DNA of 64,000 nucleotides from a candidate division WOR-3 bacterium (GCA_027053075.1 JALUEE010000033.1:1-64000); one strand, 5' to 3'; shown: positions 1 through 64,000, counted from the first letter of the stretch. Numbers and translations are program-made. Notes: generated from the sequence alone by a model not told the origin.

Positions 1-23
1 GCCGCGCGAAGCGCGGCCCCCCC
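1..23. repeat. GC-rich palindrome (truncated by window edge), family A
   Basis: GCCGCGC-GAA-GCGCGGC followed by a C-run, 10 bp past the stop of the minus-strand gene. Confidence 0.6.
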
Positions 24-33
24 TAACTAAAAT

Positions 34-1245
34 TTAAAAATTCCTCTCTTTCTCCGTAAGCTCAAATATCCTCTTCATCAATTCTTTATATGCGTCTGTC
101 AGTTTTACATCTCTTCTCGCCATCACCCGCTCTGCCGTTTCAACTGCTTTCTCAAATTTATATGTAACGAATCCTGCACTGCCGCCCCAGGCGTAGGATG
201 GCACGAACTTGGGTGGGAAGTCGCCACCAAAGATGTTTGCCGAGAAGCCAACCACAGTGCCTGTATTGAACATGGTGTTGATTCCGCTCTTTGAGTGGTC
301 ACCCATCATGAGCCCCACAAACATCTCGCCGGTGTCAACCCATTCGCCATCGATGAAAACTCTGACGTGGGAATAGTTATTTTTGAGGTCACTGTTGTTT
401 GTATCTGCCCCGAGGTTGACCCACTGTCCGAGATAGGCGTGTCCAAGGAATCCGTCATGCTGTTTGTTTGAATAACTGTGAATTATGCTTTCCTCTACCT
501 CACCACCCACTTTGCAAACTGGCCCAATGGAAGTTCCTTCATAAATTTTTGCGCCTACCTTTATCTTTGTTTTGCGACCGATGTAGACAGGGCCAATCAG
601 GGTAGCATTTGGCATTATGGTGGCATCCTCTTCAATAATCACTGGACCGTCAGATGCGTCTATAACCACTCCGGGATAGACCTTAGCACCTTCTTCGATC
701 ACCACGTTCTCAGGATTCACAATGTGCGCGCCATCGAAGACCTTCCCTCTTATGCCTTTCTCGAAAAACCGGGCATCCTTGACGATCTCACCAGAATTCA
801 GATGGACGAGCTGGTAAATATATGTAAAGACCGTTGCGTCCTTGACCTCTATTTTTTTTAGGTCTTCGCAACCGATGAACTCCCCGGCCTCGTCAAAATA
901 CTTCGCAACCTCATCTGTTCTGCACGCGATGAATTCATCACCCATGTAGAGCGACTGCCCCTTTTCAAGTGCGCCTATGCGTTCAACTACCCCTCTGTCG
1001 GGTAGCAGCCGGGAATTCACGAGTGTTAGGTCACCAGAATAATCGTTTATCTTATAGCCCTCGAAATTTTCCTGAACCACGTTCTTGAGATAATTTCTCA
1101 CGAAAAGATTCGTGAGTTTTTCACCAAGGAGTTTTTCGTACTTCTCCCTTATGGTGAAAACCCCCACCCTGAGGTCCCAGACGGGACGGCTCAGGGCATG
1201 GGGGTAAAGTTTCCTCCATTTTTTATCCTCTATTAACGCTATCAT
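34..1245 (-). CDS. GlmU-family putative sugar nucleotidyltransferase with left-handed beta-helix domain
   Basis: N-terminal LYP..LSRPVWDLRVG motif, hexapeptide repeats, NKQHDGFLGHAYLG and NLGADTNNSDLKN; start moved to ATG 1245 (GGGAG upstream). Confidence 0.8.
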   Translation of the reverse strand: MIALIEDKKWRKLYPHALSRPVWDLRVGVFTIREKYEKLLGEKLTNLFVRNYLKNVVQENFEGYKINDYSGDLTLVNSRLLPDRGVVERIGALEKGQSLYMGDEFIACRTDEVAKYFDEAGEFIGCEDLKKIEVKDATVFTYIYQLVHLNSGEIVKDARFFEKGIRGKVFDGAHIVNPENVVIEEGAKVYPGVVIDASDGPVIIEEDATIMPNATLIGPVYIGRKTKIKVGAKIYEGTSIGPVCKVGGEVEESIIHSYSNKQHDGFLGHAYLGQWVNLGADTNNSDLKNNYSHVRVFIDGEWVDTGEMFVGLMMGDHSKSGINTMFNTGTVVGFSANIFGGDFPPKFVPSYAWGGSAGFVTYKFEKAVETAERVMARRDVKLTDAYKELMKRIFELTEKERNF

Positions 1246-1990
1246 CGTATTCGTACTCCCTTTCAAGTAAAGAAGCGGCCTCCTCGTCCAGTACGAGGAT
1301 TGCCTTGGGGTGTAGCTGCATTATAGATGCTGGAACCATAGCGGTGATTGGACCTTCAACGGTCTTCTTAACCGCTTCAGCCTTATTCTTGCCAGACGCG
1401 AGGAGCAGTAGGGTCCTTGCCTCCATAATTGTTCCCACACCCATTGTTATTGCCTGGCGTGGAACCTTGTTGATATCTCCATCAAAGAACCTTGCGTTAT
1501 CTTCGATAGTCTCCCTTGCGAGAGTCTTGATGCGTGTTCTTGAACCGAGGGATGAGCCAGGCTCGTTAAATCCAATGTGGCCATCCCTGCCAATTCCAAG
1601 GATCTGGAGGTCAATGCCTCCGAATTTTTTGATTCTCTCCTCGTACCACTGGCAGTACGCCTCCACATCAGGCACAGTACCATCAGGGATGTGAACATTT
1701 GATGGGTTCACATTTATGTGTTTGAAGAGATTTTCCCACATGAATGTATGGTAGCTTTCCGGGTGGTCCTTTGGGAGTCCGATGTACTCGTCCAGGTTGA
1801 ATGTCACAATCTTAGAGAAATCAATCCCCTCCTCCTTGTGCATGCGAATGAGCTCTTTATACAGGCCAATTGGTGTGGAGCCTGTTGCGAATCCGATGAC
1901 AGCATCAGGTTTCTTTTCGATGAGTTCCCTCACGAATTTTGCCGCCCTCCTTGACATTGCGTCGTAGTCTTTCGTGATGATCACTCTCAT
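1223..1990 (-). CDS. nagB: Glucosamine-6-phosphate deaminase
   Basis: GFATGSTP, FNLDEY, LGIGRDGHIGFNEPG and AITMGVGTI motifs. Confidence 0.95.
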   Translation of the reverse strand: MRVIITKDYDAMSRRAAKFVRELIEKKPDAVIGFATGSTPIGLYKELIRMHKEEGIDFSKIVTFNLDEYIGLPKDHPESYHTFMWENLFKHINVNPSNVHIPDGTVPDVEAYCQWYEERIKKFGGIDLQILGIGRDGHIGFNEPGSSLGSRTRIKTLARETIEDNARFFDGDINKVPRQAITMGVGTIMEARTLLLLASGKNKAEAVKKTVEGPITAMVPASIMQLHPKAILVLDEEAASLLEREYEYDDSVNRG

Positions 1991-2044
1991 GGTTCTACCT
2001 CCGGTTTTTTTATAATATTTTATCGAAAGTTTCGAATCATCAAA

Positions 2045-2083
2045 TGAGGGGGGGCGGCGCCCTGCGGGCGCCGCCCCCCCTCA
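2045..2083. repeat. GC-rich perfect palindrome (18-bp stem, TGC/GCA loop), family A; possible terminator or REP-like element
   Basis: TGAGGGGGGGCGGCGCCC-TGC-GGGCGCCGCCCCCCCTCA directly downstream of the C25 gene. Confidence 0.8.
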
Positions 2084-2103
2084 ACCTCCTTCTTTAAAAA
2101 CCC

Positions 2104-5100
2104 TTACCTCAAAATCATAACCTTTTTCACGCTGCTAAAACTGTCTCCAACCCTGAGCTGAATAAAGTAAATCCCTGAGCTGAGCTTCGCACCAGTATCA
2201 CTTTTACCATTCCACCTGAGAGAGTGGAGCCCGGCCTCAAAAACACCGTCAGCAATGTGGGTAATCACGCGACCTGAAACATCATATACCCTGAGGGATA
2301 CCTGAGCCCTTTGAGGTAGCGCAAATCTAATCTCTGCTTTGTCTCTCAGGAGATTCGGGTATATTCCACTGAACACAGGTCTTCTAATGCTGATAGGGGG
2401 CTCTTCGTTGATTTTTAGAGGAGTGGCGGTTGTAAACTTTATGGCAAAAGAATCGGATAAAGAGGCGGCTGCCCGGTTGTAATCACCGTTGTAAAGATAC
2501 TGCAGTGCATCAGACTCTGTCGGATTTTCTATGCCAATTGTGCAGGAGTTTGAATTTGAAACTCTGAGATACTGGAACAGTATTGGTGAGTCTCCCGTTG
2601 GAGTAGGGTAGTAGTTGGCATCGTAGAAAATAACCTCAAATTTCTCTCTTGAGGTATTGCTGCCGTAATGGGCAACCGAATCGTATTCCACAATAAATCT
2701 ATGATTCTGGGCGTCATAATAGTGGTATACATAACCGTTGCCACTGCTATTGTGTCGGGGATTCAGGTCATCCCAGAAAGGTGCTATCATCACGGCCCCG
2801 TCGTTGTGAGGCAGAGAGCGGTTTGAGTAATAAGAATGTGAAGAATTTCCTGCTGCTATAAATCCATTGGAGCAGACTGTTAATCTATTGTAGATGCGTC
2901 CATAGTACCTAAAGTTAAATCCTGCTGGTAGGTTGACCGTACTTGTTGCATCGTCCCCGAGACTCAGCCTTGTTCCGGTGGAATTTATTTCAATCCATTC
3001 AAATTGGGGCGCTTCCTGGTAGAATCTATCCGTGATGTCGTAGGCATAATAGCCGTAATTATCAGGTCCCATGGGGTCTTCTGAGGTGATCTGTCCGATA
3101 ATAACCTCGAATTGCATTGTATCAGAGTAACCGTCCTCAGTGGTCACAACCACATTTATTGTGGCATGGTGCTCTTTGGGCGTGCCAGGATCTGCGCTTA
3201 TCATTACACTGTCGAGTGAGAGAGCAGAGGAGTCGGGATAAATGTTTTCAAATCTTAAAGTTTCACTGGAAACGGTGAGAAAGGTGTCACTGGTAGAAAG
3301 GATGGCAAATGGTGAATAGGCAATGCCATGTCCTGAATTCAAAATGCTCAGCCTTAGATAAGCGTTTTCTCCTGGGTCAAGTCTGTGGTTGAAATGTGTG
3401 GCGCCTGAATCGTTGATGGTATAGCTATCGAGTTCCATTGAGGGTGTTCCCACTATAAAGGAGCGAAATGAATTCCATGTGTCACCTGAAGCGGAAACAG
3501 CTTCGATCCTCAGCGTGAAATCGCTGCCATCATCTATGCCATTAGCAACTGCTACGGGGATTGTATCTCCCGTGATTGTGTCGCCCGGAGCAACATTTCC
3601 GATGGTGTGAGATGTTGTATCAAGTACTTCAGCAATTGAGTCTCCATAGACGTGGAAAGTAACCCCGACAGCGGTGTCAATTCCCCAGTTTTTGAAGTTA
3701 AACCCTATTTCAACTGTTTCTCCAGGGTTTATAATGCCGTCACCGTTCCCATTGCTTAATCCCGTTGTGTCATCGTCAACAGATGTGTTGTATACAGTAA
3801 CGTATGGGCCATTTGAGATGGGCTGGATACCTGAGATGAATGGTGTCAAATTGTAGCCCGAAACGGCTATAATTACAGTGTCTGGAGTGGTTACTTCGAC
3901 ATCCAGAATAGCCTGGCCTGCAGAATTGGTTACGCCGTGGACATATAGGCTCGTATCCTGCACGAGAACTACATTTGCACCCTCAACAGGTGTGCCGTTG
4001 GCCGTTACGGTCACAGTTATCTGGCTTGAACCTATGGGAATTGAGGGAGGAAAGTCCACGGTTAATTCCTGAGGCATGGCTGTTCTAATTGTTGTTGCAG
4101 GGTCTCCCACGTAATTAAATTCTTCAAACTCAGTCCTTGTCTCCTGGGAATCAGGTCGCCAGGGATAACCAGCACCATTGGTTCTCACGTATCTGTCGTA
4201 CATGTAGTATTTGCCGTTATTGAGGATGCCGCCTGGCCACGGAATTCTCATTCCGTATGGATTTACTGAAGATGAGTCTGGATATCCGGGATGAAAATCA
4301 GGAAAGAGAGCATCCCAGAAGCCTTTATCAAGCTCATCGTTATATCCTGAGTAGCTGATTCTTGTGGCCCCAATGTATCCAATGGCCCCTTTGTTGGGCA
4401 GTCTTATTAATTCTTCTCCTACGCTTTCATAATTTCTTGCGGGGTATTCATCGGTCTCTCCGTCAAACCATCCTGATTCACAGTTTGGTGAGAAAAATAC
4501 AGGGGTTATGTTGGCGTTTGTCAGCTGAGAGAGGTTGTTTACCGAAAATCTGGGATGTCCCCAGCCTTCGAGACTTCCGCCGCCGTTTCTTGATGCCCCG
4601 TGGTCCCTGTGATTTACGATTGCTACACCACTGTTGATTGCTTCGATAACACCATCAGTGCTTCCCGGGGGATTCCCATCTTCGTACTGACGAATTACAT
4701 GATATCCATGCTGGTTCAGGTAAACATAGGCAGACTCTGAAGTAGCGACAAAGTAACGACCACTCTCATTGTAGGCAGCGAGGAGTATATTGTTAAACCA
4801 GTTAACGTTTGTGTATGGATTTTTTTCATATTTCAGGAGTTTTCTAACGTAGTTGCCGAGCTGAACAGAGTTGTCCACAGAGATTCTACCGACAAAGATG
4901 TCAGGAAATGGTATGTATGATCCTGAGTCCATCTCGGCATAGTAGATGTCGGTCCCTATGTATTCACTGGTGTATGGGTGATGAAATCTGTAATCTGGAG
5001 GTATAAGCTCGGCATCTCCAACGATGCCAACAAAAGATGGTGCAGGATTCCAGTTATTATAAGCCTGAAGAATGTAGTTCCTGATGCTCTGGGCAGAAAC

Positions 5101-5928
5101 ATTTCCAAGCTCCGAAAGTAAGACGACTCTGGTCTTTATGCCAGAAAGGTTTCTCCACTCCACAAGCGGTCTCAGGCTGTCGTAAAGGCTATCGGGAACA
5201 AAATAAATCATGTCGGCACCGTTTGTTTTCGGTTCATTTAAAGGAGGCGAAATTAGATTGCTGTTTGCGAGCATATTTTTAAAGAGGCTGTAGAAATAAG
5301 GGCTCATTAATCTTGGGTCGTAAATTCTTCCACCGCCAATAAACTCCACGTGAACGCTAAGGTTTCTATAGATCCTCAGAACTTTGCGGTAAGGGTTGTA
5401 CTGGATGGGAGCTATGATGATCGAGGTTACATTTACGCCTCTAATTTTGTAGGTTGGTGTGTGGGAAGCCAATCTTACGGGATACCACGTATCGCTTGAA
5501 TAGAATTCGTTATTTATCTGGAAATCAACCTGCTCATTACCCTGCGGTGTCTCAGGAAGCGGTGATTGTGCAGGGAAAAGCTCGATATCGGGAATGTCTG
5601 TGAAATCTTTTGCGTCGTAGGAGACTCTAATGCCGGCCCCTTCCGGAACCGCAACTTTAACAGGAAACGTTGGAAGCTCGGGTAACCCTACGTTTGCTGT
5701 GTGTCCGCCACCCGGTATAGCGATCCGGGTGTAGGTTGCCCCTTCAATGGATACATCCTGTAAGACGAGCTTTCCCGTAGTGACATTAAGATCGAGTCCT
5801 GAGATAGATGAGTTCAGAACCTGGACTCTGTTCTGGCCAAGATTCAGGGTTCTTGTATTCCCAAACTGCATGTTGGTGGCAAAACCCCACCCAAGAAGGA
5901 TGAGAGAAGCCATTAGCTTTTTAAGCAT
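2104..5928 (-). CDS. Gingipain-like C25 cysteine peptidase with propeptide, Ig-like domains and T9SS/FlgD-like C-terminal domain
   Basis: Signal peptide; propeptide motif GLPELP; IVGD, DIFVGRI, catalytic NHRDHG and SPNCESGWFD, FNYVGDP; C-terminal VYDVSGR...SGIYFIQL...KKVMILR. Confidence 0.85.
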   Translation of the reverse strand: MLKKLMASLILLGWGFATNMQFGNTRTLNLGQNRVQVLNSSISGLDLNVTTGKLVLQDVSIEGATYTRIAIPGGGHTANVGLPELPTFPVKVAVPEGAGIRVSYDAKDFTDIPDIELFPAQSPLPETPQGNEQVDFQINNEFYSSDTWYPVRLASHTPTYKIRGVNVTSIIIAPIQYNPYRKVLRIYRNLSVHVEFIGGGRIYDPRLMSPYFYSLFKNMLANSNLISPPLNEPKTNGADMIYFVPDSLYDSLRPLVEWRNLSGIKTRVVLLSELGNVSAQSIRNYILQAYNNWNPAPSFVGIVGDAELIPPDYRFHHPYTSEYIGTDIYYAEMDSGSYIPFPDIFVGRISVDNSVQLGNYVRKLLKYEKNPYTNVNWFNNILLAAYNESGRYFVATSESAYVYLNQHGYHVIRQYEDGNPPGSTDGVIEAINSGVAIVNHRDHGASRNGGGSLEGWGHPRFSVNNLSQLTNANITPVFFSPNCESGWFDGETDEYPARNYESVGEELIRLPNKGAIGYIGATRISYSGYNDELDKGFWDALFPDFHPGYPDSSSVNPYGMRIPWPGGILNNGKYYMYDRYVRTNGAGYPWRPDSQETRTEFEEFNYVGDPATTIRTAMPQELTVDFPPSIPIGSSQITVTVTANGTPVEGANVVLVQDTSLYVHGVTNSAGQAILDVEVTTPDTVIIAVSGYNLTPFISGIQPISNGPYVTVYNTSVDDDTTGLSNGNGDGIINPGETVEIGFNFKNWGIDTAVGVTFHVYGDSIAEVLDTTSHTIGNVAPGDTITGDTIPVAVANGIDDGSDFTLRIEAVSASGDTWNSFRSFIVGTPSMELDSYTINDSGATHFNHRLDPGENAYLRLSILNSGHGIAYSPFAILSTSDTFLTVSSETLRFENIYPDSSALSLDSVMISADPGTPKEHHATINVVVTTEDGYSDTMQFEVIIGQITSEDPMGPDNYGYYAYDITDRFYQEAPQFEWIEINSTGTRLSLGDDATSTVNLPAGFNFRYYGRIYNRLTVCSNGFIAAGNSSHSYYSNRSLPHNDGAVMIAPFWDDLNPRHNSSGNGYVYHYYDAQNHRFIVEYDSVAHYGSNTSREKFEVIFYDANYYPTPTGDSPILFQYLRVSNSNSCTIGIENPTESDALQYLYNGDYNRAAASLSDSFAIKFTTATPLKINEEPPISIRRPVFSGIYPNLLRDKAEIRFALPQRAQVSLRVYDVSGRVITHIADGVFEAGLHSLRWNGKSDTGAKLSSGIYFIQLRVGDSFSSVKKVMILR

Positions 5929-5930
5929 AC

Positions 5931-8180
5931 TTACCTCCCTGTTACTATGAATCTCGTTTTGTAGAGCTTACCCCCCGCCTCGACAATCACAAAATACAGG
6001 CCTGGAGAATAGGAACTCCCCAACGGAATTTCATGTTTCCCACTGGTTAATTTCCCGAAATCTCTACTTTTAACCAATCTACCACTTACATCAAAAATAG
6101 ACATGGATACGTTCATTGGACCTGGTAAAGAGAGTTCAAGCTCGCCTCTTGAAACATTGGTGAGAACGTTACCGCGGAGTGAGAAGTTCAGGTTTTTAAC
6201 AACCGGCTTTTCGCTTACTGCAACTGTGTGATAGCCAAAGAGTGTTATGTCATCTACGTAAAATCCATCATATGTTACCGAGCCGTCGCTTGTAAAGTGG
6301 AATCTAATGTAAACTGTGTCCCCAATGAAATCGCTCAAATCGGCTGTATCAGCTATCCAGGAATTCTGGTCACCTGTATAGGTTTTGAGGGTTTGCCAGT
6401 TTACATGATCAGTTGAGACCTCAAGATAGGCAAAATCCCACCCATTCTCAATTTCATACCTTGTGTAGTAAGCAATTCCTGCAAGGCGAAGGTTATCAAG
6501 TACTATAGGATGGGCATACTCTGCATAGGAATTTACGTGATTTCTGTAGTTTCCATTGGGAGAATCGGTAAGGCTATGAGATGGAGAATGGTAATGTGAG
6601 GACGTGAGACCCCAGGCGCCACTTAGATTCCAATCAGTCAGACCCTGCTCGAAATCTTCATTCATATATTCTTCGGGTGTTCCTACATGGATGATTGTCT
6701 GGTAAGGCTGTTCAAAGCCGTTGTCGGCTGTTATAGTGAACGAAACTTCGAGGGCCGTTCCATTTCTAACCTGATTGGAAAGAGCTATTCTAATAGGGGA
6801 TGGTGAGGATACACCCGGAGATGGGAATGCAGGAATTGATCCCACACTTACAGATGGTGTCAGGACTGTCCCGGCCATTGTGTCTATTTCCGCGGAAATA
6901 GCAACATTGTTGCCGGTTTCATAGGGTGAAAGGTCGGTGAGTGATAAGTAAACTGAAACCGTGTCCATGGGATTGATGGTTGCCTGACCATTTTGATTTC
7001 TTACAGAGTCAACTTTAACTTCAAAGAAAAGACCAGCGGCTTCGAGGACAAACATGTTTAGAGGTATATTTTCGCGGATCTGCCCCAGAATGATATTCGT
7101 ATCTGGTTGCCAGAATGCCTCTCCGACCTCCACAACAAAAGACAGTGCGCGAGGCTTCTGAACAGTGTCGCCGTAAAACCAATCGTTGGCCTCACCGTTT
7201 ACCGGGTAGAGCAATTCAGCGGGTCTTCCGTATTCATAGCCATTTACCCTGGTCATACGCTGTGCCATGGCGACAAAGGTGCTCTGGTCCGGGGTTGGCT
7301 GATTTACATAACCCCAGGGGTAAATGACAAGATTTGAATAGGTGTGATAATTGATGACGATTCTTGGCCTGGTGGAGTCTGCAAATATTCTCATGTAGTC
7401 AGTTTCTGGCTCTGAGAACGGCCCTGTACCTCTATATGTTTGAGAAGAGGGTGTGGGCGAGGAGCCATAATTATCGTATCCCCACATATATCCAAAGTTT
7501 CTATTCAAGTCAACGCCATCATAATCGGGGTCGAAACGCCCGTTGTTGTTATTGTCTCTCTTATTCTTTCTCCAGTACCCATCTGAAACCTCGTTGTACG
7601 TATAACCGTCTGGATTAACCACAGGTTCAATATAAAGTTCCCTGTTGTTAATAAGCCAGGTAACAAGGGGGTCTGTTCCATAGTTTCTCACAAGATAATG
7701 TATAAATCCGAAAACAGTGGAGACTCCACCGGGTTCTCTTGCATGAATGGCGGCGTTTAAAAATACAGCCGGTTCGTCTTCGTCAACTTCTGGATTGTCG
7801 GAGATCCTTATTGCCCAGAGCTCACGGCCTTCGATGGACTGACCAATTGAGAATTTCTCAGAGATTATATTGGGATAATGAGCGTGAAGGCTGTCGAGCT
7901 CTGCCACCGCTTCCGAATAGGTATAGTAAGGTCCAAAGTTTATCTTGGGTACGTGATTTTCGAGGTCGGCATCGAGTATTTCGAAGGAGAATTCATTCAA
8001 AACATCGAGATTTTTAACAATCACGTCAACTGCATTCTTTGTGGGAAGAGATGCGGCTACATCCACTCCCTGAGATACGAGTTTCTCAACATCAGAGTAC
8101 CCGTTTACATGTACTCTTACCAGGTATTCCGCATTTAGCGATGCGGCAAGCATCATTGCGACGAATACAAACTTCCTCAT
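5931..8180 (-). CDS. M14 zinc carboxypeptidase (carboxypeptidase T-like) with C-terminal sorting-like domain
   Basis: IHARE, WRKN, DLNRNF, YHTY and VVEVG motifs; signal peptide; IFDVSGRLV...PGLYFV tail. Confidence 0.88.
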   Translation of the reverse strand: MRKFVFVAMMLAASLNAEYLVRVHVNGYSDVEKLVSQGVDVAASLPTKNAVDVIVKNLDVLNEFSFEILDADLENHVPKINFGPYYTYSEAVAELDSLHAHYPNIISEKFSIGQSIEGRELWAIRISDNPEVDEDEPAVFLNAAIHAREPGGVSTVFGFIHYLVRNYGTDPLVTWLINNRELYIEPVVNPDGYTYNEVSDGYWRKNKRDNNNNGRFDPDYDGVDLNRNFGYMWGYDNYGSSPTPSSQTYRGTGPFSEPETDYMRIFADSTRPRIVINYHTYSNLVIYPWGYVNQPTPDQSTFVAMAQRMTRVNGYEYGRPAELLYPVNGEANDWFYGDTVQKPRALSFVVEVGEAFWQPDTNIILGQIRENIPLNMFVLEAAGLFFEVKVDSVRNQNGQATINPMDTVSVYLSLTDLSPYETGNNVAISAEIDTMAGTVLTPSVSVGSIPAFPSPGVSSPSPIRIALSNQVRNGTALEVSFTITADNGFEQPYQTIIHVGTPEEYMNEDFEQGLTDWNLSGAWGLTSSHYHSPSHSLTDSPNGNYRNHVNSYAEYAHPIVLDNLRLAGIAYYTRYEIENGWDFAYLEVSTDHVNWQTLKTYTGDQNSWIADTADLSDFIGDTVYIRFHFTSDGSVTYDGFYVDDITLFGYHTVAVSEKPVVKNLNFSLRGNVLTNVSRGELELSLPGPMNVSMSIFDVSGRLVKSRDFGKLTSGKHEIPLGSSYSPGLYFVIVEAGGKLYKTRFIVTGR

Positions 8181-8266
8181 ACTGCACTCCTTTCAAATAT
8201 GATTTGAATCCTATTTTACGGGAAACGGCGGGTAATTTTAATTAAGTCGTTAAGATGCTGATAGTA

Positions 8267-9037
8267 TCAATAGTGCCCGAGAACCCCCTTCTTTCTCGCC
8301 TGATACTCAAATCTTGAGAATATCCACATGCCGAGAAGGAAGTAGAATAGGAAGTTTGCGTAAAGGATTATGAGATCAAGGAGAGACATGTGAAAAATTG
8401 ATATCCCCTTTGTCATATTCTCGTGAACCAAAAATGTCCCAAGAGATAGAGGTAAAAGTTTGGCAAGCGGGTATTTGTCTACCGGTATCATCAGCAAAAA
8501 TATAAAAAGGAACTGGAGAATCTGGTAAAAGCTGCGAATACGCTTGTACACGAGTGAGATGCCTCCGACAATGAATCCAATTCCATAAACGGCACCTATT
8601 GTTGGAATAAAAAGCAGCAGGAGGCTTAGCAAATCAATATGTAGCCACCTGCCTGTGGTCAACATCATGAGGATGAGTACGGGGATCTCCATCAACGACG
8701 AAATGATGAAATCGGAAATCACTATAAAGACAGATATCCAGTTGAAGCCAATGGGAGACATGTAGAGTTGTTCGAGGGTCCCGGTATTGGCCTCTTCTGT
8801 TACTCCCCACGATAATCTTGCATATGCAGCCATTGAGTAGGTCCAGAGAAAGAACCCCACGATAAGACTTTCTACACTCTGTCCGTAGTTGGGGTTGTTT
8901 CTTCCGAGGTATCTAAAACCCAGGAAGATAGCGAGGAAGATAATGTAAATGGAAATCAATCCCGAGATGAAGTTCACGGGATATCTTTTGGTGACGATCC
9001 ATTCTTTCTTCAGTACGGTGAGAAACACCTGTTTCAT
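8267..9037 (-). CDS. ABC-2 type exporter permease
   Basis: About 6 TM helices, EANTGTLEQLYMSP motif; overlaps the ATPase gene by 4 bp. Confidence 0.85.
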   Translation of the reverse strand: MKQVFLTVLKKEWIVTKRYPVNFISGLISIYIIFLAIFLGFRYLGRNNPNYGQSVESLIVGFFLWTYSMAAYARLSWGVTEEANTGTLEQLYMSPIGFNWISVFIVISDFIISSLMEIPVLILMMLTTGRWLHIDLLSLLLLFIPTIGAVYGIGFIVGGISLVYKRIRSFYQILQFLFIFLLMIPVDKYPLAKLLPLSLGTFLVHENMTKGISIFHMSLLDLIILYANFLFYFLLGMWIFSRFEYQARKKGVLGHY

Positions 9038-9972
9038 TTTTCCCCACTCCCTTTTACGAGCTCGATGTACACCCTCTCGAAGTCTGGCTCCACGGATTTG
9101 ATGGATTTTATCCTGACATTATACATCTTCAGAAGTTCCATTAGGTCGTATATTCTTGAATCATCTTTCAGCTCAACATTAAAGCGCATGTTTCCAAAAT
9201 GAACGTTGAGGAAATTCTCTTCCAGCTTTTTCTTGAGTTCATCCGGGATTTCACCTTCGTAAGAAACTTCATAGGCGCTGGTTTTAAACAGTGCTTTAAG
9301 CTTTTCGATCTTTCCATTGGCTATGATCTTCCCGTTTTTGAGGATTATCACCCTCTCACACACCTCTTCGACAACCTTCATGTCATGACTGGAAAGCAGC
9401 ATGGTCCTGCCATCATTGGCGGTAAGCTCTTTAAGGGTTTTCCTGAGCTCGATTGAGGATTGGACATCCATTCCGAGTGTGGGTTCGTCGAGAAACAGAA
9501 TTGGAGTTCTCCTGATGAAGGCGGAGGCAACGGCAACCTTTTGTTTCATCCCCCGAGAAAGCGTTCGCACCTGACTATCTATCCGGGAGAGAAGACCAAA
9601 TTTATCAAGAAGATACTCAATCTGATCTTTAACTTCTCGTGGGGATAAACCCTGCAATCCGGCAAAGAACTCGAGATTCTCTTTTACTGTGAGTCGCCAG
9701 TAAATGTTACGACTCCCCTCAAGAACTGCGGCGATGAGCTTGTATATCCATCTGTCGAAGACACCAACCTTTCTACCGTTGATATATATTTTCCCATCAT
9801 CAGGTATAAGCAATCCGAGTATGCTCTTTATTGTTGTGGTTTTACCTGCTCCATTGGGACCAAGGATACCAACGATTTCACCTTCTTTCACATCAAAGGA
9901 AATACCATTTACTGCGTGTATCTCCCTTTTACGAGTTCGATATACTTTGGTGAGATTCTCTACACGTAACAT
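9034..9972 (-). CDS. ABC transporter ATP-binding protein
   Basis: Walker A GPNGAGKTT, signature LSRGMKQK, Walker B LFLDEPT, H-loop SSHDM. Confidence 0.93.
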   Translation of the reverse strand: MLRVENLTKVYRTRKREIHAVNGISFDVKEGEIVGILGPNGAGKTTTIKSILGLLIPDDGKIYINGRKVGVFDRWIYKLIAAVLEGSRNIYWRLTVKENLEFFAGLQGLSPREVKDQIEYLLDKFGLLSRIDSQVRTLSRGMKQKVAVASAFIRRTPILFLDEPTLGMDVQSSIELRKTLKELTANDGRTMLLSSHDMKVVEEVCERVIILKNGKIIANGKIEKLKALFKTSAYEVSYEGEIPDELKKKLEENFLNVHFGNMRFNVELKDDSRIYDLMELLKMYNVRIKSIKSVEPDFERVYIELVKGSGEK

Positions 9973-10325
9973 GTCAACTCCCCAGGGCTAAATTTTTTGA
10001 ATTGTCTGTAGGATGTGTTCTTAAATTCAAATGGCTCTCGGATTCCTTCTAAAACAAATAAAGATTTGAAATTTATCATTATCCCAATAAAAACAGCCAT
10101 CCTGCAGGCAATCCAATTGTAGTGAAGTTTAAGTTTATTGTCTTGGCATTATCTTTTCAACCATTTGTATTTTGAAAGTGAGAAATAATTATTTGACTGG
10201 GATGATGTAGCCTTCTTGCTCTTAAAAGCTGAAAGAAAGGCCTAAAATCTTTCCTGCTCGTCTGAGATTGTTTTTCCATACTCCAATCGACATATTCACA
10301 ATTAGAAAACTTTGTAATACTTCTC

Positions 10326-10447
10326 TAAACATATTCGAAAATGTTCCCCCCACCCATCCTCCCCCACGCACGAAGTGCGTGGGGGAGGATGGGTGGGGGA
10401 ATTCCTCGTAAAATTCCAGGTAAATTGAAATTTTTCTAATATGCTTA
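10326..10447. mobile_element. MITE-like element, subfamily B copy 1
   Basis: Terminal inverted repeats TAAACATATTCGAAAA / TTTTCTAATATGCTTA (14/16); internal perfect 25-bp stem 10347-10399 with GAA loop; second copy at 54009-54125. Confidence 0.7.
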
Positions 10448-10491
10448 ACTACCTCTGGATAACACCTCATCTAAATTTTATCATTGTAAAA

Positions 10492-12252
10492 ATGTCACGT
10501 AAAATCGTTTATCTCGGCATTTTAATAGCACTGGTTGGGGTATATTTTGCATTCAGACCCCGAACCAGGCTCGTTAAAATTGGGAATGGAAGGGTGGAGA
10601 ATTGTCTTTTATGCCACAATGACACACCTTCACCGGATAAAAACCATGCTAAAGAGGCACTTGGATGCTCCTCGTGCCATCTTGGCAATCCGTACGCCAC
10701 GAAAAAATCAGCAGCCCATGAGGGGATAGTTAAAAACCCTGCGAATCTCCCTTTCGCGGAGGTAACCTGTGGCGCATGTCACAAAGACCAGGTCCAAAGG
10801 GTGAAGCTCAGTATAATGGCGACCAATACAGGAATTATAAATACTTTACGATACCAGTGGAGTGAGATTCCGGAGCCCGAGGATACCATTACTCTCTACA
10901 ATATCGCGAGACTTCCTCAAACCCTCGCCGTGTCTCACTACAGGAAATTCTGCTCCACATGCCACATCTGGAAAAAACTCAATGACCTCAAAGGCGAGAT
11001 TGGGAAGAGAGGTGGAGGATGTATTGACTGCCACATAAAAAAGAAAAGTGGGCATGTTGCGATAACAACGAGGATTCCATCTGAAAACTGTACAAAGTGC
11101 CACAACAGAAGTGCGCGTGTGGGATTATCCTACTTTGGTAAGTACGAATCTGAAGGTTATGGTACACCTTACCTTCATGGCATGCCAAACCGCAATAGAC
11201 TCTCTGGCGGCAGATTTTACAGACATCTTTTGCCCGATATCCACTCCGAGTACGGCCTCGAATGTGTAGATTGTCATACGTCCACAGGATTAATGGGTGA
11301 TGGAAAACTACACCACCATGTAGAAAATCAGGTTGATATCTCATGCGAGGACTGTCATGATCCCTTTTTTCACATCGTTAAAAGCGACTCTGATTCAGCA
11401 GCCATCCTCGCTCGATTAAACCAGTTAATAAAAATCCAGCCTGGTGATACCGTTGCAGTGACGCGAAGGCACAATACACCTTTGTACAATGTGAAGCTTG
11501 AAAATGGTAAACTCTTTCTATTCCGAAAACTCAGGGGAGACAGCGTGGAGATTACACTGATGAGCGAATCTTCGTACCACACCTTAAAAGGTCACGAGGA
11601 GCTTTCCTGCCAGGCATGCCATTCAGCATGGATTCCGCAATGCTACGGTTGCCATGACATCTACAGAAAAGACCTGAAACAACTTGATAAGATAAGTTAC
11701 AAACGTACAAAAGGAAGATGGGAGGAGAGGAGAAGTTACCTGAGATACGAGCATCCTACCATTGCACACGGGCCTGAGGGCAAGATTTATCCTGTGGCTC
11801 CAGGCTGTCAGGTTTATCTTACAACCTTCAAAAATCCTGAAGTACTGGACAGTAGCATGAAGAGCTTTGCACTCGCTTTTTTTGATCCACATACAACGCG
11901 ACGCTCCTCAAGGACCTGTCAGGACTGCCATTTAAACCCCAAAACCATAGGTCTCGGGGAGGGTAATCTTTTCGTGAAGGATGGAAGGCTTGTTTTTAAG
12001 CCTATTTACGACGCGAAATCATCGTTTCTTGAAATCCCTCTTGAAAGTTTTACAGATTTGAAGGGAAATCCTTTACAGAAGGGCTCGAGACCTTATGTTA
12101 AACCTTTCACTCCAGCCGAAATCAGGAGGATTCTAAGAGCTGGCTATTGCATTCAGTGCCATTTATCCTACAGCGACCCGATATACAAAAAATTTGATCT
12201 GAGCCTTAAGGTTTTTCATCGCAAAGGATGCCCGGGCTCCAAGGGAGATTAA
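10492..12252 (+). CDS. Membrane-anchored multiheme c-type cytochrome (12 CxxCH)
   Basis: N-terminal hydrophobic anchor; CLLCH, CSSCH, CGACH, CSTCH, CIDCH, CTKCH, CVDCH, CEDCH, CQACH, CYGCH, CQDCH, CIQCH; start moved to 10492 because the upstream ATG lies inside the repeat. Confidence 0.88.
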   Translation: MSRKIVYLGILIALVGVYFAFRPRTRLVKIGNGRVENCLLCHNDTPSPDKNHAKEALGCSSCHLGNPYATKKSAAHEGIVKNPANLPFAEVTCGACHKDQVQRVKLSIMATNTGIINTLRYQWSEIPEPEDTITLYNIARLPQTLAVSHYRKFCSTCHIWKKLNDLKGEIGKRGGGCIDCHIKKKSGHVAITTRIPSENCTKCHNRSARVGLSYFGKYESEGYGTPYLHGMPNRNRLSGGRFYRHLLPDIHSEYGLECVDCHTSTGLMGDGKLHHHVENQVDISCEDCHDPFFHIVKSDSDSAAILARLNQLIKIQPGDTVAVTRRHNTPLYNVKLENGKLFLFRKLRGDSVEITLMSESSYHTLKGHEELSCQACHSAWIPQCYGCHDIYRKDLKQLDKISYKRTKGRWEERRSYLRYEHPTIAHGPEGKIYPVAPGCQVYLTTFKNPEVLDSSMKSFALAFFDPHTTRRSSRTCQDCHLNPKTIGLGEGNLFVKDGRLVFKPIYDAKSSFLEIPLESFTDLKGNPLQKGSRPYVKPFTPAEIRRILRAGYCIQCHLSYSDPIYKKFDLSLKVFHRKGCPGSKGD

Positions 12253-12483
12253 ATCTTTATTCAAAACGTCAGCACTTATCCATAACTATGCTCGAAAAAT
12301 TCAATTCCCTGTAAACAAGGGGATTTAAATATCTCGCTACCTCAGACCAATTTGGGCGGGGGTATTTTTTCGTCCAATATTTTTCAGGTCTTGCCCCTGA
12401 CCCCACTTTGTGTCTGGGATAAAAAACACGTGGAGCCCCATGAAATTCTAATAATCCGCAATTTTTCAAACAAACATATCACG

Positions 12484-12586
12484 AGTCTGTTGGAATATTC
12501 CCAAACGTAGGATATCCCTCTACCCGCATAAGTACTTGCGGAGAGAAGATGAATGTTAATCCAGAGTATGAACTTTTGAACAGACT
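12484..12586. mobile_element. MITE-like element, subfamily C, internally deleted copy
   Basis: Ends AGTCTGTT...AACAGACT; left part aligns to 17904-17968 including the CCCGCA-TAA.TACT-TGCGG hairpin; right part aligns to the ends at about 18150-18184 and 57491-57526. Confidence 0.65.
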
Positions 12587-12594
12587 ACACCTCC

Positions 12595-12626
12595 TTGACC
12601 AATTATTACTAAATTAGTTATAATTG
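12595..12626 (+). promoter_or_regulatory. Sigma70-like promoter overlapped by a palindromic operator
   Basis: TTGACC (12595) -N18- TATAAT (12619); CAATTATTACTAA-A-TTAGTTATAATTG inverted repeat (12/13 per arm) at 12600-12626. Confidence 0.65.
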
Positions 12627-12660
12627 TAGTGGTATCATTTAAGTATAGGAGGTTAGAAAA

Positions 12661-12834
12661 ATGATGTTTCTATTTTTATTGCTGGCACTTATCCCCGTCT
12701 ATTTTCTGTTAAAAAGAAATAACGGAATGGTGCATGGGCCACAAGATGCTCTTGAGATTCTCAAGATACGTTATGCAAGAGGTGAGTTAACAAAGGAAGA
12801 GTACGAAAGAATGAAACAGGACCTTGGAGGTTAG
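12661..12834 (+). CDS. Small SHOCT-domain membrane protein (57 aa, absent from the ORF track)
   Basis: AGGAGG RBS; MMFLFLLLALIPVYFLLKRNNGMVHGPQDALEILKIRYARGELTKEEYERMKQDLGG. Confidence 0.85.
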   Translation: MMFLFLLLALIPVYFLLKRNNGMVHGPQDALEILKIRYARGELTKEEYERMKQDLGG

Positions 12835-12835
12835 T

Positions 12836-13132
12836 ATGAAAAAACTGCTTTTATTTTTGTTTGGAGTATCGATAGCAAGTGCACATGGAGGATTTGGTGG
12901 AGGATGCTGTGGCGGATGGTGGCCATTTTGGGGAGCGGGCTATTTTGGAGGAATACTCGGAATAGTATTACTCGTTGGACTGATCTACCTGATTTTTGCA
13001 ATGGTCAGGAGAGATTCACACCCGGTACGCCATCAATCTTCTGCTCTTGAAATTTTAAAAATCCGGTATGCCAGAGGTGAAATTACCAAAGAGGAGTATG
13101 AAAGACTGAAGGCAGACCTCCTTGAGAATTAA
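12836..13132 (+). CDS. SHOCT-domain membrane protein
   Basis: Signal peptide, Gly-rich HGGFGGGCCGG segment, TM helix, ALEILKIRYARGEITKEEYE; GGAGG RBS before ATG 12836. Confidence 0.85.
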   Translation: MKKLLLFLFGVSIASAHGGFGGGCCGGWWPFWGAGYFGGILGIVLLVGLIYLIFAMVRRDSHPVRHQSSALEILKIRYARGEITKEEYERLKADLLEN

Positions 13133-13138
13133 AAAATA

Positions 13139-13176
13139 GAGTGGGGGCGGCGCCCGCAGGGCGCCGCCCCACACTC
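13139..13176. terminator. GC-rich palindrome family A between convergent genes; probable terminator
   Basis: GAGTGGGGGCGGCGCCC-GCA-GGGCGCCGCCCCACACTC; T-tract follows it on the minus strand. Confidence 0.75.
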
Positions 13177-13189
13177 AAAAATCACACCC

Positions 13190-14331
13190 CTAAAACCTCA
13201 AAAGTGCTCCTATGTGCCCAACAGACTCGAGAAGCGATTTATCAATCACATGCTCAACACCTGCCCCCTGCTCAATGGCCTCTTCAATAGCATCGTCGAC
13301 GATATCTGGCACCTTTACTGTCTTTGCCCCACACACAGGGCACGTATCTTCCACGGTACCAAGGAATCCGCACTTCGGACACCTTACACCTTCAACCTCG
13401 TATCCCTCTTCCACGATCAATGTTTGAACCTGATTATGCATCAGAGCATCCAGGGTATTTTTCAGACCAGCTACAGCCAGCTTGCCTTCTTTTAGTCTCT
13501 CTTTTAGCTCCTCCACAATTTTCCTCTCCTCCTCACGCTCATACTCTTGCTCTACTTTTCTCGCTCTATCCAGAATAGTTTCGATTTTATCTGTGGGCCT
13601 GGCATCAATTGTCCCTGCCATCTTCTGCCTCAACCTGAAGGGCAGGTAAAGCATCAGCTCATCCTTTACATCAGGAGACGCTCCGAGAATCAGGAGATCG
13701 AACTGTTTGGTCTCCATTAGGATGTCAATCATCTCCACGACTCTCAAAAAGTGCTCCGCAATCGCATAATCGTACTTTCTCTTTAACCTTGGAGGGGGAG
13801 ATTTGAGCCTCGCCTTTTGATTAATATCCACCACCTTCCCTGTATCCACTATCGCTCCCATGAACATTTCGTAAAACCTTGCCTTCTTGTGGTCTACCAC
13901 GGCAACCAGATATCTCTTGTACTCCTCTAAAAGGAGTGTGAGAGGTTTAATGTAGGGAGAATAGTCGAAAACTACTCTCTCCCTTAAAGCATTGGGCAGG
14001 TAGTAGACCTGAAATAGCCCTCTTGAATGTGAGGAAAATATCGCCACTCCTTTGACGATGAAAGGTTCAGGTTCTTTAACATCAACTGTTAAAGTTTCCT
14101 TCACGTATTTCTCTATCCTCTCAAAATCTTTTTAACCGAATCTTTTTGCTCAGGTGAAAAGCTGGACGACTCCAGCTTTTCAAGGGCCTCTTTTAACATC
14201 TTGCCCGTCCTCTCAACAAAATCTCCCCTCTCGGGGATAGTGGAAAGGTAAAAACTTGTTATCAAATTCTTACCATCGAAAAACTCTCTTAAGTCCCTGA
14301 GCATTTCGAAAGTTATCATCTTTCTCGCCAT
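13190..14331 (-). pseudogene. Bacterial aeRF1/pelota-like (baeRF10-type) protein with zinc ribbon, split by a 1-nt frameshift
   Basis: ORFs 14113-14331 and 13190-14104 fuse into one 380-aa frame if the A5 run at 14129-14133 is A6; eRF1_3-like C-terminus (AVAGL..TLDAL, CPKC/CPVC, IGALLRF). Confidence 0.7.
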
Positions 14332-14489
14332 TTTCCACCTCCTTTGTGGATTTTCTCGATAGAAAAATATGAATCTGTGTCCTAACAGTCAAGATGAGTT
14401 GAGTTTGTCCAGGGTTCATAAACCAACTTGACTTAAATTCGATCTGTGGGATTCCTTTTAAATCTTGTTAAAAGCAATCTGACCAGAGA

Positions 14490-16175
14490 TTATTCCTTGA
14501 AAATTTTATCGAGCACTTCTTTAAAGAGAGGGGCTTTTTCGTCAAGGGTTTTCAAGAAATCTCTATTGGACAATTTCCCTTCCCTCAGGAAATTCCTGGC
14601 GATTTCCATGAGCTTCTCGATATTTTCTTTGTGCATGGAGAACCTTGCCTCTGCGTAATCCCTCGCCGACCATGTGGTTATCAAAAACTGCCAGTCAGAA
14701 GCCTGTAATAAAAGTAGCTGTCTTACAAGCAAGCTCCAGAGAAGTTGTGCATCATCACCGTCCTTAGCTTTGAGTTCATCGAGAATGGGATATATGCGGG
14801 ATTCCACACTATAAATGTGTTTCCATGTCCATTCGGTGTTCTCGTTTAACCACACCCAGTGAAATCCACCCTCTCCCCATGAACCCTCGGGAAGGGTAAC
14901 AACCTCTACCGGTGGATATTTTCCAAAATATTCGCTTAAGGTAACGGTTTTAACGTTCCCCCTTGCGTTTAGTTTTTTAATCACCAGGTAAAGCCACCCT
15001 GGTCCCTCAAACCACCAGTGTCCAAAAAGCTCTGAATCGTATGGAGAAACAACGATTGGAGGCCTTTCATCCATCTGATTTGAGGTTACAATCCCCTCGA
15101 CGATCCCAACAAAATGCTCAGATTGCTCTTCAAGGGGGCCCCTTGTCGCCTGAGGGTCATACTCCTCTTTTGCGGCAAGGTCTGCTTTGGGGTCAGTGAC
15201 TCTCCAGTATTTATGGCCACCGGGGAAGTGTCTCTTGTGAAATTCAAGGTAATTGGGATTACCGGGGTATCCCCAATCTCTTGACCATACCTGGAGAGCG
15301 GATTCGGGGTCACGGGTGAAGAACCCTACGGGTTTATCCCGGTTAGGTGAGATAGCGTAATAAGGCTTGTATGGTTTTCTTTCCGTCTCTGCGATGATGT
15401 TAACTTCTTTTTGAAATTTCTCCCAGAGGGCTTTTAGGCCCTCAAATATGCTGAGATAAGTGCCAATTGCCTTACCCCCTTTTAGAAGATGCTGATCAAC
15501 GAGGAAGTAATTTATCCCGTACTTGCTATAAAACTCTTCCACTCCGGCTCTATCATACTCTGGATAGTCTCCGACCGGGGGCTTCCATCTATAGGCCGGG
15601 CGATAGGCGAGCTCAGGTGGCCAGATACCCTCTGGTTTAACCCCGAGATTGTGTAGATACGCCTCTTTCCCCACTCTCACCTGCAGGTCAACAGATTCGT
15701 CTTTTAACAGGAGAGGCAGGTATCCATGTGTGGCGGCAGATGTGATGATTTCAATTTGCCCCTCATCCTGAAGTTTTTTAAACTGTCCCAGAATGTCTTC
15801 GTTGATTTTTTCGAAATACTCGAGGGTTTGGGAATAGAAGTCTATCCAGAAGTGGGCAACTTTTTCACGCCTTTTAAATCCAAGTTTTGCAAACTCTTTC
15901 TGATCAATTTTTGCAGATTCAATTTTATTTTTGACGTATTCCTTAAAGCCAGATTTAAATCTCGGGTCGCGGAGTTGTTCCTGCAGAACGGGGGTTATGC
16001 CAATGGTAATGGCTGGTGTAATACCTTCCTCGGCGAGTTTGTTGAGGACTTTGAGGATGGGAATGTAGGTTTCGGCGGTGGCCTCATGGAGCCATTCGGC
16101 TCCATGAGGCCACCGCCCATGCCCCACCACATAGGGCAGGTGAGAATGTAATACAAAAGCCAGGTAACCCTTCAT
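14490..16175 (-). CDS. GH57 family 1,4-alpha-glucan branching enzyme (DUF1957)
   Basis: LHSHLPYV, ETYIP, ATHGYLPLL, GIWPPE nucleophile, PYDSELFGHWWFEG, QASDW. Confidence 0.9.
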   Translation of the reverse strand: MKGYLAFVLHSHLPYVVGHGRWPHGAEWLHEATAETYIPILKVLNKLAEEGITPAITIGITPVLQEQLRDPRFKSGFKEYVKNKIESAKIDQKEFAKLGFKRREKVAHFWIDFYSQTLEYFEKINEDILGQFKKLQDEGQIEIITSAATHGYLPLLLKDESVDLQVRVGKEAYLHNLGVKPEGIWPPELAYRPAYRWKPPVGDYPEYDRAGVEEFYSKYGINYFLVDQHLLKGGKAIGTYLSIFEGLKALWEKFQKEVNIIAETERKPYKPYYAISPNRDKPVGFFTRDPESALQVWSRDWGYPGNPNYLEFHKRHFPGGHKYWRVTDPKADLAAKEEYDPQATRGPLEEQSEHFVGIVEGIVTSNQMDERPPIVVSPYDSELFGHWWFEGPGWLYLVIKKLNARGNVKTVTLSEYFGKYPPVEVVTLPEGSWGEGGFHWVWLNENTEWTWKHIYSVESRIYPILDELKAKDGDDAQLLWSLLVRQLLLLQASDWQFLITTWSARDYAEARFSMHKENIEKLMEIARNFLREGKLSNRDFLKTLDEKAPLFKEVLDKIFKE

Positions 16176-16210
16176 CCCCTAATTATAATTCACGTTAATT
16201 GTTCTTACTA

Positions 16211-17857
16211 TCAGCGAACCATGATGACCGCTTTCTCCTTCCTTGTCTCTGTGGCGCAATAGATTATGTAAAGACCACTCCCCACTTTCCTTCCCCACAT
16301 ATCTGTTCCATCCCATCTGACAATGTAAATTCCTTTCTCTCCATCAATCAGCTTCCTTACAATTCTGCCCCGGATGTCAAACACATATAGTAATACCTTT
16401 TCTCCCGGTTCAGCGTTGAGTTTTATCACAAAATTGCCAGAATCCCTTTTAAAAACCTTACTCGATAAGAGTATTAAATCTCTGGATTCGTGAAAATTTG
16501 ATATGGAATTTATTCTGCCAGGAGTGGCACCGGCAGAGGCTCTTGATGACCCCCAGTTTTCTCTCAAATTTGTCGATACACCGGGAGAAACTCTTTCGAG
16601 TGAAATACCATGTGCGCCGCCCCATGAGGATGAGTATCTAAGCGAATCTACAACATTATTTGCCCCATCAAGGAGAACAACCGATTCGTAGTTGTTATTG
16701 AGTGTGGGAAAATTATCAAGCTCGATGAAGTTGGTTACGCCCGGGAATCGCTCAACGAATGTAGCAGAATCAGCGGCGAATACAAAGTATTCATGTGCGT
16801 TAAGAGCGATTTGCGGCGCAGGAGCAGATACGTGGCCAGATGCGTCTTTCACATGGAATCCGGCAAGCTGTATTTGAGAGGTGGTATTGTTATAAATCTC
16901 AATCCATTCGACAGTGTCATCGTACATTACCTCGTTGATCACCACTGGAGAAAGGGAAACGGGTATAAACAGTCTCACGGTATCGTTTGCCGGATTTTCA
17001 TCATGTTCAATGTGCACGGAAACAAGCAGATTTATATAAGGCTCTGTAATCTCCGGAGTTGTGAGCTCTACCCCCGTTGTGTCTCCGCGGTTAAGGTGAA
17101 TAAAAAGAGTCTGTGTGCTTGAAAATCCATCTATAAGAGATACAGTGAAAGAGTCAGTGGGATAGATCCCAAAATTTTTTATCCATACATGCAGATGAAA
17201 CTGGGCTCCGGAGATTGCTGTATCATGGGAGACTCTGAGAATACCCAGGTCATGCCAGACTGTCAGGGAATTTCTTCGGCCAGGGGTTGAGCCCGTAGTG
17301 TCCCTCGATAATCCCCAGTTGGACTCAATATCTGGCGAAAAAGGGTCAATGCGTTCCACGGATATACCGTCAGGTGGATTTATGGGAATAGAGTCCCGGG
17401 GGTTGGCGGGCGTTCCGTACGTATCGAGAGTGTCCCAAGATGGCGATATGAGATACAGTGGGTCATTATTTGAAAGTCCATTTCCAATGTCGTTATCATT
17501 GGTGGTCAGTATGATGGTTCCAGCAGGAATGTTGTAAGGTTGTGAAACATCACTTGAATCCATGTATTCTCTATCGAGAATCAGGGCATAGCCATGAGGT
17601 GGAATTTCATAGGAATCAAGAATAACACCGGGGTATAAACTCAGGATAGAAGAGTCCGGGAAAAGGGTTAAGGTGTCTATTTCGTCTCCATCGGAGATAA
17701 AGAAGTTCAGGAGTGATGCAGCAACTGAGTCCGGATTATATATTTCCACAAATTCGTTTTTGTCGCCGGAAGTTGCTTCTGGTCCGCGAGGATTGGCCAT
17801 AACCTCGTTGATAATAGGATGTGACAATAGCAAAAGTAAAACCAGAACCTCCTGCAT
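16211..17857 (-). CDS. Secreted lamin-tail-domain protein with FlgD/T9SS-like C-terminal domain
   Basis: Two IINEVM...E(F/W)(V/I)EIYN lamin-tail repeats ending TPGR.NS; VFDIRGR...WDG...SGLYII tail. Confidence 0.8.
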   Translation of the reverse strand: MQEVLVLLLLLSHPIINEVMANPRGPEATSGDKNEFVEIYNPDSVAASLLNFFISDGDEIDTLTLFPDSSILSLYPGVILDSYEIPPHGYALILDREYMDSSDVSQPYNIPAGTIILTTNDNDIGNGLSNNDPLYLISPSWDTLDTYGTPANPRDSIPINPPDGISVERIDPFSPDIESNWGLSRDTTGSTPGRRNSLTVWHDLGILRVSHDTAISGAQFHLHVWIKNFGIYPTDSFTVSLIDGFSSTQTLFIHLNRGDTTGVELTTPEITEPYINLLVSVHIEHDENPANDTVRLFIPVSLSPVVINEVMYDDTVEWIEIYNNTTSQIQLAGFHVKDASGHVSAPAPQIALNAHEYFVFAADSATFVERFPGVTNFIELDNFPTLNNNYESVVLLDGANNVVDSLRYSSSWGGAHGISLERVSPGVSTNLRENWGSSRASAGATPGRINSISNFHESRDLILLSSKVFKRDSGNFVIKLNAEPGEKVLLYVFDIRGRIVRKLIDGEKGIYIVRWDGTDMWGRKVGSGLYIIYCATETRKEKAVIMVR

Positions 17858-17863
17858 TCAAAA

Positions 17864-17892
17864 ATTGTAAAAAATTGCGACGACAGTGTCAA
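17864..17892 (-). promoter_or_regulatory. Sigma70 promoter giving a probable leaderless transcript
   Basis: TTGACA-N17-TACAAT-N6-ATG(17857), no Shine-Dalgarno. Confidence 0.7.
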
Positions 17893-17901
17893 CAATCAGA
17901 G

Positions 17902-18185
17902 AAGCTGTTCGAAAATTTCCGAGCGTAAAATACTCCTCTCCCCGCATAAATACTTGCGGGGAGAGGATAAAGGGAGAGGGGCTACATATTTCAAATTTTT
18001 GCATAAAATGAACGATCAGACTTACTTGCTTACCCAGAGACAGAATGTCTTTATTTCAAATTTTAATTTTCAAGCGGAATGCCCCCTCCCAGAACCCTCC
18101 CCCACTTGCTTTGCAAGTGGGGGAGGGAAACTTGGTATAGTTGTTTCTCAGATGTGGATTCAGAGAATGGATTTTCTAATAGGCA
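17902..18185. mobile_element. MITE-like element, subfamily C copy 1
   Basis: Ends CTGTTCGAAAAT / ATTTTCTAATAG; hairpin 1 at about 17934-17967, hairpin 2 at 18095-18127 (15-bp stem, TTT loop); homologous to 57261-57527. Confidence 0.7.
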
Positions 18186-18353
18186 TACGATCGTTAATCT
18201 CTAAACCCTTTAATTCAAACTGTTGCTTTACCTTAAAATCATCTATCATACTCCATATAACCTCTGTTAATGGAGGATTCTGAGCATGATGTTTCGAAAA
18301 ATGACCGGCTGGTAAGTTGACTTTTAGAGAATGCTCATTTAATACTAAAAGGC

Positions 18354-18929
18354 ATGAAAGGAAAGACAAGGAAGGAAATTGATAGAGCTCTGAAAAAAGA
18401 AGAAATCTTACGTGCCGCTCTCAAGCTTTTTCTTGAGAAAGGCATTAGAGAGACAAAATTAGAGGAAATTGCAGAGAGCGTTTATCTCACAAAGCCCACA
18501 ATTTATTACTATTTCAAAAGTAAGGAAGATATCGTGGATGCTCTTATTGAAAAGGGATGGAACCAGCTTCTTGACGTTGCAAAGAGGAATTTTGACCTCG
18601 ACAATCCCAGAGATTCTCTTTTCAGGATAATTGAAGAGCAGATGGAGCTTTACAAAAACAAGTATGAGCTCCTGAAATTCCTTTTCATCTCATCGAATCA
18701 GGTGAGTGAGTATGAGAATGGCTCAATAAAGCCATGGGCTGTGGCAAAGAATGAGCTTATGGACATGTACGAAGAACTCCTTATAAAACTTGTGGGAGAA
18801 GATAAAGTTTCAGTTGTGCAAAAGGCCATAGGTGGTTTGATTCATGGAATTTTAAACCTCGGGAGACCTCCCGAGGATAAAGATTTCGAAAAAGCGATGG
18901 AGTACCTTAAAAAGATTATTGAGGAATGA
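18354..18929 (+). CDS. TetR/AcrR family transcriptional regulator
   Basis: ILRAALKLFLEKG...EEIAE...KPTIYYYFKSKEDI helix-turn-helix. Confidence 0.92.
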   Translation: MKGKTRKEIDRALKKEEILRAALKLFLEKGIRETKLEEIAESVYLTKPTIYYYFKSKEDIVDALIEKGWNQLLDVAKRNFDLDNPRDSLFRIIEEQMELYKNKYELLKFLFISSNQVSEYENGSIKPWAVAKNELMDMYEELLIKLVGEDKVSVVQKAIGGLIHGILNLGRPPEDKDFEKAMEYLKKIIEE

Positions 18930-19717
18930 ATTTTCTTCTTTTCTTAGTGGTTGGATTAAGGGTCATTTCCCTTGTTCCCAGCGTTACAGAAACAATTTAC
19001 CTGCTTCATGCAGATTCGGTACTCGTAGCAAATACCATCTATGGTGACTATCCCCCAGCAGCCAGAAAAAAGCCCAAAGTGGGTGATATGCTCAATCCAA
19101 AGATTGATAAGATCATTAAATTGAAGCCAGATTACGTCTTTGTGACCCTTCCCATGCAGAAATTTGTAGCCCAGAAGTTAGAAAAGCTGGGTCTCAAGGT
19201 CATAGCTGTTTCGCCGGAATCAATTGAAGGGATATTAAGGACCATAGAGATTGTTGGAAAGTACACGCATCACGAAGCGCGAGCGCGCTTCGTTGTGGAC
19301 AGCTTGAGAGCAATCCTTGACAGCCTCAAGAAAACAGTGCCACGTAAAAAGTTGAGAACCTATTTCGAGCTTTCTCCAAGACCACTTTACACTGCAGGTG
19401 GAAAGTCTTTCATCAACGAGGTTATCTCCATTGCCGGTGGAGTGAATATTTTCGGAAGACTTAAAGTCCCATACCCCGTAGTCAGGCAGGAAGATGTGAT
19501 AAGGGCCGATCCCGAGATTATCCTGCTGAGTTACCCCCATGCAAGTCCCTCAGCCGTAAAGAAAAGGATAGGCTGGGATAAGATTACCGCGGTCAGGAAA
19601 AACTGTATTTTTAAGCTGGAGCCTGCTCTTTTTGATAGGCCCGGCCCGAGGGTTTTTAAGGCTATCTTTGAATTGAGGAAACTGATCCAGGGGTGTATTT
19701 CTTCAAAACAGCCCTGA
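18926..19717 (+). CDS. Cobalamin/Fe-siderophore periplasmic binding protein (BtuF-like)
   Basis: RVISLVPSVTETIY, AGGVNIF, DPEII and RPGPR motifs. Confidence 0.8.
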   Translation: MNFLLFLVVGLRVISLVPSVTETIYLLHADSVLVANTIYGDYPPAARKKPKVGDMLNPKIDKIIKLKPDYVFVTLPMQKFVAQKLEKLGLKVIAVSPESIEGILRTIEIVGKYTHHEARARFVVDSLRAILDSLKKTVPRKKLRTYFELSPRPLYTAGGKSFINEVISIAGGVNIFGRLKVPYPVVRQEDVIRADPEIILLSYPHASPSAVKKRIGWDKITAVRKNCIFKLEPALFDRPGPRVFKAIFELRKLIQGCISSKQP

Positions 19718-20354
19718 TGCTACCAAATTTAAGCTTCGAATGCAGCTTTAATGGCTCATGATACGGTGAATCCTCGCTGATCCACAATCTGAAATCTCCA
19801 CCTTCTTTAAAAACTCCTCCCTTCTCAAATCTTATGGTTACTTCAAGAGCTTTTTTGCCATTCACACTGTCCTCCCTTTCGGGGATAATCTTTGCCCTGG
19901 TTGTTATTTTGTCCACATGGTAGAGGAGGGAAAGAGTGTCTTTTGAAAGGGGGAGTAGCCTTGTGATATAGATAAGTGAAAGTGGATCGTGAAACGGAGG
20001 TGTTTTTATCACGGTATCTGAGTATACCGCCGTGCTGTCCGACATAATGTAAATCATAGATGATCTGGCGTGGTATCCTCCCTCGTTCAGCACCTTTTCG
20101 TACTTAACCGTGTGCAGCTCTGAGGTATCAATGTATGAATCAATCCTATCCTGAACCCTGAAAAAGTAAGAGAAAGTGCCAGTTGACCTGAGCGTGAGCG
20201 ATAGATGATAGCATGGAATCCCTTCAATCTTCTTGATGTCGGGCGAGACCGTAAGCTCCAAAATCCCCGCTTTGATGGGGCCAAAATAAACGTTCATAGA
20301 GATTTTTTCCCCACGGGGGAGGGAAAGCGCCAGTATGAGGAGCAGAGTGGTCAT
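19662..20354 (-). CDS. DUF3108-like exported protein
   Basis: Signal peptide, GE.....YFGPIKAG, FFRVQDRIDSYID, DPLSLIY, LWISED, LKFGSI. Confidence 0.65.
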   Translation of the reverse strand: MTTLLLILALSLPRGEKISMNVYFGPIKAGILELTVSPDIKKIEGIPCYHLSLTLRSTGTFSYFFRVQDRIDSYIDTSELHTVKYEKVLNEGGYHARSSMIYIMSDSTAVYSDTVIKTPPFHDPLSLIYITRLLPLSKDTLSLLYHVDKITTRAKIIPEREDSVNGKKALEVTIRFEKGGVFKEGGDFRLWISEDSPYHEPLKLHSKLKFGSIRAVLKKYTPGSVSSIQR

Positions 20355-21560
20355 TCAGGGGATGATTTTCAAAAACCTTCTTTTCCCGACTTTTACCACA
20401 ATTGGTTCGCTGAGTTTCTTAATTTCAAGAGTTTCATTCGTAACAGGCTCACCATTTATCTTCACGCCCCCCTGTCGAATCAGCCTTCTTGCCTCACTCT
20501 TTGATGGAACAACCCCTGCCTTATGGAGGATGTCTATCAGTAATTCGCCCTCACTGTCTAACTTATAAACCGGGATGTTGTCAGGGATTTCCTTCTGTCT
20601 AAAAACGCGATTGAAGTGTTCCTCGGCCCTTTTGGCCTTTTCGTAACCGTGGAACAGCTGGACTATTTCAAAGGCAAGCCGTGCCTTGGCATCCCTTGGA
20701 TTCTCTTTTACCAGTTTTTCCACCTTTTTAAGCTCGTCGTCATCGTAGTAGAGAACAAGCTTGAAGTACTTGAGAATCAGATCATCTGGAATGGACATTA
20801 CCTTGCCGTACATGTTTTCAGGAGAATCTTTCAGGGCTATATAGTTATCGTAGGATTTGGACATCTTGAGCTTTCCATCCGTTCCCTCGATAAGAGGCAC
20901 TGTGAGGATCACCTGGGGCTCCTGCCCGTAGTATTTTTGAATATCCCTTGCGATGACAAAATTGAACTTCTGGTCAGTGCCTCCTACTTCGATGTCCGAG
21001 GAAATGGCATAGGAGTCATAACCCTGGAAGAGTGGGTAGAGTAGTTCATGAATGAAAATGGGAATCTCCTTCTCAAACCTCATTTTGAAATCATCGCGCT
21101 CAAGCATCCTTGCCACCGTATAAGTTGCGGCAAGCTCAATGACATCCTTGGATGTGAGGGCTCCAAGCCACTTCGAATTGTAAGTGACCTCTGTCTTATC
21201 GGGGTCAAGTACCATGTAGACCTGCTCAAAATATGTCCGGGCGTGCTCTTTAACCTCTTCCTCGGAGAGTCTCGGCCTCGTCTTGGATTTTCCCGAAGGG
21301 TCACCAATCATTGCAGTAAAGTCCCCCACGATAAAGACAATCTGATGCCCCAGGTCCTGGAGGTCTTTAAGTTTTTTAAGGCAAACATAATGGCCGAGGT
21401 GGAGGTCGGGTCTGGATGGGTCAGCGCCGTACTTTATGCGCAGAGGAATCCCCTTTTCCCTGGACCTTTTGAGCTTCGCAACAAGCTCTTCCATGGGAAG
21501 TAAATCGACAGTATTCTTCTGTATGATCTTGATTTCTTCTTCTATGGACAGGTTTTTCAT
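20355..21560 (-). CDS. tyrS: Tyrosine--tRNA ligase
   Basis: HLGH (HIGH) and KMSKS motifs, GGTDQ, C-terminal S4 domain. Confidence 0.96.
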   Translation of the reverse strand: MKNLSIEEEIKIIQKNTVDLLPMEELVAKLKRSREKGIPLRIKYGADPSRPDLHLGHYVCLKKLKDLQDLGHQIVFIVGDFTAMIGDPSGKSKTRPRLSEEEVKEHARTYFEQVYMVLDPDKTEVTYNSKWLGALTSKDVIELAATYTVARMLERDDFKMRFEKEIPIFIHELLYPLFQGYDSYAISSDIEVGGTDQKFNFVIARDIQKYYGQEPQVILTVPLIEGTDGKLKMSKSYDNYIALKDSPENMYGKVMSIPDDLILKYFKLVLYYDDDELKKVEKLVKENPRDAKARLAFEIVQLFHGYEKAKRAEEHFNRVFRQKEIPDNIPVYKLDSEGELLIDILHKAGVVPSKSEARRLIRQGGVKINGEPVTNETLEIKKLSEPIVVKVGKRRFLKIIP

Positions 21561-21901
21561 GCCCAATAAATGAATATTCCGCAGTTCGGACAGGTCTCTA
21601 TCTTTTCATTATTGTGTGGTTGAGAAACCACAGATATGGGGAGTTTTACAAAGCAGTTCATGCAAACTCCCCCGATGATCGGTGAAACCCCTCTTCCGTA
21701 TCTTTTCTTTAAAATGTCGTACTTTCTTAATATGTTTTCGGGAATCTTACTTCTGATCTCATCCCTGGCCTTTTCCAGGGCCTCTAATTTCTGCTGAACA
21801 TCAATCTCAAAGCCAAGGTCCCGGTAATTTGGGTTTTTAATCTCCTCAATCATGAGATCAAGGTCGTTTAGCGTGATCAGTGCCTCGAGGATTTTATTCA
21901 C
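21557..21901 (-). CDS. C4-type zinc-ribbon (zf-RING_7-like) protein, short form
   Basis: CMNC...CPNCGIFIY after a short coiled coil; probable GTG start at 21901 with GAGGAGG RBS. Confidence 0.75.
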   Translation of the reverse strand: MNKILEALITLNDLDLMIEEIKNPNYRDLGFEIDVQQKLEALEKARDEIRSKIPENILRKYDILKKRYGRGVSPIIGGVCMNCFVKLPISVVSQPHNNEKIETCPNCGIFIYWA

Positions 21902-22355
21902 TTTCTTCCTCCTCAAGCTTCAAGAGGTATTCCACAAACTCTTTAGGGCTCTTGATATTCATATAATCGTTCCTTCTTGCGAGTTTTCTTGCGATCTGTG
22001 CTATCTTCCCAAGAGTTAAAAGATAAGTGGTTCCAGGGTCCTGGGGCGGTGCACACAGAAGGAAGAATAGATGAACAGGTTTCCCATCGAGGGAATCAAA
22101 GTCAACACCCTCCTTTGAAAGCCCCACCACGAGATAAACATCGTCGAGAACCACACTCCTGACATGTGGAATTGCGATGCCCTTACCGATTCCGGTGGAA
22201 CCGATGGATTCTCTTTTCTTGAGGGCATCCAGGACGATTTTTTCTCTCTCTTCGGGGAGTTTCAAAACACCCAGGAGTTCTTTCAGAACTTCGTCTTTTG
22301 TTTTGGATTTAAGATCAAGTATTACTCGATCCTCGGAAATCAAATTTTCCAGCAT
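21894..22355 (-). CDS. PTS EIIA component (Ntr/fructose-type)
   Basis: RESIGSTGIGKGIAIPH phospho-His motif, GVDFDSLDGKPV. Confidence 0.9.
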   Translation of the reverse strand: MLENLISEDRVILDLKSKTKDEVLKELLGVLKLPEEREKIVLDALKKRESIGSTGIGKGIAIPHVRSVVLDDVYLVVGLSKEGVDFDSLDGKPVHLFFLLCAPPQDPGTTYLLTLGKIAQIARKLARRNDYMNIKSPKEFVEYLLKLEEEESE

Positions 22356-22540
22356 AATAATGCCTCCATTTGTGTTGATTTTACTTTTCTATTACATCCA
22401 TGTCAATAAACGATGGACGTGTTTAATTTTATCCCCAATTCTTAAAAATTTCTACTTTCATAACGAATTCATAGGGAAATTGGGCACTTTGCTTTAAAAT
22501 ATACCCTTCAAATTCTTGGAAAAGGGAGCAAGAAACCAAC

Positions 22541-23395
22541 ATGTTCAGGAAATTTAGGAAGCATCGGAGGAAAAACAAAATACAGCAACCACCTGAAAAA
22601 AAGCCCATTACAACGGTGGAAGTATCGATCATCGGTGGGGAGTATGATAAGTACGTGTATAATGGCCCCATCCCACCGGTGGGTACATTTATCTTTATTA
22701 AGCCGAAGGGTGAGGAGCATGAAATACTCGTGAAAGTAAGAGGAATGTCGAGCAGACCTGTGGAAAAAGAGATCGAATCCATGCGAATAGCTCCGGATCG
22801 TGAAGTGGCAAGGATAATGCGGAATATGACAAAGGGGTATCTATGGGAGCACGAGGAATACCGGGATATCAAGATTACAAAAACTGAATTTGATGCCAAG
22901 ACTGGCTACATAAAGTTCGATTACATTGCTGAGAGGAAACATAAGCTCTCCAAATTTTCCATAAGACTTGCAAAGCTGCTCCACGTCAGGGTGGAATTCA
23001 CGCAGGTAGGAGCTCGAGATTACGCAAAGGAGATCGGTGGGATAGGTCCCTGTGGGCGCGAACTCTGCTGCAAGTCTTTCCTTAAAGAAATTCCCTCGGT
23101 CACTCTGGACATGGCGAGACAGCAGTATCTTTTTGCAGCACCGGAAAAGCTATCCGGTGTCTGTGGTAGGCTTATGTGCTGTCTCAGGTTCGAGTTGCCA
23201 GTTTATGAGGAACTTTCGAGGATTTATCCTCACGTTGGCTCCAGAATTCAGACTCCCAAAGGAGTGGCAAGGGTTGTAGAAATTAATGTACTCACCGGTC
23301 GTGCGAGGGTGCGATACGAGGAGGACAATTCAGAGGAAGTTCTCGATCTTTCAGAGGAGTCTGAAGAAAAAGTCGAGTGGCAGCCTGTTAAATGA
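22541..23395 (+). CDS. PSP1 C-terminal domain protein (RicT/YaaT-like)
   Basis: GGIGPCGRELCC, MARQQ, KLSGVCGRLMCCLRFE. Confidence 0.85.
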   Translation: MFRKFRKHRRKNKIQQPPEKKPITTVEVSIIGGEYDKYVYNGPIPPVGTFIFIKPKGEEHEILVKVRGMSSRPVEKEIESMRIAPDREVARIMRNMTKGYLWEHEEYRDIKITKTEFDAKTGYIKFDYIAERKHKLSKFSIRLAKLLHVRVEFTQVGARDYAKEIGGIGPCGRELCCKSFLKEIPSVTLDMARQQYLFAAPEKLSGVCGRLMCCLRFELPVYEELSRIYPHVGSRIQTPKGVARVVEINVLTGRARVRYEEDNSEEVLDLSEESEEKVEWQPVK

Positions 23396-24624
23396 ATTTT
23401 GAAGAAGCCGAGCGGTTTCTCTATTCTCTGATAAATTACGAGTACAAACCCGGGTATGTTTCTTCACTTGAGCCATTTAAGGATTTCCTCAAAACTATCG
23501 GAAATCCTCAGGAAAACATAAAAAATCCCATTCTAATTGTTGGGACCAAGGGAAAAGGCTCCACTGCGGCATTGATCACTGCAGGGTTAGCCTCTAAGGG
23601 CTACAAAGTGGGGCTCTTTACGTCTCCCCACCTTGTTGATATCCGGGAAAGAATCCAGATTAATTTTAACCTGATTCCTGAAGAGAAGTTTGCAGGCTAC
23701 GTGGAGGCGATTAAGCCCTTTATAAAAGGAGATGGAGTGAGAACTTATTTTGAGGTTCTCACGGCCATTGCATTTAAATATTTCTCCGACGAGAACGTAG
23801 ATTTTGCCGTTTTTGAGGCAGGTCTTGGTGGCAGGCTGGACGCAACAAACGTGCTAAATCAGATCGCAACTGCTATCACTCCCATTGATCTTGACCACAC
23901 GAGAATACTTGGAGACACAGTGGATAAGATCGCCCGCGAAAAGGCGGCCGTTATCAAAAACCGAGCTCCCGTTGTAACCCTTCAGTTCCATGATGAGGCG
24001 GTGGAAGTTATAAGAGAAAGAGCAGAAGAAATGGACGCCCCACTTTTGGTGTTAACACCACCCGAAGTCACTCGCATAGGTCTTGAAGGCACAGAAATAG
24101 AATGCAACTCCAGGGTGATCTCTTCTCCGCTTAAGGGAAAATTTCAGGCAGTAAATATGACTATTGCCTGCAATCTACTGGATTTATTGGGGATTCACGG
24201 ATTCAATTTTCGTAGTGTCAAACTGAGAGGAAGATTTGATGTAATCCAGAAGGGTAGTAATACGATTATAGTTGATTCCGCTCATAATGAAATTTCGCTT
24301 AAGAGTTTCTTTGAATCCTATTTTGAGTTGTTCAAAGACAAACCGGTTGTCCTCTTTGGCGTAAGCAAAGATAAGGCGATAGACGGCATGCTTGAGATAT
24401 TAAGTAAAAATTCCAAGACGATATACCTCACTGGTGCATCAGTTCCGAGAATTATAAGTCCGACCATGCTGAAAAAAATTGCGGAATCATCAGGGATTCA
24501 CATACCTGCAATATTTGAAAGACCATGTGATGGCTTGCAATTTCTCAATGAGAACTTTATAAATACAAAAATTGTGGTAATTGGTTCTTTTTATGTTGCC
24601 GGAGACGCTTACAGATGTCTTTAA
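23392..24624 (+). CDS. folC: Folylpolyglutamate synthase/dihydrofolate synthase
   Basis: GTKGKGST, FTSPHL, EAGLGGRLDATN, DHT..LG, DSAHN. Confidence 0.9.
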   Translation: MNFEEAERFLYSLINYEYKPGYVSSLEPFKDFLKTIGNPQENIKNPILIVGTKGKGSTAALITAGLASKGYKVGLFTSPHLVDIRERIQINFNLIPEEKFAGYVEAIKPFIKGDGVRTYFEVLTAIAFKYFSDENVDFAVFEAGLGGRLDATNVLNQIATAITPIDLDHTRILGDTVDKIAREKAAVIKNRAPVVTLQFHDEAVEVIRERAEEMDAPLLVLTPPEVTRIGLEGTEIECNSRVISSPLKGKFQAVNMTIACNLLDLLGIHGFNFRSVKLRGRFDVIQKGSNTIIVDSAHNEISLKSFFESYFELFKDKPVVLFGVSKDKAIDGMLEILSKNSKTIYLTGASVPRIISPTMLKKIAESSGIHIPAIFERPCDGLQFLNENFINTKIVVIGSFYVAGDAYRCL

Positions 24625-25673
24625 AAGTAGGAATAGATGTGACAGCTGTTTTAAACAGGATACCAAGAGGAATTGGAAGTTATATTTTTGAGTTAATTTC
24701 CCACATGGAAAGTGTGAATTTCATAAAATTATTCAAAGTATCCAGGCTAAAGTACCCCGGCCGTCTCAAAAGGCTCAAGGGACCAGGATACCCCTTCTTT
24801 GACCTGAATGGTAAAGCTTATTTCATGAGGAAATTTGATCTGTTTCATGGTACAGATGCCTATATTCCAAATGCAAAATTTCCGACAGTTCTTACAGTCC
24901 ACGATGTTTATCCGCTTATTAAACACCCGGAGAGCAGAACCGCGAGAAAGTTGAGAAGGGCCCTGGAAAGAAAACCAACAGCAATAATTGTTATCTCCGA
25001 ATTTGCGAAGAAGGAGCTTCTCAAATTTTTCCCCGAGGTGGAGGCGAAAACGTATGTTGTATATAATGGTGTTTCAGAATTCTGGGAGAGAATTGAGGCC
25101 CGGCATTGCCTGGACTTAAAGCAAAAATTTGAGCTTGATAAGCCCTTTTTTGTCTATGCAGGAGAAACCGAAGAGAGGAAAAATATTGAAAATTTGCTTG
25201 AGGCCTTGTCAATTTTGAACGAGGACGTTGAGCTCGTTATGACAGGCGGCTTGCTCAAGGGACATCAGCGTGACCTCGCAAAAAAATTAAGCGTACAGGA
25301 TAGGGTAAAGGAACTTGGATATGTGGAAAAATATGAGCTTAAGTGCATTTATAACCTGGCTGTTGCTCTAATTTTTGTGAGCCTTTACGAAGGTTTTGGC
25401 CTTCCGCTTCTGGAGGCCATGAGATGCGGTACCCCCGTGGTCGCTTCAGATATTGAAGTTTTCAGAGAAATTGGAAATGATGCGTTTGTGAAAGTAAACC
25501 CACAGTCCCCGGAAAGTATCAAGGAAGGAATGCTAAAAGTGCTACAAGATGAATCTTTAAGAGAACAGCTTGTGGAAAAAGGCTTAAAAAATGCCAGGAA
25601 GTTTAGCTGGTCTCGAACAGCAGTCGAAACGGCAAAAGTTTATAATTTAGCCTTAAATTATGGCAAATCGTGA
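24615..25673 (+). CDS. GT4 family glycosyltransferase
   Basis: ERKN and SLYEGFGLPLLEAMRCGTPVV motifs. Confidence 0.9.
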   Translation: MSLKVGIDVTAVLNRIPRGIGSYIFELISHMESVNFIKLFKVSRLKYPGRLKRLKGPGYPFFDLNGKAYFMRKFDLFHGTDAYIPNAKFPTVLTVHDVYPLIKHPESRTARKLRRALERKPTAIIVISEFAKKELLKFFPEVEAKTYVVYNGVSEFWERIEARHCLDLKQKFELDKPFFVYAGETEERKNIENLLEALSILNEDVELVMTGGLLKGHQRDLAKKLSVQDRVKELGYVEKYELKCIYNLAVALIFVSLYEGFGLPLLEAMRCGTPVVASDIEVFREIGNDAFVKVNPQSPESIKEGMLKVLQDESLREQLVEKGLKNARKFSWSRTAVETAKVYNLALNYGKS

Positions 25674-26646
25674 AAAATTAGTTATCATAGGCAAGAGTCC
25701 CAGATTTTTAGAGGCCCTGAGCGCGGCCAGGAAAGCTGCGGAGAGCGGGGTAAAAACTATACTTCTAACAGGGGAAACTGGAACAGGGAAGGAAATATTT
25801 GCAAGGTTTATACATGAAAAGAGTGCCCGTGCCGATGGTCCATTCATACCCGTGGATTGTTCGACTATTCCCGAAAGCCTGCTGGAGGCAGAGCTCTTTG
25901 GATTTGTAAAGGGGGCGTTCACAGGGGCAGTGAAAAGCCGAAAGGGCCTTGTGGGCCTTGCAGACAAAGGTACCCTCTTGATCGATGAAATATCAAATAT
26001 GCCCTTGAACGTGCAGAACAAGCTCCTCAGATTTCTGGAAACCAGAAGGTACAGACCTATAGGGGCTGCCGAGGAGAGAGAAGTAGATGTGCGCGTAATA
26101 GCTGCTACCAATATTAATCTTGAAACCCTGGTACGAAAGGGTAAGTTTAGAAAAGACCTCTATTACAGACTGAGCCTGATAAATATCTTCATTCCACCGC
26201 TACGGGAAAGGGAAGACGATGTGATTCTTCTCGCCCAGTTTTTTCTTAAAAAATTCATCAAAGAATACAACATAAAGGAAAAGAAGTTTACCCCGGATGC
26301 ACTTGAGAAGCTGAGACACCATTCCTGGCCAGGAAACGTTAGAGAGCTGAGAAATATTGTGGAAAGTGCCGCTCTCATGTCACATGGTACCTTGATTACC
26401 TCATCAGACATTCACATAAAGCCAACATTCATAAGGGATACCGTCACATCGAGACAAACATCAGAAGAGAGAGATAAGATTGTCCTTCAGTTTGATGTGA
26501 AGGAGTTCAACATGGAAAACATAGAAAGGGCTGTTATCATTGAAGCCCTGAAATTTACGAACTGGAACAAGAAGAGGGCTGCTGATATGCTGGGGATTTC
26601 GAGGATGAACCTGCTTCGAAAGATTAAAAAGTACGGGATAGAATAG
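25660..26646 (+). CDS. Sigma54-dependent enhancer-binding protein lacking an N-terminal regulatory domain
   Basis: GETGTGKE, GAFTGA, LLIDEI, FRKDLYYRL, WPGNVREL, Fis-type HTH; the AAA+ domain begins within about 10 residues of the start. Confidence 0.9.
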   Translation: MANREKLVIIGKSPRFLEALSAARKAAESGVKTILLTGETGTGKEIFARFIHEKSARADGPFIPVDCSTIPESLLEAELFGFVKGAFTGAVKSRKGLVGLADKGTLLIDEISNMPLNVQNKLLRFLETRRYRPIGAAEEREVDVRVIAATNINLETLVRKGKFRKDLYYRLSLINIFIPPLREREDDVILLAQFFLKKFIKEYNIKEKKFTPDALEKLRHHSWPGNVRELRNIVESAALMSHGTLITSSDIHIKPTFIRDTVTSRQTSEERDKIVLQFDVKEFNMENIERAVIIEALKFTNWNKKRAADMLGISRMNLLRKIKKYGIE

Positions 26647-26691
26647 ATTTTCCCGCCAATCCTCAATAAAATTAAAGCAAGGAGGAGAAAA

Positions 26692-27441
26692 ATGATTCAC
26701 AAAACTGCAAAAATCGGTGAAAATGTGCAGATAGGTTATAACGTGATAATTGGAGAAAACGTAATAATCGGGGACAATACCTCGATTGGCAACAATGTGG
26801 TGATCCACAGCGACACGAAAATTGGAAGTAACGTGAGGATAGACGACAACACGGTAATAGGCAAACTGCCCATGAAAGCAGCAATGTCTGCCGTGACAAA
26901 AGAAAAGGAATTACCACCTCTTGAGATTGGAGACAACGTTTTAATCGGTGCAAACGTTGTGATCTACAGGGGGGCAAAGATCGGGAACAAGGTCCTCATT
27001 GCTGACCTTGCATCAGTGCGGGAAGATGTTGAGATTGGCGACTTTACAATCATAGGGAGAGGGGTGACAGTTGAGAATAAGGTCAAAATTGGCAAGAAGT
27101 GCAAGATTGAGACGGAGGCATACATCACAGCTCTTTCTACCATTGAAGACTACTGCTTTGTTGCTCCTGAGGTCACCTTTACCAATGATAACTTCCTCGG
27201 TCGAACAAAAGAGAGGTTTAAGTATCACAAGGGGGTGACCCTTAAGAAAGGGGCACGTGTTGGAGCGAATACAACGTTTCTGCCAGGAATAACTGTTGGT
27301 GAAGATGCACTTGTTGCAGCTGGTGCTGTTGTGACTAAAGATGTTCCACCCAGAAAAATAGTAATTGGCGTACCTGCGCGGGTGTGGAAAGATGTGCCAC
27401 CCGAGCAGTTACTTGAAAACCAGGATTATTACGAGGGATAA
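26692..27441 (+). CDS. Hexapeptide-repeat N-acyl/acetyltransferase (sugar-nucleotide acetyltransferase-like)
   Basis: Extended IG.N hexapeptide repeats, [13 protein letters not shown]...GVPAR. Confidence 0.82.
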
Positions 27442-27444
27442 AAA

Positions 27445-28536
27445 ATGGCAAGAAAAACACCTCTCTACGAAGCTCATAAAAAGTTAGGGGCAAAAATTGT
27501 TGATTTTGCTGGATTCTTGATGCCCCTTCAGTATGGCAGTATCACCCAGGAGCATGTTTGGGTGAGAACACACGCGGGACTTTTTGATGTTTCTCACATG
27601 GGTGAAATAGAAGTTCACGGTGAGCGGGCTCTGGAATTTGTCTCCTATGTAACGTCCAACGATCCTTCAAAGCTGGATGTCTTTCAGGTTCAGTATTCTG
27701 CATTTCCGACAGAGAAAGGAACCGTAGTGGACGACCTTCTTGTTTATCGCCTCGAAGATTATTACCTTCTCGTTGTCAACGCATCGAATATAGAGAAAGA
27801 CTATAACTGGCTCCTTGAGCATAAATTTGACAGCGGAGTCGAGATACTAAACAGGTCTGACGAGGTTGCAGAGCTTGCCCTTCAGGGGCCTGTTAGTGAG
27901 GAGATTCTTCAAAAATACACGGACATTGATCTCTCAAAAATGAAATACTACTGGGCAGCCCGTGGCAAGGTTATGGGAAAAGAGGCCCTTGTATCCCGTA
28001 CAGGATATACAGGCGAGGATGGCTTTGAAATTTACCTCTCACCAGATGATGTGGAGGAAGTTTTCTTTAAGTTACTCGAAGAAGAGAATGTTAAACCTGC
28101 AGGCCTTGGAGCGAGGGATACCCTGAGACTCGAGATGGGCTACTGTCTCTATGGAAATGACATTGACGAGACCACCAACCTGCTCGAAGCAGGTCTTGGG
28201 TGGATCACAAAGCTCAACAAAGAGAAATTTATCGGAAAGGAAGCACTTCTGAAGATTAAAGAGCAAGGAGTGACGAGGAAGAGGGTGGGATTTGAGCCCA
28301 TTGAAGCAAAAGCCATTCCAAGACACGGATACAAAATTTTTGACGGTGATAAAGAGATCGGTGTTGTAACCAGTGGAACATTTTCTCCGTCACTCAAGAG
28401 GGGAATAGGAATGGGCTATGTACCTCCTGAATTTGCAAAGCCGGGTAGCAAAATATCTGTGGATATTCGAGGCAAAAAGGTAGATGCCCAGGTGGTAAAG
28501 CTCCCATTTTACAAGGAGGGAACGGTAAAGAAGTAA
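27445..28536 (+). CDS. gcvT: Glycine cleavage system aminomethyltransferase T
   Basis: GLFDVSHMG, SRTGYTGEDGFE, GLGARDTLRLEMG. Confidence 0.95.
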   Translation: MARKTPLYEAHKKLGAKIVDFAGFLMPLQYGSITQEHVWVRTHAGLFDVSHMGEIEVHGERALEFVSYVTSNDPSKLDVFQVQYSAFPTEKGTVVDDLLVYRLEDYYLLVVNASNIEKDYNWLLEHKFDSGVEILNRSDEVAELALQGPVSEEILQKYTDIDLSKMKYYWAARGKVMGKEALVSRTGYTGEDGFEIYLSPDDVEEVFFKLLEEENVKPAGLGARDTLRLEMGYCLYGNDIDETTNLLEAGLGWITKLNKEKFIGKEALLKIKEQGVTRKRVGFEPIEAKAIPRHGYKIFDGDKEIGVVTSGTFSPSLKRGIGMGYVPPEFAKPGSKISVDIRGKKVDAQVVKLPFYKEGTVKK

Positions 28537-28922
28537 GCAGCAGCAATTTTTAATTCCCATCTGCTGCGCGCGATTAATGCTTTTGAGAGGTGTCTAAGCA
28601 GAAAGGCTGCGTAGCACCACAGTAGTATCTTTAAAGGCATACACACCCGCGTTTGTCTGTTGGAGAATCCTATTCTTACCCGGGGAGTTTCTAAGGTGAG
28701 AGTATTTTCAGAAATCTATTAATTCAGCCTCGGATATAACTGAGGTACTGTTTAAGACGGTGGGTACCCTTCTCATAATGGTCTAAATGCAAGAATACTA
28801 AACTTCTTACATCCTGAATGCCTGTTTACAGCCGTGTGAAATCGCAGGCTCCGTGACTCAAAAATGTTGCATGGTGTTTGTTGGTTAATTAAAATATCAA
28901 AAGTTAAAAGGAGGTGCGTTAC

Positions 28923-30665
28923 ATGAAGAGAGTACTGGTAATGGTGCTGGTTGGAGTCTTTGGGCTTCATGCCCAGACTAACTGGAGACAGGCCGCAACA
29001 GATGGCCCAAACGATTATCTCCGCGCTGATTCGACGTTCAATCAGTTTGTGAGAGACATGGTAGTGGGTAGCGATCTCGACCAGGATGGAAAACCTGAGA
29101 TAATACTGACAGATTACAAAGACGGCGGTCGTATCCATGTGTTCGAGGTTGTAGGCAACGACTCCATTCAGGAAGTATGGACATTCCAAGGAGCTACAGG
29201 AAATCTCACATCTCAGCCTGCAAGAAGTGTCGCCGTGGGAGACCTTGATGGAGACGGCAAAGGAGAAATAATTGTTGCAATGACAGGAGACCCTGGTGAT
29301 ACACTCGACTCCCATGTAGGGCTCTGGGTCTTTGAGTGGGACGGAGTTGTCGGTAGCAACAATTATGGAATCAACGGTCAACCTTCAGAAAGGTATATCG
29401 ACTTCCTGAGAGAGGCAGATGGAACACTCCCAGACAGAATAAGAGCTGAGGACATAGCCGTTGGAGACTTCGATGGAGACGGAACTCAGGAAGTTTTGTG
29501 GGTAAACAACGCTTCTACCCGTTTTGATAACGCATATATTTTCTCAATCACAGGAGACATTGGAAGCGGGTTCACGAATGTTGTGGTTGAAAAGGTATTC
29601 AGGCGCACAGATTACGGATTTGGCGGAAGTACAAATGGTGCTTATGGCCCGATGGACCTCGATGGAGATGGACATCCTGAGGGTATTATAGGTGTGTGGA
29701 ATCACGGTGCTTTTGCCATTTTTGAGTCTGTAGCACCCGATAGCTACGCATTGAAATATTACGTCGATGACCTCGATAGCTCCGATCTATTCCCATGCAA
29801 TAAACTCTCCGGGATATTCGATTATGACGGTGATGGAAAGGATGAATTTTTCTTCTCAGGTGAGTACCCAGGGAGCTACAGCCCTTATTATGCAAGTGGT
29901 GTTTATATCGTGAATGTTAACGGCGCGGACATTGATTCATCCACTGTTCAAATAGATACACTCCCAATTAACAACACGTATCTGGGATTGGATGGATTTT
30001 CTGTGGCAGATGCTGACAGTGATGGGCATTTTGAGTTTTACGCCCTGACATCAATTACACGGTTGGCCTTCATGGCGGAATATCAGGGTGGACCTGTGAA
30101 TGACACCACAAGCTACTCATTTGAGCCTATTCTTCCAGAAGTCTTTTTCTATGCTGAGACAACAATAGTTGGTAGCGATACCGTAACCTACTACTTCGAA
30201 CCCACACTTTCCATAAAGCCCGGTAACGATCTCGATCATGATGGGTATAGAGAAGTTGTATTCGAGGTTTATGAGGGTCGCTCAAATTCAAACTACCCAT
30301 ATCTCCCATGGACCACAGGATTCTTAAGAGTAGCTGAATACACACCTACTGGGGTGGATGAATGGACGGTCCTGCCGCCGAGGGGGCAGAAGCCTGTATT
30401 TAACAGCGTTCTTCCGCAGCCGGTTAACGATTTTGCCGAGATAAGCTTTACACTTCCAGATGAGGCAGAGGTTACACTCAACGTTTACGATGCATCAGGC
30501 AGACTTGTGAGAAATCTCATCAGCAGGCATATGGAGAGAGGTCGTCATACCATCAGGTGGGATGGAAAAGATGTCAACGGAATCAATGTGGCAAATGGTG
30601 TTTATCTGCTAAAACTTGAAACTCCTTATGGATTTGCTGTTAAGAAGCTGGTTGTAATGAGGTAA
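28923..30665 (+). CDS. Secreted FG-GAP/VCBS-repeat protein with FlgD/T9SS-like C-terminal domain
   Basis: Signal peptide after an AGGAGG RBS; seven D-x-D-x-D-G Ca-binding repeats (e.g. DLDQDGKPE, DLDGDGKGE); VYDASGRLV...WDG...NGVYLL...KKLVVMR. Confidence 0.82.
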   Translation: MKRVLVMVLVGVFGLHAQTNWRQAATDGPNDYLRADSTFNQFVRDMVVGSDLDQDGKPEIILTDYKDGGRIHVFEVVGNDSIQEVWTFQGATGNLTSQPARSVAVGDLDGDGKGEIIVAMTGDPGDTLDSHVGLWVFEWDGVVGSNNYGINGQPSERYIDFLREADGTLPDRIRAEDIAVGDFDGDGTQEVLWVNNASTRFDNAYIFSITGDIGSGFTNVVVEKVFRRTDYGFGGSTNGAYGPMDLDGDGHPEGIIGVWNHGAFAIFESVAPDSYALKYYVDDLDSSDLFPCNKLSGIFDYDGDGKDEFFFSGEYPGSYSPYYASGVYIVNVNGADIDSSTVQIDTLPINNTYLGLDGFSVADADSDGHFEFYALTSITRLAFMAEYQGGPVNDTTSYSFEPILPEVFFYAETTIVGSDTVTYYFEPTLSIKPGNDLDHDGYREVVFEVYEGRSNSNYPYLPWTTGFLRVAEYTPTGVDEWTVLPPRGQKPVFNSVLPQPVNDFAEISFTLPDEAEVTLNVYDASGRLVRNLISRHMERGRHTIRWDGKDVNGINVANGVYLLKLETPYGFAVKKLVVMR

Positions 30666-30669
30666 GAAC

Positions 30670-30708
30670 ATGGTGGGGGGCGGCGCCGAAGGCGCCGCCC
30701 CCCACCAT
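30670..30708. repeat. GC-rich perfect palindrome (18-bp stem, GAA loop), family A, between convergent genes
   Basis: ATGGTGGGGGGCGGCGCC-GAA-GGCGCCGCCCCCCACCAT. Confidence 0.8.
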
Positions 30709-30750
30709 CTCTAAAACCGCGAATCTTTAAAAGAATCTCCCCAATAAAAT

Positions 30751-33900
<3,150 letters not shown>

Positions 33901-33904
<4 letters not shown>

Positions 33905-35526
33905 AAACTACGACTGTATGACGCTTCAAAGGTAAAGTAATCCTTTGCTCCAAATCTAATCATCCTCGTTAACTCGAGAGACAGCGCCTCTGACCTGATG
34001 GCAATCCCAATTCCAAGGTCCTTCAATTCAAGCTCCTTCGGCGAATTGACAGGCTTTCTATACCTCACAAGAATGGAATTTTTTGAAAATACCCGTGCAC
34101 CTCTAAACTCGGTAAGATAGGTATGTGAGAGGAAAAGCGCCTCGAACACGGAAAGCCTTTTTACGTAAAAATACTCACCGGATTCCACATCCCGGATAAA
34201 ACTCCCCTGATCCTGAAATTTGAATTTTAGCTGCCAGAGATTGCTTTCACTCTTTTTAAGGCCCAGATTATTGAGAAAATACCGAGTGTAGATGCCTTTA
34301 AAGGCATCGTAGGGAAAAATAGAAAACTGTGAGAACAGCTCAAAAATAGTGAAAAATTGCAGATTTCCACGCGTAAAATATGACTGGTCCTGCAAGAGAA
34401 GTTTGTACGTGTACTTGGAATTTGCCGAATAGTAGGACTTGATGTAGGAGAGGTCATAACGTGAAGCGGTAAACTTCAGTACATTCGTGTAAACATTCCT
34501 GAAGTTATAGCCAATGTAAAGCTCCTGGTGTAGTTTCCTTGAATCCCGCATGGGTGAGATTTTGAGGAGTGGGTAGTTGTATCTCTCGATGAATGCATCA
34601 AAAGACCATCCTCCAAATAGGTTCCCGACTCTTTGAACATTAAGGGACAATCTATTGAATCCGGCATCCTCGTCATTTTTTATCACCTTGTAATCAAGGA
34701 GGTCTTTTCCGGTCTCAAAATTCAGGAGAAAGTTAAGGCTTCTCACCTGGCTGAAAAATCTGAAATTCACAGAGTAGTTTTTCCTGTGGTTAGTTTTGAA
34801 GTTATCCTTTCCGTAATCAAGAAAATCGAAGTCACCGCTATAATCCATTTCTACCCGGCTGTTATAGAAAAACGACCTCTTGACAAGAATATCAATTGAC
34901 TGCGTGGTGTTTTTTAGTACCTGTTCCTGCTGGATTACATATCTCTGATTCCTTCTTTCCAGATTGTATTTCAAAAACACATCAAACTGCCTGTAGCTGA
35001 AATTTTTGTTAAAAACCGCATTGCCACGGAGTTCTTTGTAGAGATTTTTACTCTCATTACCAAAGGTAAGGCGTAGATTGGCGGGCACTACATCAGCCAC
35101 AAGAGAGGCGGACCAGCCTGAGTTATCGAGAGGGTTTCTGGAAGTTCCAAAATATTCGAGAAAGTCCAGTCCAGCGGAGGGATTTAACTTCAGAAAATCT
35201 CCAAGTGGTGTCGAATAAAATCCTCTGAGCATCAAGTTCCTCTTACCTAAATAGCTTTTACCTCTCCTCTCCAGCTTTAGGTCAAATCCAGTCGTAAACT
35301 GAAACACCCTTCCTTCATTCCCCTGACGTTTGTATCCCACCTGATAAGTCATGGAATTTTTCGAACGGGCAAGAAGTCGGTCATAGCTATTCTCAATATT
35401 AGCGTTGAAATACATGCCAGTTTTAAGTTCCCAGCTAACCCTTGTTGAATAATTTTTGTAATTTCTGACGGAAAGAATGTCTGTGTATATGTTGAATCCG
35501 AGGATGGCAATAAGAATGAAATTCAT
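33901..35526 (-). CDS. Hypothetical protein, probable outer-membrane beta-barrel
   Basis: Short hydrophobic N-terminus, Tyr/Phe/Asn-rich alternating strands throughout; no family recognised. Confidence 0.5.
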
Positions 35527-35861
35527 TGCCCGGGTTGGATAAGCTTTTCCTTTAAAAGTTTGGGGCTGAAGGGTTTTGTAACAACAAAATCCGCACCGTT
35601 CTCTATCAAAGTATCCCTGTCAAACTCCTGTCCGGAGGTGGTCACAACAAAAATCTTTGCTTTATTTTTAGAGACCCGGATGGTCTTGATAAGCTCGATA
35701 GTCTTTTTTATATCCATGTTTCCACCAATTACCACAACGGGCTCGCTCTCCTTGTGGATACCATCAAGGAATTCCACTGCATTGTCAAAGCATTTCACCT
35801 CTTTCACAAGCTCGAAGATTATTCTCTTTGTAGTGGGGTCATCGAGAAACACATAAATCAT
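35523..35861 (-). CDS. Atypical (pseudo-)receiver domain protein
   Basis: DD acidic pair, VTT and GADFVVTKPF motifs; phospho-acceptor position reads VVVIG rather than Asp. Confidence 0.7.
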   Translation of the reverse strand: MIYVFLDDPTTKRIIFELVKEVKCFDNAVEFLDGIHKESEPVVVIGGNMDIKKTIELIKTIRVSKNKAKIFVVTTSGQEFDRDTLIENGADFVVTKPFSPKLLKEKLIQPGQ

Positions 35862-37288
35862 TTTTTCCTCACAAGTAAAAATGTCATGTCGTCCTGGTGT
35901 CGGTTTTTAGTATAATCCAGAATGGAAGTCTTGAGGGTTTCGGCAATCTCGCTTATATCTTTGTGGATATTGGCAGAGATTATATGTGCAACCCTTTTAA
36001 GTCCAAAAGGGTGTCCCCTGGGATTTCTTGCATCAACCAGCCCATCTGTATACATAAAGACCAGGTCTCCACTCGAAAGATTGGACCTTTGAACATGAAA
36101 CTCTGCATCCGGGAAAATACCGAGCGGCATGCCTGAATTCTTAAACGATTTCATTTTGCCACTTTCTTTGAAAATGAGAGGAGGTGGATGCCCTGCTATA
36201 CTTACCTTGATCCTCTCTCCCTCTATATCGATGATTGAGGCAGTTACAAATATTTCCACGCCGCTTAAATCTTTGCTTAGAAAATGGTTTAAAAGTGGCA
36301 TAACCTGGTCTATTTTCCTGTCCCGGAGAGCCCTGAAAAAGCTCCTGAAAGAAGACATATAGAGTGCTGAGCCAAGTCCATGTCCTGAGACGTCACCGAT
36401 TACAGCCCTGATTTTGTCATCTGCTACGATATAATCAAAATAGTCACCACCGACATAGCCCGCAGGTATGCAGACCCCCACAATGGAAACATGGTCGTTT
36501 TCAAATTTTTCAGGTGGCAGAAGGCTTTTCTGGATATTGGCAGCAATTTCGAGTTCGTGCTTCAATATCTCGTTTTTTCTCATCTCTTTTATGAGACGTG
36601 TATTGAGAATGAACGCTCCCGCGGCTCTTGCAAGAGCTGTTACAAGCTTCAGGTCTCCCGCAGTAAACACGCCGTTCTCCTTGTCCGCGAGGTTAATAAC
36701 ACCAAGAGGAGTTTCTTCACCCCTGATGTTCCTTGCAAGTATTGGGACGATCAGGAAGGATTTTGATGAGTATTCCCCGCGTTTAGGGAGCTTTATATTT
36801 TTCGGAAGCTTTTCTATATCCTCAACGAGTAGAGGTCTTCTCTTTTCAAGCACCCAACCTGCATAAGGGTCACCTACACGGACTTCAACCTTTTTTAAAA
36901 CCCTATCAGGAATGCCTTTCGCGTGAACAATACGCATTTTCTCACCTGATTCATCGAGAAGCATAACAGACGCCCTGCGCGCTTTAACGATACCAACGGC
37001 TTCTTCCAGGACCACCCGCGAAACCTCGTTTTCATCAAGCAAGGAGCCAAGGTTCTCATTAATCGTGTGGAAAATGTGAAGCTCTTCGTAGGCATCGATG
37101 ATATCACGAACAATGTAGCGAATTTCCTCCTCTTCGTGCTTAATAACGTCCATAAAGCCGTTCATTACAGGGAAAAATTCTGGCGGGATTTTCCCTATTT
37201 CGACTCCATCGAATCTGTAGGGCTTACCATCACCAAGTAGCGCGGCTATCCCCTTCAGCTTTTTAAGAATTGACTCTGGAAGATACAT
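35858..37288 (-). CDS. GAF-domain PP2C/SpoIIE serine phosphatase (RsbU-like)
   Basis: GAF domain then GGDYFD, GDVSGHG, AGHPP, YTDGL, DDMT. Confidence 0.9.
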   Translation of the reverse strand: MYLPESILKKLKGIAALLGDGKPYRFDGVEIGKIPPEFFPVMNGFMDVIKHEEEEIRYIVRDIIDAYEELHIFHTINENLGSLLDENEVSRVVLEEAVGIVKARRASVMLLDESGEKMRIVHAKGIPDRVLKKVEVRVGDPYAGWVLEKRRPLLVEDIEKLPKNIKLPKRGEYSSKSFLIVPILARNIRGEETPLGVINLADKENGVFTAGDLKLVTALARAAGAFILNTRLIKEMRKNEILKHELEIAANIQKSLLPPEKFENDHVSIVGVCIPAGYVGGDYFDYIVADDKIRAVIGDVSGHGLGSALYMSSFRSFFRALRDRKIDQVMPLLNHFLSKDLSGVEIFVTASIIDIEGERIKVSIAGHPPPLIFKESGKMKSFKNSGMPLGIFPDAEFHVQRSNLSSGDLVFMYTDGLVDARNPRGHPFGLKRVAHIISANIHKDISEIAETLKTSILDYTKNRHQDDMTFLLVRKK

Positions 37289-37673
37289 GTTTCCTCAAAA
37301 CGAAGACATTCCCATCCGGCCCCTTCTCATGATGAAAGTTGTCCACGAGGGATTTAGCAATTTTAAGACCGAAGCCACTTTCAGAAAGGGGATCGGTGTC
37401 TTCTGATTCCACCAGCTCGATTTCGCAGTTCGGGCAAAAGTCCATAACCCTGATCTCAATGGAATCTTCAATCTGCTCTACTTCCACTCCTACTTTGAAA
37501 GCTGGATTTTCGTGGTGGGTATGGACTATAACGTTGGTCACTATCTCATTTACGGCAGTTATAAGTCCATAGGAGGTTCGCTCATCAACACCAAGAAGAG
37601 ATAGGTGGGTTTTGAGCCAATCTCTAATAGACTTCAGGTTTTCGAGCCTGGATTGGACAATGTAGATCGCCAT
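37263..37673 (-). CDS. Anti-sigma-factor-type serine kinase (RsbW/SpoIIAB-like)
   Basis: N box AVNEIVTNVIVH, G2 box GFGL; G1 box atypical (DFCPNC). Confidence 0.8.
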   Translation of the reverse strand: MAIYIVQSRLENLKSIRDWLKTHLSLLGVDERTSYGLITAVNEIVTNVIVHTHHENPAFKVGVEVEQIEDSIEIRVMDFCPNCEIELVESEDTDPLSESGFGLKIAKSLVDNFHHEKGPDGNVFVLRKHVSSRVNS

Positions 37674-38020
37674 CAGACACTATTCAGAGCATCTTCAACG
37701 GTATCGTAAAATTCGAACACTTTATCCAGACCTGTGATTGAGAAAATGTCTCTCATCGGTCGTCTCAATCCAACGAGTTTAACATAGCCACCCATGACTT
37801 TGGCACGTTTGAGAAGTGAAATCAACGATACGAGTCCCGAGCTATCGATAAACGGGGTTTCCGAGAGGTCCACGATGTATCTGCTGTGGCCTTTTTCTGC
37901 AAAATCTATCACGAGGGGTTTGAAATCCCTCGAGGAGAACGCATCAAGGTCGCCTATGAGTTTGAAGACGACCACTTCGTTCCCGGCCTTATCCTTTTTT
38001 GTCTCTGTCTGTATTGTCAA
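37673..38020 (-). CDS. STAS anti-anti-sigma factor (RsbV/SpoIIAA-like)
   Basis: GDLDA, VDLSETPFIDSSGL with the phospho-Ser, ITGLDKVF; TTG start with GAGGTGAGG RBS. Confidence 0.9.
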   Translation of the reverse strand: MTIQTETKKDKAGNEVVVFKLIGDLDAFSSRDFKPLVIDFAEKGHSRYIVDLSETPFIDSSGLVSLISLLKRAKVMGGYVKLVGLRRPMRDIFSITGLDKVFEFYDTVEDALNSV

Positions 38021-38042
38021 TTTGCCTCACCTCTCTTTTTTT

Positions 38043-38067
38043 GGGGGGCGAAGGCCCTTCGCCCCAC
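38043..38067. repeat. GC-rich hairpin between the acyl-CoA dehydrogenase and STAS genes
   Basis: GGGGCGAAG-GCC-CTTCGCCCC flanked by T-runs on the + strand (A-runs on the mRNA strand). Confidence 0.55.
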
Positions 38068-38073
38068 AATTTT

Positions 38074-39219
38074 TTAATACTCTCTCATCAATGCCCTTGC
38101 TATCACAAGCCTCTGAATCTGGTTGGTACCCTCGTAAATCTGCGTTATCTTCGCATCCCTCATGTACTTTTCCACAGGGTAATCCTTCATATACCCGTAG
38201 CCACCAAAAACCTGTACCGCGTCTGTTGTCACCTTCATGGCTACATCTGAGGCAAAGGCCTTGGCCATTGCCGCCTCTTTGGAGAAACTCTTAACACCGG
38301 AATCTGCAAATCTTGCCACTGAATAGACAAGTGAACGTGCGGCCTCAATCTGAATTGCCATGTCTGCAAGCATAAACTGGATACCCTGGAAGGAAATGAT
38401 GGGTTCACCGAACTGGACACGTGTTTTTGCGTATTTTACAGCCTCTTCCATGGCACCCTGTGCAATTCCAACTGCCTGGGCACCAATAATGGGTCTCGAG
38501 CGGTCAAGGGTCATCATGGCAATCCTGAATCCCTCACCCTCACGGCCCAGAAGATTCTCTTTTGGGACCTTCATGTCATCAAAATAGAGCTCGCGCTGGA
38601 CAGATGCCCTGATGCCCATCTTATCTTCAGCCTTACCAAAGATAAATCCAGGTGTACCTTTCTCAACGATGAAAGCTGAAAGTCCGCGAACACCTTTCGT
38701 CGGATTTGTAGATGCAATTACAATGTAAACGTCTGCCTCGCCGCCATTTGTAATAAATTTTTTGGAGCCATTGATGACGTAGTAATCTCCCTCAAGACGA
38801 GCGGTAGTTTTAACATTTCCTGCATCAGAGCCTGCCTCCGGCTCCGTGAGGGCAAACGCCCCGTAGAGCTTACCCTCTGCCATCCCGGGTAAATACTTTT
38901 TCTTCTGTTCCTCATTCCCCCTCAGAATGATTGGGATCGCTCCGAGTCCCACAACGGCGTAGGAAACAGCCACTCCTGCATCCACTCGGGCAACCTCTTC
39001 AACGGCAAGGCACATATTCAAAATAGAGAGTCCTATGCCGCCATATTCCTCAGGAACAAAGAGGCGGAAGAGGTCAAGCTTTGCCATTTCGGTGAGGATT
39101 TCTCTCGGGAAAAGGCTCTTTTCGTCGAGTTCCTTTCTTACAGGTTTTATCTTATCCTCTGCAAATTTCCGTATTGTTTCCTTCAATTTTTTCTGCTCTT
39201 CTGTCAGAAAATAATCCAT
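38074..39219 (-). CDS. Acyl-CoA dehydrogenase (short/branched-chain, butyryl-CoA-type)
   Basis: FALTEPEAGSD, GSKKFITNG, KMGIRAS, GGYGY, QIYEGTNQIQR; start 39219 with GGAGG. Confidence 0.93.
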   Translation of the reverse strand: MDYFLTEEQKKLKETIRKFAEDKIKPVRKELDEKSLFPREILTEMAKLDLFRLFVPEEYGGIGLSILNMCLAVEEVARVDAGVAVSYAVVGLGAIPIILRGNEEQKKKYLPGMAEGKLYGAFALTEPEAGSDAGNVKTTARLEGDYYVINGSKKFITNGGEADVYIVIASTNPTKGVRGLSAFIVEKGTPGFIFGKAEDKMGIRASVQRELYFDDMKVPKENLLGREGEGFRIAMMTLDRSRPIIGAQAVGIAQGAMEEAVKYAKTRVQFGEPIISFQGIQFMLADMAIQIEAARSLVYSVARFADSGVKSFSKEAAMAKAFASDVAMKVTTDAVQVFGGYGYMKDYPVEKYMRDAKITQIYEGTNQIQRLVIARALMREY

Positions 39220-39229
39220 TCTAACCTCC

Positions 39230-40534
39230 TCATGGGTAAATCTTTTCAAGGAGTCTCGGGAATGGTATGGTCTCGCGGACGTGTCTCACTCCGCTCAACC
39301 AGGCAATTGTTCTCTCCACCCCGAGACCAAAACCTGAATGAGGCACACTCCCATATTTTCTCAGGTCGAGATACCATTCATAGGCATCTTTTGGAAGGTT
39401 GTGCTCTTCAATTCTTTTTAAAAGGGTCTCGTAATCGTCCTCACGCTGGCCGCCCCCGATAATTTCGCCGTAACCCTCAGGGGCGAGCATGTCAACACAG
39501 AGGGCAAGCTCTGGATTTTCAGGGTCACGTTTCATGTAGAATGCCTTAACCTTTGCAGGGTAGCGGTGAACCATAACTGGCTTATCAAAACTTTTTGATA
39601 TCACTGTCTCCTCGTCACCACCGAAATCGTCGCCCCATTCGAATTCCATTCCATTTTCGTGAAGGATTTTTACCGCCTCATCGTAGGTTATTCGCGGGAA
39701 AGGTGGTTTGATATTTTCGAGCTTTGATGTGTCGCGCTCGAGGATTTTGAGCTCTTCCTGCCTTTCCTCGAGCACCCTTTCGACAATGTATGAGACAAAG
39801 TTCTCTGCAAGCTCCATCACATCGTCCAATTCGTAGTAGGCAACCTCAGGCTCGACCATCCAGAATTCCATGAGGTGACGGCGGGTTTTGGATTTCTCAG
39901 CCCTGAAGGTAGGTCCAAAGCAATAAACCTTGCCGTGCGCCATGCAGGCAGCTTCCATGTAAAGCTGGCCCGACTGGGTAAGATAGGCCTTTTCACCAAA
40001 ATAGTCTGTTTCAAAGAGGGTTGTCGTTCCCTCAACTGCCGCCGGTGTGAGGATGGGCGCGTCAATGCGGATGAAACCATTTTTATCGTAAAAATCGTGG
40101 ATAGCCTTTTCCACAGTGTGTCTTATGCGCATCAGTGCCCACTGCTTACGAGAGCGAAGCCAGAGATGTCTTTTAGGTAAAAGGACTCCAACATCAGGGA
40201 TATTGTCCTCGCGAACCTTGGGTATGGGGTAATCTTCTGTTATCTGGTAGACTTTTATGTCCTTGACCGTCAGCTCTACGCCACCGGGAGCGCGCTTTTC
40301 CTCTCTCACTGTTCCAATTACTGCGAGGGAAGACTCGTAATAAAGCTCGTCGTACAGATTGAAGACCTCTTCCGGGAGCTCACTCTTGATCATCACCGCC
40401 TGGAGATACCCGCTTCCATCTCGTATGATGAGAAATCTGATCTTACCAGATGACCTTTTGTTGTAAAGCCATCCTCTGATTTCAACTTCTTCGCCAATAT
40501 GGTTTTTCAATTCTGATATGTATGCCACTTTCAT
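39230..40534 (-). CDS. asnS: Asparagine--tRNA ligase
   Basis: OB-fold, [50 protein letters not shown]. Confidence 0.93.
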
Positions 40535-40541
40535 GCTCGTT

Positions 40542-40570
40542 ATTTTAATTATTAAGTGCGGTTATTGCAA
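40542..40570 (-). promoter_or_regulatory. Sigma70 promoter for asnS, probable leaderless transcript
   Basis: TTGCAA-N17-TAAAAT-N7-ATG(40534), no Shine-Dalgarno. Confidence 0.65.
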
Positions 40571-40621
40571 ATAGATGAGCAATCAATGGACAGGTCCAAA
40601 ATTTTGTCTGATATTAAACAT

Positions 40622-40972
40622 ATGAAAAAGGCGATTCTCATTGGATTGGCGGTTCTCTTTACTGGATGTGCAGGCTTAAAAGAGGGAAAACCCTTTACAG
40701 CTTATCCCACGGTAAAGATACACAGGCTTAATCCGCATCTTAGAAAATGTGCAGAAAGGGTGAATCTGGAGGAGATTGGCAAACGCCTCGCGAGAAAGAC
40801 CGGGAGGAAGTTTAAAAGACCCTATTTTACATACGCAGTAAAGATTAAGGGCACTTATTACTTGAGGTATTTCTTTCCACTTGTGCATCAGAGAAAATTT
40901 GCCGGCGCTGAGGTCTGGATAAACTGTAAGAATCCCCGGAAAATCTACTACAAATTTTTACCACTCGAGTGA
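40622..40972 (+). CDS. Hypothetical basic lipoprotein
   Basis: MKKAILIGLAVLFTG-C lipobox; overlaps the lpxK start. Confidence 0.7.
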   Translation: MKKAILIGLAVLFTGCAGLKEGKPFTAYPTVKIHRLNPHLRKCAERVNLEEIGKRLARKTGRKFKRPYFTYAVKIKGTYYLRYFFPLVHQRKFAGAEVWINCKNPRKIYYKFLPLE

Positions 40973-41967
40973 TGCATAGATACTGGAGACCGCCGATAAA
41001 CTACCTTCTCCTGCCTTTCTCGGGACTTTACTGGTCAGGACTTCAGGCCTGGTATCTTTACGATAAGTTAAGAGGAAAAGTCAAATTTGATGCCTTTACT
41101 GTTGTGGTTGGGAACCTTACTGTGGGTGGGACCGGGAAAAGTCCATTTGTCTATCTTCTGGCAAAAATTCTAAGAGAAGAATTCAGGGTCGTGGTGATAA
41201 CAAGAGGCTATGGGCGGAAATCAAGTGACCCTGTGGTGCTGAGTGATAAGCTCCTCCCTGTTGAACTAACAGGTGACGAACCTTTGATGAACTTCATTAA
41301 ACTTGAGAAAAAAGTCCCATTTGTTATTTGTAAAGACCGCATAGAGGCTTACAAAATCGCAAAGAGGGAATTTTCTCCCCATGTTGTGATTCTTGACGAT
41401 GCGTTTCAATACAGAAAAGTTGTCCCGGATTTTTCATTCCTGGTATTTGATAAGAGATTTTTCATTATGAGCAGATTTTTGCTCCCTGCAGGGCCCATGA
41501 GAGAGCCTTTAAAGGCAGGAGAGAGGGCTGATGCCATAGTCTTGAATTACAAGGCGGGGAGGACCGGAGATGAGAAAATTTATCCAGATAAACCACACAT
41601 CCGCCTTCGCTATAAACCTGTGGCCTTAAGGCGGGCTGAAAAAATTTATGACTTCGATGAAATAGAGCGGGAAGTGACAGCTTTTGCAGGGATTGGTGAC
41701 CCTGAAAGTTTTCTTAAAACACTTGAGGGCGTCGGCTTCAAGGTTAAAGAATTCGAGCATTTTCCAGATCACCACTGGTACAAGCCAGAAGAAATCGAGA
41801 AAATCCTGAGTCCGGGTTTGCCGGTTATCACCACGGAAAAGGATTATATAAAACTCCCGTACACACTAAAGGACAAGATTTATGCACTTGTAATAGAACC
41901 GGAAATCGTGGAGGGGTTAGAAATCATCGAGAGCCTCAAGGAAAGGATCAGAGATAGTATCGGATGA
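40969..41967 (+). CDS. lpxK: Tetraacyldisaccharide 4'-kinase
   Basis: VGNLTVGGTGKSP, TRGYG, GDEP, LDDAFQY, LLPAGPMREP, FPDHH, TTEKD. Confidence 0.93.
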   Translation: MMHRYWRPPINYLLLPFSGLYWSGLQAWYLYDKLRGKVKFDAFTVVVGNLTVGGTGKSPFVYLLAKILREEFRVVVITRGYGRKSSDPVVLSDKLLPVELTGDEPLMNFIKLEKKVPFVICKDRIEAYKIAKREFSPHVVILDDAFQYRKVVPDFSFLVFDKRFFIMSRFLLPAGPMREPLKAGERADAIVLNYKAGRTGDEKIYPDKPHIRLRYKPVALRRAEKIYDFDEIEREVTAFAGIGDPESFLKTLEGVGFKVKEFEHFPDHHWYKPEEIEKILSPGLPVITTEKDYIKLPYTLKDKIYALVIEPEIVEGLEIIESLKERIRDSIG

Positions 41968-44900
41968 ATAGCCAGATTCTATGATCCTGGAAATAGGGGG
42001 CGACATCGTTGTAATTGTAATTGACCCCCAGAAGCAGGCTTTTCGAGAGGAAATACTCGAAATCAATACCCAGCGAGAATCCAAATTTTGTTCCCGGTTT
42101 AAAATACTGCGTCAGTGGCCCTCTCATATACTGGGCGCCTGCACTCCCGTAAAGTTTGAAAAAGAGATTATCTCTTTCCCGCTGAAGGCTCATTACGATG
42201 GCATTATTTGAGAAGAAAGTCGGTGAGAAGTATCCACCGTGCCCAATTGTATAATCGCCGAGATAAGACTTGAAGCTCATGAGGTAGAAATCAAATCCCA
42301 CTCTCAGCACATCGAGGTACATGGGCATTTTAAAGCTATAACCGACACGGAAAAGGCCTTCGTATTTATTGTTGTTATAGACCCTGATGCCCCTCAGAAC
42401 ACTGGTTCCAAGAATCATGGAGAGGTCCTTTGGAGGATGACGGAAAACGAGACCCAGCTCCCCACCTGTTTCCATCACTTTTCCGTGAAGTTTTCCAATT
42501 TTTGGGGCATACTCTCCTACATAAGCGAGATATGATTCATCGTTGGGCAAAACAAATCCTCGAAGATAAAATCCCCAGAAATCTGAGAGCAGGAAAGTAA
42601 ACCTGAGGTCACCTTTGAAATTTGTGCCGCCGGCAAATCCCATGGGTGTAATGCCGGCCATCAGGTAAAATGAGCCTGGTGTGAAAGGACCTTCAAAGGT
42701 CACCTGAGCGCCAATACCATCGTCCTGACTCACACCGTTTCCAGGCTCTTCAGCATCCGCTTGAATAGTCACTCTGGTGTTATAGAGAGGGAAGCTCACC
42801 TGAACAGGGAATGCCGGAAGCTCCAGATAACTTGTCCCTTTAGTTCCAGACTTCTGCCTGTAGTACGGTCCAAGCTGGATATATGCCCGAAGCTCACGCT
42901 GAATTTTCTCCTTGAATTGCTTAATGTAATAAATGGCCTCCTGTCGTCTGAGAACAAAGAAATTTTCAGGTTGAATGGCAGGCCCAAGGGAAAGGAGCGG
43001 AGGAAGCTGATTTTTGGAAATGTTTTCAATGCCAATCTCTTTGGCAATATTTAACGTGTCAGCTATAATGGCTTCCAGAGTGTCTTCTGGCAAAAAAGGG
43101 GGAAGGAATTCTTCACCTCCTTTTTTGGTTTCTTTATTGGAATTTAGCTCGGCAACCTCGAGGACTTTAAGGGCATCGTACTTTCTATTGAGAGAGTAAA
43201 GAATTTTTGCGTACTCAAGAGCTATTCTCGGATCGAGGCTACCCACGTTGAGCCGTTTAAGTATCCTGAGTGCCGAGTAATCTCTGCCAAGCCCCCTGTA
43301 GACCCTTGCAAGGTCAATTGCCACATCTTCATCATCTGGATTAAGCTGAAGGGCGTGTTCATAGAGTTTTGCCGCCTCATCCAACTGCCCATTGGCGGCG
43401 TAGAGGCCGGCAAGGCCTTTTAATACATCAATATTGTTTGGGTCAAGCTGATAGGCCTTCCTGTAAAGGACAAATGCCGTGTAGTACTTGTGCTTTTTCT
43501 TGTACTCCTCCGCCTTTTTAACAATGCGGTAGACCTCTACCTTTTTAATCTGCTCCTCAATCTCCTTTGACTTGTACCTTTTGTAAAGAGATATGAGGTA
43601 GGTGAGGGCTTCATCCTCTTTCTTGAGTTTTATAAGACTCCCCACCAGTCCCTGGAGAGCATCTTTGTTCGACGGATCAAGAACCAATACCTGGCTATAG
43701 AGTTTTCTTGCTTCCTCGTATTTTCCAAGGTCAAAATAGACACCAGCAAGTCCCAGTATAACACCGATGTCGGCAGGATTTTCCTGGTAAAGTTTCTGAT
43801 AAATCTCAAGAGCCTTCTCAAGTTTACCCCTGGATTTAAAGTACTCTGCAAGTTTTAATTTATCCGTGTATTTGATTTTGGCAATTTTTTGCAAAACTTC
43901 CGGGGACTTTGTGCGTTTGTATAGCTCCTCGTACACTTTTATAGCCTTATCAAGGTCACCACTGGCGTAAAGTGCATCACCGTATGCGCGCAGTAAGGTG
44001 GTGTCGTTTGGAAACTTCTGAAGTAACAGGGAAAATACGGATGCAGCCTCATCGTATTTTTTCATAGCCATGTAAACACCGGCGAGTCCACGAAGCAGGT
44101 CGAGGTTATCCGGTGCTATCTGCCGGGCTGCCAGGTAATACTTCAGAGCTTTATCATAATGCCCCTGCTTCTTTTCCTTTTCGGCCTCTTTAATGTAATA
44201 CTGAATCTGGGCCTGCTGAATGATCTTGATCCCGTCGGGGTCATTTATCAAATTGTGGCTTTTTATCAAATCAATTGCTGCCTGGTATTTTCCGAGGCCG
44301 AGCAGGGCCCATCCTTTTCCGATAATCGCATCCTTGTCCTCGGGATTAAGCTCGAGAATTCGGTTGTAGTACTCGATTGCCTTGGTGTCCTGCCCGAGTT
44401 CGTGGTAACATGTGGCAATACCGAGAAGGATCCGCTTGCTCGTTGGATTTTGCGCGAGCAATTTTTTATAAATCAGCAGGGCTTTTGCGTAGTTACCCTG
44501 ATTTTTGAGTTTTTCGGCCATTTCAACGCGGTTTTCTGCCTCAATTTCTTTGATCGCCTTAAGAACTTCTGCAGTCTGCTTGATCTTGTATGCCTTCCTG
44601 TAATATTTCAGAGCACTTTCCTTATCCCCGAGGGCAAGGTAGGCACCACCGAGTCCCACAAGGGCATAATAGTTTCTCGGATCCTTCCTCAGCACCCTCT
44701 TGTAATAGATTATGGCCTGGTCATACTGTTTTTGATTAATGTAGATGCCACCGATTCCGAGGTTCGCCCAGACATTCCCGGGGTCATACCTTAGAACAGA
44801 TTTGTACCAAGAGAGGGCGACGTCGGGCTTTCCCGCATTTTTATAGGCATCCGCTATCTTAAGACGAAGATTAACATCGTTGGGAAATTTCTGGAGAAGC

Positions 44901-45985
44901 TTCAGATAGATGGGGATCATATCAGGCCTGGCCTCCATCTTGATGACAGCGTCTCGGAGGCCTTTCAGGGCCTTCATCTCGTTTGGGTATTTCTCGAGAA
45001 TTCTACGGTAAATTTTGATGGCGTCGGCACGCCTTTCCGGGATATTCGAGAGAATGTGGGCATATTCAAGCTGGTAATCCAGGTTGTTTGGGTTTCTACG
45101 AACATACTCTTCAATCTCACTTAATAGCTCTCTTGCAGTTTTTGGATTTGACGATGCCACCTGGATGTATTCAAATTTTAGATTTTTATCATTTGGACGG
45201 TATTTGAGGGCCTTCTTGTAATACTCAATGGCCTTTGAGGTGAGACCCTGGGCTGCGTATATTCTTGCTATCTCAATTATGCTGTTTACATCATCCGGAT
45301 ACTTTGAGAGTATCCGTCGCAAATACTTAAGAGCCTTTGAGTAATTCCCAAGCTTTTCTTCTGTAACTGCAAGTCCGAACAGGGCATCTCTGTCGCCACC
45401 GGACTGCAATCCAACGAATATACTTTTTGCTTTGGTGTACTTCCCGGCCTGAAGCAGGGAGTATGCAAATTCAAGTCTGGATTTGTAAGTGAAGAGAGAG
45501 GGCTTCGTTTTCTCAACGTCCTCGAAATACTTCACCGCCTCTTTTCCCTTGCCCTCCCAGTAGAGAACTCTGGCAAGGTAGAGCTTTGCCATTATGTTTT
45601 TGGGATTCAGCTTAACAGTCGTTCTTAGCTCTTTTTCTGCATTTCGCAGATCTGATTTATAAATATACAATTGGCCAAGGAGGTAATGGGCATCGGCATC
45701 TTTTGGCCGCATTTTCAGATATTTTTTGAGTAATCTAATGGCCTCGCTCCATCCTGACTTTTTCGTGCTTAAAATTTCAGCGAGCTCTTTTAACCCATCC
45801 GGGTTGTTGGGATAGTATTTCAGCAGGTCTCTGTAGGCCTTTTCTGCGGCATCCAGCTTACCAGAGGCCTTCAGAGAGCGGGCAATTTTCAGTCTCACGT
45901 CAAGCCCGTAGATATCCCCCTTTGCTTTCCTGGGAGTCGCAGAGAATAGCATACTGAACATAAGAATTGACGCTATTATTTGCAT
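41948..45985 (-). CDS. bcsC: Cellulose export outer-membrane protein BcsC-like (long TPR array plus C-terminal beta-barrel)
   Basis: Signal peptide, about 900 aa of TPRs, C-terminal barrel with GHGGYFSP motif; bcs context; GGAGGT RBS at 45992-45997. Confidence 0.8.
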   Translation of the reverse strand: MQIIASILMFSMLFSATPRKAKGDIYGLDVRLKIARSLKASGKLDAAEKAYRDLLKYYPNNPDGLKELAEILSTKKSGWSEAIRLLKKYLKMRPKDADAHYLLGQLYIYKSDLRNAEKELRTTVKLNPKNIMAKLYLARVLYWEGKGKEAVKYFEDVEKTKPSLFTYKSRLEFAYSLLQAGKYTKAKSIFVGLQSGGDRDALFGLAVTEEKLGNYSKALKYLRRILSKYPDDVNSIIEIARIYAAQGLTSKAIEYYKKALKYRPNDKNLKFEYIQVASSNPKTARELLSEIEEYVRRNPNNLDYQLEYAHILSNIPERRADAIKIYRRILEKYPNEMKALKGLRDAVIKMEARPDMIPIYLKLLQKFPNDVNLRLKIADAYKNAGKPDVALSWYKSVLRYDPGNVWANLGIGGIYINQKQYDQAIIYYKRVLRKDPRNYYALVGLGGAYLALGDKESALKYYRKAYKIKQTAEVLKAIKEIEAENRVEMAEKLKNQGNYAKALLIYKKLLAQNPTSKRILLGIATCYHELGQDTKAIEYYNRILELNPEDKDAIIGKGWALLGLGKYQAAIDLIKSHNLINDPDGIKIIQQAQIQYYIKEAEKEKKQGHYDKALKYYLAARQIAPDNLDLLRGLAGVYMAMKKYDEAASVFSLLLQKFPNDTTLLRAYGDALYASGDLDKAIKVYEELYKRTKSPEVLQKIAKIKYTDKLKLAEYFKSRGKLEKALEIYQKLYQENPADIGVILGLAGVYFDLGKYEEARKLYSQVLVLDPSNKDALQGLVGSLIKLKKEDEALTYLISLYKRYKSKEIEEQIKKVEVYRIVKKAEEYKKKHKYYTAFVLYRKAYQLDPNNIDVLKGLAGLYAANGQLDEAAKLYEHALQLNPDDEDVAIDLARVYRGLGRDYSALRILKRLNVGSLDPRIALEYAKILYSLNRKYDALKVLEVAELNSNKETKKGGEEFLPPFLPEDTLEAIIADTLNIAKEIGIENISKNQLPPLLSLGPAIQPENFFVLRRQEAIYYIKQFKEKIQRELRAYIQLGPYYRQKSGTKGTSYLELPAFPVQVSFPLYNTRVTIQADAEEPGNGVSQDDGIGAQVTFEGPFTPGSFYLMAGITPMGFAGGTNFKGDLRFTFLLSDFWGFYLRGFVLPNDESYLAYVGEYAPKIGKLHGKVMETGGELGLVFRHPPKDLSMILGTSVLRGIRVYNNNKYEGLFRVGYSFKMPMYLDVLRVGFDFYLMSFKSYLGDYTIGHGGYFSPTFFSNNAIVMSLQRERDNLFFKLYGSAGAQYMRGPLTQYFKPGTKFGFSLGIDFEYFLSKSLLLGVNYNYNDVAPYFQDHRIWLFIRYYL

Positions 45986-46008
45986 ATGGGTACCTCCAAA
46001 GGTAAAAT
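45980..46008 (+). promoter_or_regulatory. Sigma70 promoter for leaderless bcsZ, overlapping the bcsC start codon and RBS
   Basis: TTGCAT(45980)-N17-TAAAAT(46003)-N7-ATG(46016). Confidence 0.6.
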
Positions 46009-46015
46009 ATAGACC

Positions 46016-47122
46016 ATGATACTCGTTAAGGCAATTATTTTTTTTCTAATGAGTTACCATTGCAACCAAAAAGATATACAGAAAATTTTAAAAGAATCAT
46101 GGAAAACCTACAAAGTTCAATTTATCCAGAAAGACGGCAGGGTCCTCGATAAATACAACGGAAATATAACCACGTCAGAGGGACAGGCCTATGCTATGTT
46201 CAGGGCAGTCCTCGCCAACGATAAGGCCACATATTACAGAGTTTTAAACTGGACTCTGGTGAATTTGAGAGAGCACAGAGGGGATTGGCTCTTTGCCTGG
46301 AAATGGGGAAAAGACAAGTCCGGTAACTGGGGGGTGCTCGATTCTAATTCTGCAGGGGATGCTGACCAGCTAATCGCCTTCGATTTAATACTTGGGTATA
46401 AAAAATGGCATGATGACTCTCTTAAGGCCATGGCCAGAAGAGTGCTCGATGACATCTGGGTGAAAGAAGTAGCCAAAGTTGGAGACTGGTACTACATTTT
46501 ACCCGGTGAGTGGGCAAGGGATATGAAAGATTACAAAATTAATCCAAGTTATTTCCTGCCCTTTGCCTACCCTTATTTTCAGAAGCTGGACGGCACCCGC
46601 CCCTGGGATACACTTATTGTTTCAACTTACAGGGTTCTTGATAAAGCATCCACATGGATCGGACTACCGGTGAACTGGGCATTTGTAAATTCAGAGACTG
46701 GCGAAATCTATATTGTCGATGATGATCCAACCGACAATACTTCGGACTTTGGATTTGACGCTGTGAGGGTTTTTCAAAATGTTTATCTGGATTATCATCT
46801 CTTTAAAAGGAAGGCTGCCATTTCCTACCTTTACTCCCAGAAATGGCTTATCTCTTACTGGAAAGCCCGGGAGATGATACCTGCTGAGGTAACGGTTTAC
46901 GGATTTCCTCGTAAGAATTTTGAAGCAGTATCTATCTATGGCGGAGTTTTACCCGCTATCTATGTAATTGATAAGCGTGCTTTTGTGGAAATTTGTAAAA
47001 AGAAAATCCTGAAGGCATACAAAAAAGGCATCTTTGGAGATCCAAAAGATTATTATGCACAAAATTTAGTGTGGTTTTCCCTCGCCCTTATATTCTCCAG
47101 CTTTACTCTTCCTCTTCCATAA
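46016..47122 (+). CDS. bcsZ: GH8 endo-1,4-beta-glucanase
   Basis: TTSEGQAYAM, NSAGDAD, NPSY, FDAVRV, YYAQNL; signal peptide or lipobox-like N-terminus. Confidence 0.88.
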   Translation: MILVKAIIFFLMSYHCNQKDIQKILKESWKTYKVQFIQKDGRVLDKYNGNITTSEGQAYAMFRAVLANDKATYYRVLNWTLVNLREHRGDWLFAWKWGKDKSGNWGVLDSNSAGDADQLIAFDLILGYKKWHDDSLKAMARRVLDDIWVKEVAKVGDWYYILPGEWARDMKDYKINPSYFLPFAYPYFQKLDGTRPWDTLIVSTYRVLDKASTWIGLPVNWAFVNSETGEIYIVDDDPTDNTSDFGFDAVRVFQNVYLDYHLFKRKAAISYLYSQKWLISYWKAREMIPAEVTVYGFPRKNFEAVSIYGGVLPAIYVIDKRAFVEICKKKILKAYKKGIFGDPKDYYAQNLVWFSLALIFSSFTLPLP

Positions 47123-49421
47123 GTCTCCTCTTCTTGTACTCATCCACAAGTGCTCTTATAACCTTGTAGAGGAGGTACAGCACAATGATCATGAGAATGG
47201 AGAGAATCAGCACGTGCCTGGCGAAGAAAAATCTCAATCTCTTGAAGAAGCCAACATGGCCAACAATTCTCTTGTGACCAATATCAATGGACTTGACCTC
47301 AAAGGAAGAGTTGACCGCTACAATATTTCCTTTCTTGAATTTTGTCAGGATTTTAGGCATTAAAAGTGCCTCAAGAGGATACTGTATATTTTTCCTGTTT
47401 CTGGAATAGGCGATGAGGACCGTCTTGTCCTTATTGTATGGAGATATAATCTGCTCCAGGAAACCAGCAGAATCATAGTCGTAGGCCTTTATCACCTCGA
47501 TTTTAACACCCTCTTCTCCACCGCCAAAAATTCTTTTCCAGAAACTTCTCTTTTTCACAGTAACGTAGGTTCTAAGACTTTTGACCCCATACTTGGTTAT
47601 GTAGAGATATTTTCTGTCAGATAACTCTCGTATAAACGAGTTGTTTGCCTCGTTGCCAAATGTGATAAAGTGGTAATTTTTAAGCATTTCTTCGCCGCTG
47701 AGCTGAGCCGGTGTCAAAACCTTAAACTGGATGGATTGCGGAGAAGTTTCTTTCCCAAAGTAAGTGACAAGGAGCAGAAGATTGTGTATGTCATCATAGT
47801 CATACTTATCAGGCAAAACAAAGACCACGTCCTTCATGTTTTGCCAGAGTGTGTACGGGAAACCTGCGTATTTGATCAGACTAACATCGGGCATCTCGGT
47901 GAAGTATTCACGATCCATTTTGATTGTAGAGCTCGCATGGATGGTTCCCCATATCTGCTTATCAGAGACCCTTCTACAGGGATCGTAATTAATGGGGAAG
48001 AGGTGGAAAACGACAACCATGTGGTTTCTGGCCCCCAGAAGCCATGTTGGGAGTGGTACATTCAAAGTGGCATAGGATTCACCCGACTTATTTCTCAATA
48101 GCTTCGAGACCACCGAGCGATTATTTATTATCACCTCAACCATGGATAATCTACCGTCCAGACCTGCACTGTAGCTGTAAACTAACTTCAATTTAGCGCC
48201 CTTGGTGAGAAACTGAGCGTCCGGCTGTGTAAACAGGTTTATATTCACAGGCTTGGCATAAAAGCCACGAACAGTGGTGTCGGACATCCCGAGCTCTGAG
48301 AGTTCAAACTTTGTCTTTAATGGTATGTATCCCTTTTGCTGCCGATATTTAAGGGTATCCACCATGTTTACATCATAAATAACAGCTCTTGGGCCTGAGA
48401 GAATTTTATTACCTGCAAATAGAGCCTTTGCTGCCTTTAATACACCCTGGGGATCCATTCCTGTTACAATTAAAACGGCCCTCTTGGTGTTTTTAGGGTC
48501 ATTCTTGACCATGATGACACCTGTTCCAGGGGACACGCCAGCACCCTTCTTGGGGAAAAGCTCATCTGTAGAGGCAAACTTCAAAATCTCCGGGTTTTCT
48601 TTAATAGTTCCTACAAGGATGATATCCTTATTGGTCTCGGATGACGATTTCAAAATATTGACCTTTACGTCCCTAAAGGAAATGTAATTGGAGAGGATGA
48701 AATCGATGTAGGACATAGCCTCAATGGTCGAGACCGTGGGTGTAGAAGGCACCACAAAATTGATTTCTCTTGGCCCATAGTCCCTTTTATCAAAGAACGG
48801 GTATGGGAAAACCCCAAGATTAACGATTGGAGAAATGGGACGATATTTAAACAGAATGTACGATTTCTTGGAGACCTTTGTCCATAGAGCAGGTGAAAAG
48901 GGGTCCTCACAGTCCTCTGTGTAGTGCTGATCAACTAAGAAGCTCAGGGTGTTGTAGTCATCCAGTATGTAAGGTGGAATGGGCAGAACGATCTCTGTTG
49001 TTACGGAGTTTTCTTTTGTCAACGTTATGGATTTAAGGGTTATGTTGTTGATTGCGATAGAAAGGTGTGACATGCTTGGGAGAAGTGCCTCAGAATGGTT
49101 AAAAAATATGTGTATTTCTGTACCTTCCAAGACATTCCATCTTTTGGGTTTCGTAAATGTTAGCCTCTCAGTAGCGTGCAATCCCTTTAAATTCAGGTCT
49201 TTTTTCACAAACAGGTCTTTTTCAAATGTGGCTCTATAGGTTGAGACTCCTGCGACTCTGGGAGCCTTTTTAACTGATTTTGGAGGTGCAGCCGGTTTAC
49301 TCTTTTTGACAACTTTTTTACGGTATGTAGAACGGTAATAAGGTTTCTTACGAACGGTAACTGCATTGAGCATCGAACCTGTTAAGAAAAACAAAACCAT
49401 CAGGTATAATACCTTCCTCAT
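47103..49421 (-). CDS. bcsB: Cellulose synthase periplasmic co-subunit
   Basis: Signal peptide, CEDPFSPALW motif, FPYPFFD, GFPYT, C-terminal TM anchor; directly after bcsA; start 49421 with AGGAGG. Confidence 0.88.
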   Translation of the reverse strand: MRKVLYLMVLFFLTGSMLNAVTVRKKPYYRSTYRKKVVKKSKPAAPPKSVKKAPRVAGVSTYRATFEKDLFVKKDLNLKGLHATERLTFTKPKRWNVLEGTEIHIFFNHSEALLPSMSHLSIAINNITLKSITLTKENSVTTEIVLPIPPYILDDYNTLSFLVDQHYTEDCEDPFSPALWTKVSKKSYILFKYRPISPIVNLGVFPYPFFDKRDYGPREINFVVPSTPTVSTIEAMSYIDFILSNYISFRDVKVNILKSSSETNKDIILVGTIKENPEILKFASTDELFPKKGAGVSPGTGVIMVKNDPKNTKRAVLIVTGMDPQGVLKAAKALFAGNKILSGPRAVIYDVNMVDTLKYRQQKGYIPLKTKFELSELGMSDTTVRGFYAKPVNINLFTQPDAQFLTKGAKLKLVYSYSAGLDGRLSMVEVIINNRSVVSKLLRNKSGESYATLNVPLPTWLLGARNHMVVVFHLFPINYDPCRRVSDKQIWGTIHASSTIKMDREYFTEMPDVSLIKYAGFPYTLWQNMKDVVFVLPDKYDYDDIHNLLLLVTYFGKETSPQSIQFKVLTPAQLSGEEMLKNYHFITFGNEANNSFIRELSDRKYLYITKYGVKSLRTYVTVKKRSFWKRIFGGGEEGVKIEVIKAYDYDSAGFLEQIISPYNKDKTVLIAYSRNRKNIQYPLEALLMPKILTKFKKGNIVAVNSSFEVKSIDIGHKRIVGHVGFFKRLRFFFARHVLILSILMIIVLYLLYKVIRALVDEYKKRRLMEEEE

Positions 49422-49440
49422 CGTTTCCTCCTTTTTGTGC

Positions 49441-51564
49441 TTACTTTTTAGATTTAACCATATGTGAAACAACCCTGACCGGGGTCGTTAGCACTCTGCC
49501 CAGTGATTTTAGTGGATTATCCTCCTCAGCCTCAGTATAAATCCACTTATCCGCAGGCGAGTATATAAGCTGAATAATATCTTTTCTGGTCTCAATATCC
49601 TCATCTGTGAGATTAAATTTGAGTCCTGCTATAGTGGAATTTTCCAGCTTAACGTACCAGGCAACCTCGGCCTTCACAAAAACCCTTTTGCCCTGTTTAC
49701 CGAAAATTATGAGGTCAACATTTTTAGGTAAATCAATGGCCTTGTTGAGAGTGATTTTAGCACCACCTTCAGATAAATCCTCCACCTTTCCAATATAACC
49801 CTTGCTTCGTATCCAGACCTGACAGGGCAGGTCAACCTCCACCCTGTAGTACCGTCGTCGCTGAGGTCTCTCAAATGCCACGAAGGTCGAGGCAAGGACT
49901 ATGAAGAAGTTAAACAGATTCCAGAATCCGTTGATGAGCACAGCATCAATCTCATCAGGATGAGTCTTCCAGCGAATGGGCGTAAAGATAATACCTAAAA
50001 TGGTGAGTGCAAGCAGGGCAAGAAGTGGCCTTACCGGGCGGATGTCAAAGTAGTATTCATCTTCTTTGGCCACTTTGGGGGTAACGACAAATCTTCCTTT
50101 TCTCGGATTTATCAGAGTGACAGTAGAAATTACAAGAGAATAGTATGAGCGCGCCGTTTCGTAAATCTCCGTCCAGAAAGAATGTCTCACGTTCTTTGAC
50201 ATGAGAGAACCTGTTAGGACAGCACCTATAAGGTGGGGGAACGCGTAAGCCACAACATCAAGTGCTGTACCAACAAGAGGGTAAATACCGAACAACAGGT
50301 ATGAGAGGGGGGCAAGAATAAAAACAATTCTTGCATAACCAGAGAAAAAGTGAATCATGGAGTTCAGGTATGCAAGACGCTGAGGGATGGTTAGTCCCTT
50401 TTTAAACAATGGATTATCAAGCCTGAAAATTTGAATCATCCCTCTCGTCCATCTACCCCTCTGTGAAACGTAATAAGCATATCTATCAGTGGCAATACCA
50501 GCAGCCTGAGGAATGCCAAGATAAACTGAATTCCATCCCCGTGCGTGCAGTTTAATGGATGTATGCGCATCCTCTGTAACAGTATCCTGAGCTATACCAC
50601 CTATTTCCTCAAGTGCTTTTCTTTTGAGAACAGCACATGAACCGCAGAAGTAAACCGCGTTCCAGAGGTCCTTCCCGGGCTGAACGAGGTGGTAAAAGTA
50701 CTGCTGCTCCTCAGGTAACACCTTCTCAAGATATAGATTCCTCTCGTAAACATCAGGATTGTAGAAATGATGTGGAGTCTGAACGAGGGCCAGCTTTGGG
50801 TCCTTCAGGAAGAATCCCACAGTCATCTGAAGGAAACTCCTTGTGGGCACATGGTCGGCATCAAAGATCGCGATAAGGTCACCGTTAGTCAATTTCAGGG
50901 CGTGGTTTATATTGCCGGCTTTAGCTCCTTCGTTGGTCTCACGGGTTATATAGTGAGCACCAAGCTCCTCGGCCAATTTCTTCACCTCGGGTCTACGACC
51001 GTCATCAAGCACATAGACCTTCTTTTTCGGATAGTCGATTGCAAGCGCTGCAGCAATGGTTGGCCTCAAAACTTCCAGGGGCTCATCGTAAGTAGGAATG
51101 AAAATGTCCACTGTCGGCCACTTACTGATATCCTCAGGAAGTGGCACGGGCTTTCGGTTTATAGGCTCAATGATCTCAAAATAACCAAGGATAAGTACGA
51201 GGAAACCATAAAGCTCTGCAAGTAAAAGTATTACACTGACAATAAAACTTGCAGTGTAATAGGTGTTTATAGTCTCGGTAGCCCTCCAGTAGAAGTATCT
51301 GAATGAGAGGGCAAAGCTCAATGTAAGCATAAAGATACGCTCTTTTGGGAACCACTTATAAATGATCAGCATGAGGAGCAAAATCGGGGTTGATACAATG
51401 AGCTGCTCCTTCCAGTAAAGTTTAAAAGTGATAAAGTAGAGACTGACTATAATTGTTAGAAGATAGATAACAACTTTAAGCCACGGATATGTTCCTACTG
51501 ACCTGTAAATTAGGAAATCGAATCTTCTTGCGCCTTTCTGGGCTTTCCGGAAGAGGGCGGTCAT
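49441..51564 (-). CDS. bcsA: Cellulose synthase catalytic subunit with PilZ domain
   Basis: IPTYDE, LDDG, KAGN, FDADH, QTPH, FCGS, TED, QRGRW, gating loop FVVTPK, PilZ RRYYR and DLSEGG. Confidence 0.93.
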   Translation of the reverse strand: MTALFRKAQKGARRFDFLIYRSVGTYPWLKVVIYLLTIIVSLYFITFKLYWKEQLIVSTPILLLMLIIYKWFPKERIFMLTLSFALSFRYFYWRATETINTYYTASFIVSVILLLAELYGFLVLILGYFEIIEPINRKPVPLPEDISKWPTVDIFIPTYDEPLEVLRPTIAAALAIDYPKKKVYVLDDGRRPEVKKLAEELGAHYITRETNEGAKAGNINHALKLTNGDLIAIFDADHVPTRSFLQMTVGFFLKDPKLALVQTPHHFYNPDVYERNLYLEKVLPEEQQYFYHLVQPGKDLWNAVYFCGSCAVLKRKALEEIGGIAQDTVTEDAHTSIKLHARGWNSVYLGIPQAAGIATDRYAYYVSQRGRWTRGMIQIFRLDNPLFKKGLTIPQRLAYLNSMIHFFSGYARIVFILAPLSYLLFGIYPLVGTALDVVAYAFPHLIGAVLTGSLMSKNVRHSFWTEIYETARSYYSLVISTVTLINPRKGRFVVTPKVAKEDEYYFDIRPVRPLLALLALTILGIIFTPIRWKTHPDEIDAVLINGFWNLFNFFIVLASTFVAFERPQRRRYYRVEVDLPCQVWIRSKGYIGKVEDLSEGGAKITLNKAIDLPKNVDLIIFGKQGKRVFVKAEVAWYVKLENSTIAGLKFNLTDEDIETRKDIIQLIYSPADKWIYTEAEEDNPLKSLGRVLTTPVRVVSHMVKSKK

Positions 51565-52355
51565 TTTTTGATCACCTGCTCAAGAACAGCCTCTCTGGCT
51601 TTTATTTCTTTGGCCAATAATCTGAATGCCCGCGCTCCTGCTGACCCTGGCTCATGATAGATGACAGGTTTGCCGTACGCAAGGGCTTCTGCAATATTCA
51701 GGTCCTTGGGAATCTTGGTTTTAAATGGGATGTTTTTATACTTCTGCTCAAGGACCCTGGCCGTTTGAACCATCAATTCTTCACGGCCGTCGTACATGTT
51801 TATGATTATACCAAGTACCCGTAAAGTTGGTTTTAATTTCTCCTTAATGTCTTTAAGAAAAACAAAAACCGCTGGAAGTGTCCTGTATGCGAGGGGTTCG
51901 GATTGAACAGTAATCATCACCGCATCCGAGGCCACAACAGCACTTCCCGTAATGCTGTTAAATGTTGGCGGCGTATCAATAAGAATGTAATCGTACCGGT
52001 CTTTTACCCCGGTATACTCAAACCAGTTTTTGAGCCTATCGAGGTTTTTTGATACAGATGATATTTTCCACTCAAGGTACGGATTCACCGGACCACTGGG
52101 GATTATATCAATGTTCTGGAAAGGGGTTTTCTTTATCACATCCTCAGGTCGGACATTCTTTAAAAGGATATTAAAGCTACCACTCTCCAGCTTTTCCTTG
52201 TATAGACCTATGCCCAGATAGAGAGAGTTTTGAGGGTCAAGATCAACTAAGAGAACTTTATCGCCTGATTCCGCAAATGCCGCTCCAAGATTTATTACAA
52301 CGGTTGTTTTACCCACTCCACCTTTTTTGGACAGTATAGCGTAGATTTTTCCCAT
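51561..52355 (-). CDS. bcsQ: ParA/MinD-family ATPase in the BcsQ position
   Basis: KKGGVGKTT, DLDPQ, IDTPP, EALAYG; overlaps the bcsA start by 4 bp; bcsQ assigned by context. Confidence 0.75.
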   Translation of the reverse strand: MGKIYAILSKKGGVGKTTVVINLGAAFAESGDKVLLVDLDPQNSLYLGIGLYKEKLESGSFNILLKNVRPEDVIKKTPFQNIDIIPSGPVNPYLEWKISSVSKNLDRLKNWFEYTGVKDRYDYILIDTPPTFNSITGSAVVASDAVMITVQSEPLAYRTLPAVFVFLKDIKEKLKPTLRVLGIIINMYDGREELMVQTARVLEQKYKNIPFKTKIPKDLNIAEALAYGKPVIYHEPGSAGARAFRLLAKEIKAREAVLEQVIKK

Positions 52356-52364
52356 ATCACTCCT

Positions 52365-52781
52365 TTACTCAAAGGAGAAGAAGTCTTTAGCAGTTTTCGC
52401 TGACTTCTTTCTCTTCTCTATAACCTTTTCAACGGCTTTCCTTCCCTCTTCCTCTTCAATAAGAGATTCAAAGAATTTTCTCGCGGTTTCTTTGCCACCG
52501 AGTCTCACTTCTTCTATCTTCTCCTCGATAATCTTTTCCTTCACCTCAGGTGGTAGCTCACGGAATACCTCCTCGAGGATCTTCTCAATAGGAGCGTTCT
52601 CCTGCAACAAGGGGTAAAGAATCTCTTCTTTAGATTTCTCCTCTTCCTCGGTAAATGACCTGTAGGGAAAATCTTTAATCTTATACTCCTCTGTCAGCTC
52701 CTTTACATCGAGGTCTTCCGATATTTCAATCGGAGGCGGCTCCTCTTTACCGCGCTTTTTTAACTTCTTCTTTATAAGCAT
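52365..52781 (-). CDS. BcsR/BcsP-like small cytoplasmic protein
   Basis: Residues 25-61 (DVKEL...Y.I.D..Y..F...E........YPLLQE) match the BcsR-type pattern ending WPLLxE (recalled, not searched); immediately upstream of bcsQ. Confidence 0.6.
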   Translation of the reverse strand: MLIKKKLKKRGKEEPPPIEISEDLDVKELTEEYKIKDFPYRSFTEEEEKSKEEILYPLLQENAPIEKILEEVFRELPPEVKEKIIEEKIEEVRLGGKETARKFFESLIEEEEGRKAVEKVIEKRKKSAKTAKDFFSFE

Positions 52782-53444
52782 TTAAATCACCTCTTTTGCC
52801 TCTCCGAGACTGATTCCCAGCTTCTTGAGTAGAAGGGTATAATCAGGATTCTCCGCGAGTATCCTCTCAATTTCTTTGATATTTTTGGAGGTGCTCACAA
52901 GGAAGATAAATCTGCCTTCTCCTCCCTTGAAGCTGGTGATCTCAAGCGCTCTGATACCCTTTCCTATGAGCGATGAGAAAACTCCTGTAAAAAACCCCGA
53001 AAGGAGCATAGCTGTTGGTAGAACCTCGCTACTCTTGCCGTAAGCAAGCGGAGAATAAACTGGAAGAATATAAAACTGCTTCTCTTTTTTAGCCTTGGAT
53101 AGGTCAATCTCTGCCCATCTTTTGAGAAGGAGGTAATCGTTCAGGATTTTCAGGAAAAGCTCAACCTCAAGGTCTGTAATGGATTCTCCATAGTTAGAGG
53201 TTATGAAGTTGTCCATCCTTTTGTAGAACTTCTCTCCCCAATTTGCACCAATTTCATAGAGAATCTGCATTCCCTCTTCGTATTCTGTCAGCACACCCGC
53301 GATAGCGTCGAGGAAATCCTCGGTAACCATGATTTCCACAGGGCTGTTAAAAAACTGAATCCTTCCGCTTTTAATAGCCACGGGAAGCGGTCTTTTCTCC
53401 GCCGACTCCTCTACATCTCCCAGATCCCAAAAAGACTCTTTCAT
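52782..53444 (-). CDS. V4R-like domain protein, first gene of the bcs operon
   Basis: LYEIGANWGEKF, W..IDL and SGFFTGVFSSLIG patterns typical of V4R proteins; no cysteines. Confidence 0.6.
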   Translation of the reverse strand: MKESFWDLGDVEESAEKRPLPVAIKSGRIQFFNSPVEIMVTEDFLDAIAGVLTEYEEGMQILYEIGANWGEKFYKRMDNFITSNYGESITDLEVELFLKILNDYLLLKRWAEIDLSKAKKEKQFYILPVYSPLAYGKSSEVLPTAMLLSGFFTGVFSSLIGKGIRALEITSFKGGEGRFIFLVSTSKNIKEIERILAENPDYTLLLKKLGISLGEAKEVI

Positions 53445-53464
53445 AACTCCTCTCCTTTTTCTTT

Positions 53465-53494
53465 AATTTAAATTGATAGCGTCTTTTAAGTCAA
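53465..53494 (-). promoter_or_regulatory. Candidate sigma70 promoter for the bcs operon
   Basis: TTGACT-N18-TAAATT followed by an AGGAGAGGAG RBS. Confidence 0.5.
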
Positions 53495-53497
53495 GCT

Positions 53498-53959
53498 TTA
53501 TTCTAATATTTTGCGGTATTTGAAAAATATCCTTGCCCGCATTTCGCGCAGTAGCCACTTGCCATGCGCAATGTCGTAAGCTGTTAAGAACATATTCCCC
53601 ATAAATCCTGTTAAAAGAAGGGAAATACTTAAATTTATTTTCCTCCTTTGCTTTCCAATATCTGGATCAGGGTTTGTTACTCCTGAATAGAGTGAAGCTA
53701 TGCCATAAACAAGTGCCCCGGATAATACCATGCGGCCACCCAAAATCATAGCCCCCGTGAGCTTCTTATCGAGCATAAAATGCATATAACCGGGGATGAA
53801 TGCTGAAAAAGCGTAATCATCGTAGCTGACCTTCCAGATGAGAATTTTGTACTCCCTGTAGGTCATTTTCGGGGGAACATAAGGAAGGGTAAAATGGTTT
53901 CCGTAGAGCAAATCCCCCTGATTAAAAAATATGCTTAAAATGAATAAAACGTTGAACAT
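53498..53959 (-). CDS. Hypothetical membrane protein
   Basis: Hydrophobic N-terminus, SAFIPGYMHF motif, two TM-like segments; own promoter TTGACT-N17-TAGAAT at 53969-53997. Confidence 0.65.
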   Translation of the reverse strand: MFNVLFILSIFFNQGDLLYGNHFTLPYVPPKMTYREYKILIWKVSYDDYAFSAFIPGYMHFMLDKKLTGAMILGGRMVLSGALVYGIASLYSGVTNPDPDIGKQRRKINLSISLLLTGFMGNMFLTAYDIAHGKWLLREMRARIFFKYRKILE

Positions 53960-54008
53960 CGCTTGAAAATTCTATTAATTCGTAGTTGTAAAGTCAAGCA
54001 AAAAACGA

Positions 54009-54125
54009 GCTTGTCTAAAAATGTTCCCCCTCCCATCCTCCCCCACGCACTTCGTGCGTGGGGGAGGAGACAGGTGGGGGAGATTCCTGTTAGAATTCCA
54101 ATAAATTGAAATTTTTTAAACCAGC
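54009..54125. mobile_element. MITE-like element, subfamily B copy 2
   Basis: Ends GCTTGTCTAAAAA / TTTTTAAACCAGC (11/13); 15-bp stem 54036-54068 with TTC loop; colinear with 10326-10447. Confidence 0.7.
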
Positions 54126-54317
54126 AAAATCTGGCACTTTTCAGGAATTATACTCTGTATCTATTACCGTAAAAAATCCTCTTTAAAGATTGTGCTATTT
54201 GGCACTTTTAAAGCCAATATTCAGCAGTTCAAAAATTTAAGCGCAGAGTTAATGCCATCAAAATACTCAATTTTTCAACACAAAACTTTCGATATGAAGG
54301 GCTACCGGTCAAGAACC

Positions 54318-55400
54318 CTAACCTTCTAAAACCCTCTTAGCTATCTCATCGGACATTTCACGGGTACCGACCAGTTTCTCCTCAGGCTTGCCCGAGTAAA
54401 TATCTCTTGTCCTTAATCCATCGTCGAGAACCTTCTCAACTGCCCTGTCAATCCTGTTGTAAGCATCGTCCATGTCAAAGGTGTACTTGAGCATCATTGC
54501 AGCACTCATAATCTGTGCAATGGGGTTGGCAATACCTTTCCCGGCGATATCCGGAGCCGTGCCACCCACAGGCTCGTAGAGACCAAACTTTTTCTCGTTA
54601 ATGCTCGCAGATGGTAGCATCCCGAGCGAACCTGTTATCATTGCCATTTCGTCGCTCAAAATATCTCCAAACATATTGGAAGCGAGAATCACATCGAACT
54701 GGCGCGGGTTTCTCACCAATTGCATGGCAGCATTGTCAATGTAATAATGATTCAACTCCACTTCAGGATAACTTTCATGCACCTCTTCCACTGTCCTTCT
54801 CCAGAGGAGTGAGGCATAAAGCACGTTTGCCTTATCAACTGAAGTAACTTTCTTTCCTCTTTTCATAGCCGTATCGAATGCAACCTTGGCAATCCTCTCT
54901 ACTTCCCACTTATGGTATATCATGGTATCAAAAGCGACATCGTCTTTGAGCTCCTTGGGCTTTCCGAAATAAATACCGCTCGTGAGCTCACGGACAACCA
55001 TGATATCAAAGCCACCACCAATAATTTCCTCTTTTAGCGGTGATGCCCATACAAGAGGTTTGTAAATTTTCCCGTACCTGAGATTTGCGAAAAAGTCAAA
55101 ATGCTTCCTCAAAGGAAGAAGTGCCCCTCGCTCCGGCTGTTTATCCGGTGGCAGGTGCTCCCACTTTGGACCACCTACAGAGCCAAAGAGAATGGCATCA
55201 GACTGTTCACACCTTCTCAGGGTCTCCTGCGGCAATGGAGTTCCCCAGTTATCGATAGCTATTCCACCTACATCGGCATAAACATATTCAAAACTGACGT
55301 CATAGACTTTTTCAATGGCATTTAGAACAGTGATTGCCCCTTCCATAACTTCGGGGCCAATTCCATCTCCTGGCAGTACAGCCACTCTGAACTTTTTCAT
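54318..55400 (-). CDS. leuB: 3-isopropylmalate dehydrogenase
   Basis: [50 protein letters not shown]. Confidence 0.93.
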
Positions 55401-55882
55401 AGGTACTTCTCCTTTGCGTAGTTTAAAAGGCCACCATACTGGATTATTTCCTTGATAAATTCAGGAAATGGCCGGGATTTCAAAACCTTATCACCCACCT
55501 TAATCTCTCCCTTATCGAGATCAACTTCAATTTCATCGCCCGTTTTGACAATGTCGTATATTTCACTGTTTTCCAGAATGGGGAGGCCAATATTGATGGA
55601 ATTTCTGTAAAAGATACGGGCAAAGCTTTTTGCAATAACAAGTGCCACTCCTGAAGCCTTGATGGCAAGTGGAGCGTGCTCACGTGAGGAACCCATTCCG
55701 AAACTCTCTCCAGCAACAATGATGTCACCGGGCTGAACCTTGCCTGCAAATTCCGGGTCAATATCTTCCATACAATGTTTCGCGAGCTCTTTTTCGTCTG
55801 TTGTGTTTAAATACCTTGCAGGGATGATAACGTCAGTGTCAACGTTATCACCAAATTTCCATACTCTCCCTTTGATTTTCAT
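55397..55882 (-). CDS. leuD: 3-isopropylmalate dehydratase small subunit
   Basis: [30 protein letters not shown]. Confidence 0.9.
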
Positions 55883-55885
55883 TTT

Positions 55886-57160
55886 TTACCTCCCGATGTA
55901 CTCAGGTGATACAATTTTACCAGCGATGGCTGATGCTGCGGCCACTGCAGGATTTGTGAGATAGACCTCAGATTCCACATGACCCATTCTGCCCCGGAAA
56001 TTCCTGTTGGTAGTGGAAACGGCGCGCTCGTGAGGAGCAAGGACTCCCATGTGCCCACCAAGACACGGCCCACAGGTAGGAGGTGACACAACACCACCTG
56101 CATCAAGGAAAGTTTCAATATAGCCTCTCTTCAGTGCTTCTTTGTAAATTGCAGGTGTTGCAGGAAAGACCAGTAATCTTACCTTGTCGGCGACTTTGTG
56201 ACCTTTAAGGATTTCTGCTGCAATGGCAAGGTCTGAAATTCTACCATTTGTGCACGAGCCAATTACCACCTGATCAATCTTTATATCCATTTTTTCTACA
56301 TCGTAAATGGCCTTTGCATTCTCTGGCAGATGGGGAAAAGCAACCTGTGGAACTATGTCTTCTGCTCTAAATTCATAAATTTTCTCGTATTCTGCATCCT
56401 CATCAGATTTATAAACAGTATAGTCCGGACGTTCTTTTCTTTCCTCAACATACTGAATGGTCTTCTCGTCGGGCTCGATTATTCCCGTCTTTGCTCCAGC
56501 CTCAATTGCCATGTTGCAGATGGTAAAGCGGTTATCCATATTCAGGTTTTTTATGGTATCTCCAGTAAACTCCATCACTCGATAGTTAGCTCCACTTACG
56601 CCAATTTTACCGATTATGTAGAGGATGATATCCTTACCACCGGACCATTTGGGAAGTTTACCATTGATAACAAACTTCATGGTCTCGGGCACCCTGAGCC
56701 AAACTTTGCCAGTAATCCAGGCAAAGGTCAGGTCTGTTGAGCCCACACCCGTTGAAAATGCACCAAGAGCTCCATAGGTACATGTATGCGAATCTGCACC
56801 TACGATAAGGTCTCCTGGGAGCACCACGCCCTTCTCTGGTAAAAGTGCATGCTCTATACCAACCTCTCCGACCTCGTAATGATGTGTGATACCGTGCTCT
56901 TTCGCAAAATTCCGCATGGACTGGGTAATTATAGCGGTCTTGATATCTTTATTGGGCGTGTAGTGATCAGGAATCAATCCAATCTTCTCCGGATCAAACA
57001 CCTTCTTTGCACCTATCTCATTGAACTGCTTAATAGAAAGAGCCGCGGTGATATCGTTTCCAAAGGCGAAATCAACGTCAACTAAATAAATCTCCCCGGG
57101 TTCAACGTGATCCACCCCCGCGTGTTTCGCAATTATTTTCTGGGCAATTGTTTGACCCAT
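55886..57160 (-). CDS. leuC: 3-isopropylmalate dehydratase large subunit
   Basis: [39 protein letters not shown]. Confidence 0.9.
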
Positions 57161-57260
57161 GACAACCTCCTTACAGATTTAAACAGTTTATTATAAAGGG
57201 TGAGTGTGATGGATTGCCTTTCGCGCTTGGCAGGTTCCACAGCGACAAATTGAGTTGTCA

Positions 57261-57527
57261 AGTCCTGGAAAGTTCTGGCTAATAAAAATATTCCTCTCCC
57301 CGCATAAATATTGGCGGGGAGAGGAGTAAGGAGAGGGGCTAAATATTTCACTTTCCTCAGAAAATCCTCACCCATCTACAGAATGTTTTCCATCTTAAAT
57401 TTTAATTTTCAAGCGGAATGCCCCTCCCAAAACCCAACCCCATTTGCAAAGCAAGTGGGGGTTGGGAAAACTTAGATCATGCCGTTTCGCAGATGTGTTA
57501 ATAGAGAATGAATCTTCGAACCGACTC
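57261..57527. mobile_element. MITE-like element, subfamily C copy 2
   Basis: Colinear with 17902-18185 (both hairpins and the shared TTTTAATTTTCAAGCGGAATGCCCC block); right end reverse complement GAGTCGGTTCGAAGATT matches 12483 GAGTCTGTTGGAATATT 14/17; left end degenerate. Confidence 0.7.
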
Positions 57528-57624
57528 AGTCTTGACAGTCTTCACGGAAGGGGGTCAATATATAGGAAAGTATGTGCAATTTTAAAAGATTAGTTTGTGA
57601 TGAAGGTTCATCAAAGGAGAACGG

Positions 57625-58809
57625 ATGGAGAAGAATAAAACGATTACTGTTTCCCCGTTAAAACTCGCACTTTCGTTCCTGAAAATAGGCCTCACTGCCT
57701 ACGGGATTGCCATTCTTCAGCAGATGAGGGCAACTATTTTAGGTAACAGATGGCTTTCCCCTGAAAAATTTGAGGAAGGCCTTGCTATGGTTCAGCTCTA
57801 TCCAGGCCCCATTATGTTTGACCTTGGCACCTATTCCGCCTATGAAATCTGTGGATTCACCTGTGCTGCCCTCGCCATGTTCTCCTTCCTTCTCCCTTCA
57901 TATCTCCTGATGGTAGCACTCTCCTACGTTTACTTCAAATTTGGCAACGTCTCGTGGATTCACCCTTTATTTCTCGCCCTTGAAGCCATGGTTGTGGGTG
58001 TAATTACTCATATTTTTATCGACTTTGTCAAAAAATATGCCCTCAGCTGGCAGGGGATTCTGATCGCAACTCTCTCCTTTGTCTTAATGATCTTTCAGGT
58101 GAGTGCTATCCTTATAATCTTCCTCGCTGCCCTGCTTTCCATGATCATTATTACGAAAATTAAAAATCCTCGAAAGAATGTGAAAGCTTTTGAAACTTCA
58201 TCTCACACTGGAAGTATCGAGAAAGTTGGTTTTGGAGCGACTGCACTCGTATTCGTTGGTTTAATTGTACTCACTATCATCTCTCCAAAGGGCTCTGCTG
58301 CCGCTCTTACAACCTCTATGTTCAAAATCGGAGCAGTGGCCTTTGGAAATGCCTTCACCATCATGCCCCTGATGCAGCAGGAGGTGGTCTCAATTCATCA
58401 CTGGCTAACCCTGAAGCAGTTTTCGGACGGAATAGCCCTTGGGCAAATAACCCCAGGTCCATTTTTGATCACAGCCGTATTCATTGGCTATAAAGTTTCG
58501 GGAATCCCGGGAAGTGCCCTTGCTGCATTCGCAATATTCTTCCCGAGTTTTTTCTATACCCTTATCGCAACCCTCACCTATGCAAAGATCAGAAACAACA
58601 TGTATGTAAAAAAGGCTATAAAAGGCATTCTATCCGCGTTTACCGGCATGCTACTTTATGTTTTGATAAGTATTGGAAAGTTTTCGCTTAAAAACCCAGT
58701 CGCCATCATCTGGGCCCTATGGGCATTTGTAGCGGTCCGATTTCTGAAGCTAAACCTGCTGTGGGTTTTCTTTATCGGACTCACCTTCACCGTTTTCTTT
58801 TACATCTAA
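57625..58809 (+). CDS. chrA: Chromate ion transporter (CHR family, long-chain)
   Basis: Two homologous halves FLKIGLTAYG / FKIGAVAFG, with QLYPGP / QITPGP motifs. Confidence 0.85.
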   Translation: MEKNKTITVSPLKLALSFLKIGLTAYGIAILQQMRATILGNRWLSPEKFEEGLAMVQLYPGPIMFDLGTYSAYEICGFTCAALAMFSFLLPSYLLMVALSYVYFKFGNVSWIHPLFLALEAMVVGVITHIFIDFVKKYALSWQGILIATLSFVLMIFQVSAILIIFLAALLSMIIITKIKNPRKNVKAFETSSHTGSIEKVGFGATALVFVGLIVLTIISPKGSAAALTTSMFKIGAVAFGNAFTIMPLMQQEVVSIHHWLTLKQFSDGIALGQITPGPFLITAVFIGYKVSGIPGSALAAFAIFFPSFFYTLIATLTYAKIRNNMYVKKAIKGILSAFTGMLLYVLISIGKFSLKNPVAIIWALWAFVAVRFLKLNLLWVFFIGLTFTVFFYI

Positions 58810-61800
58810 TTCAGCATGATCAATTTCCTGATTAAAACCTTCCCTTGAGCTTTAACTTTAATAAAATAAACACCTTCTTTAAGGTTACCCCTAAGCTCGT
58901 AAGTCTTTATCCCTGGAGTAAAACTCTCGATCTTCTTGAAAATTGCTCTACCACCTGCATCATAGACCACAATCTCGACATCTTCGCTTTTTGGAATAGA
59001 AAAGGTCAGTTTTGCGCTGTTGTGGGCCGGATTGGGGGCAACACTAAGGTCAAATCTGTGAGGAATTATATCGGATTCTCCAACATTTACGAGTATCACC
59101 CTGAAGTGGTAGATACTGTCCTCTGGATCATAGGCCTCGTTGGGGTCGTGGGCATTGTCTATTGCGTAAATAAAGTAGTTTACCGTCGTTGTGTCCTGAA
59201 CCTGCGGGATAAATGCATGGTAAAAGTTTGCCGTATCGAGAACCATATCCAGACTGTCGAAAATTCGTGGCGATTCACCAAAGGCATAGAAGAGCCTCAC
59301 TGCCCTCAGCCCATTTTCATCAAATACACGGGTTCTGATCTCATAGGGCCCCATAAAGCTTGTATCGTGCCATATAGTTGTGGACTCGATAACTGGTGGT
59401 GTAACATCAATGGCAAAAGTCCAGACATCTGAAGAGCTCCAGTTGCCTGCGTCATCGTATGCCTTCACCCACCAGGTGTACCACCCTTCATGTAGAGTGG
59501 TCTCGTAATAGTAACTTGTATCTGAAATTTCAGCAAAAATTGTGGTATCCGTTGAGTCTGCGAGATAAAGTTCATAGAAAGTTTGCTTGTTACCATCCTT
59601 TTTAACCAATTTCTCTGTGGGATGCCAGCAGAACCAAACTCCGTAAGGATCAGAGGAAATGCTCGAATCTTCTGGGAAAATGAGCACCACAGGCTCAGGT
59701 GGGATCGTGTCCACGTAGAAAACCGCAATCTCGCTGAAACTCACATTCCCCGCGCTATCATAACTCCTTACCTGCCAGTACCATTCTCCATTTCCTATAG
59801 AGGTAAGCATATAGGTGGTATCCATCATGGTTGTGTCAATTTCTGGATTCATCATATCCGGGTTGTCTGCAATGAGAAAACGATAACCGGCAAGTCCACT
59901 AAGTGTGTCGTGTGACGGCATCCAGCTGAACTGATAGGGGAAAGATGTGATATAATAACCGTACCCGGGATAAAGCAAGATGGAAGCTGTCGGTGGCTCA
60001 TTGTCCACCCTGAAGCTATCCCTAAGCGACCAATCTGAAGTCCTGCCTCCATATAATGTCCTCACATGCCATGTATATGAACCAGTGGGCAATGTCACAA
60101 TAGCTGAGTCCTCGCTCACCGTATCCCTTATTAACGGGTACCCATTAACCATCACCTCCACTATGTATGAAAGAGTGTCCTTCGTTGATACCTGCCATCT
60201 CAGTGTCACCGGACTCCTCGTCCATGTGTTTCCAATAGGTGAAACCAATGTTGGCACCGGGAGTGGTGCATAGTGGTGGAAAATACGAATACCACTCGGA
60301 GACATATTCCCCACACTATCAAAACTCTCCACCATCCAGTACCAGTCTCCATAGTTAAGGGAGGTGAGAGTGAATGTCGTATCAGAGAGTGTGGTATCAA
60401 CAACAGGGTTTGCCATGCTGTCATTATCCGCAACAAGAAGTCGGTACCCTGCAAGACCTGCTAAAGTATCAGTTGATGATGACCAGATAAAGTGGATAGT
60501 TCCACTGATTGTATCTTCATCTGGAGGTGAAATGAGATTTGGTGAAGTCGGACCTGTGGTGTCTCCTACGAGCATCCACGGTGAGGTCCACTGGCTTGAA
60601 TTACCCTGATAATCAACCTCTCTCACGCGCCAGAGGAGCCTGCCTTCAGGAATATTTAATGTCAGCGTTGTATCCGCAAGCGTGTCATCATAAAAAGTGC
60701 TCGTGAAACTGGAATCATTTAAAGAAAGCTGGAAATTGAAGAATCGATTGGACTTATTCCTCAGCTCTAACGTTTTTCTCAGCCTAACAATTTCTGTTTT
60801 TACGAAATTCTTACTGCCCGATCTCCATACAAACTGCATATTCTGGAGATTGTTGGTCATTGAATCGTTGTGAGGTAAAACCAGCTCTGGAACAGGTAAA
60901 ATATGCCTTATTACAAACCAGGCCGTATCAGAAACTGCCACGTTACATGCACTATCAAAGGCAGTAATAGCGAAATAAAATGTCCCGGTGGTGAGGATTA
61001 GGGTCGCTGTGGTATCGGTTGCCTCAATCATCCCAGATGCCGCGCCCCAGTAATTTAGCTGATACATCCGTATTCCAAAGTTGTCAGATGAGCTCGACCA
61101 TATTACCGTTACCGTATCATTGTACAGGGTGTCATTTTGAGGGGATATAATGGCGGGTGCCGATGGTTTTGTTGTATCAACGGCAAATCTTGCTGGATCT
61201 GACCAATCTGATGTGCCAGCCTGATTGGAAGCACGCACATGCCAGTAAAAATGTCCCTCGGGGAGAGTCATCAAAGCCGTTGTATCCGTGGTTACAAGCG
61301 TATCAATCACATTGTTGAAAAAGCTATCCGTGGCTATTTGCAGAGTGTAGTTTACACTGGTCTTCTTATCTGGTGCTTCATCGGCCCTGGCTATACTTTC
61401 AATGGCTTTGAACACTTTTACCCCCGGTGACCAGACAAATCTCACCGTGTCGTAATTAAAAATTGTGTCAAGTGGTGCAAGTATTTGAGGCACAGGTGGT
61501 GGATTTAGAATTCCCACATAAAAATGCAGTGTATCACTGTACCTCTGGTCAAGCAGACTATCTTCTGCAACAACAAACCACCAATGCCATCCGTTTTGAA
61601 GATTAAAATCCACCTGCCATATCGTATCAGTTACCGTTGCCACCATCTGGCTATCAATAAACACGTGATAGCCGGTTATACTTGAAAGTATGTCAGTTGC
61701 CTGGTGCCAGATAAGGTTGATGGTGTCACTGGTTCCAAAAGTACTTGAGTCGGAGGGTGAGATAAGATTAAAGTGGCTAATCCCATTCATTATCCTTATA

Positions 61801-64000
61801 CCATCTGTGGGGTCACTTTCGCTGCTGAGTCCAACTTTGTTGTAGGCAACAACCTTTGCATAGTATGTTGAATCACCCCTGAGGTTCATGGGACCTACGC
61901 GGTAAGACCTTACATTTGGTGGGACGTTGAATCGATAAAGGACATTCTGAACACTCGGGTCTCCTGATATTTTTATCACAAAACTATCGAGAAGCGATTC
62001 ATAATCTCCATAGCAGGTCCAGCTAAAAGACAGGGAATCGTGGCTTGGAGTCAAATCTCCCTCATCACGTACATTTATAGGTCTGAAAGGTGGAGTTGTG
62101 TCAATGATACAGGTACCACGCAGAATCGAAGTTTTACCGTAATTGTCAAGAAGTTTTACGTAAAGTGCCACAGGCCCCACTCTGTTGAAAATGTAACTCG
62201 TCTCGGCATCAAACGGCATCCATGGGGTCCAATCCCGCATATTTGTTGAGAACTTCATGCTATCCACAGTAACTGTCTTGTTTTTGTACTTATCCAGGTC
62301 AATATAGACAGAGACCGTTTCTGAGGCCTCAAATCCACTTCCAAGGTAAACATTTCCAGAAGGTCCCGATGGATCGTAGTCAATGGTGATTGCGGGTGGA
62401 TGATATTCATTTCCAGCTTTGTCTTTGAAAGTTACACTTATGGTCCTTGGACCTACAGCTCCTGAATCTACATTGTAAATAACGGTGAATGGTGCTGTAA
62501 TGGGAAACGGGTACAATGAATTATTTATCCTGTAAGAAGACATTCCACTTCCACCATCAATGGCATAAATGTTTAAAGTACACTCTGTTGTCTCAAGGAA
62601 TGGTGCATGGTTCAAGAGTGTCACCCACCCGGTATCAGGAGGTGTAGTGTCTACTATTATGTCGTCGTGATAACTTCTTACCTGACTTGCCGTTTTCACT
62701 TCTGCATAAACAGTTCTCCTCCCCTCTCCTGCAAGGAGGTTCCAGTTGGGATAGGATGAGCTGTAAGGAATCCAGCCGGTACCTGTGGCAAATTGTGGAT
62801 CATTTGAGATTCTCATTGAATCTGGAGCACCCATGACACGAAATCCCATATCATAGCCACAGGGGTACCAGTAAAGTCCCTTCTTCATGGGACTGTAATA
62901 GAGGTGCCCCTCTGTGTAGTTCGTATCGGACCCCACTGCCACGTGTATGTTGTTCTGATACTCGCCAAGTGAATCCTGAAAGATTGCTATAAAGTAAACC
63001 GTATCAGAGTCAACTGAAATTGGGGTTGGTAATTGTATAGTGAGCCATCCACCTACATCCTCATGCAGGGTATCAAGGAACAGTGGTTGATATGGTGAAT
63101 GTTCACCATCAACCACAGTATCGGAGTAAATTCCCACCTTTGCTCCTGAGTCCGCATTGTCAATACATATACTGAACGCACCTATTCTATCAGAATGGGG
63201 GATAAAGGATTGGGCAAGTGGATACTCCCCAAAAGATTCACTTATAGTCGAATTTGATGCCAATATTCCAATAGCATTTATGGTCAAATCTACCGTGGAA
63301 GAATTTGTAAATGTGGAGTCGTCATTTATGGTGAGTTTTCCATAGTAATCAAGCAGGATAGCAGAGGATACCGGATAGTGTGGCGAGACCCCAAGAGAAT
63401 CGGTAAAAATTACGTTTATCAGGTGATTCCCGCTTGATCCAGAAAGGGTGTAGGAATAAGTAGAACCTGATGAGTAAGGATACGTTACTGTTCTATTACC
63501 ACTCTCGTAGATAGTTATTGACTTCACCGGTACCAGTGTGGATTCTATCGTCACATCTGTAATGCTTATCGTTGGATTCAGGGTTGAGGAATCGCCATTG
63601 TTTATAGAGAATGTCCCAATAGGTCCTGTCTGATCCACGGTCACAACCTTCATGATTGAGTCACTCACATTGCCCGCAAGGTCGGAAAATCTTACCCAGA
63701 TGGTATCAATCTCGTTATTATATGTTCTCGTGTGCATGGTCCAGTTAACTGAGTAATCAAATCCATTGCCATAATCAAAGGTTTGCCACGTACTTCCATT
63801 ATCCCTGACAATAACCTGCGAAGGTGGAAGTGTGTCTCCAAACTGGGTGAATGTATCCATTGCCGTAAAGTAAATTACCGTGTTCTTGGTAATTACATTT
63901 GAAATATTGACCGTTCCCACAGGTGGAATTGAGTCAATATTTGTCAATGTATGATTCAAGATGAGAGTATCAAAATTTGTAAGATAAACGGGAATACTAT
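58806..64000 (-). CDS. Giant secreted Ig-like/FN3-repeat surface protein with T9SS-like C-terminal domain (5' truncated by the window)
   Basis: Repeated D.T.P..P.L..P...W...Y.W.V...D..GN units; APNP...VYDAGGR...GVYFIKV...RKLIMLN tail; frame open to the window end. Confidence 0.8.
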   Translation of the reverse strand, partial: SIPVYLTNFDTLILNHTLTNIDSIPPVGTVNISNVITKNTVIYFTAMDTFTQFGDTLPPSQVIVRDNGSTWQTFDYGNGFDYSVNWTMHTRTYNNEIDTIWVRFSDLAGNVSDSIMKVVTVDQTGPIGTFSINNGDSSTLNPTISITDVTIESTLVPVKSITIYESGNRTVTYPYSSGSTYSYTLSGSSGNHLINVIFTDSLGVSPHYPVSSAILLDYYGKLTINDDSTFTNSSTVDLTINAIGILASNSTISESFGEYPLAQSFIPHSDRIGAFSICIDNADSGAKVGIYSDTVVDGEHSPYQPLFLDTLHEDVGGWLTIQLPTPISVDSDTVYFIAIFQDSLGEYQNNIHVAVGSDTNYTEGHLYYSPMKKGLYWYPCGYDMGFRVMGAPDSMRISNDPQFATGTGWIPYSSSYPNWNLLAGEGRRTVYAEVKTASQVRSYHDDIIVDTTPPDTGWVTLLNHAPFLETTECTLNIYAIDGGSGMSSYRINNSLYPFPITAPFTVIYNVDSGAVGPRTISVTFKDKAGNEYHPPAITIDYDPSGPSGNVYLGSGFEASETVSVYIDLDKYKNKTVTVDSMKFSTNMRDWTPWMPFDAETSYIFNRVGPVALYVKLLDNYGKTSILRGTCIIDTTPPFRPINVRDEGDLTPSHDSLSFSWTCYGDYESLLDSFVIKISGDPSVQNVLYRFNVPPNVRSYRVGPMNLRGDSTYYAKVVAYNKVGLSSESDPTDGIRIMNGISHFNLISPSDSSTFGTSDTINLIWHQATDILSSITGYHVFIDSQMVATVTDTIWQVDFNLQNGWHWWFVVAEDSLLDQRYSDTLHFYVGILNPPPVPQILAPLDTIFNYDTVRFVWSPGVKVFKAIESIARADEAPDKKTSVNYTLQIATDSFFNNVIDTLVTTDTTALMTLPEGHFYWHVRASNQAGTSDWSDPARFAVDTTKPSAPAIISPQNDTLYNDTVTVIWSSSSDNFGIRMYQLNYWGAASGMIEATDTTATLILTTGTFYFAITAFDSACNVAVSDTAWFVIRHILPVPELVLPHNDSMTNNLQNMQFVWRSGSKNFVKTEIVRLRKTLELRNKSNRFFNFQLSLNDSSFTSTFYDDTLADTTLTLNIPEGRLLWRVREVDYQGNSSQWTSPWMLVGDTTGPTSPNLISPPDEDTISGTIHFIWSSSTDTLAGLAGYRLLVADNDSMANPVVDTTLSDTTFTLTSLNYGDWYWMVESFDSVGNMSPSGIRIFHHYAPLPVPTLVSPIGNTWTRSPVTLRWQVSTKDTLSYIVEVMVNGYPLIRDTVSEDSAIVTLPTGSYTWHVRTLYGGRTSDWSLRDSFRVDNEPPTASILLYPGYGYYITSFPYQFSWMPSHDTLSGLAGYRFLIADNPDMMNPEIDTTMMDTTYMLTSIGNGEWYWQVRSYDSAGNVSFSEIAVFYVDTIPPEPVVLIFPEDSSISSDPYGVWFCWHPTEKLVKKDGNKQTFYELYLADSTDTTIFAEISDTSYYYETTLHEGWYTWWVKAYDDAGNWSSSDVWTFAIDVTPPVIESTTIWHDTSFMGPYEIRTRVFDENGLRAVRLFYAFGESPRIFDSLDMVLDTANFYHAFIPQVQDTTTVNYFIYAIDNAHDPNEAYDPEDSIYHFRVILVNVGESDIIPHRFDLSVAPNPAHNSAKLTFSIPKSEDVEIVVYDAGGRAIFKKIESFTPGIKTYELRGNLKEGVYFIKVKAQGKVLIRKLIMLN

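Follow-up and report, generated by a model that had tools for sequence, protein, structure and literature searches.

The cellulose secretion (bcs) cluster found at 41948..53444 of a WOR-3 contig raises the question of whether this bacterium carries an old machine of its own, or a relative of systems already known. Within the window, the 64,000-nt stretch of the contig analysed here, bcsA, bcsB, bcsZ, bcsC and a ParA-type bcsQ are all intact. The reading which we favour, at a probability of about 0.6, is that the cluster is predicted to make unmodified beta-1,4-glucan under c-di-GMP control, that its three accessory genes are a likely equivalent of the BcsD-BcsP-BcsQ scaffold in which a V4R protein stands for BcsD, and that it was likely transferred in.

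Host and integrity of the locus

The host is likely a thermophilic WOR-3 (Hydrothermia) bacterium of a hot vent. All 9 organism-named AsnS matches are WOR-3/Hydrothermia (9/9), which bears out the WOR-3-like affiliation suggested by a sequence-only reading of this DNA. Thermophily, raised there as a possibility, is likely from the full-length reverse gyrase encoded in the genome, and a composition-based estimate sets the growth temperature at about 67 C.

In all congeners fetched (4/4) the cluster is laid out identically over whatever part their contigs cover. Contigs from independent runs span the bcsC/bcsZ and bcsZ/bcsB junctions, and the cluster has no internal joints. Congener layout and bridging contigs rule out both an assembly artefact, such as a misassembled bcsZ inversion, and a phase-variable inversion of bcsZ. 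In the congener comparison all seven cluster genes are strongly constrained (pN 0.056–0.153 versus pS 0.80–1.0), the contrast genes, lpxK and the next ORF, having pN values of 0.26–0.27. GC3 of the cluster genes is 0.44–0.51, the genome median being 0.46. The ORF at 53498-53959 was ruled out as a part of the cluster, as it has its own predicted promoter, 57–60% identity and a pN like that of lpxK. Proteins of 220, 138 and 153 aa had zero Pfam or NCBIfam matches.

Core genes and product

The bcs genes named by the sequence-only reading were found present and intact by profile models and motif inspection. The bcsC gene (41948..45985, minus strand) encodes an outer-membrane export pore of 1345 aa, made by TPR repeats, matched by TPR families, and a C-terminal barrel (BCSC_C PF05420, E 4.1e-27, residues 1079-1344); identity among congeners is 78–81%. 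The bcsZ gene (46016..47122, plus strand) encodes a GH8 endoglucanase of 368 aa (PF01270, E 1.8e-41), in which E55 and D248 align with the catalytic positions of solved GH8 enzymes. One solved GH8 variant carries Ala at the catalytic Asp position. The bcsB gene (47103..49472, minus strand) encodes the periplasmic co-polymerase (PF03170, E 1e-101), which measures 789 aa from the first TTG, and probably starts at the Met at 49421; it is hydrophobic at its N-terminus and again around residues 745-778, the latter segment corresponding to a C-terminal membrane anchor.

The cellulose synthase catalytic subunit BcsA (49441..51564, minus strand; 707 aa) scores 776.7 bits on TIGR03030, above the cut-off of 699.1. 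The claim that it keeps every catalytic motif and an intact PilZ domain is confirmed by this score and by the position of the motifs (DDG187, DADH235, TED330, QRGRW368, FVVTPK492; PilZ PF07238, E 4.2e-15, with RxxxR as RRYYR570 and DxSxxG as DLSEGG596). The protein aligns end-to-end with E. coli BcsA, but the alignment starts at residue 30 versus residue 152 in E. coli, and the long E. coli-type N-terminal extension is missing. Of the two arginines by which E. coli BcsA flanks D21 of BcsR, R792 aligns with a proline here.

The product is likely unmodified cellulose, as had been proposed, judging from the searches for modifier genes. In the 95%-complete host genome BcsE and BcsG had 0 matches, the E. 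coli control being positive, and the MBOAT acyltransferase (WssH) had 0 matches, 3 control genomes being positive. This genome-wide search for modifiers covered BcsE, BcsG and MBOAT. Absence of bcsE/F/G, wss and diguanylate cyclase genes had been claimed for the cluster: for BcsE, BcsG and MBOAT it extends to the whole genome, and the cluster itself is free of GGDEF genes. Elsewhere the genome encodes 6 GGDEF domains, along with motif matches to one EAL and four HD-GYP proteins. That the synthase makes another beta-glucan, or a cellulose modified by unlinked enzymes, is highly improbable. The genome is 95% complete and features other polysaccharide loci, which would leave some room for it; against it stand the TIGR03030 score above cut-off, the full-length alignment with E. 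coli BcsA, the GH8, BcsB and BcsC partners, and the failure to find BcsE, BcsG and MBOAT, which the controls did match.

Orientation of bcsZ and promoters

All cluster genes lie on the minus strand except bcsZ, a feature not mentioned in the sequence-only reading. Because bcsZ is opposite to the remaining genes, the cluster is not one operon. The inversion is found in 4/4 congeners and in 3 Myxococcota loci. The start codons of bcsC and bcsZ are separated by 30 nt, and a predicted bidirectional sigma-70 promoter (45980..46034) covers this gap and its immediate surroundings. On the plus strand, TTGCAT-17-TAAAAT ends 7 nt upstream of the bcsZ ATG, predicting a leaderless transcript; starts of this type are common throughout the genome. 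On the minus strand, TTGCCT-17-TATATT is followed by a GGAGG ribosome site for bcsC (45997-45993). The two -10 boxes overlap, and both sites are found in 5/5 genomes although synonymous sites are saturated. Overlapping divergent pairs of this kind number 16 genome-wide; according to one paper, bidirectional promoters are reportedly widespread in bacteria. Another predicted sigma-70 promoter (53465..53494, minus strand; TTGACT-18-TAAATT) precedes the V4R-bcsR/P-bcsQ-bcsA-bcsB unit, and both its boxes are kept in 4/4 genomes with sequence there.

The accessory genes

The bcsQ-like gene (51561..52355, minus strand) encodes a ParA/MinD ATPase of 264 aa, 89–91% identical in congeners, which scores 59 bits on PF06564 (cut-off 21.3) and 88.6 bits on TIGR03371, below the cut-off of 157.85. 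In the tree it is placed apart from the proteobacterial BcsQ proteins sampled (92/94), its nearest neighbour by path being the host's own ParA. Its intact Walker A (KKGGVGKTT) had been taken to set it apart from E. coli BcsQ, with a degenerate RGGVGTTT; the argument fails because type I BcsQ, as annotated in Enterobacter kobei and Kozakia, carries KGGVGK too. In the nearest Myxococcota systems both Walker A lysines are lost.

Directly before bcsQ, the position of BcsR, lies the gene of a putative BcsR/BcsP-like adaptor (52365..52781, minus strand; 138 aa), with a Glu/Lys-rich tail. There is moderate support, from sequence comparison, for a BcsR-like domain at its start. Residues of BcsR type are D25, L29, Y33, I35, F38, Y40 and YPLL at 56-59. 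An HMM made from three proteobacterial BcsR-type proteins only ranked it as the top match among 12,269 genome frames (E 0.011), and hhalign to the BcsR type gave E 3.4e-4 (probability 38%); both are independent of the WOR-3 protein. A six-position pattern, with a background count of 2/3064, was written with the WOR-3 protein in view, not blind, and an extended pattern also after the match was known. The adaptor had no match in Pfam and no usable match in the Atlas, and short-motif HMMs established no links among the Myxococcota adaptors, the WOR-3 adaptors and E. coli BcsR. Its gene is under purifying selection. The protein contains 6% Pro, 24% Glu and 17% Lys; Pro measures 10–15% in BcsO references and 12% in the counterpart from the Myxococcota genome G566.

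The first gene of the unit (52782..53444, minus strand) encodes a stand-alone protein of 220 aa, putatively in the role of BcsD. By its structure model (pLDDT 81.8) it has the V4R/TRAPP fold common to BcsD, yet it is not a Pfam BcsD: neither Cellsynth_D nor any other Pfam family matched it, and a PDB sequence search was empty. The host genome as a whole had no match to Cellsynth_D (PF03500) at E<=0.1, in a search in which no control genome passed the cut-off. The Atlas score to V4R clusters is 0.95, and PF02830 was matched at E<=0.01 by 24/33 distant homologues scanned. hhalign to BcsD gave E 4.8e-5 (probability 68%). The model fits three BcsD structures with Z 9.7–10.9 over 127–130 aligned residues (rmsd 2.5–2.8, 15–16% identity), Dickeya BcsD with Z 10.9, rmsd 2.5 and 127 aligned, Orrella BcsD with Z 10.6. 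Likeness of fold to BcsD alone shows no function.

Rather than a scaffold component, the V4R protein could be a small-molecule sensor of the PoxR/DmpR kind, switching the synthase via adaptor and ATPase. In structure it is indeed matched best by PoxR, at Z 12.0 with 157 aligned residues, and by DmpR, at Z 11.5, scores roughly equal to those of BcsD. It keeps extensions absent from BcsD proteins of 150–160 aa, and in sequence it is related to stand-alone V4R proteins. We regard this as rather unlikely. The PoxR and DmpR fits are longer but looser (rmsd 3.4–3.7 over about 160 residues) than those to BcsD, and the gene adjoins, in two phyla, a BcsR/P-like gene and bcsQ, known partners of BcsD. 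PoxR features a four-cysteine zinc site (PMC10933270), but the WOR-3 protein has 0 cysteines, and thus lacks the zinc-binding cysteines of sensor-type members. Sensor and scaffold roles are compatible with each other.

Distribution and descent

BcsB was found in 6/272 genomes of the WOR-3 phylum, all of one genus, and in 0/266 outside it; the V4R gene in 0/245 WOR-3 genomes outside the genus, full-length BcsA in 0/55 other genomes of the order and class. The V4R sister clade of WOR-3 (96/87 support) sits in bcs loci. Two Myxococcota genomes (G318, G675) feature bcsA-x-bcsB, an inverted bcsZ and bcsC-V4R-adaptor-bcsQ, and G566 has the same order from bcsB onward. In two metagenome fragments (L054, L055) the V4R gene is followed by the adaptor motif; upstream of it L054 carries a BcsC-like end (E 4.5e-5). 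Of 50 Myxococcota bcsB loci, 3 have an inverted bcsZ, and these are precisely the ones that carry a V4R gene; bcsZ is co-oriented in 39, not found within 1.5 kb in 7, and one locus has no BcsB match. The control was a set of 11 further V4R loci in 8 Myxococcota genomes, of which 0/11 carried bcsA/B/Z/C or the adaptor motif. No V4R gene lies close by in Myxococcota record L028 or at 7 cyanobacterial bcsA loci. High-scoring BcsB loci without bcsZ (G316, G334, G322) were dropped, neither bcsA nor V4R adjoining. One V4R match (G715) lies on a 2.5-kb contig without gene context.

WOR-3 and Myxococcota come together at 100/100 in the BcsB tree and at 98/98 in the BcsZ tree. The best BcsA trees keep the WOR-3 synthase apart from the V4R clade of Myxococcota, but a topology uniting them is not rejected (AU p 0.10). 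Topologies uniting it with 3 type I references (AU p 2.6e-10) or with type II synthases (AU p 1.9e-5) are rejected, and BcsA stays outside the proteobacterial types, as had been expected. These trees have a thin reference sampling, with no Aquificota and no named Acidobacteriota operons, and a BcsA scan of genome contigs gave few informative loci.

The triplet and the inverted bcsZ recur in 3 Myxococcota genomes. V4R-bcsR/P-bcsQ with inverted bcsZ therefore marks a small subtype that crosses phyla and most likely corresponds, remotely, to the BcsD-BcsP-BcsQ scaffold of type I. An accessory module of the cluster's own, as had been proposed, is thus not supported. Nor does an old WOR-3 system, as deep branching had suggested, agree with presence in one genus and with BcsB and BcsZ that group with Myxococcota. 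Vertical inheritance of an ancient cluster, with loss everywhere else in the phylum, would fit the long, deep, unresolved branch of BcsA, with <=49–51% identity outside the genus, and the host-like base composition; we hold it very improbable in view of the counts beyond the genus, and of a gene set and a bcsZ inversion common to a subset of Myxococcota. The cluster was likely gained by gene transfer.

Comparison with known systems

Type I and hybrid systems (Orrella, Dickeya, Enterobacter; Gluconacetobacter BcsHD) share with the WOR-3 cluster the bcsA, B, C, Z core and a protein of BcsD fold. Also common to both are an adaptor, putatively with a BcsR-type N-terminus in WOR-3, whose gene immediately precedes bcsQ, a KGGVGK motif in BcsQ or the BcsQ-like ATPase, and the absence of bcsE and bcsG. 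In contrast to type I, the BcsD slot holds a 220-aa V4R protein, 15–16% identical to BcsD structures and without PF03500 match, the adaptor is Glu/Lys-rich whereas BcsP and BcsH are proline-rich, BcsA lies outside the type I clade, and bcsZ is inverted, lying back-to-back with its neighbour bcsC. The cluster resembles type II (E. coli bcsRQABZC-bcsEFG) in its R-Q-A-B-Z-C order by position, and in D, L, aromatic, Y and PLL residues that are spaced much as in BcsR. Type II differs in having BcsE, BcsG, the long BcsA N-terminal domain and R792, all missing in WOR-3, in which bcsZ is inverted, a V4R gene is added and BcsA is outside the type II clade. Type III replaces BcsC by BcsK and lacks cytosolic regulators, whereas WOR-3 has a BCSC_C barrel and a BcsQ-like ATPase; unlike the Wss acetylated-cellulose system, it has no MBOAT acyltransferase (WssH).

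Stand-alone V4R proteins (PF02830; paired cyanobacterial/myxobacterial genes, PoxR/DmpR domains, TRAPP Bet3) resemble the WOR-3 protein in fold, length and sequence pattern (G-x2-WG, WG, GFF-x-G-x-FS). The WOR-3 protein differs from them in being cysteine-free and single-copy and in its link to bcs genes, which are missing from the paired V4R loci inspected. Outside Proteobacteria, a bcs locus occurs in Thermosynechococcus. Others are reported in Acidobacteriota (bcsQ-AB-C; PMC9693552), Aquifex aeolicus and Hydrogenothermus (PMC10086821); in the portions available, these papers do not describe a V4R or BcsR/P module. Cellulose synthesis in non-proteobacteria, thermophiles included, is already in print.

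Proposed mechanism and significance

In the favoured reading, unlinked diguanylate cyclases would supply the c-di-GMP bound by the PilZ domain of BcsA; genes and motifs were seen, binding is inferred. As known for these families, BcsA-BcsB would polymerise and extrude the glucan, BcsZ trim it in the periplasm, and BcsC export it. BcsP N-termini resemble BcsR, and BcsP draws BcsD into cytoskeletal assemblies, according to PMC11470070; BcsH-BcsD filaments are described as cytosolic (PMC9757748). By analogy with BcsR, BcsP and BcsH, the BcsR-like N-terminus of the adaptor may dock onto both the BcsQ ATPase dimer and the back of BcsA, and its tail onto the V4R oligomer, so clustering and stabilising synthases. 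Three predicted promoters would drive V4R-adaptor-Q-A-B as one transcription unit, and bcsC and bcsZ divergently from the overlapping site, which may couple pore and hydrolase levels. Transfer likely occurred into the ancestor of one WOR-3 genus, long ago enough to match host base composition.

A bolder version, which we put forward tentatively, is that V4R-adaptor-ParA is an early BcsD-BcsP-BcsQ cytoskeleton, ancestor of proteobacterial BcsD, in an undescribed bcs type (WOR-3, Myxococcota, perhaps Aquificota). A general V4R/adaptor/ParA positioning module would have been recruited to cellulose synthase, and synthases arrayed in the WOR-3 host may secrete ordered cellulose at about 65–70 C.

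The WOR-3 cluster is not a new kind of machine. Bcs typing relies on bcsD, bcsE/G or bcsK, and profile-based typing would miss the WOR-3 accessory genes; V4R proteins without annotation may conceal a role like that of BcsD. For the coupling of an export pore with a hydrolase, a simple model is offered by the predicted back-to-back promoter conserved between bcsC and bcsZ. The likely thermophilic source makes synthase and scaffold candidates for heat-stable components in structure work and in vitro cellulose production. A gene-context intermediate links BcsD to the wider V4R/TRAPP family, and the origin of the cellulose cytoskeleton becomes testable.

The cellulose synthase cluster and its host

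The region 41948-53444 holds seven genes, all intact. The sequence-only reading had placed together bcsA, bcsB, a GH8 bcsZ, a TPR-barrel bcsC and a ParA/MinD ATPase gene, and domain matches confirmed them all. BcsA scores 776.7 bits on TIGR03030 (cut-off 699.1), and carries every catalytic and PilZ motif listed in that reading. BcsB matches its family at E 1e-101; BcsZ is a GH8 enzyme (E 1.8e-41) with catalytic-position residues E55 and D248; BcsC features TPRs and a BCSC_C domain (E 4.1e-27). Searches of the 95%-complete genome gave no BcsE, BcsG, Pfam BcsD or MBOAT acyltransferase. Six GGDEF domains are encoded elsewhere in the genome, and motif matches mark one EAL and four HD-GYP proteins; c-di-GMP signalling is therefore available in trans.

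Relative to two congeners, pN measures 0.056-0.153 in all seven cluster genes (pS 0.80-1.0, saturated), and 0.26-0.27 in lpxK and the next ORF. The low pN of the two unannotated ORFs, encoding the 138-aa adaptor (52365..52781, - strand) and the 220-aa V4R protein (52782..53444, - strand), thus identifies them as real genes, constrained like the core.

Assignment of the host to WOR-3 stood, all 9 organism-named sequences among the best 120 AsnS homologues being WOR-3/Hydrothermia. The genome encodes a full-length reverse gyrase, and has an IVYWREL content of 0.429, which by a composition formula corresponds to about 67 C. Close relatives cover 30/30 bins of the region in four runs; each comes from a different study, and three are labelled hydrothermal vent. 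At 58806-63959 the window also encodes a 1717-aa Ig/FN3 protein that ends in a type IX-like sorting domain, and at 2104-5928 there is a weak PorU-like match.

Gene layout and predicted promoters

bcsZ resides on the + strand, the remaining cluster genes on the - strand. The bcsC and bcsZ starts are spaced by 30 nt in the window and in 4/4 congeners. A predicted bcsZ promoter (TTGCAT-17-TAAAAT, + strand) lies 7 nt upstream of the ATG, with no ribosome site; the predicted bcsC promoter (TTGCCT-17-TATATT, - strand) is followed by GGAGG ahead of bcsC. These opposing sites have overlapping -10 boxes, and each is present in 5/5 genomes. By the identical rule, the whole genome has 16 overlapping pairs, of which 2 separate divergent genes in a crude gene set. 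Leaderless starts are frequent in the host. In the 639 ATG genes whose upstream DNA is free, -10 matches peak 6-9 nt upstream of the ATG (86 matches, vs ~6 per position further up), and a Shine-Dalgarno motif accompanies 2 of the 79 genes with a -10 box at this distance, vs 286/639 overall; TTG recurs at a 17-nt spacer upstream of leaderless-type genes. Leaderless genes (79/639) are a large class in this genome. A third promoter-like site, upstream of the V4R gene, is kept in 4/4 genomes. Given three predicted sites, the cluster is predicted to form three transcription units, V4R-adaptor-Q-A-B, bcsZ and bcsC.

A 153-aa ORF of unassigned family (53498-53959, - strand) adjoins the V4R gene in 4/4 genomes with sequence there; it has its own promoter-like site, and is 57-60% identical across the genus. 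In four runs a short intergenic element at ~54020-54080 has high depth and numerous loose ends; it probably represents one copy of a dispersed repeat.

The V4R protein, the adaptor and the ATPase

The 220-aa protein has no Pfam match. Atlas groups it with stand-alone V4R clusters (score 0.95), and profile searching brought up 35 distant relatives; V4R was matched by 24 of the 33 scanned, Cellsynth_D also by 3, one above its cut-off. The structure model (pLDDT 81.8) resembles PoxR (Z 12.0, rmsd 3.4, 157 aligned), DmpR (Z 11.5), and BcsD from Dickeya (Z 10.9, rmsd 2.5, 127 aligned) and Orrella (Z 10.6); TRAPP subunits were also matched. Profile comparison with four annotated BcsD gave E 4.8e-5 (probability 68%). 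That BcsD has the V4R fold too is already described in PMC10933270. The protein has zero cysteines.

The adaptor, which has no Pfam match either and is not proline-rich, is likely BcsR-like, judging from sequence. According to PMC11470070, E. coli BcsR activates BcsA via D21, L25, F29, L31, I34 and Y36; adaptor residues D25, L29, Y33, I35, F38 and Y40 have the same spacing, and YPLL is found at the offset of BcsR WPLL. An HMM built from three proteobacterial BcsR-type proteins alone ranked the adaptor first of 12,269 genome frames (E 0.011; next 0.078), and hhalign gave E 3.4e-4 (probability 38%). Against the assignment count the missing Pfam match, the low proline content, motif-only HMMs, which did not connect adaptor groups, and BcsA itself, in which the position of E. 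coli R792 is a proline, while R367 is kept as R242.

The ATPase reads KKGGVGKTT, passes PF06564, fails TIGR03371, and is placed outside six proteobacterial BcsQ (support 92/94). E. coli BcsQ reads GVRGGVGTTT in PMC8892547; a canonical Walker A does not set the window protein apart from known BcsQ, as had been proposed, KGGVGK being found also in annotated Enterobacter kobei and Kozakia BcsQ. A Myxococcota BcsQ (L028:6515-7387) with a degenerate Walker A has a short N-terminal extension like the BcsR motif, and may be a BcsR-BcsQ fusion; its locus is bcsQABZC with no V4R gene.

V4R-type loci in Myxococcota

In the V4R tree a five-member clade is sister to the genus proteins (support 96/87). A profile of both clades has matches in 11/401 sampled Myxococcota genomes, and in 4/182 genomes of one class; the three best matches all sit in bcs loci (genomes G318, G675 and G566). 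G318 and G675 share the order bcsA, membrane ORF, bcsB, inverted bcsZ, bcsC, V4R, adaptor, bcsQ, and G566 the same from bcsB onward, where its contig ends. The gene set is that of the window, whereas the V4R-adaptor-bcsQ triplet sits behind bcsC. Two metagenome fragments agree with the linkage, and 11 control V4R loci (8 genomes) all lacked bcsA, bcsB, bcsZ, bcsC and the adaptor motif. Both Walker A lysines are missing from the G318 and G566 BcsQ. Since BcsB is present in 77/182 genomes of the class, the V4R type is a minority there. bcsZ is inverted in 3 of the 50 top-ranked bcsB loci, exactly the three V4R loci; 39 are co-oriented, 7 have no bcsZ within 1.5 kb, and 1 has no BcsB match. The three genomes are kin, so they may reflect one event, but the match with a different phylum needs shared descent.

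Other arrangements were noted. A conserved ORF of ~215-240 aa, with N-terminal CxxC...CxxC and one membrane segment, lies between bcsA and bcsB in G318 (L080:8858-9508) and G675 (L107:925-1689), and is missing from the WOR-3 cluster. Two of the control loci (L085 in G475, L087 in G311) feature paired V4R genes, then a ParA-like ATPase, and no bcs genes; this is a V4R-ParA module in another context. Strong BcsB homologues in L159-L162 (G316, G334) have a TPR protein and a ~1100-aa ORF upstream, and lack matches to bcsA and bcsZ in their vicinity; they may belong to a different secretion system that employs a BcsB subunit.

Distribution and origin

Full-length BcsA was found in 5/61 genomes searched, BcsB in 6/272 genomes of the phylum, in both cases all from the genus, and the V4R gene in 4/251; 22 others of the 61 have partial GT2 matches (29-37%). 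BcsA is at most ~50% identical to anything outside, and forms a deep branch of unsettled placement. Nesting within a proteobacterial type was not found: in a test using 41/135 rows, both a type I and a type II placement were rejected, and grouping with the Myxococcota V4R clade was neither rejected (p 0.10) nor demonstrated. WOR-3 and Myxococcota are joined in the BcsZ tree at 98/98 (12 rows), and in the BcsB tree at 100/100 (13 rows, two type III BcsB dropped as having no alignment), where long branches meet, per a tool warning. GC3 of the cluster matches the host. An old transfer into the genus appears the simplest reading.

All 6/6 genomes from the genus carry weak BcsB-like genes, and no others in the phylum do. 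In the host one is isolated (C4:31260-33167; 21% identity, E 1e-6), adjoining uvrB-like and phosphate-transport-like genes. A second polysaccharide locus (C86:20113-28195) was recognized from reading translations. It encodes a WecB-like epimerase, a deacetylase-like protein, a TPR/outer-membrane protein, a BcsB-like protein and an NfrB-like GT2; the BcsB-like match (PF03170, E 4.9e-13) is the sole tool result, the others being assigned by eye.

Relation to known systems and proposed mechanism

PMC10086821, PMC9693552, PMC8892547 and PMC7112194 already describe cellulose loci beyond Proteobacteria, among them those of Aquifex, Hydrogenothermus and Acidobacteriota. In the literature listings searched, no paper was found on a bcs operon with V4R, or on cellulose synthase in WOR-3. 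The cluster does not belong to type I, having no PF03500 and a BcsA outside the type I clade, nor to types II, III or Wss. Its working would resemble that of a type I system with a BcsP-D-Q scaffold.

The analysis shows the genes with their motifs, their conservation, the predicted fold and the linkage across phyla; two functions of the V4R protein were weighed. That it senses a ligand is the main rival, and rather unlikely. We favour, at a probability of about 0.6, a scaffold role within the following scheme. c-di-GMP-activated BcsA would make unmodified cellulose; the adaptor would tie BcsQ and BcsA to a V4R oligomer in a cytoplasmic scaffold, in the way that BcsP and BcsH work with BcsD; and expression of pore and hydrolase would be coupled.
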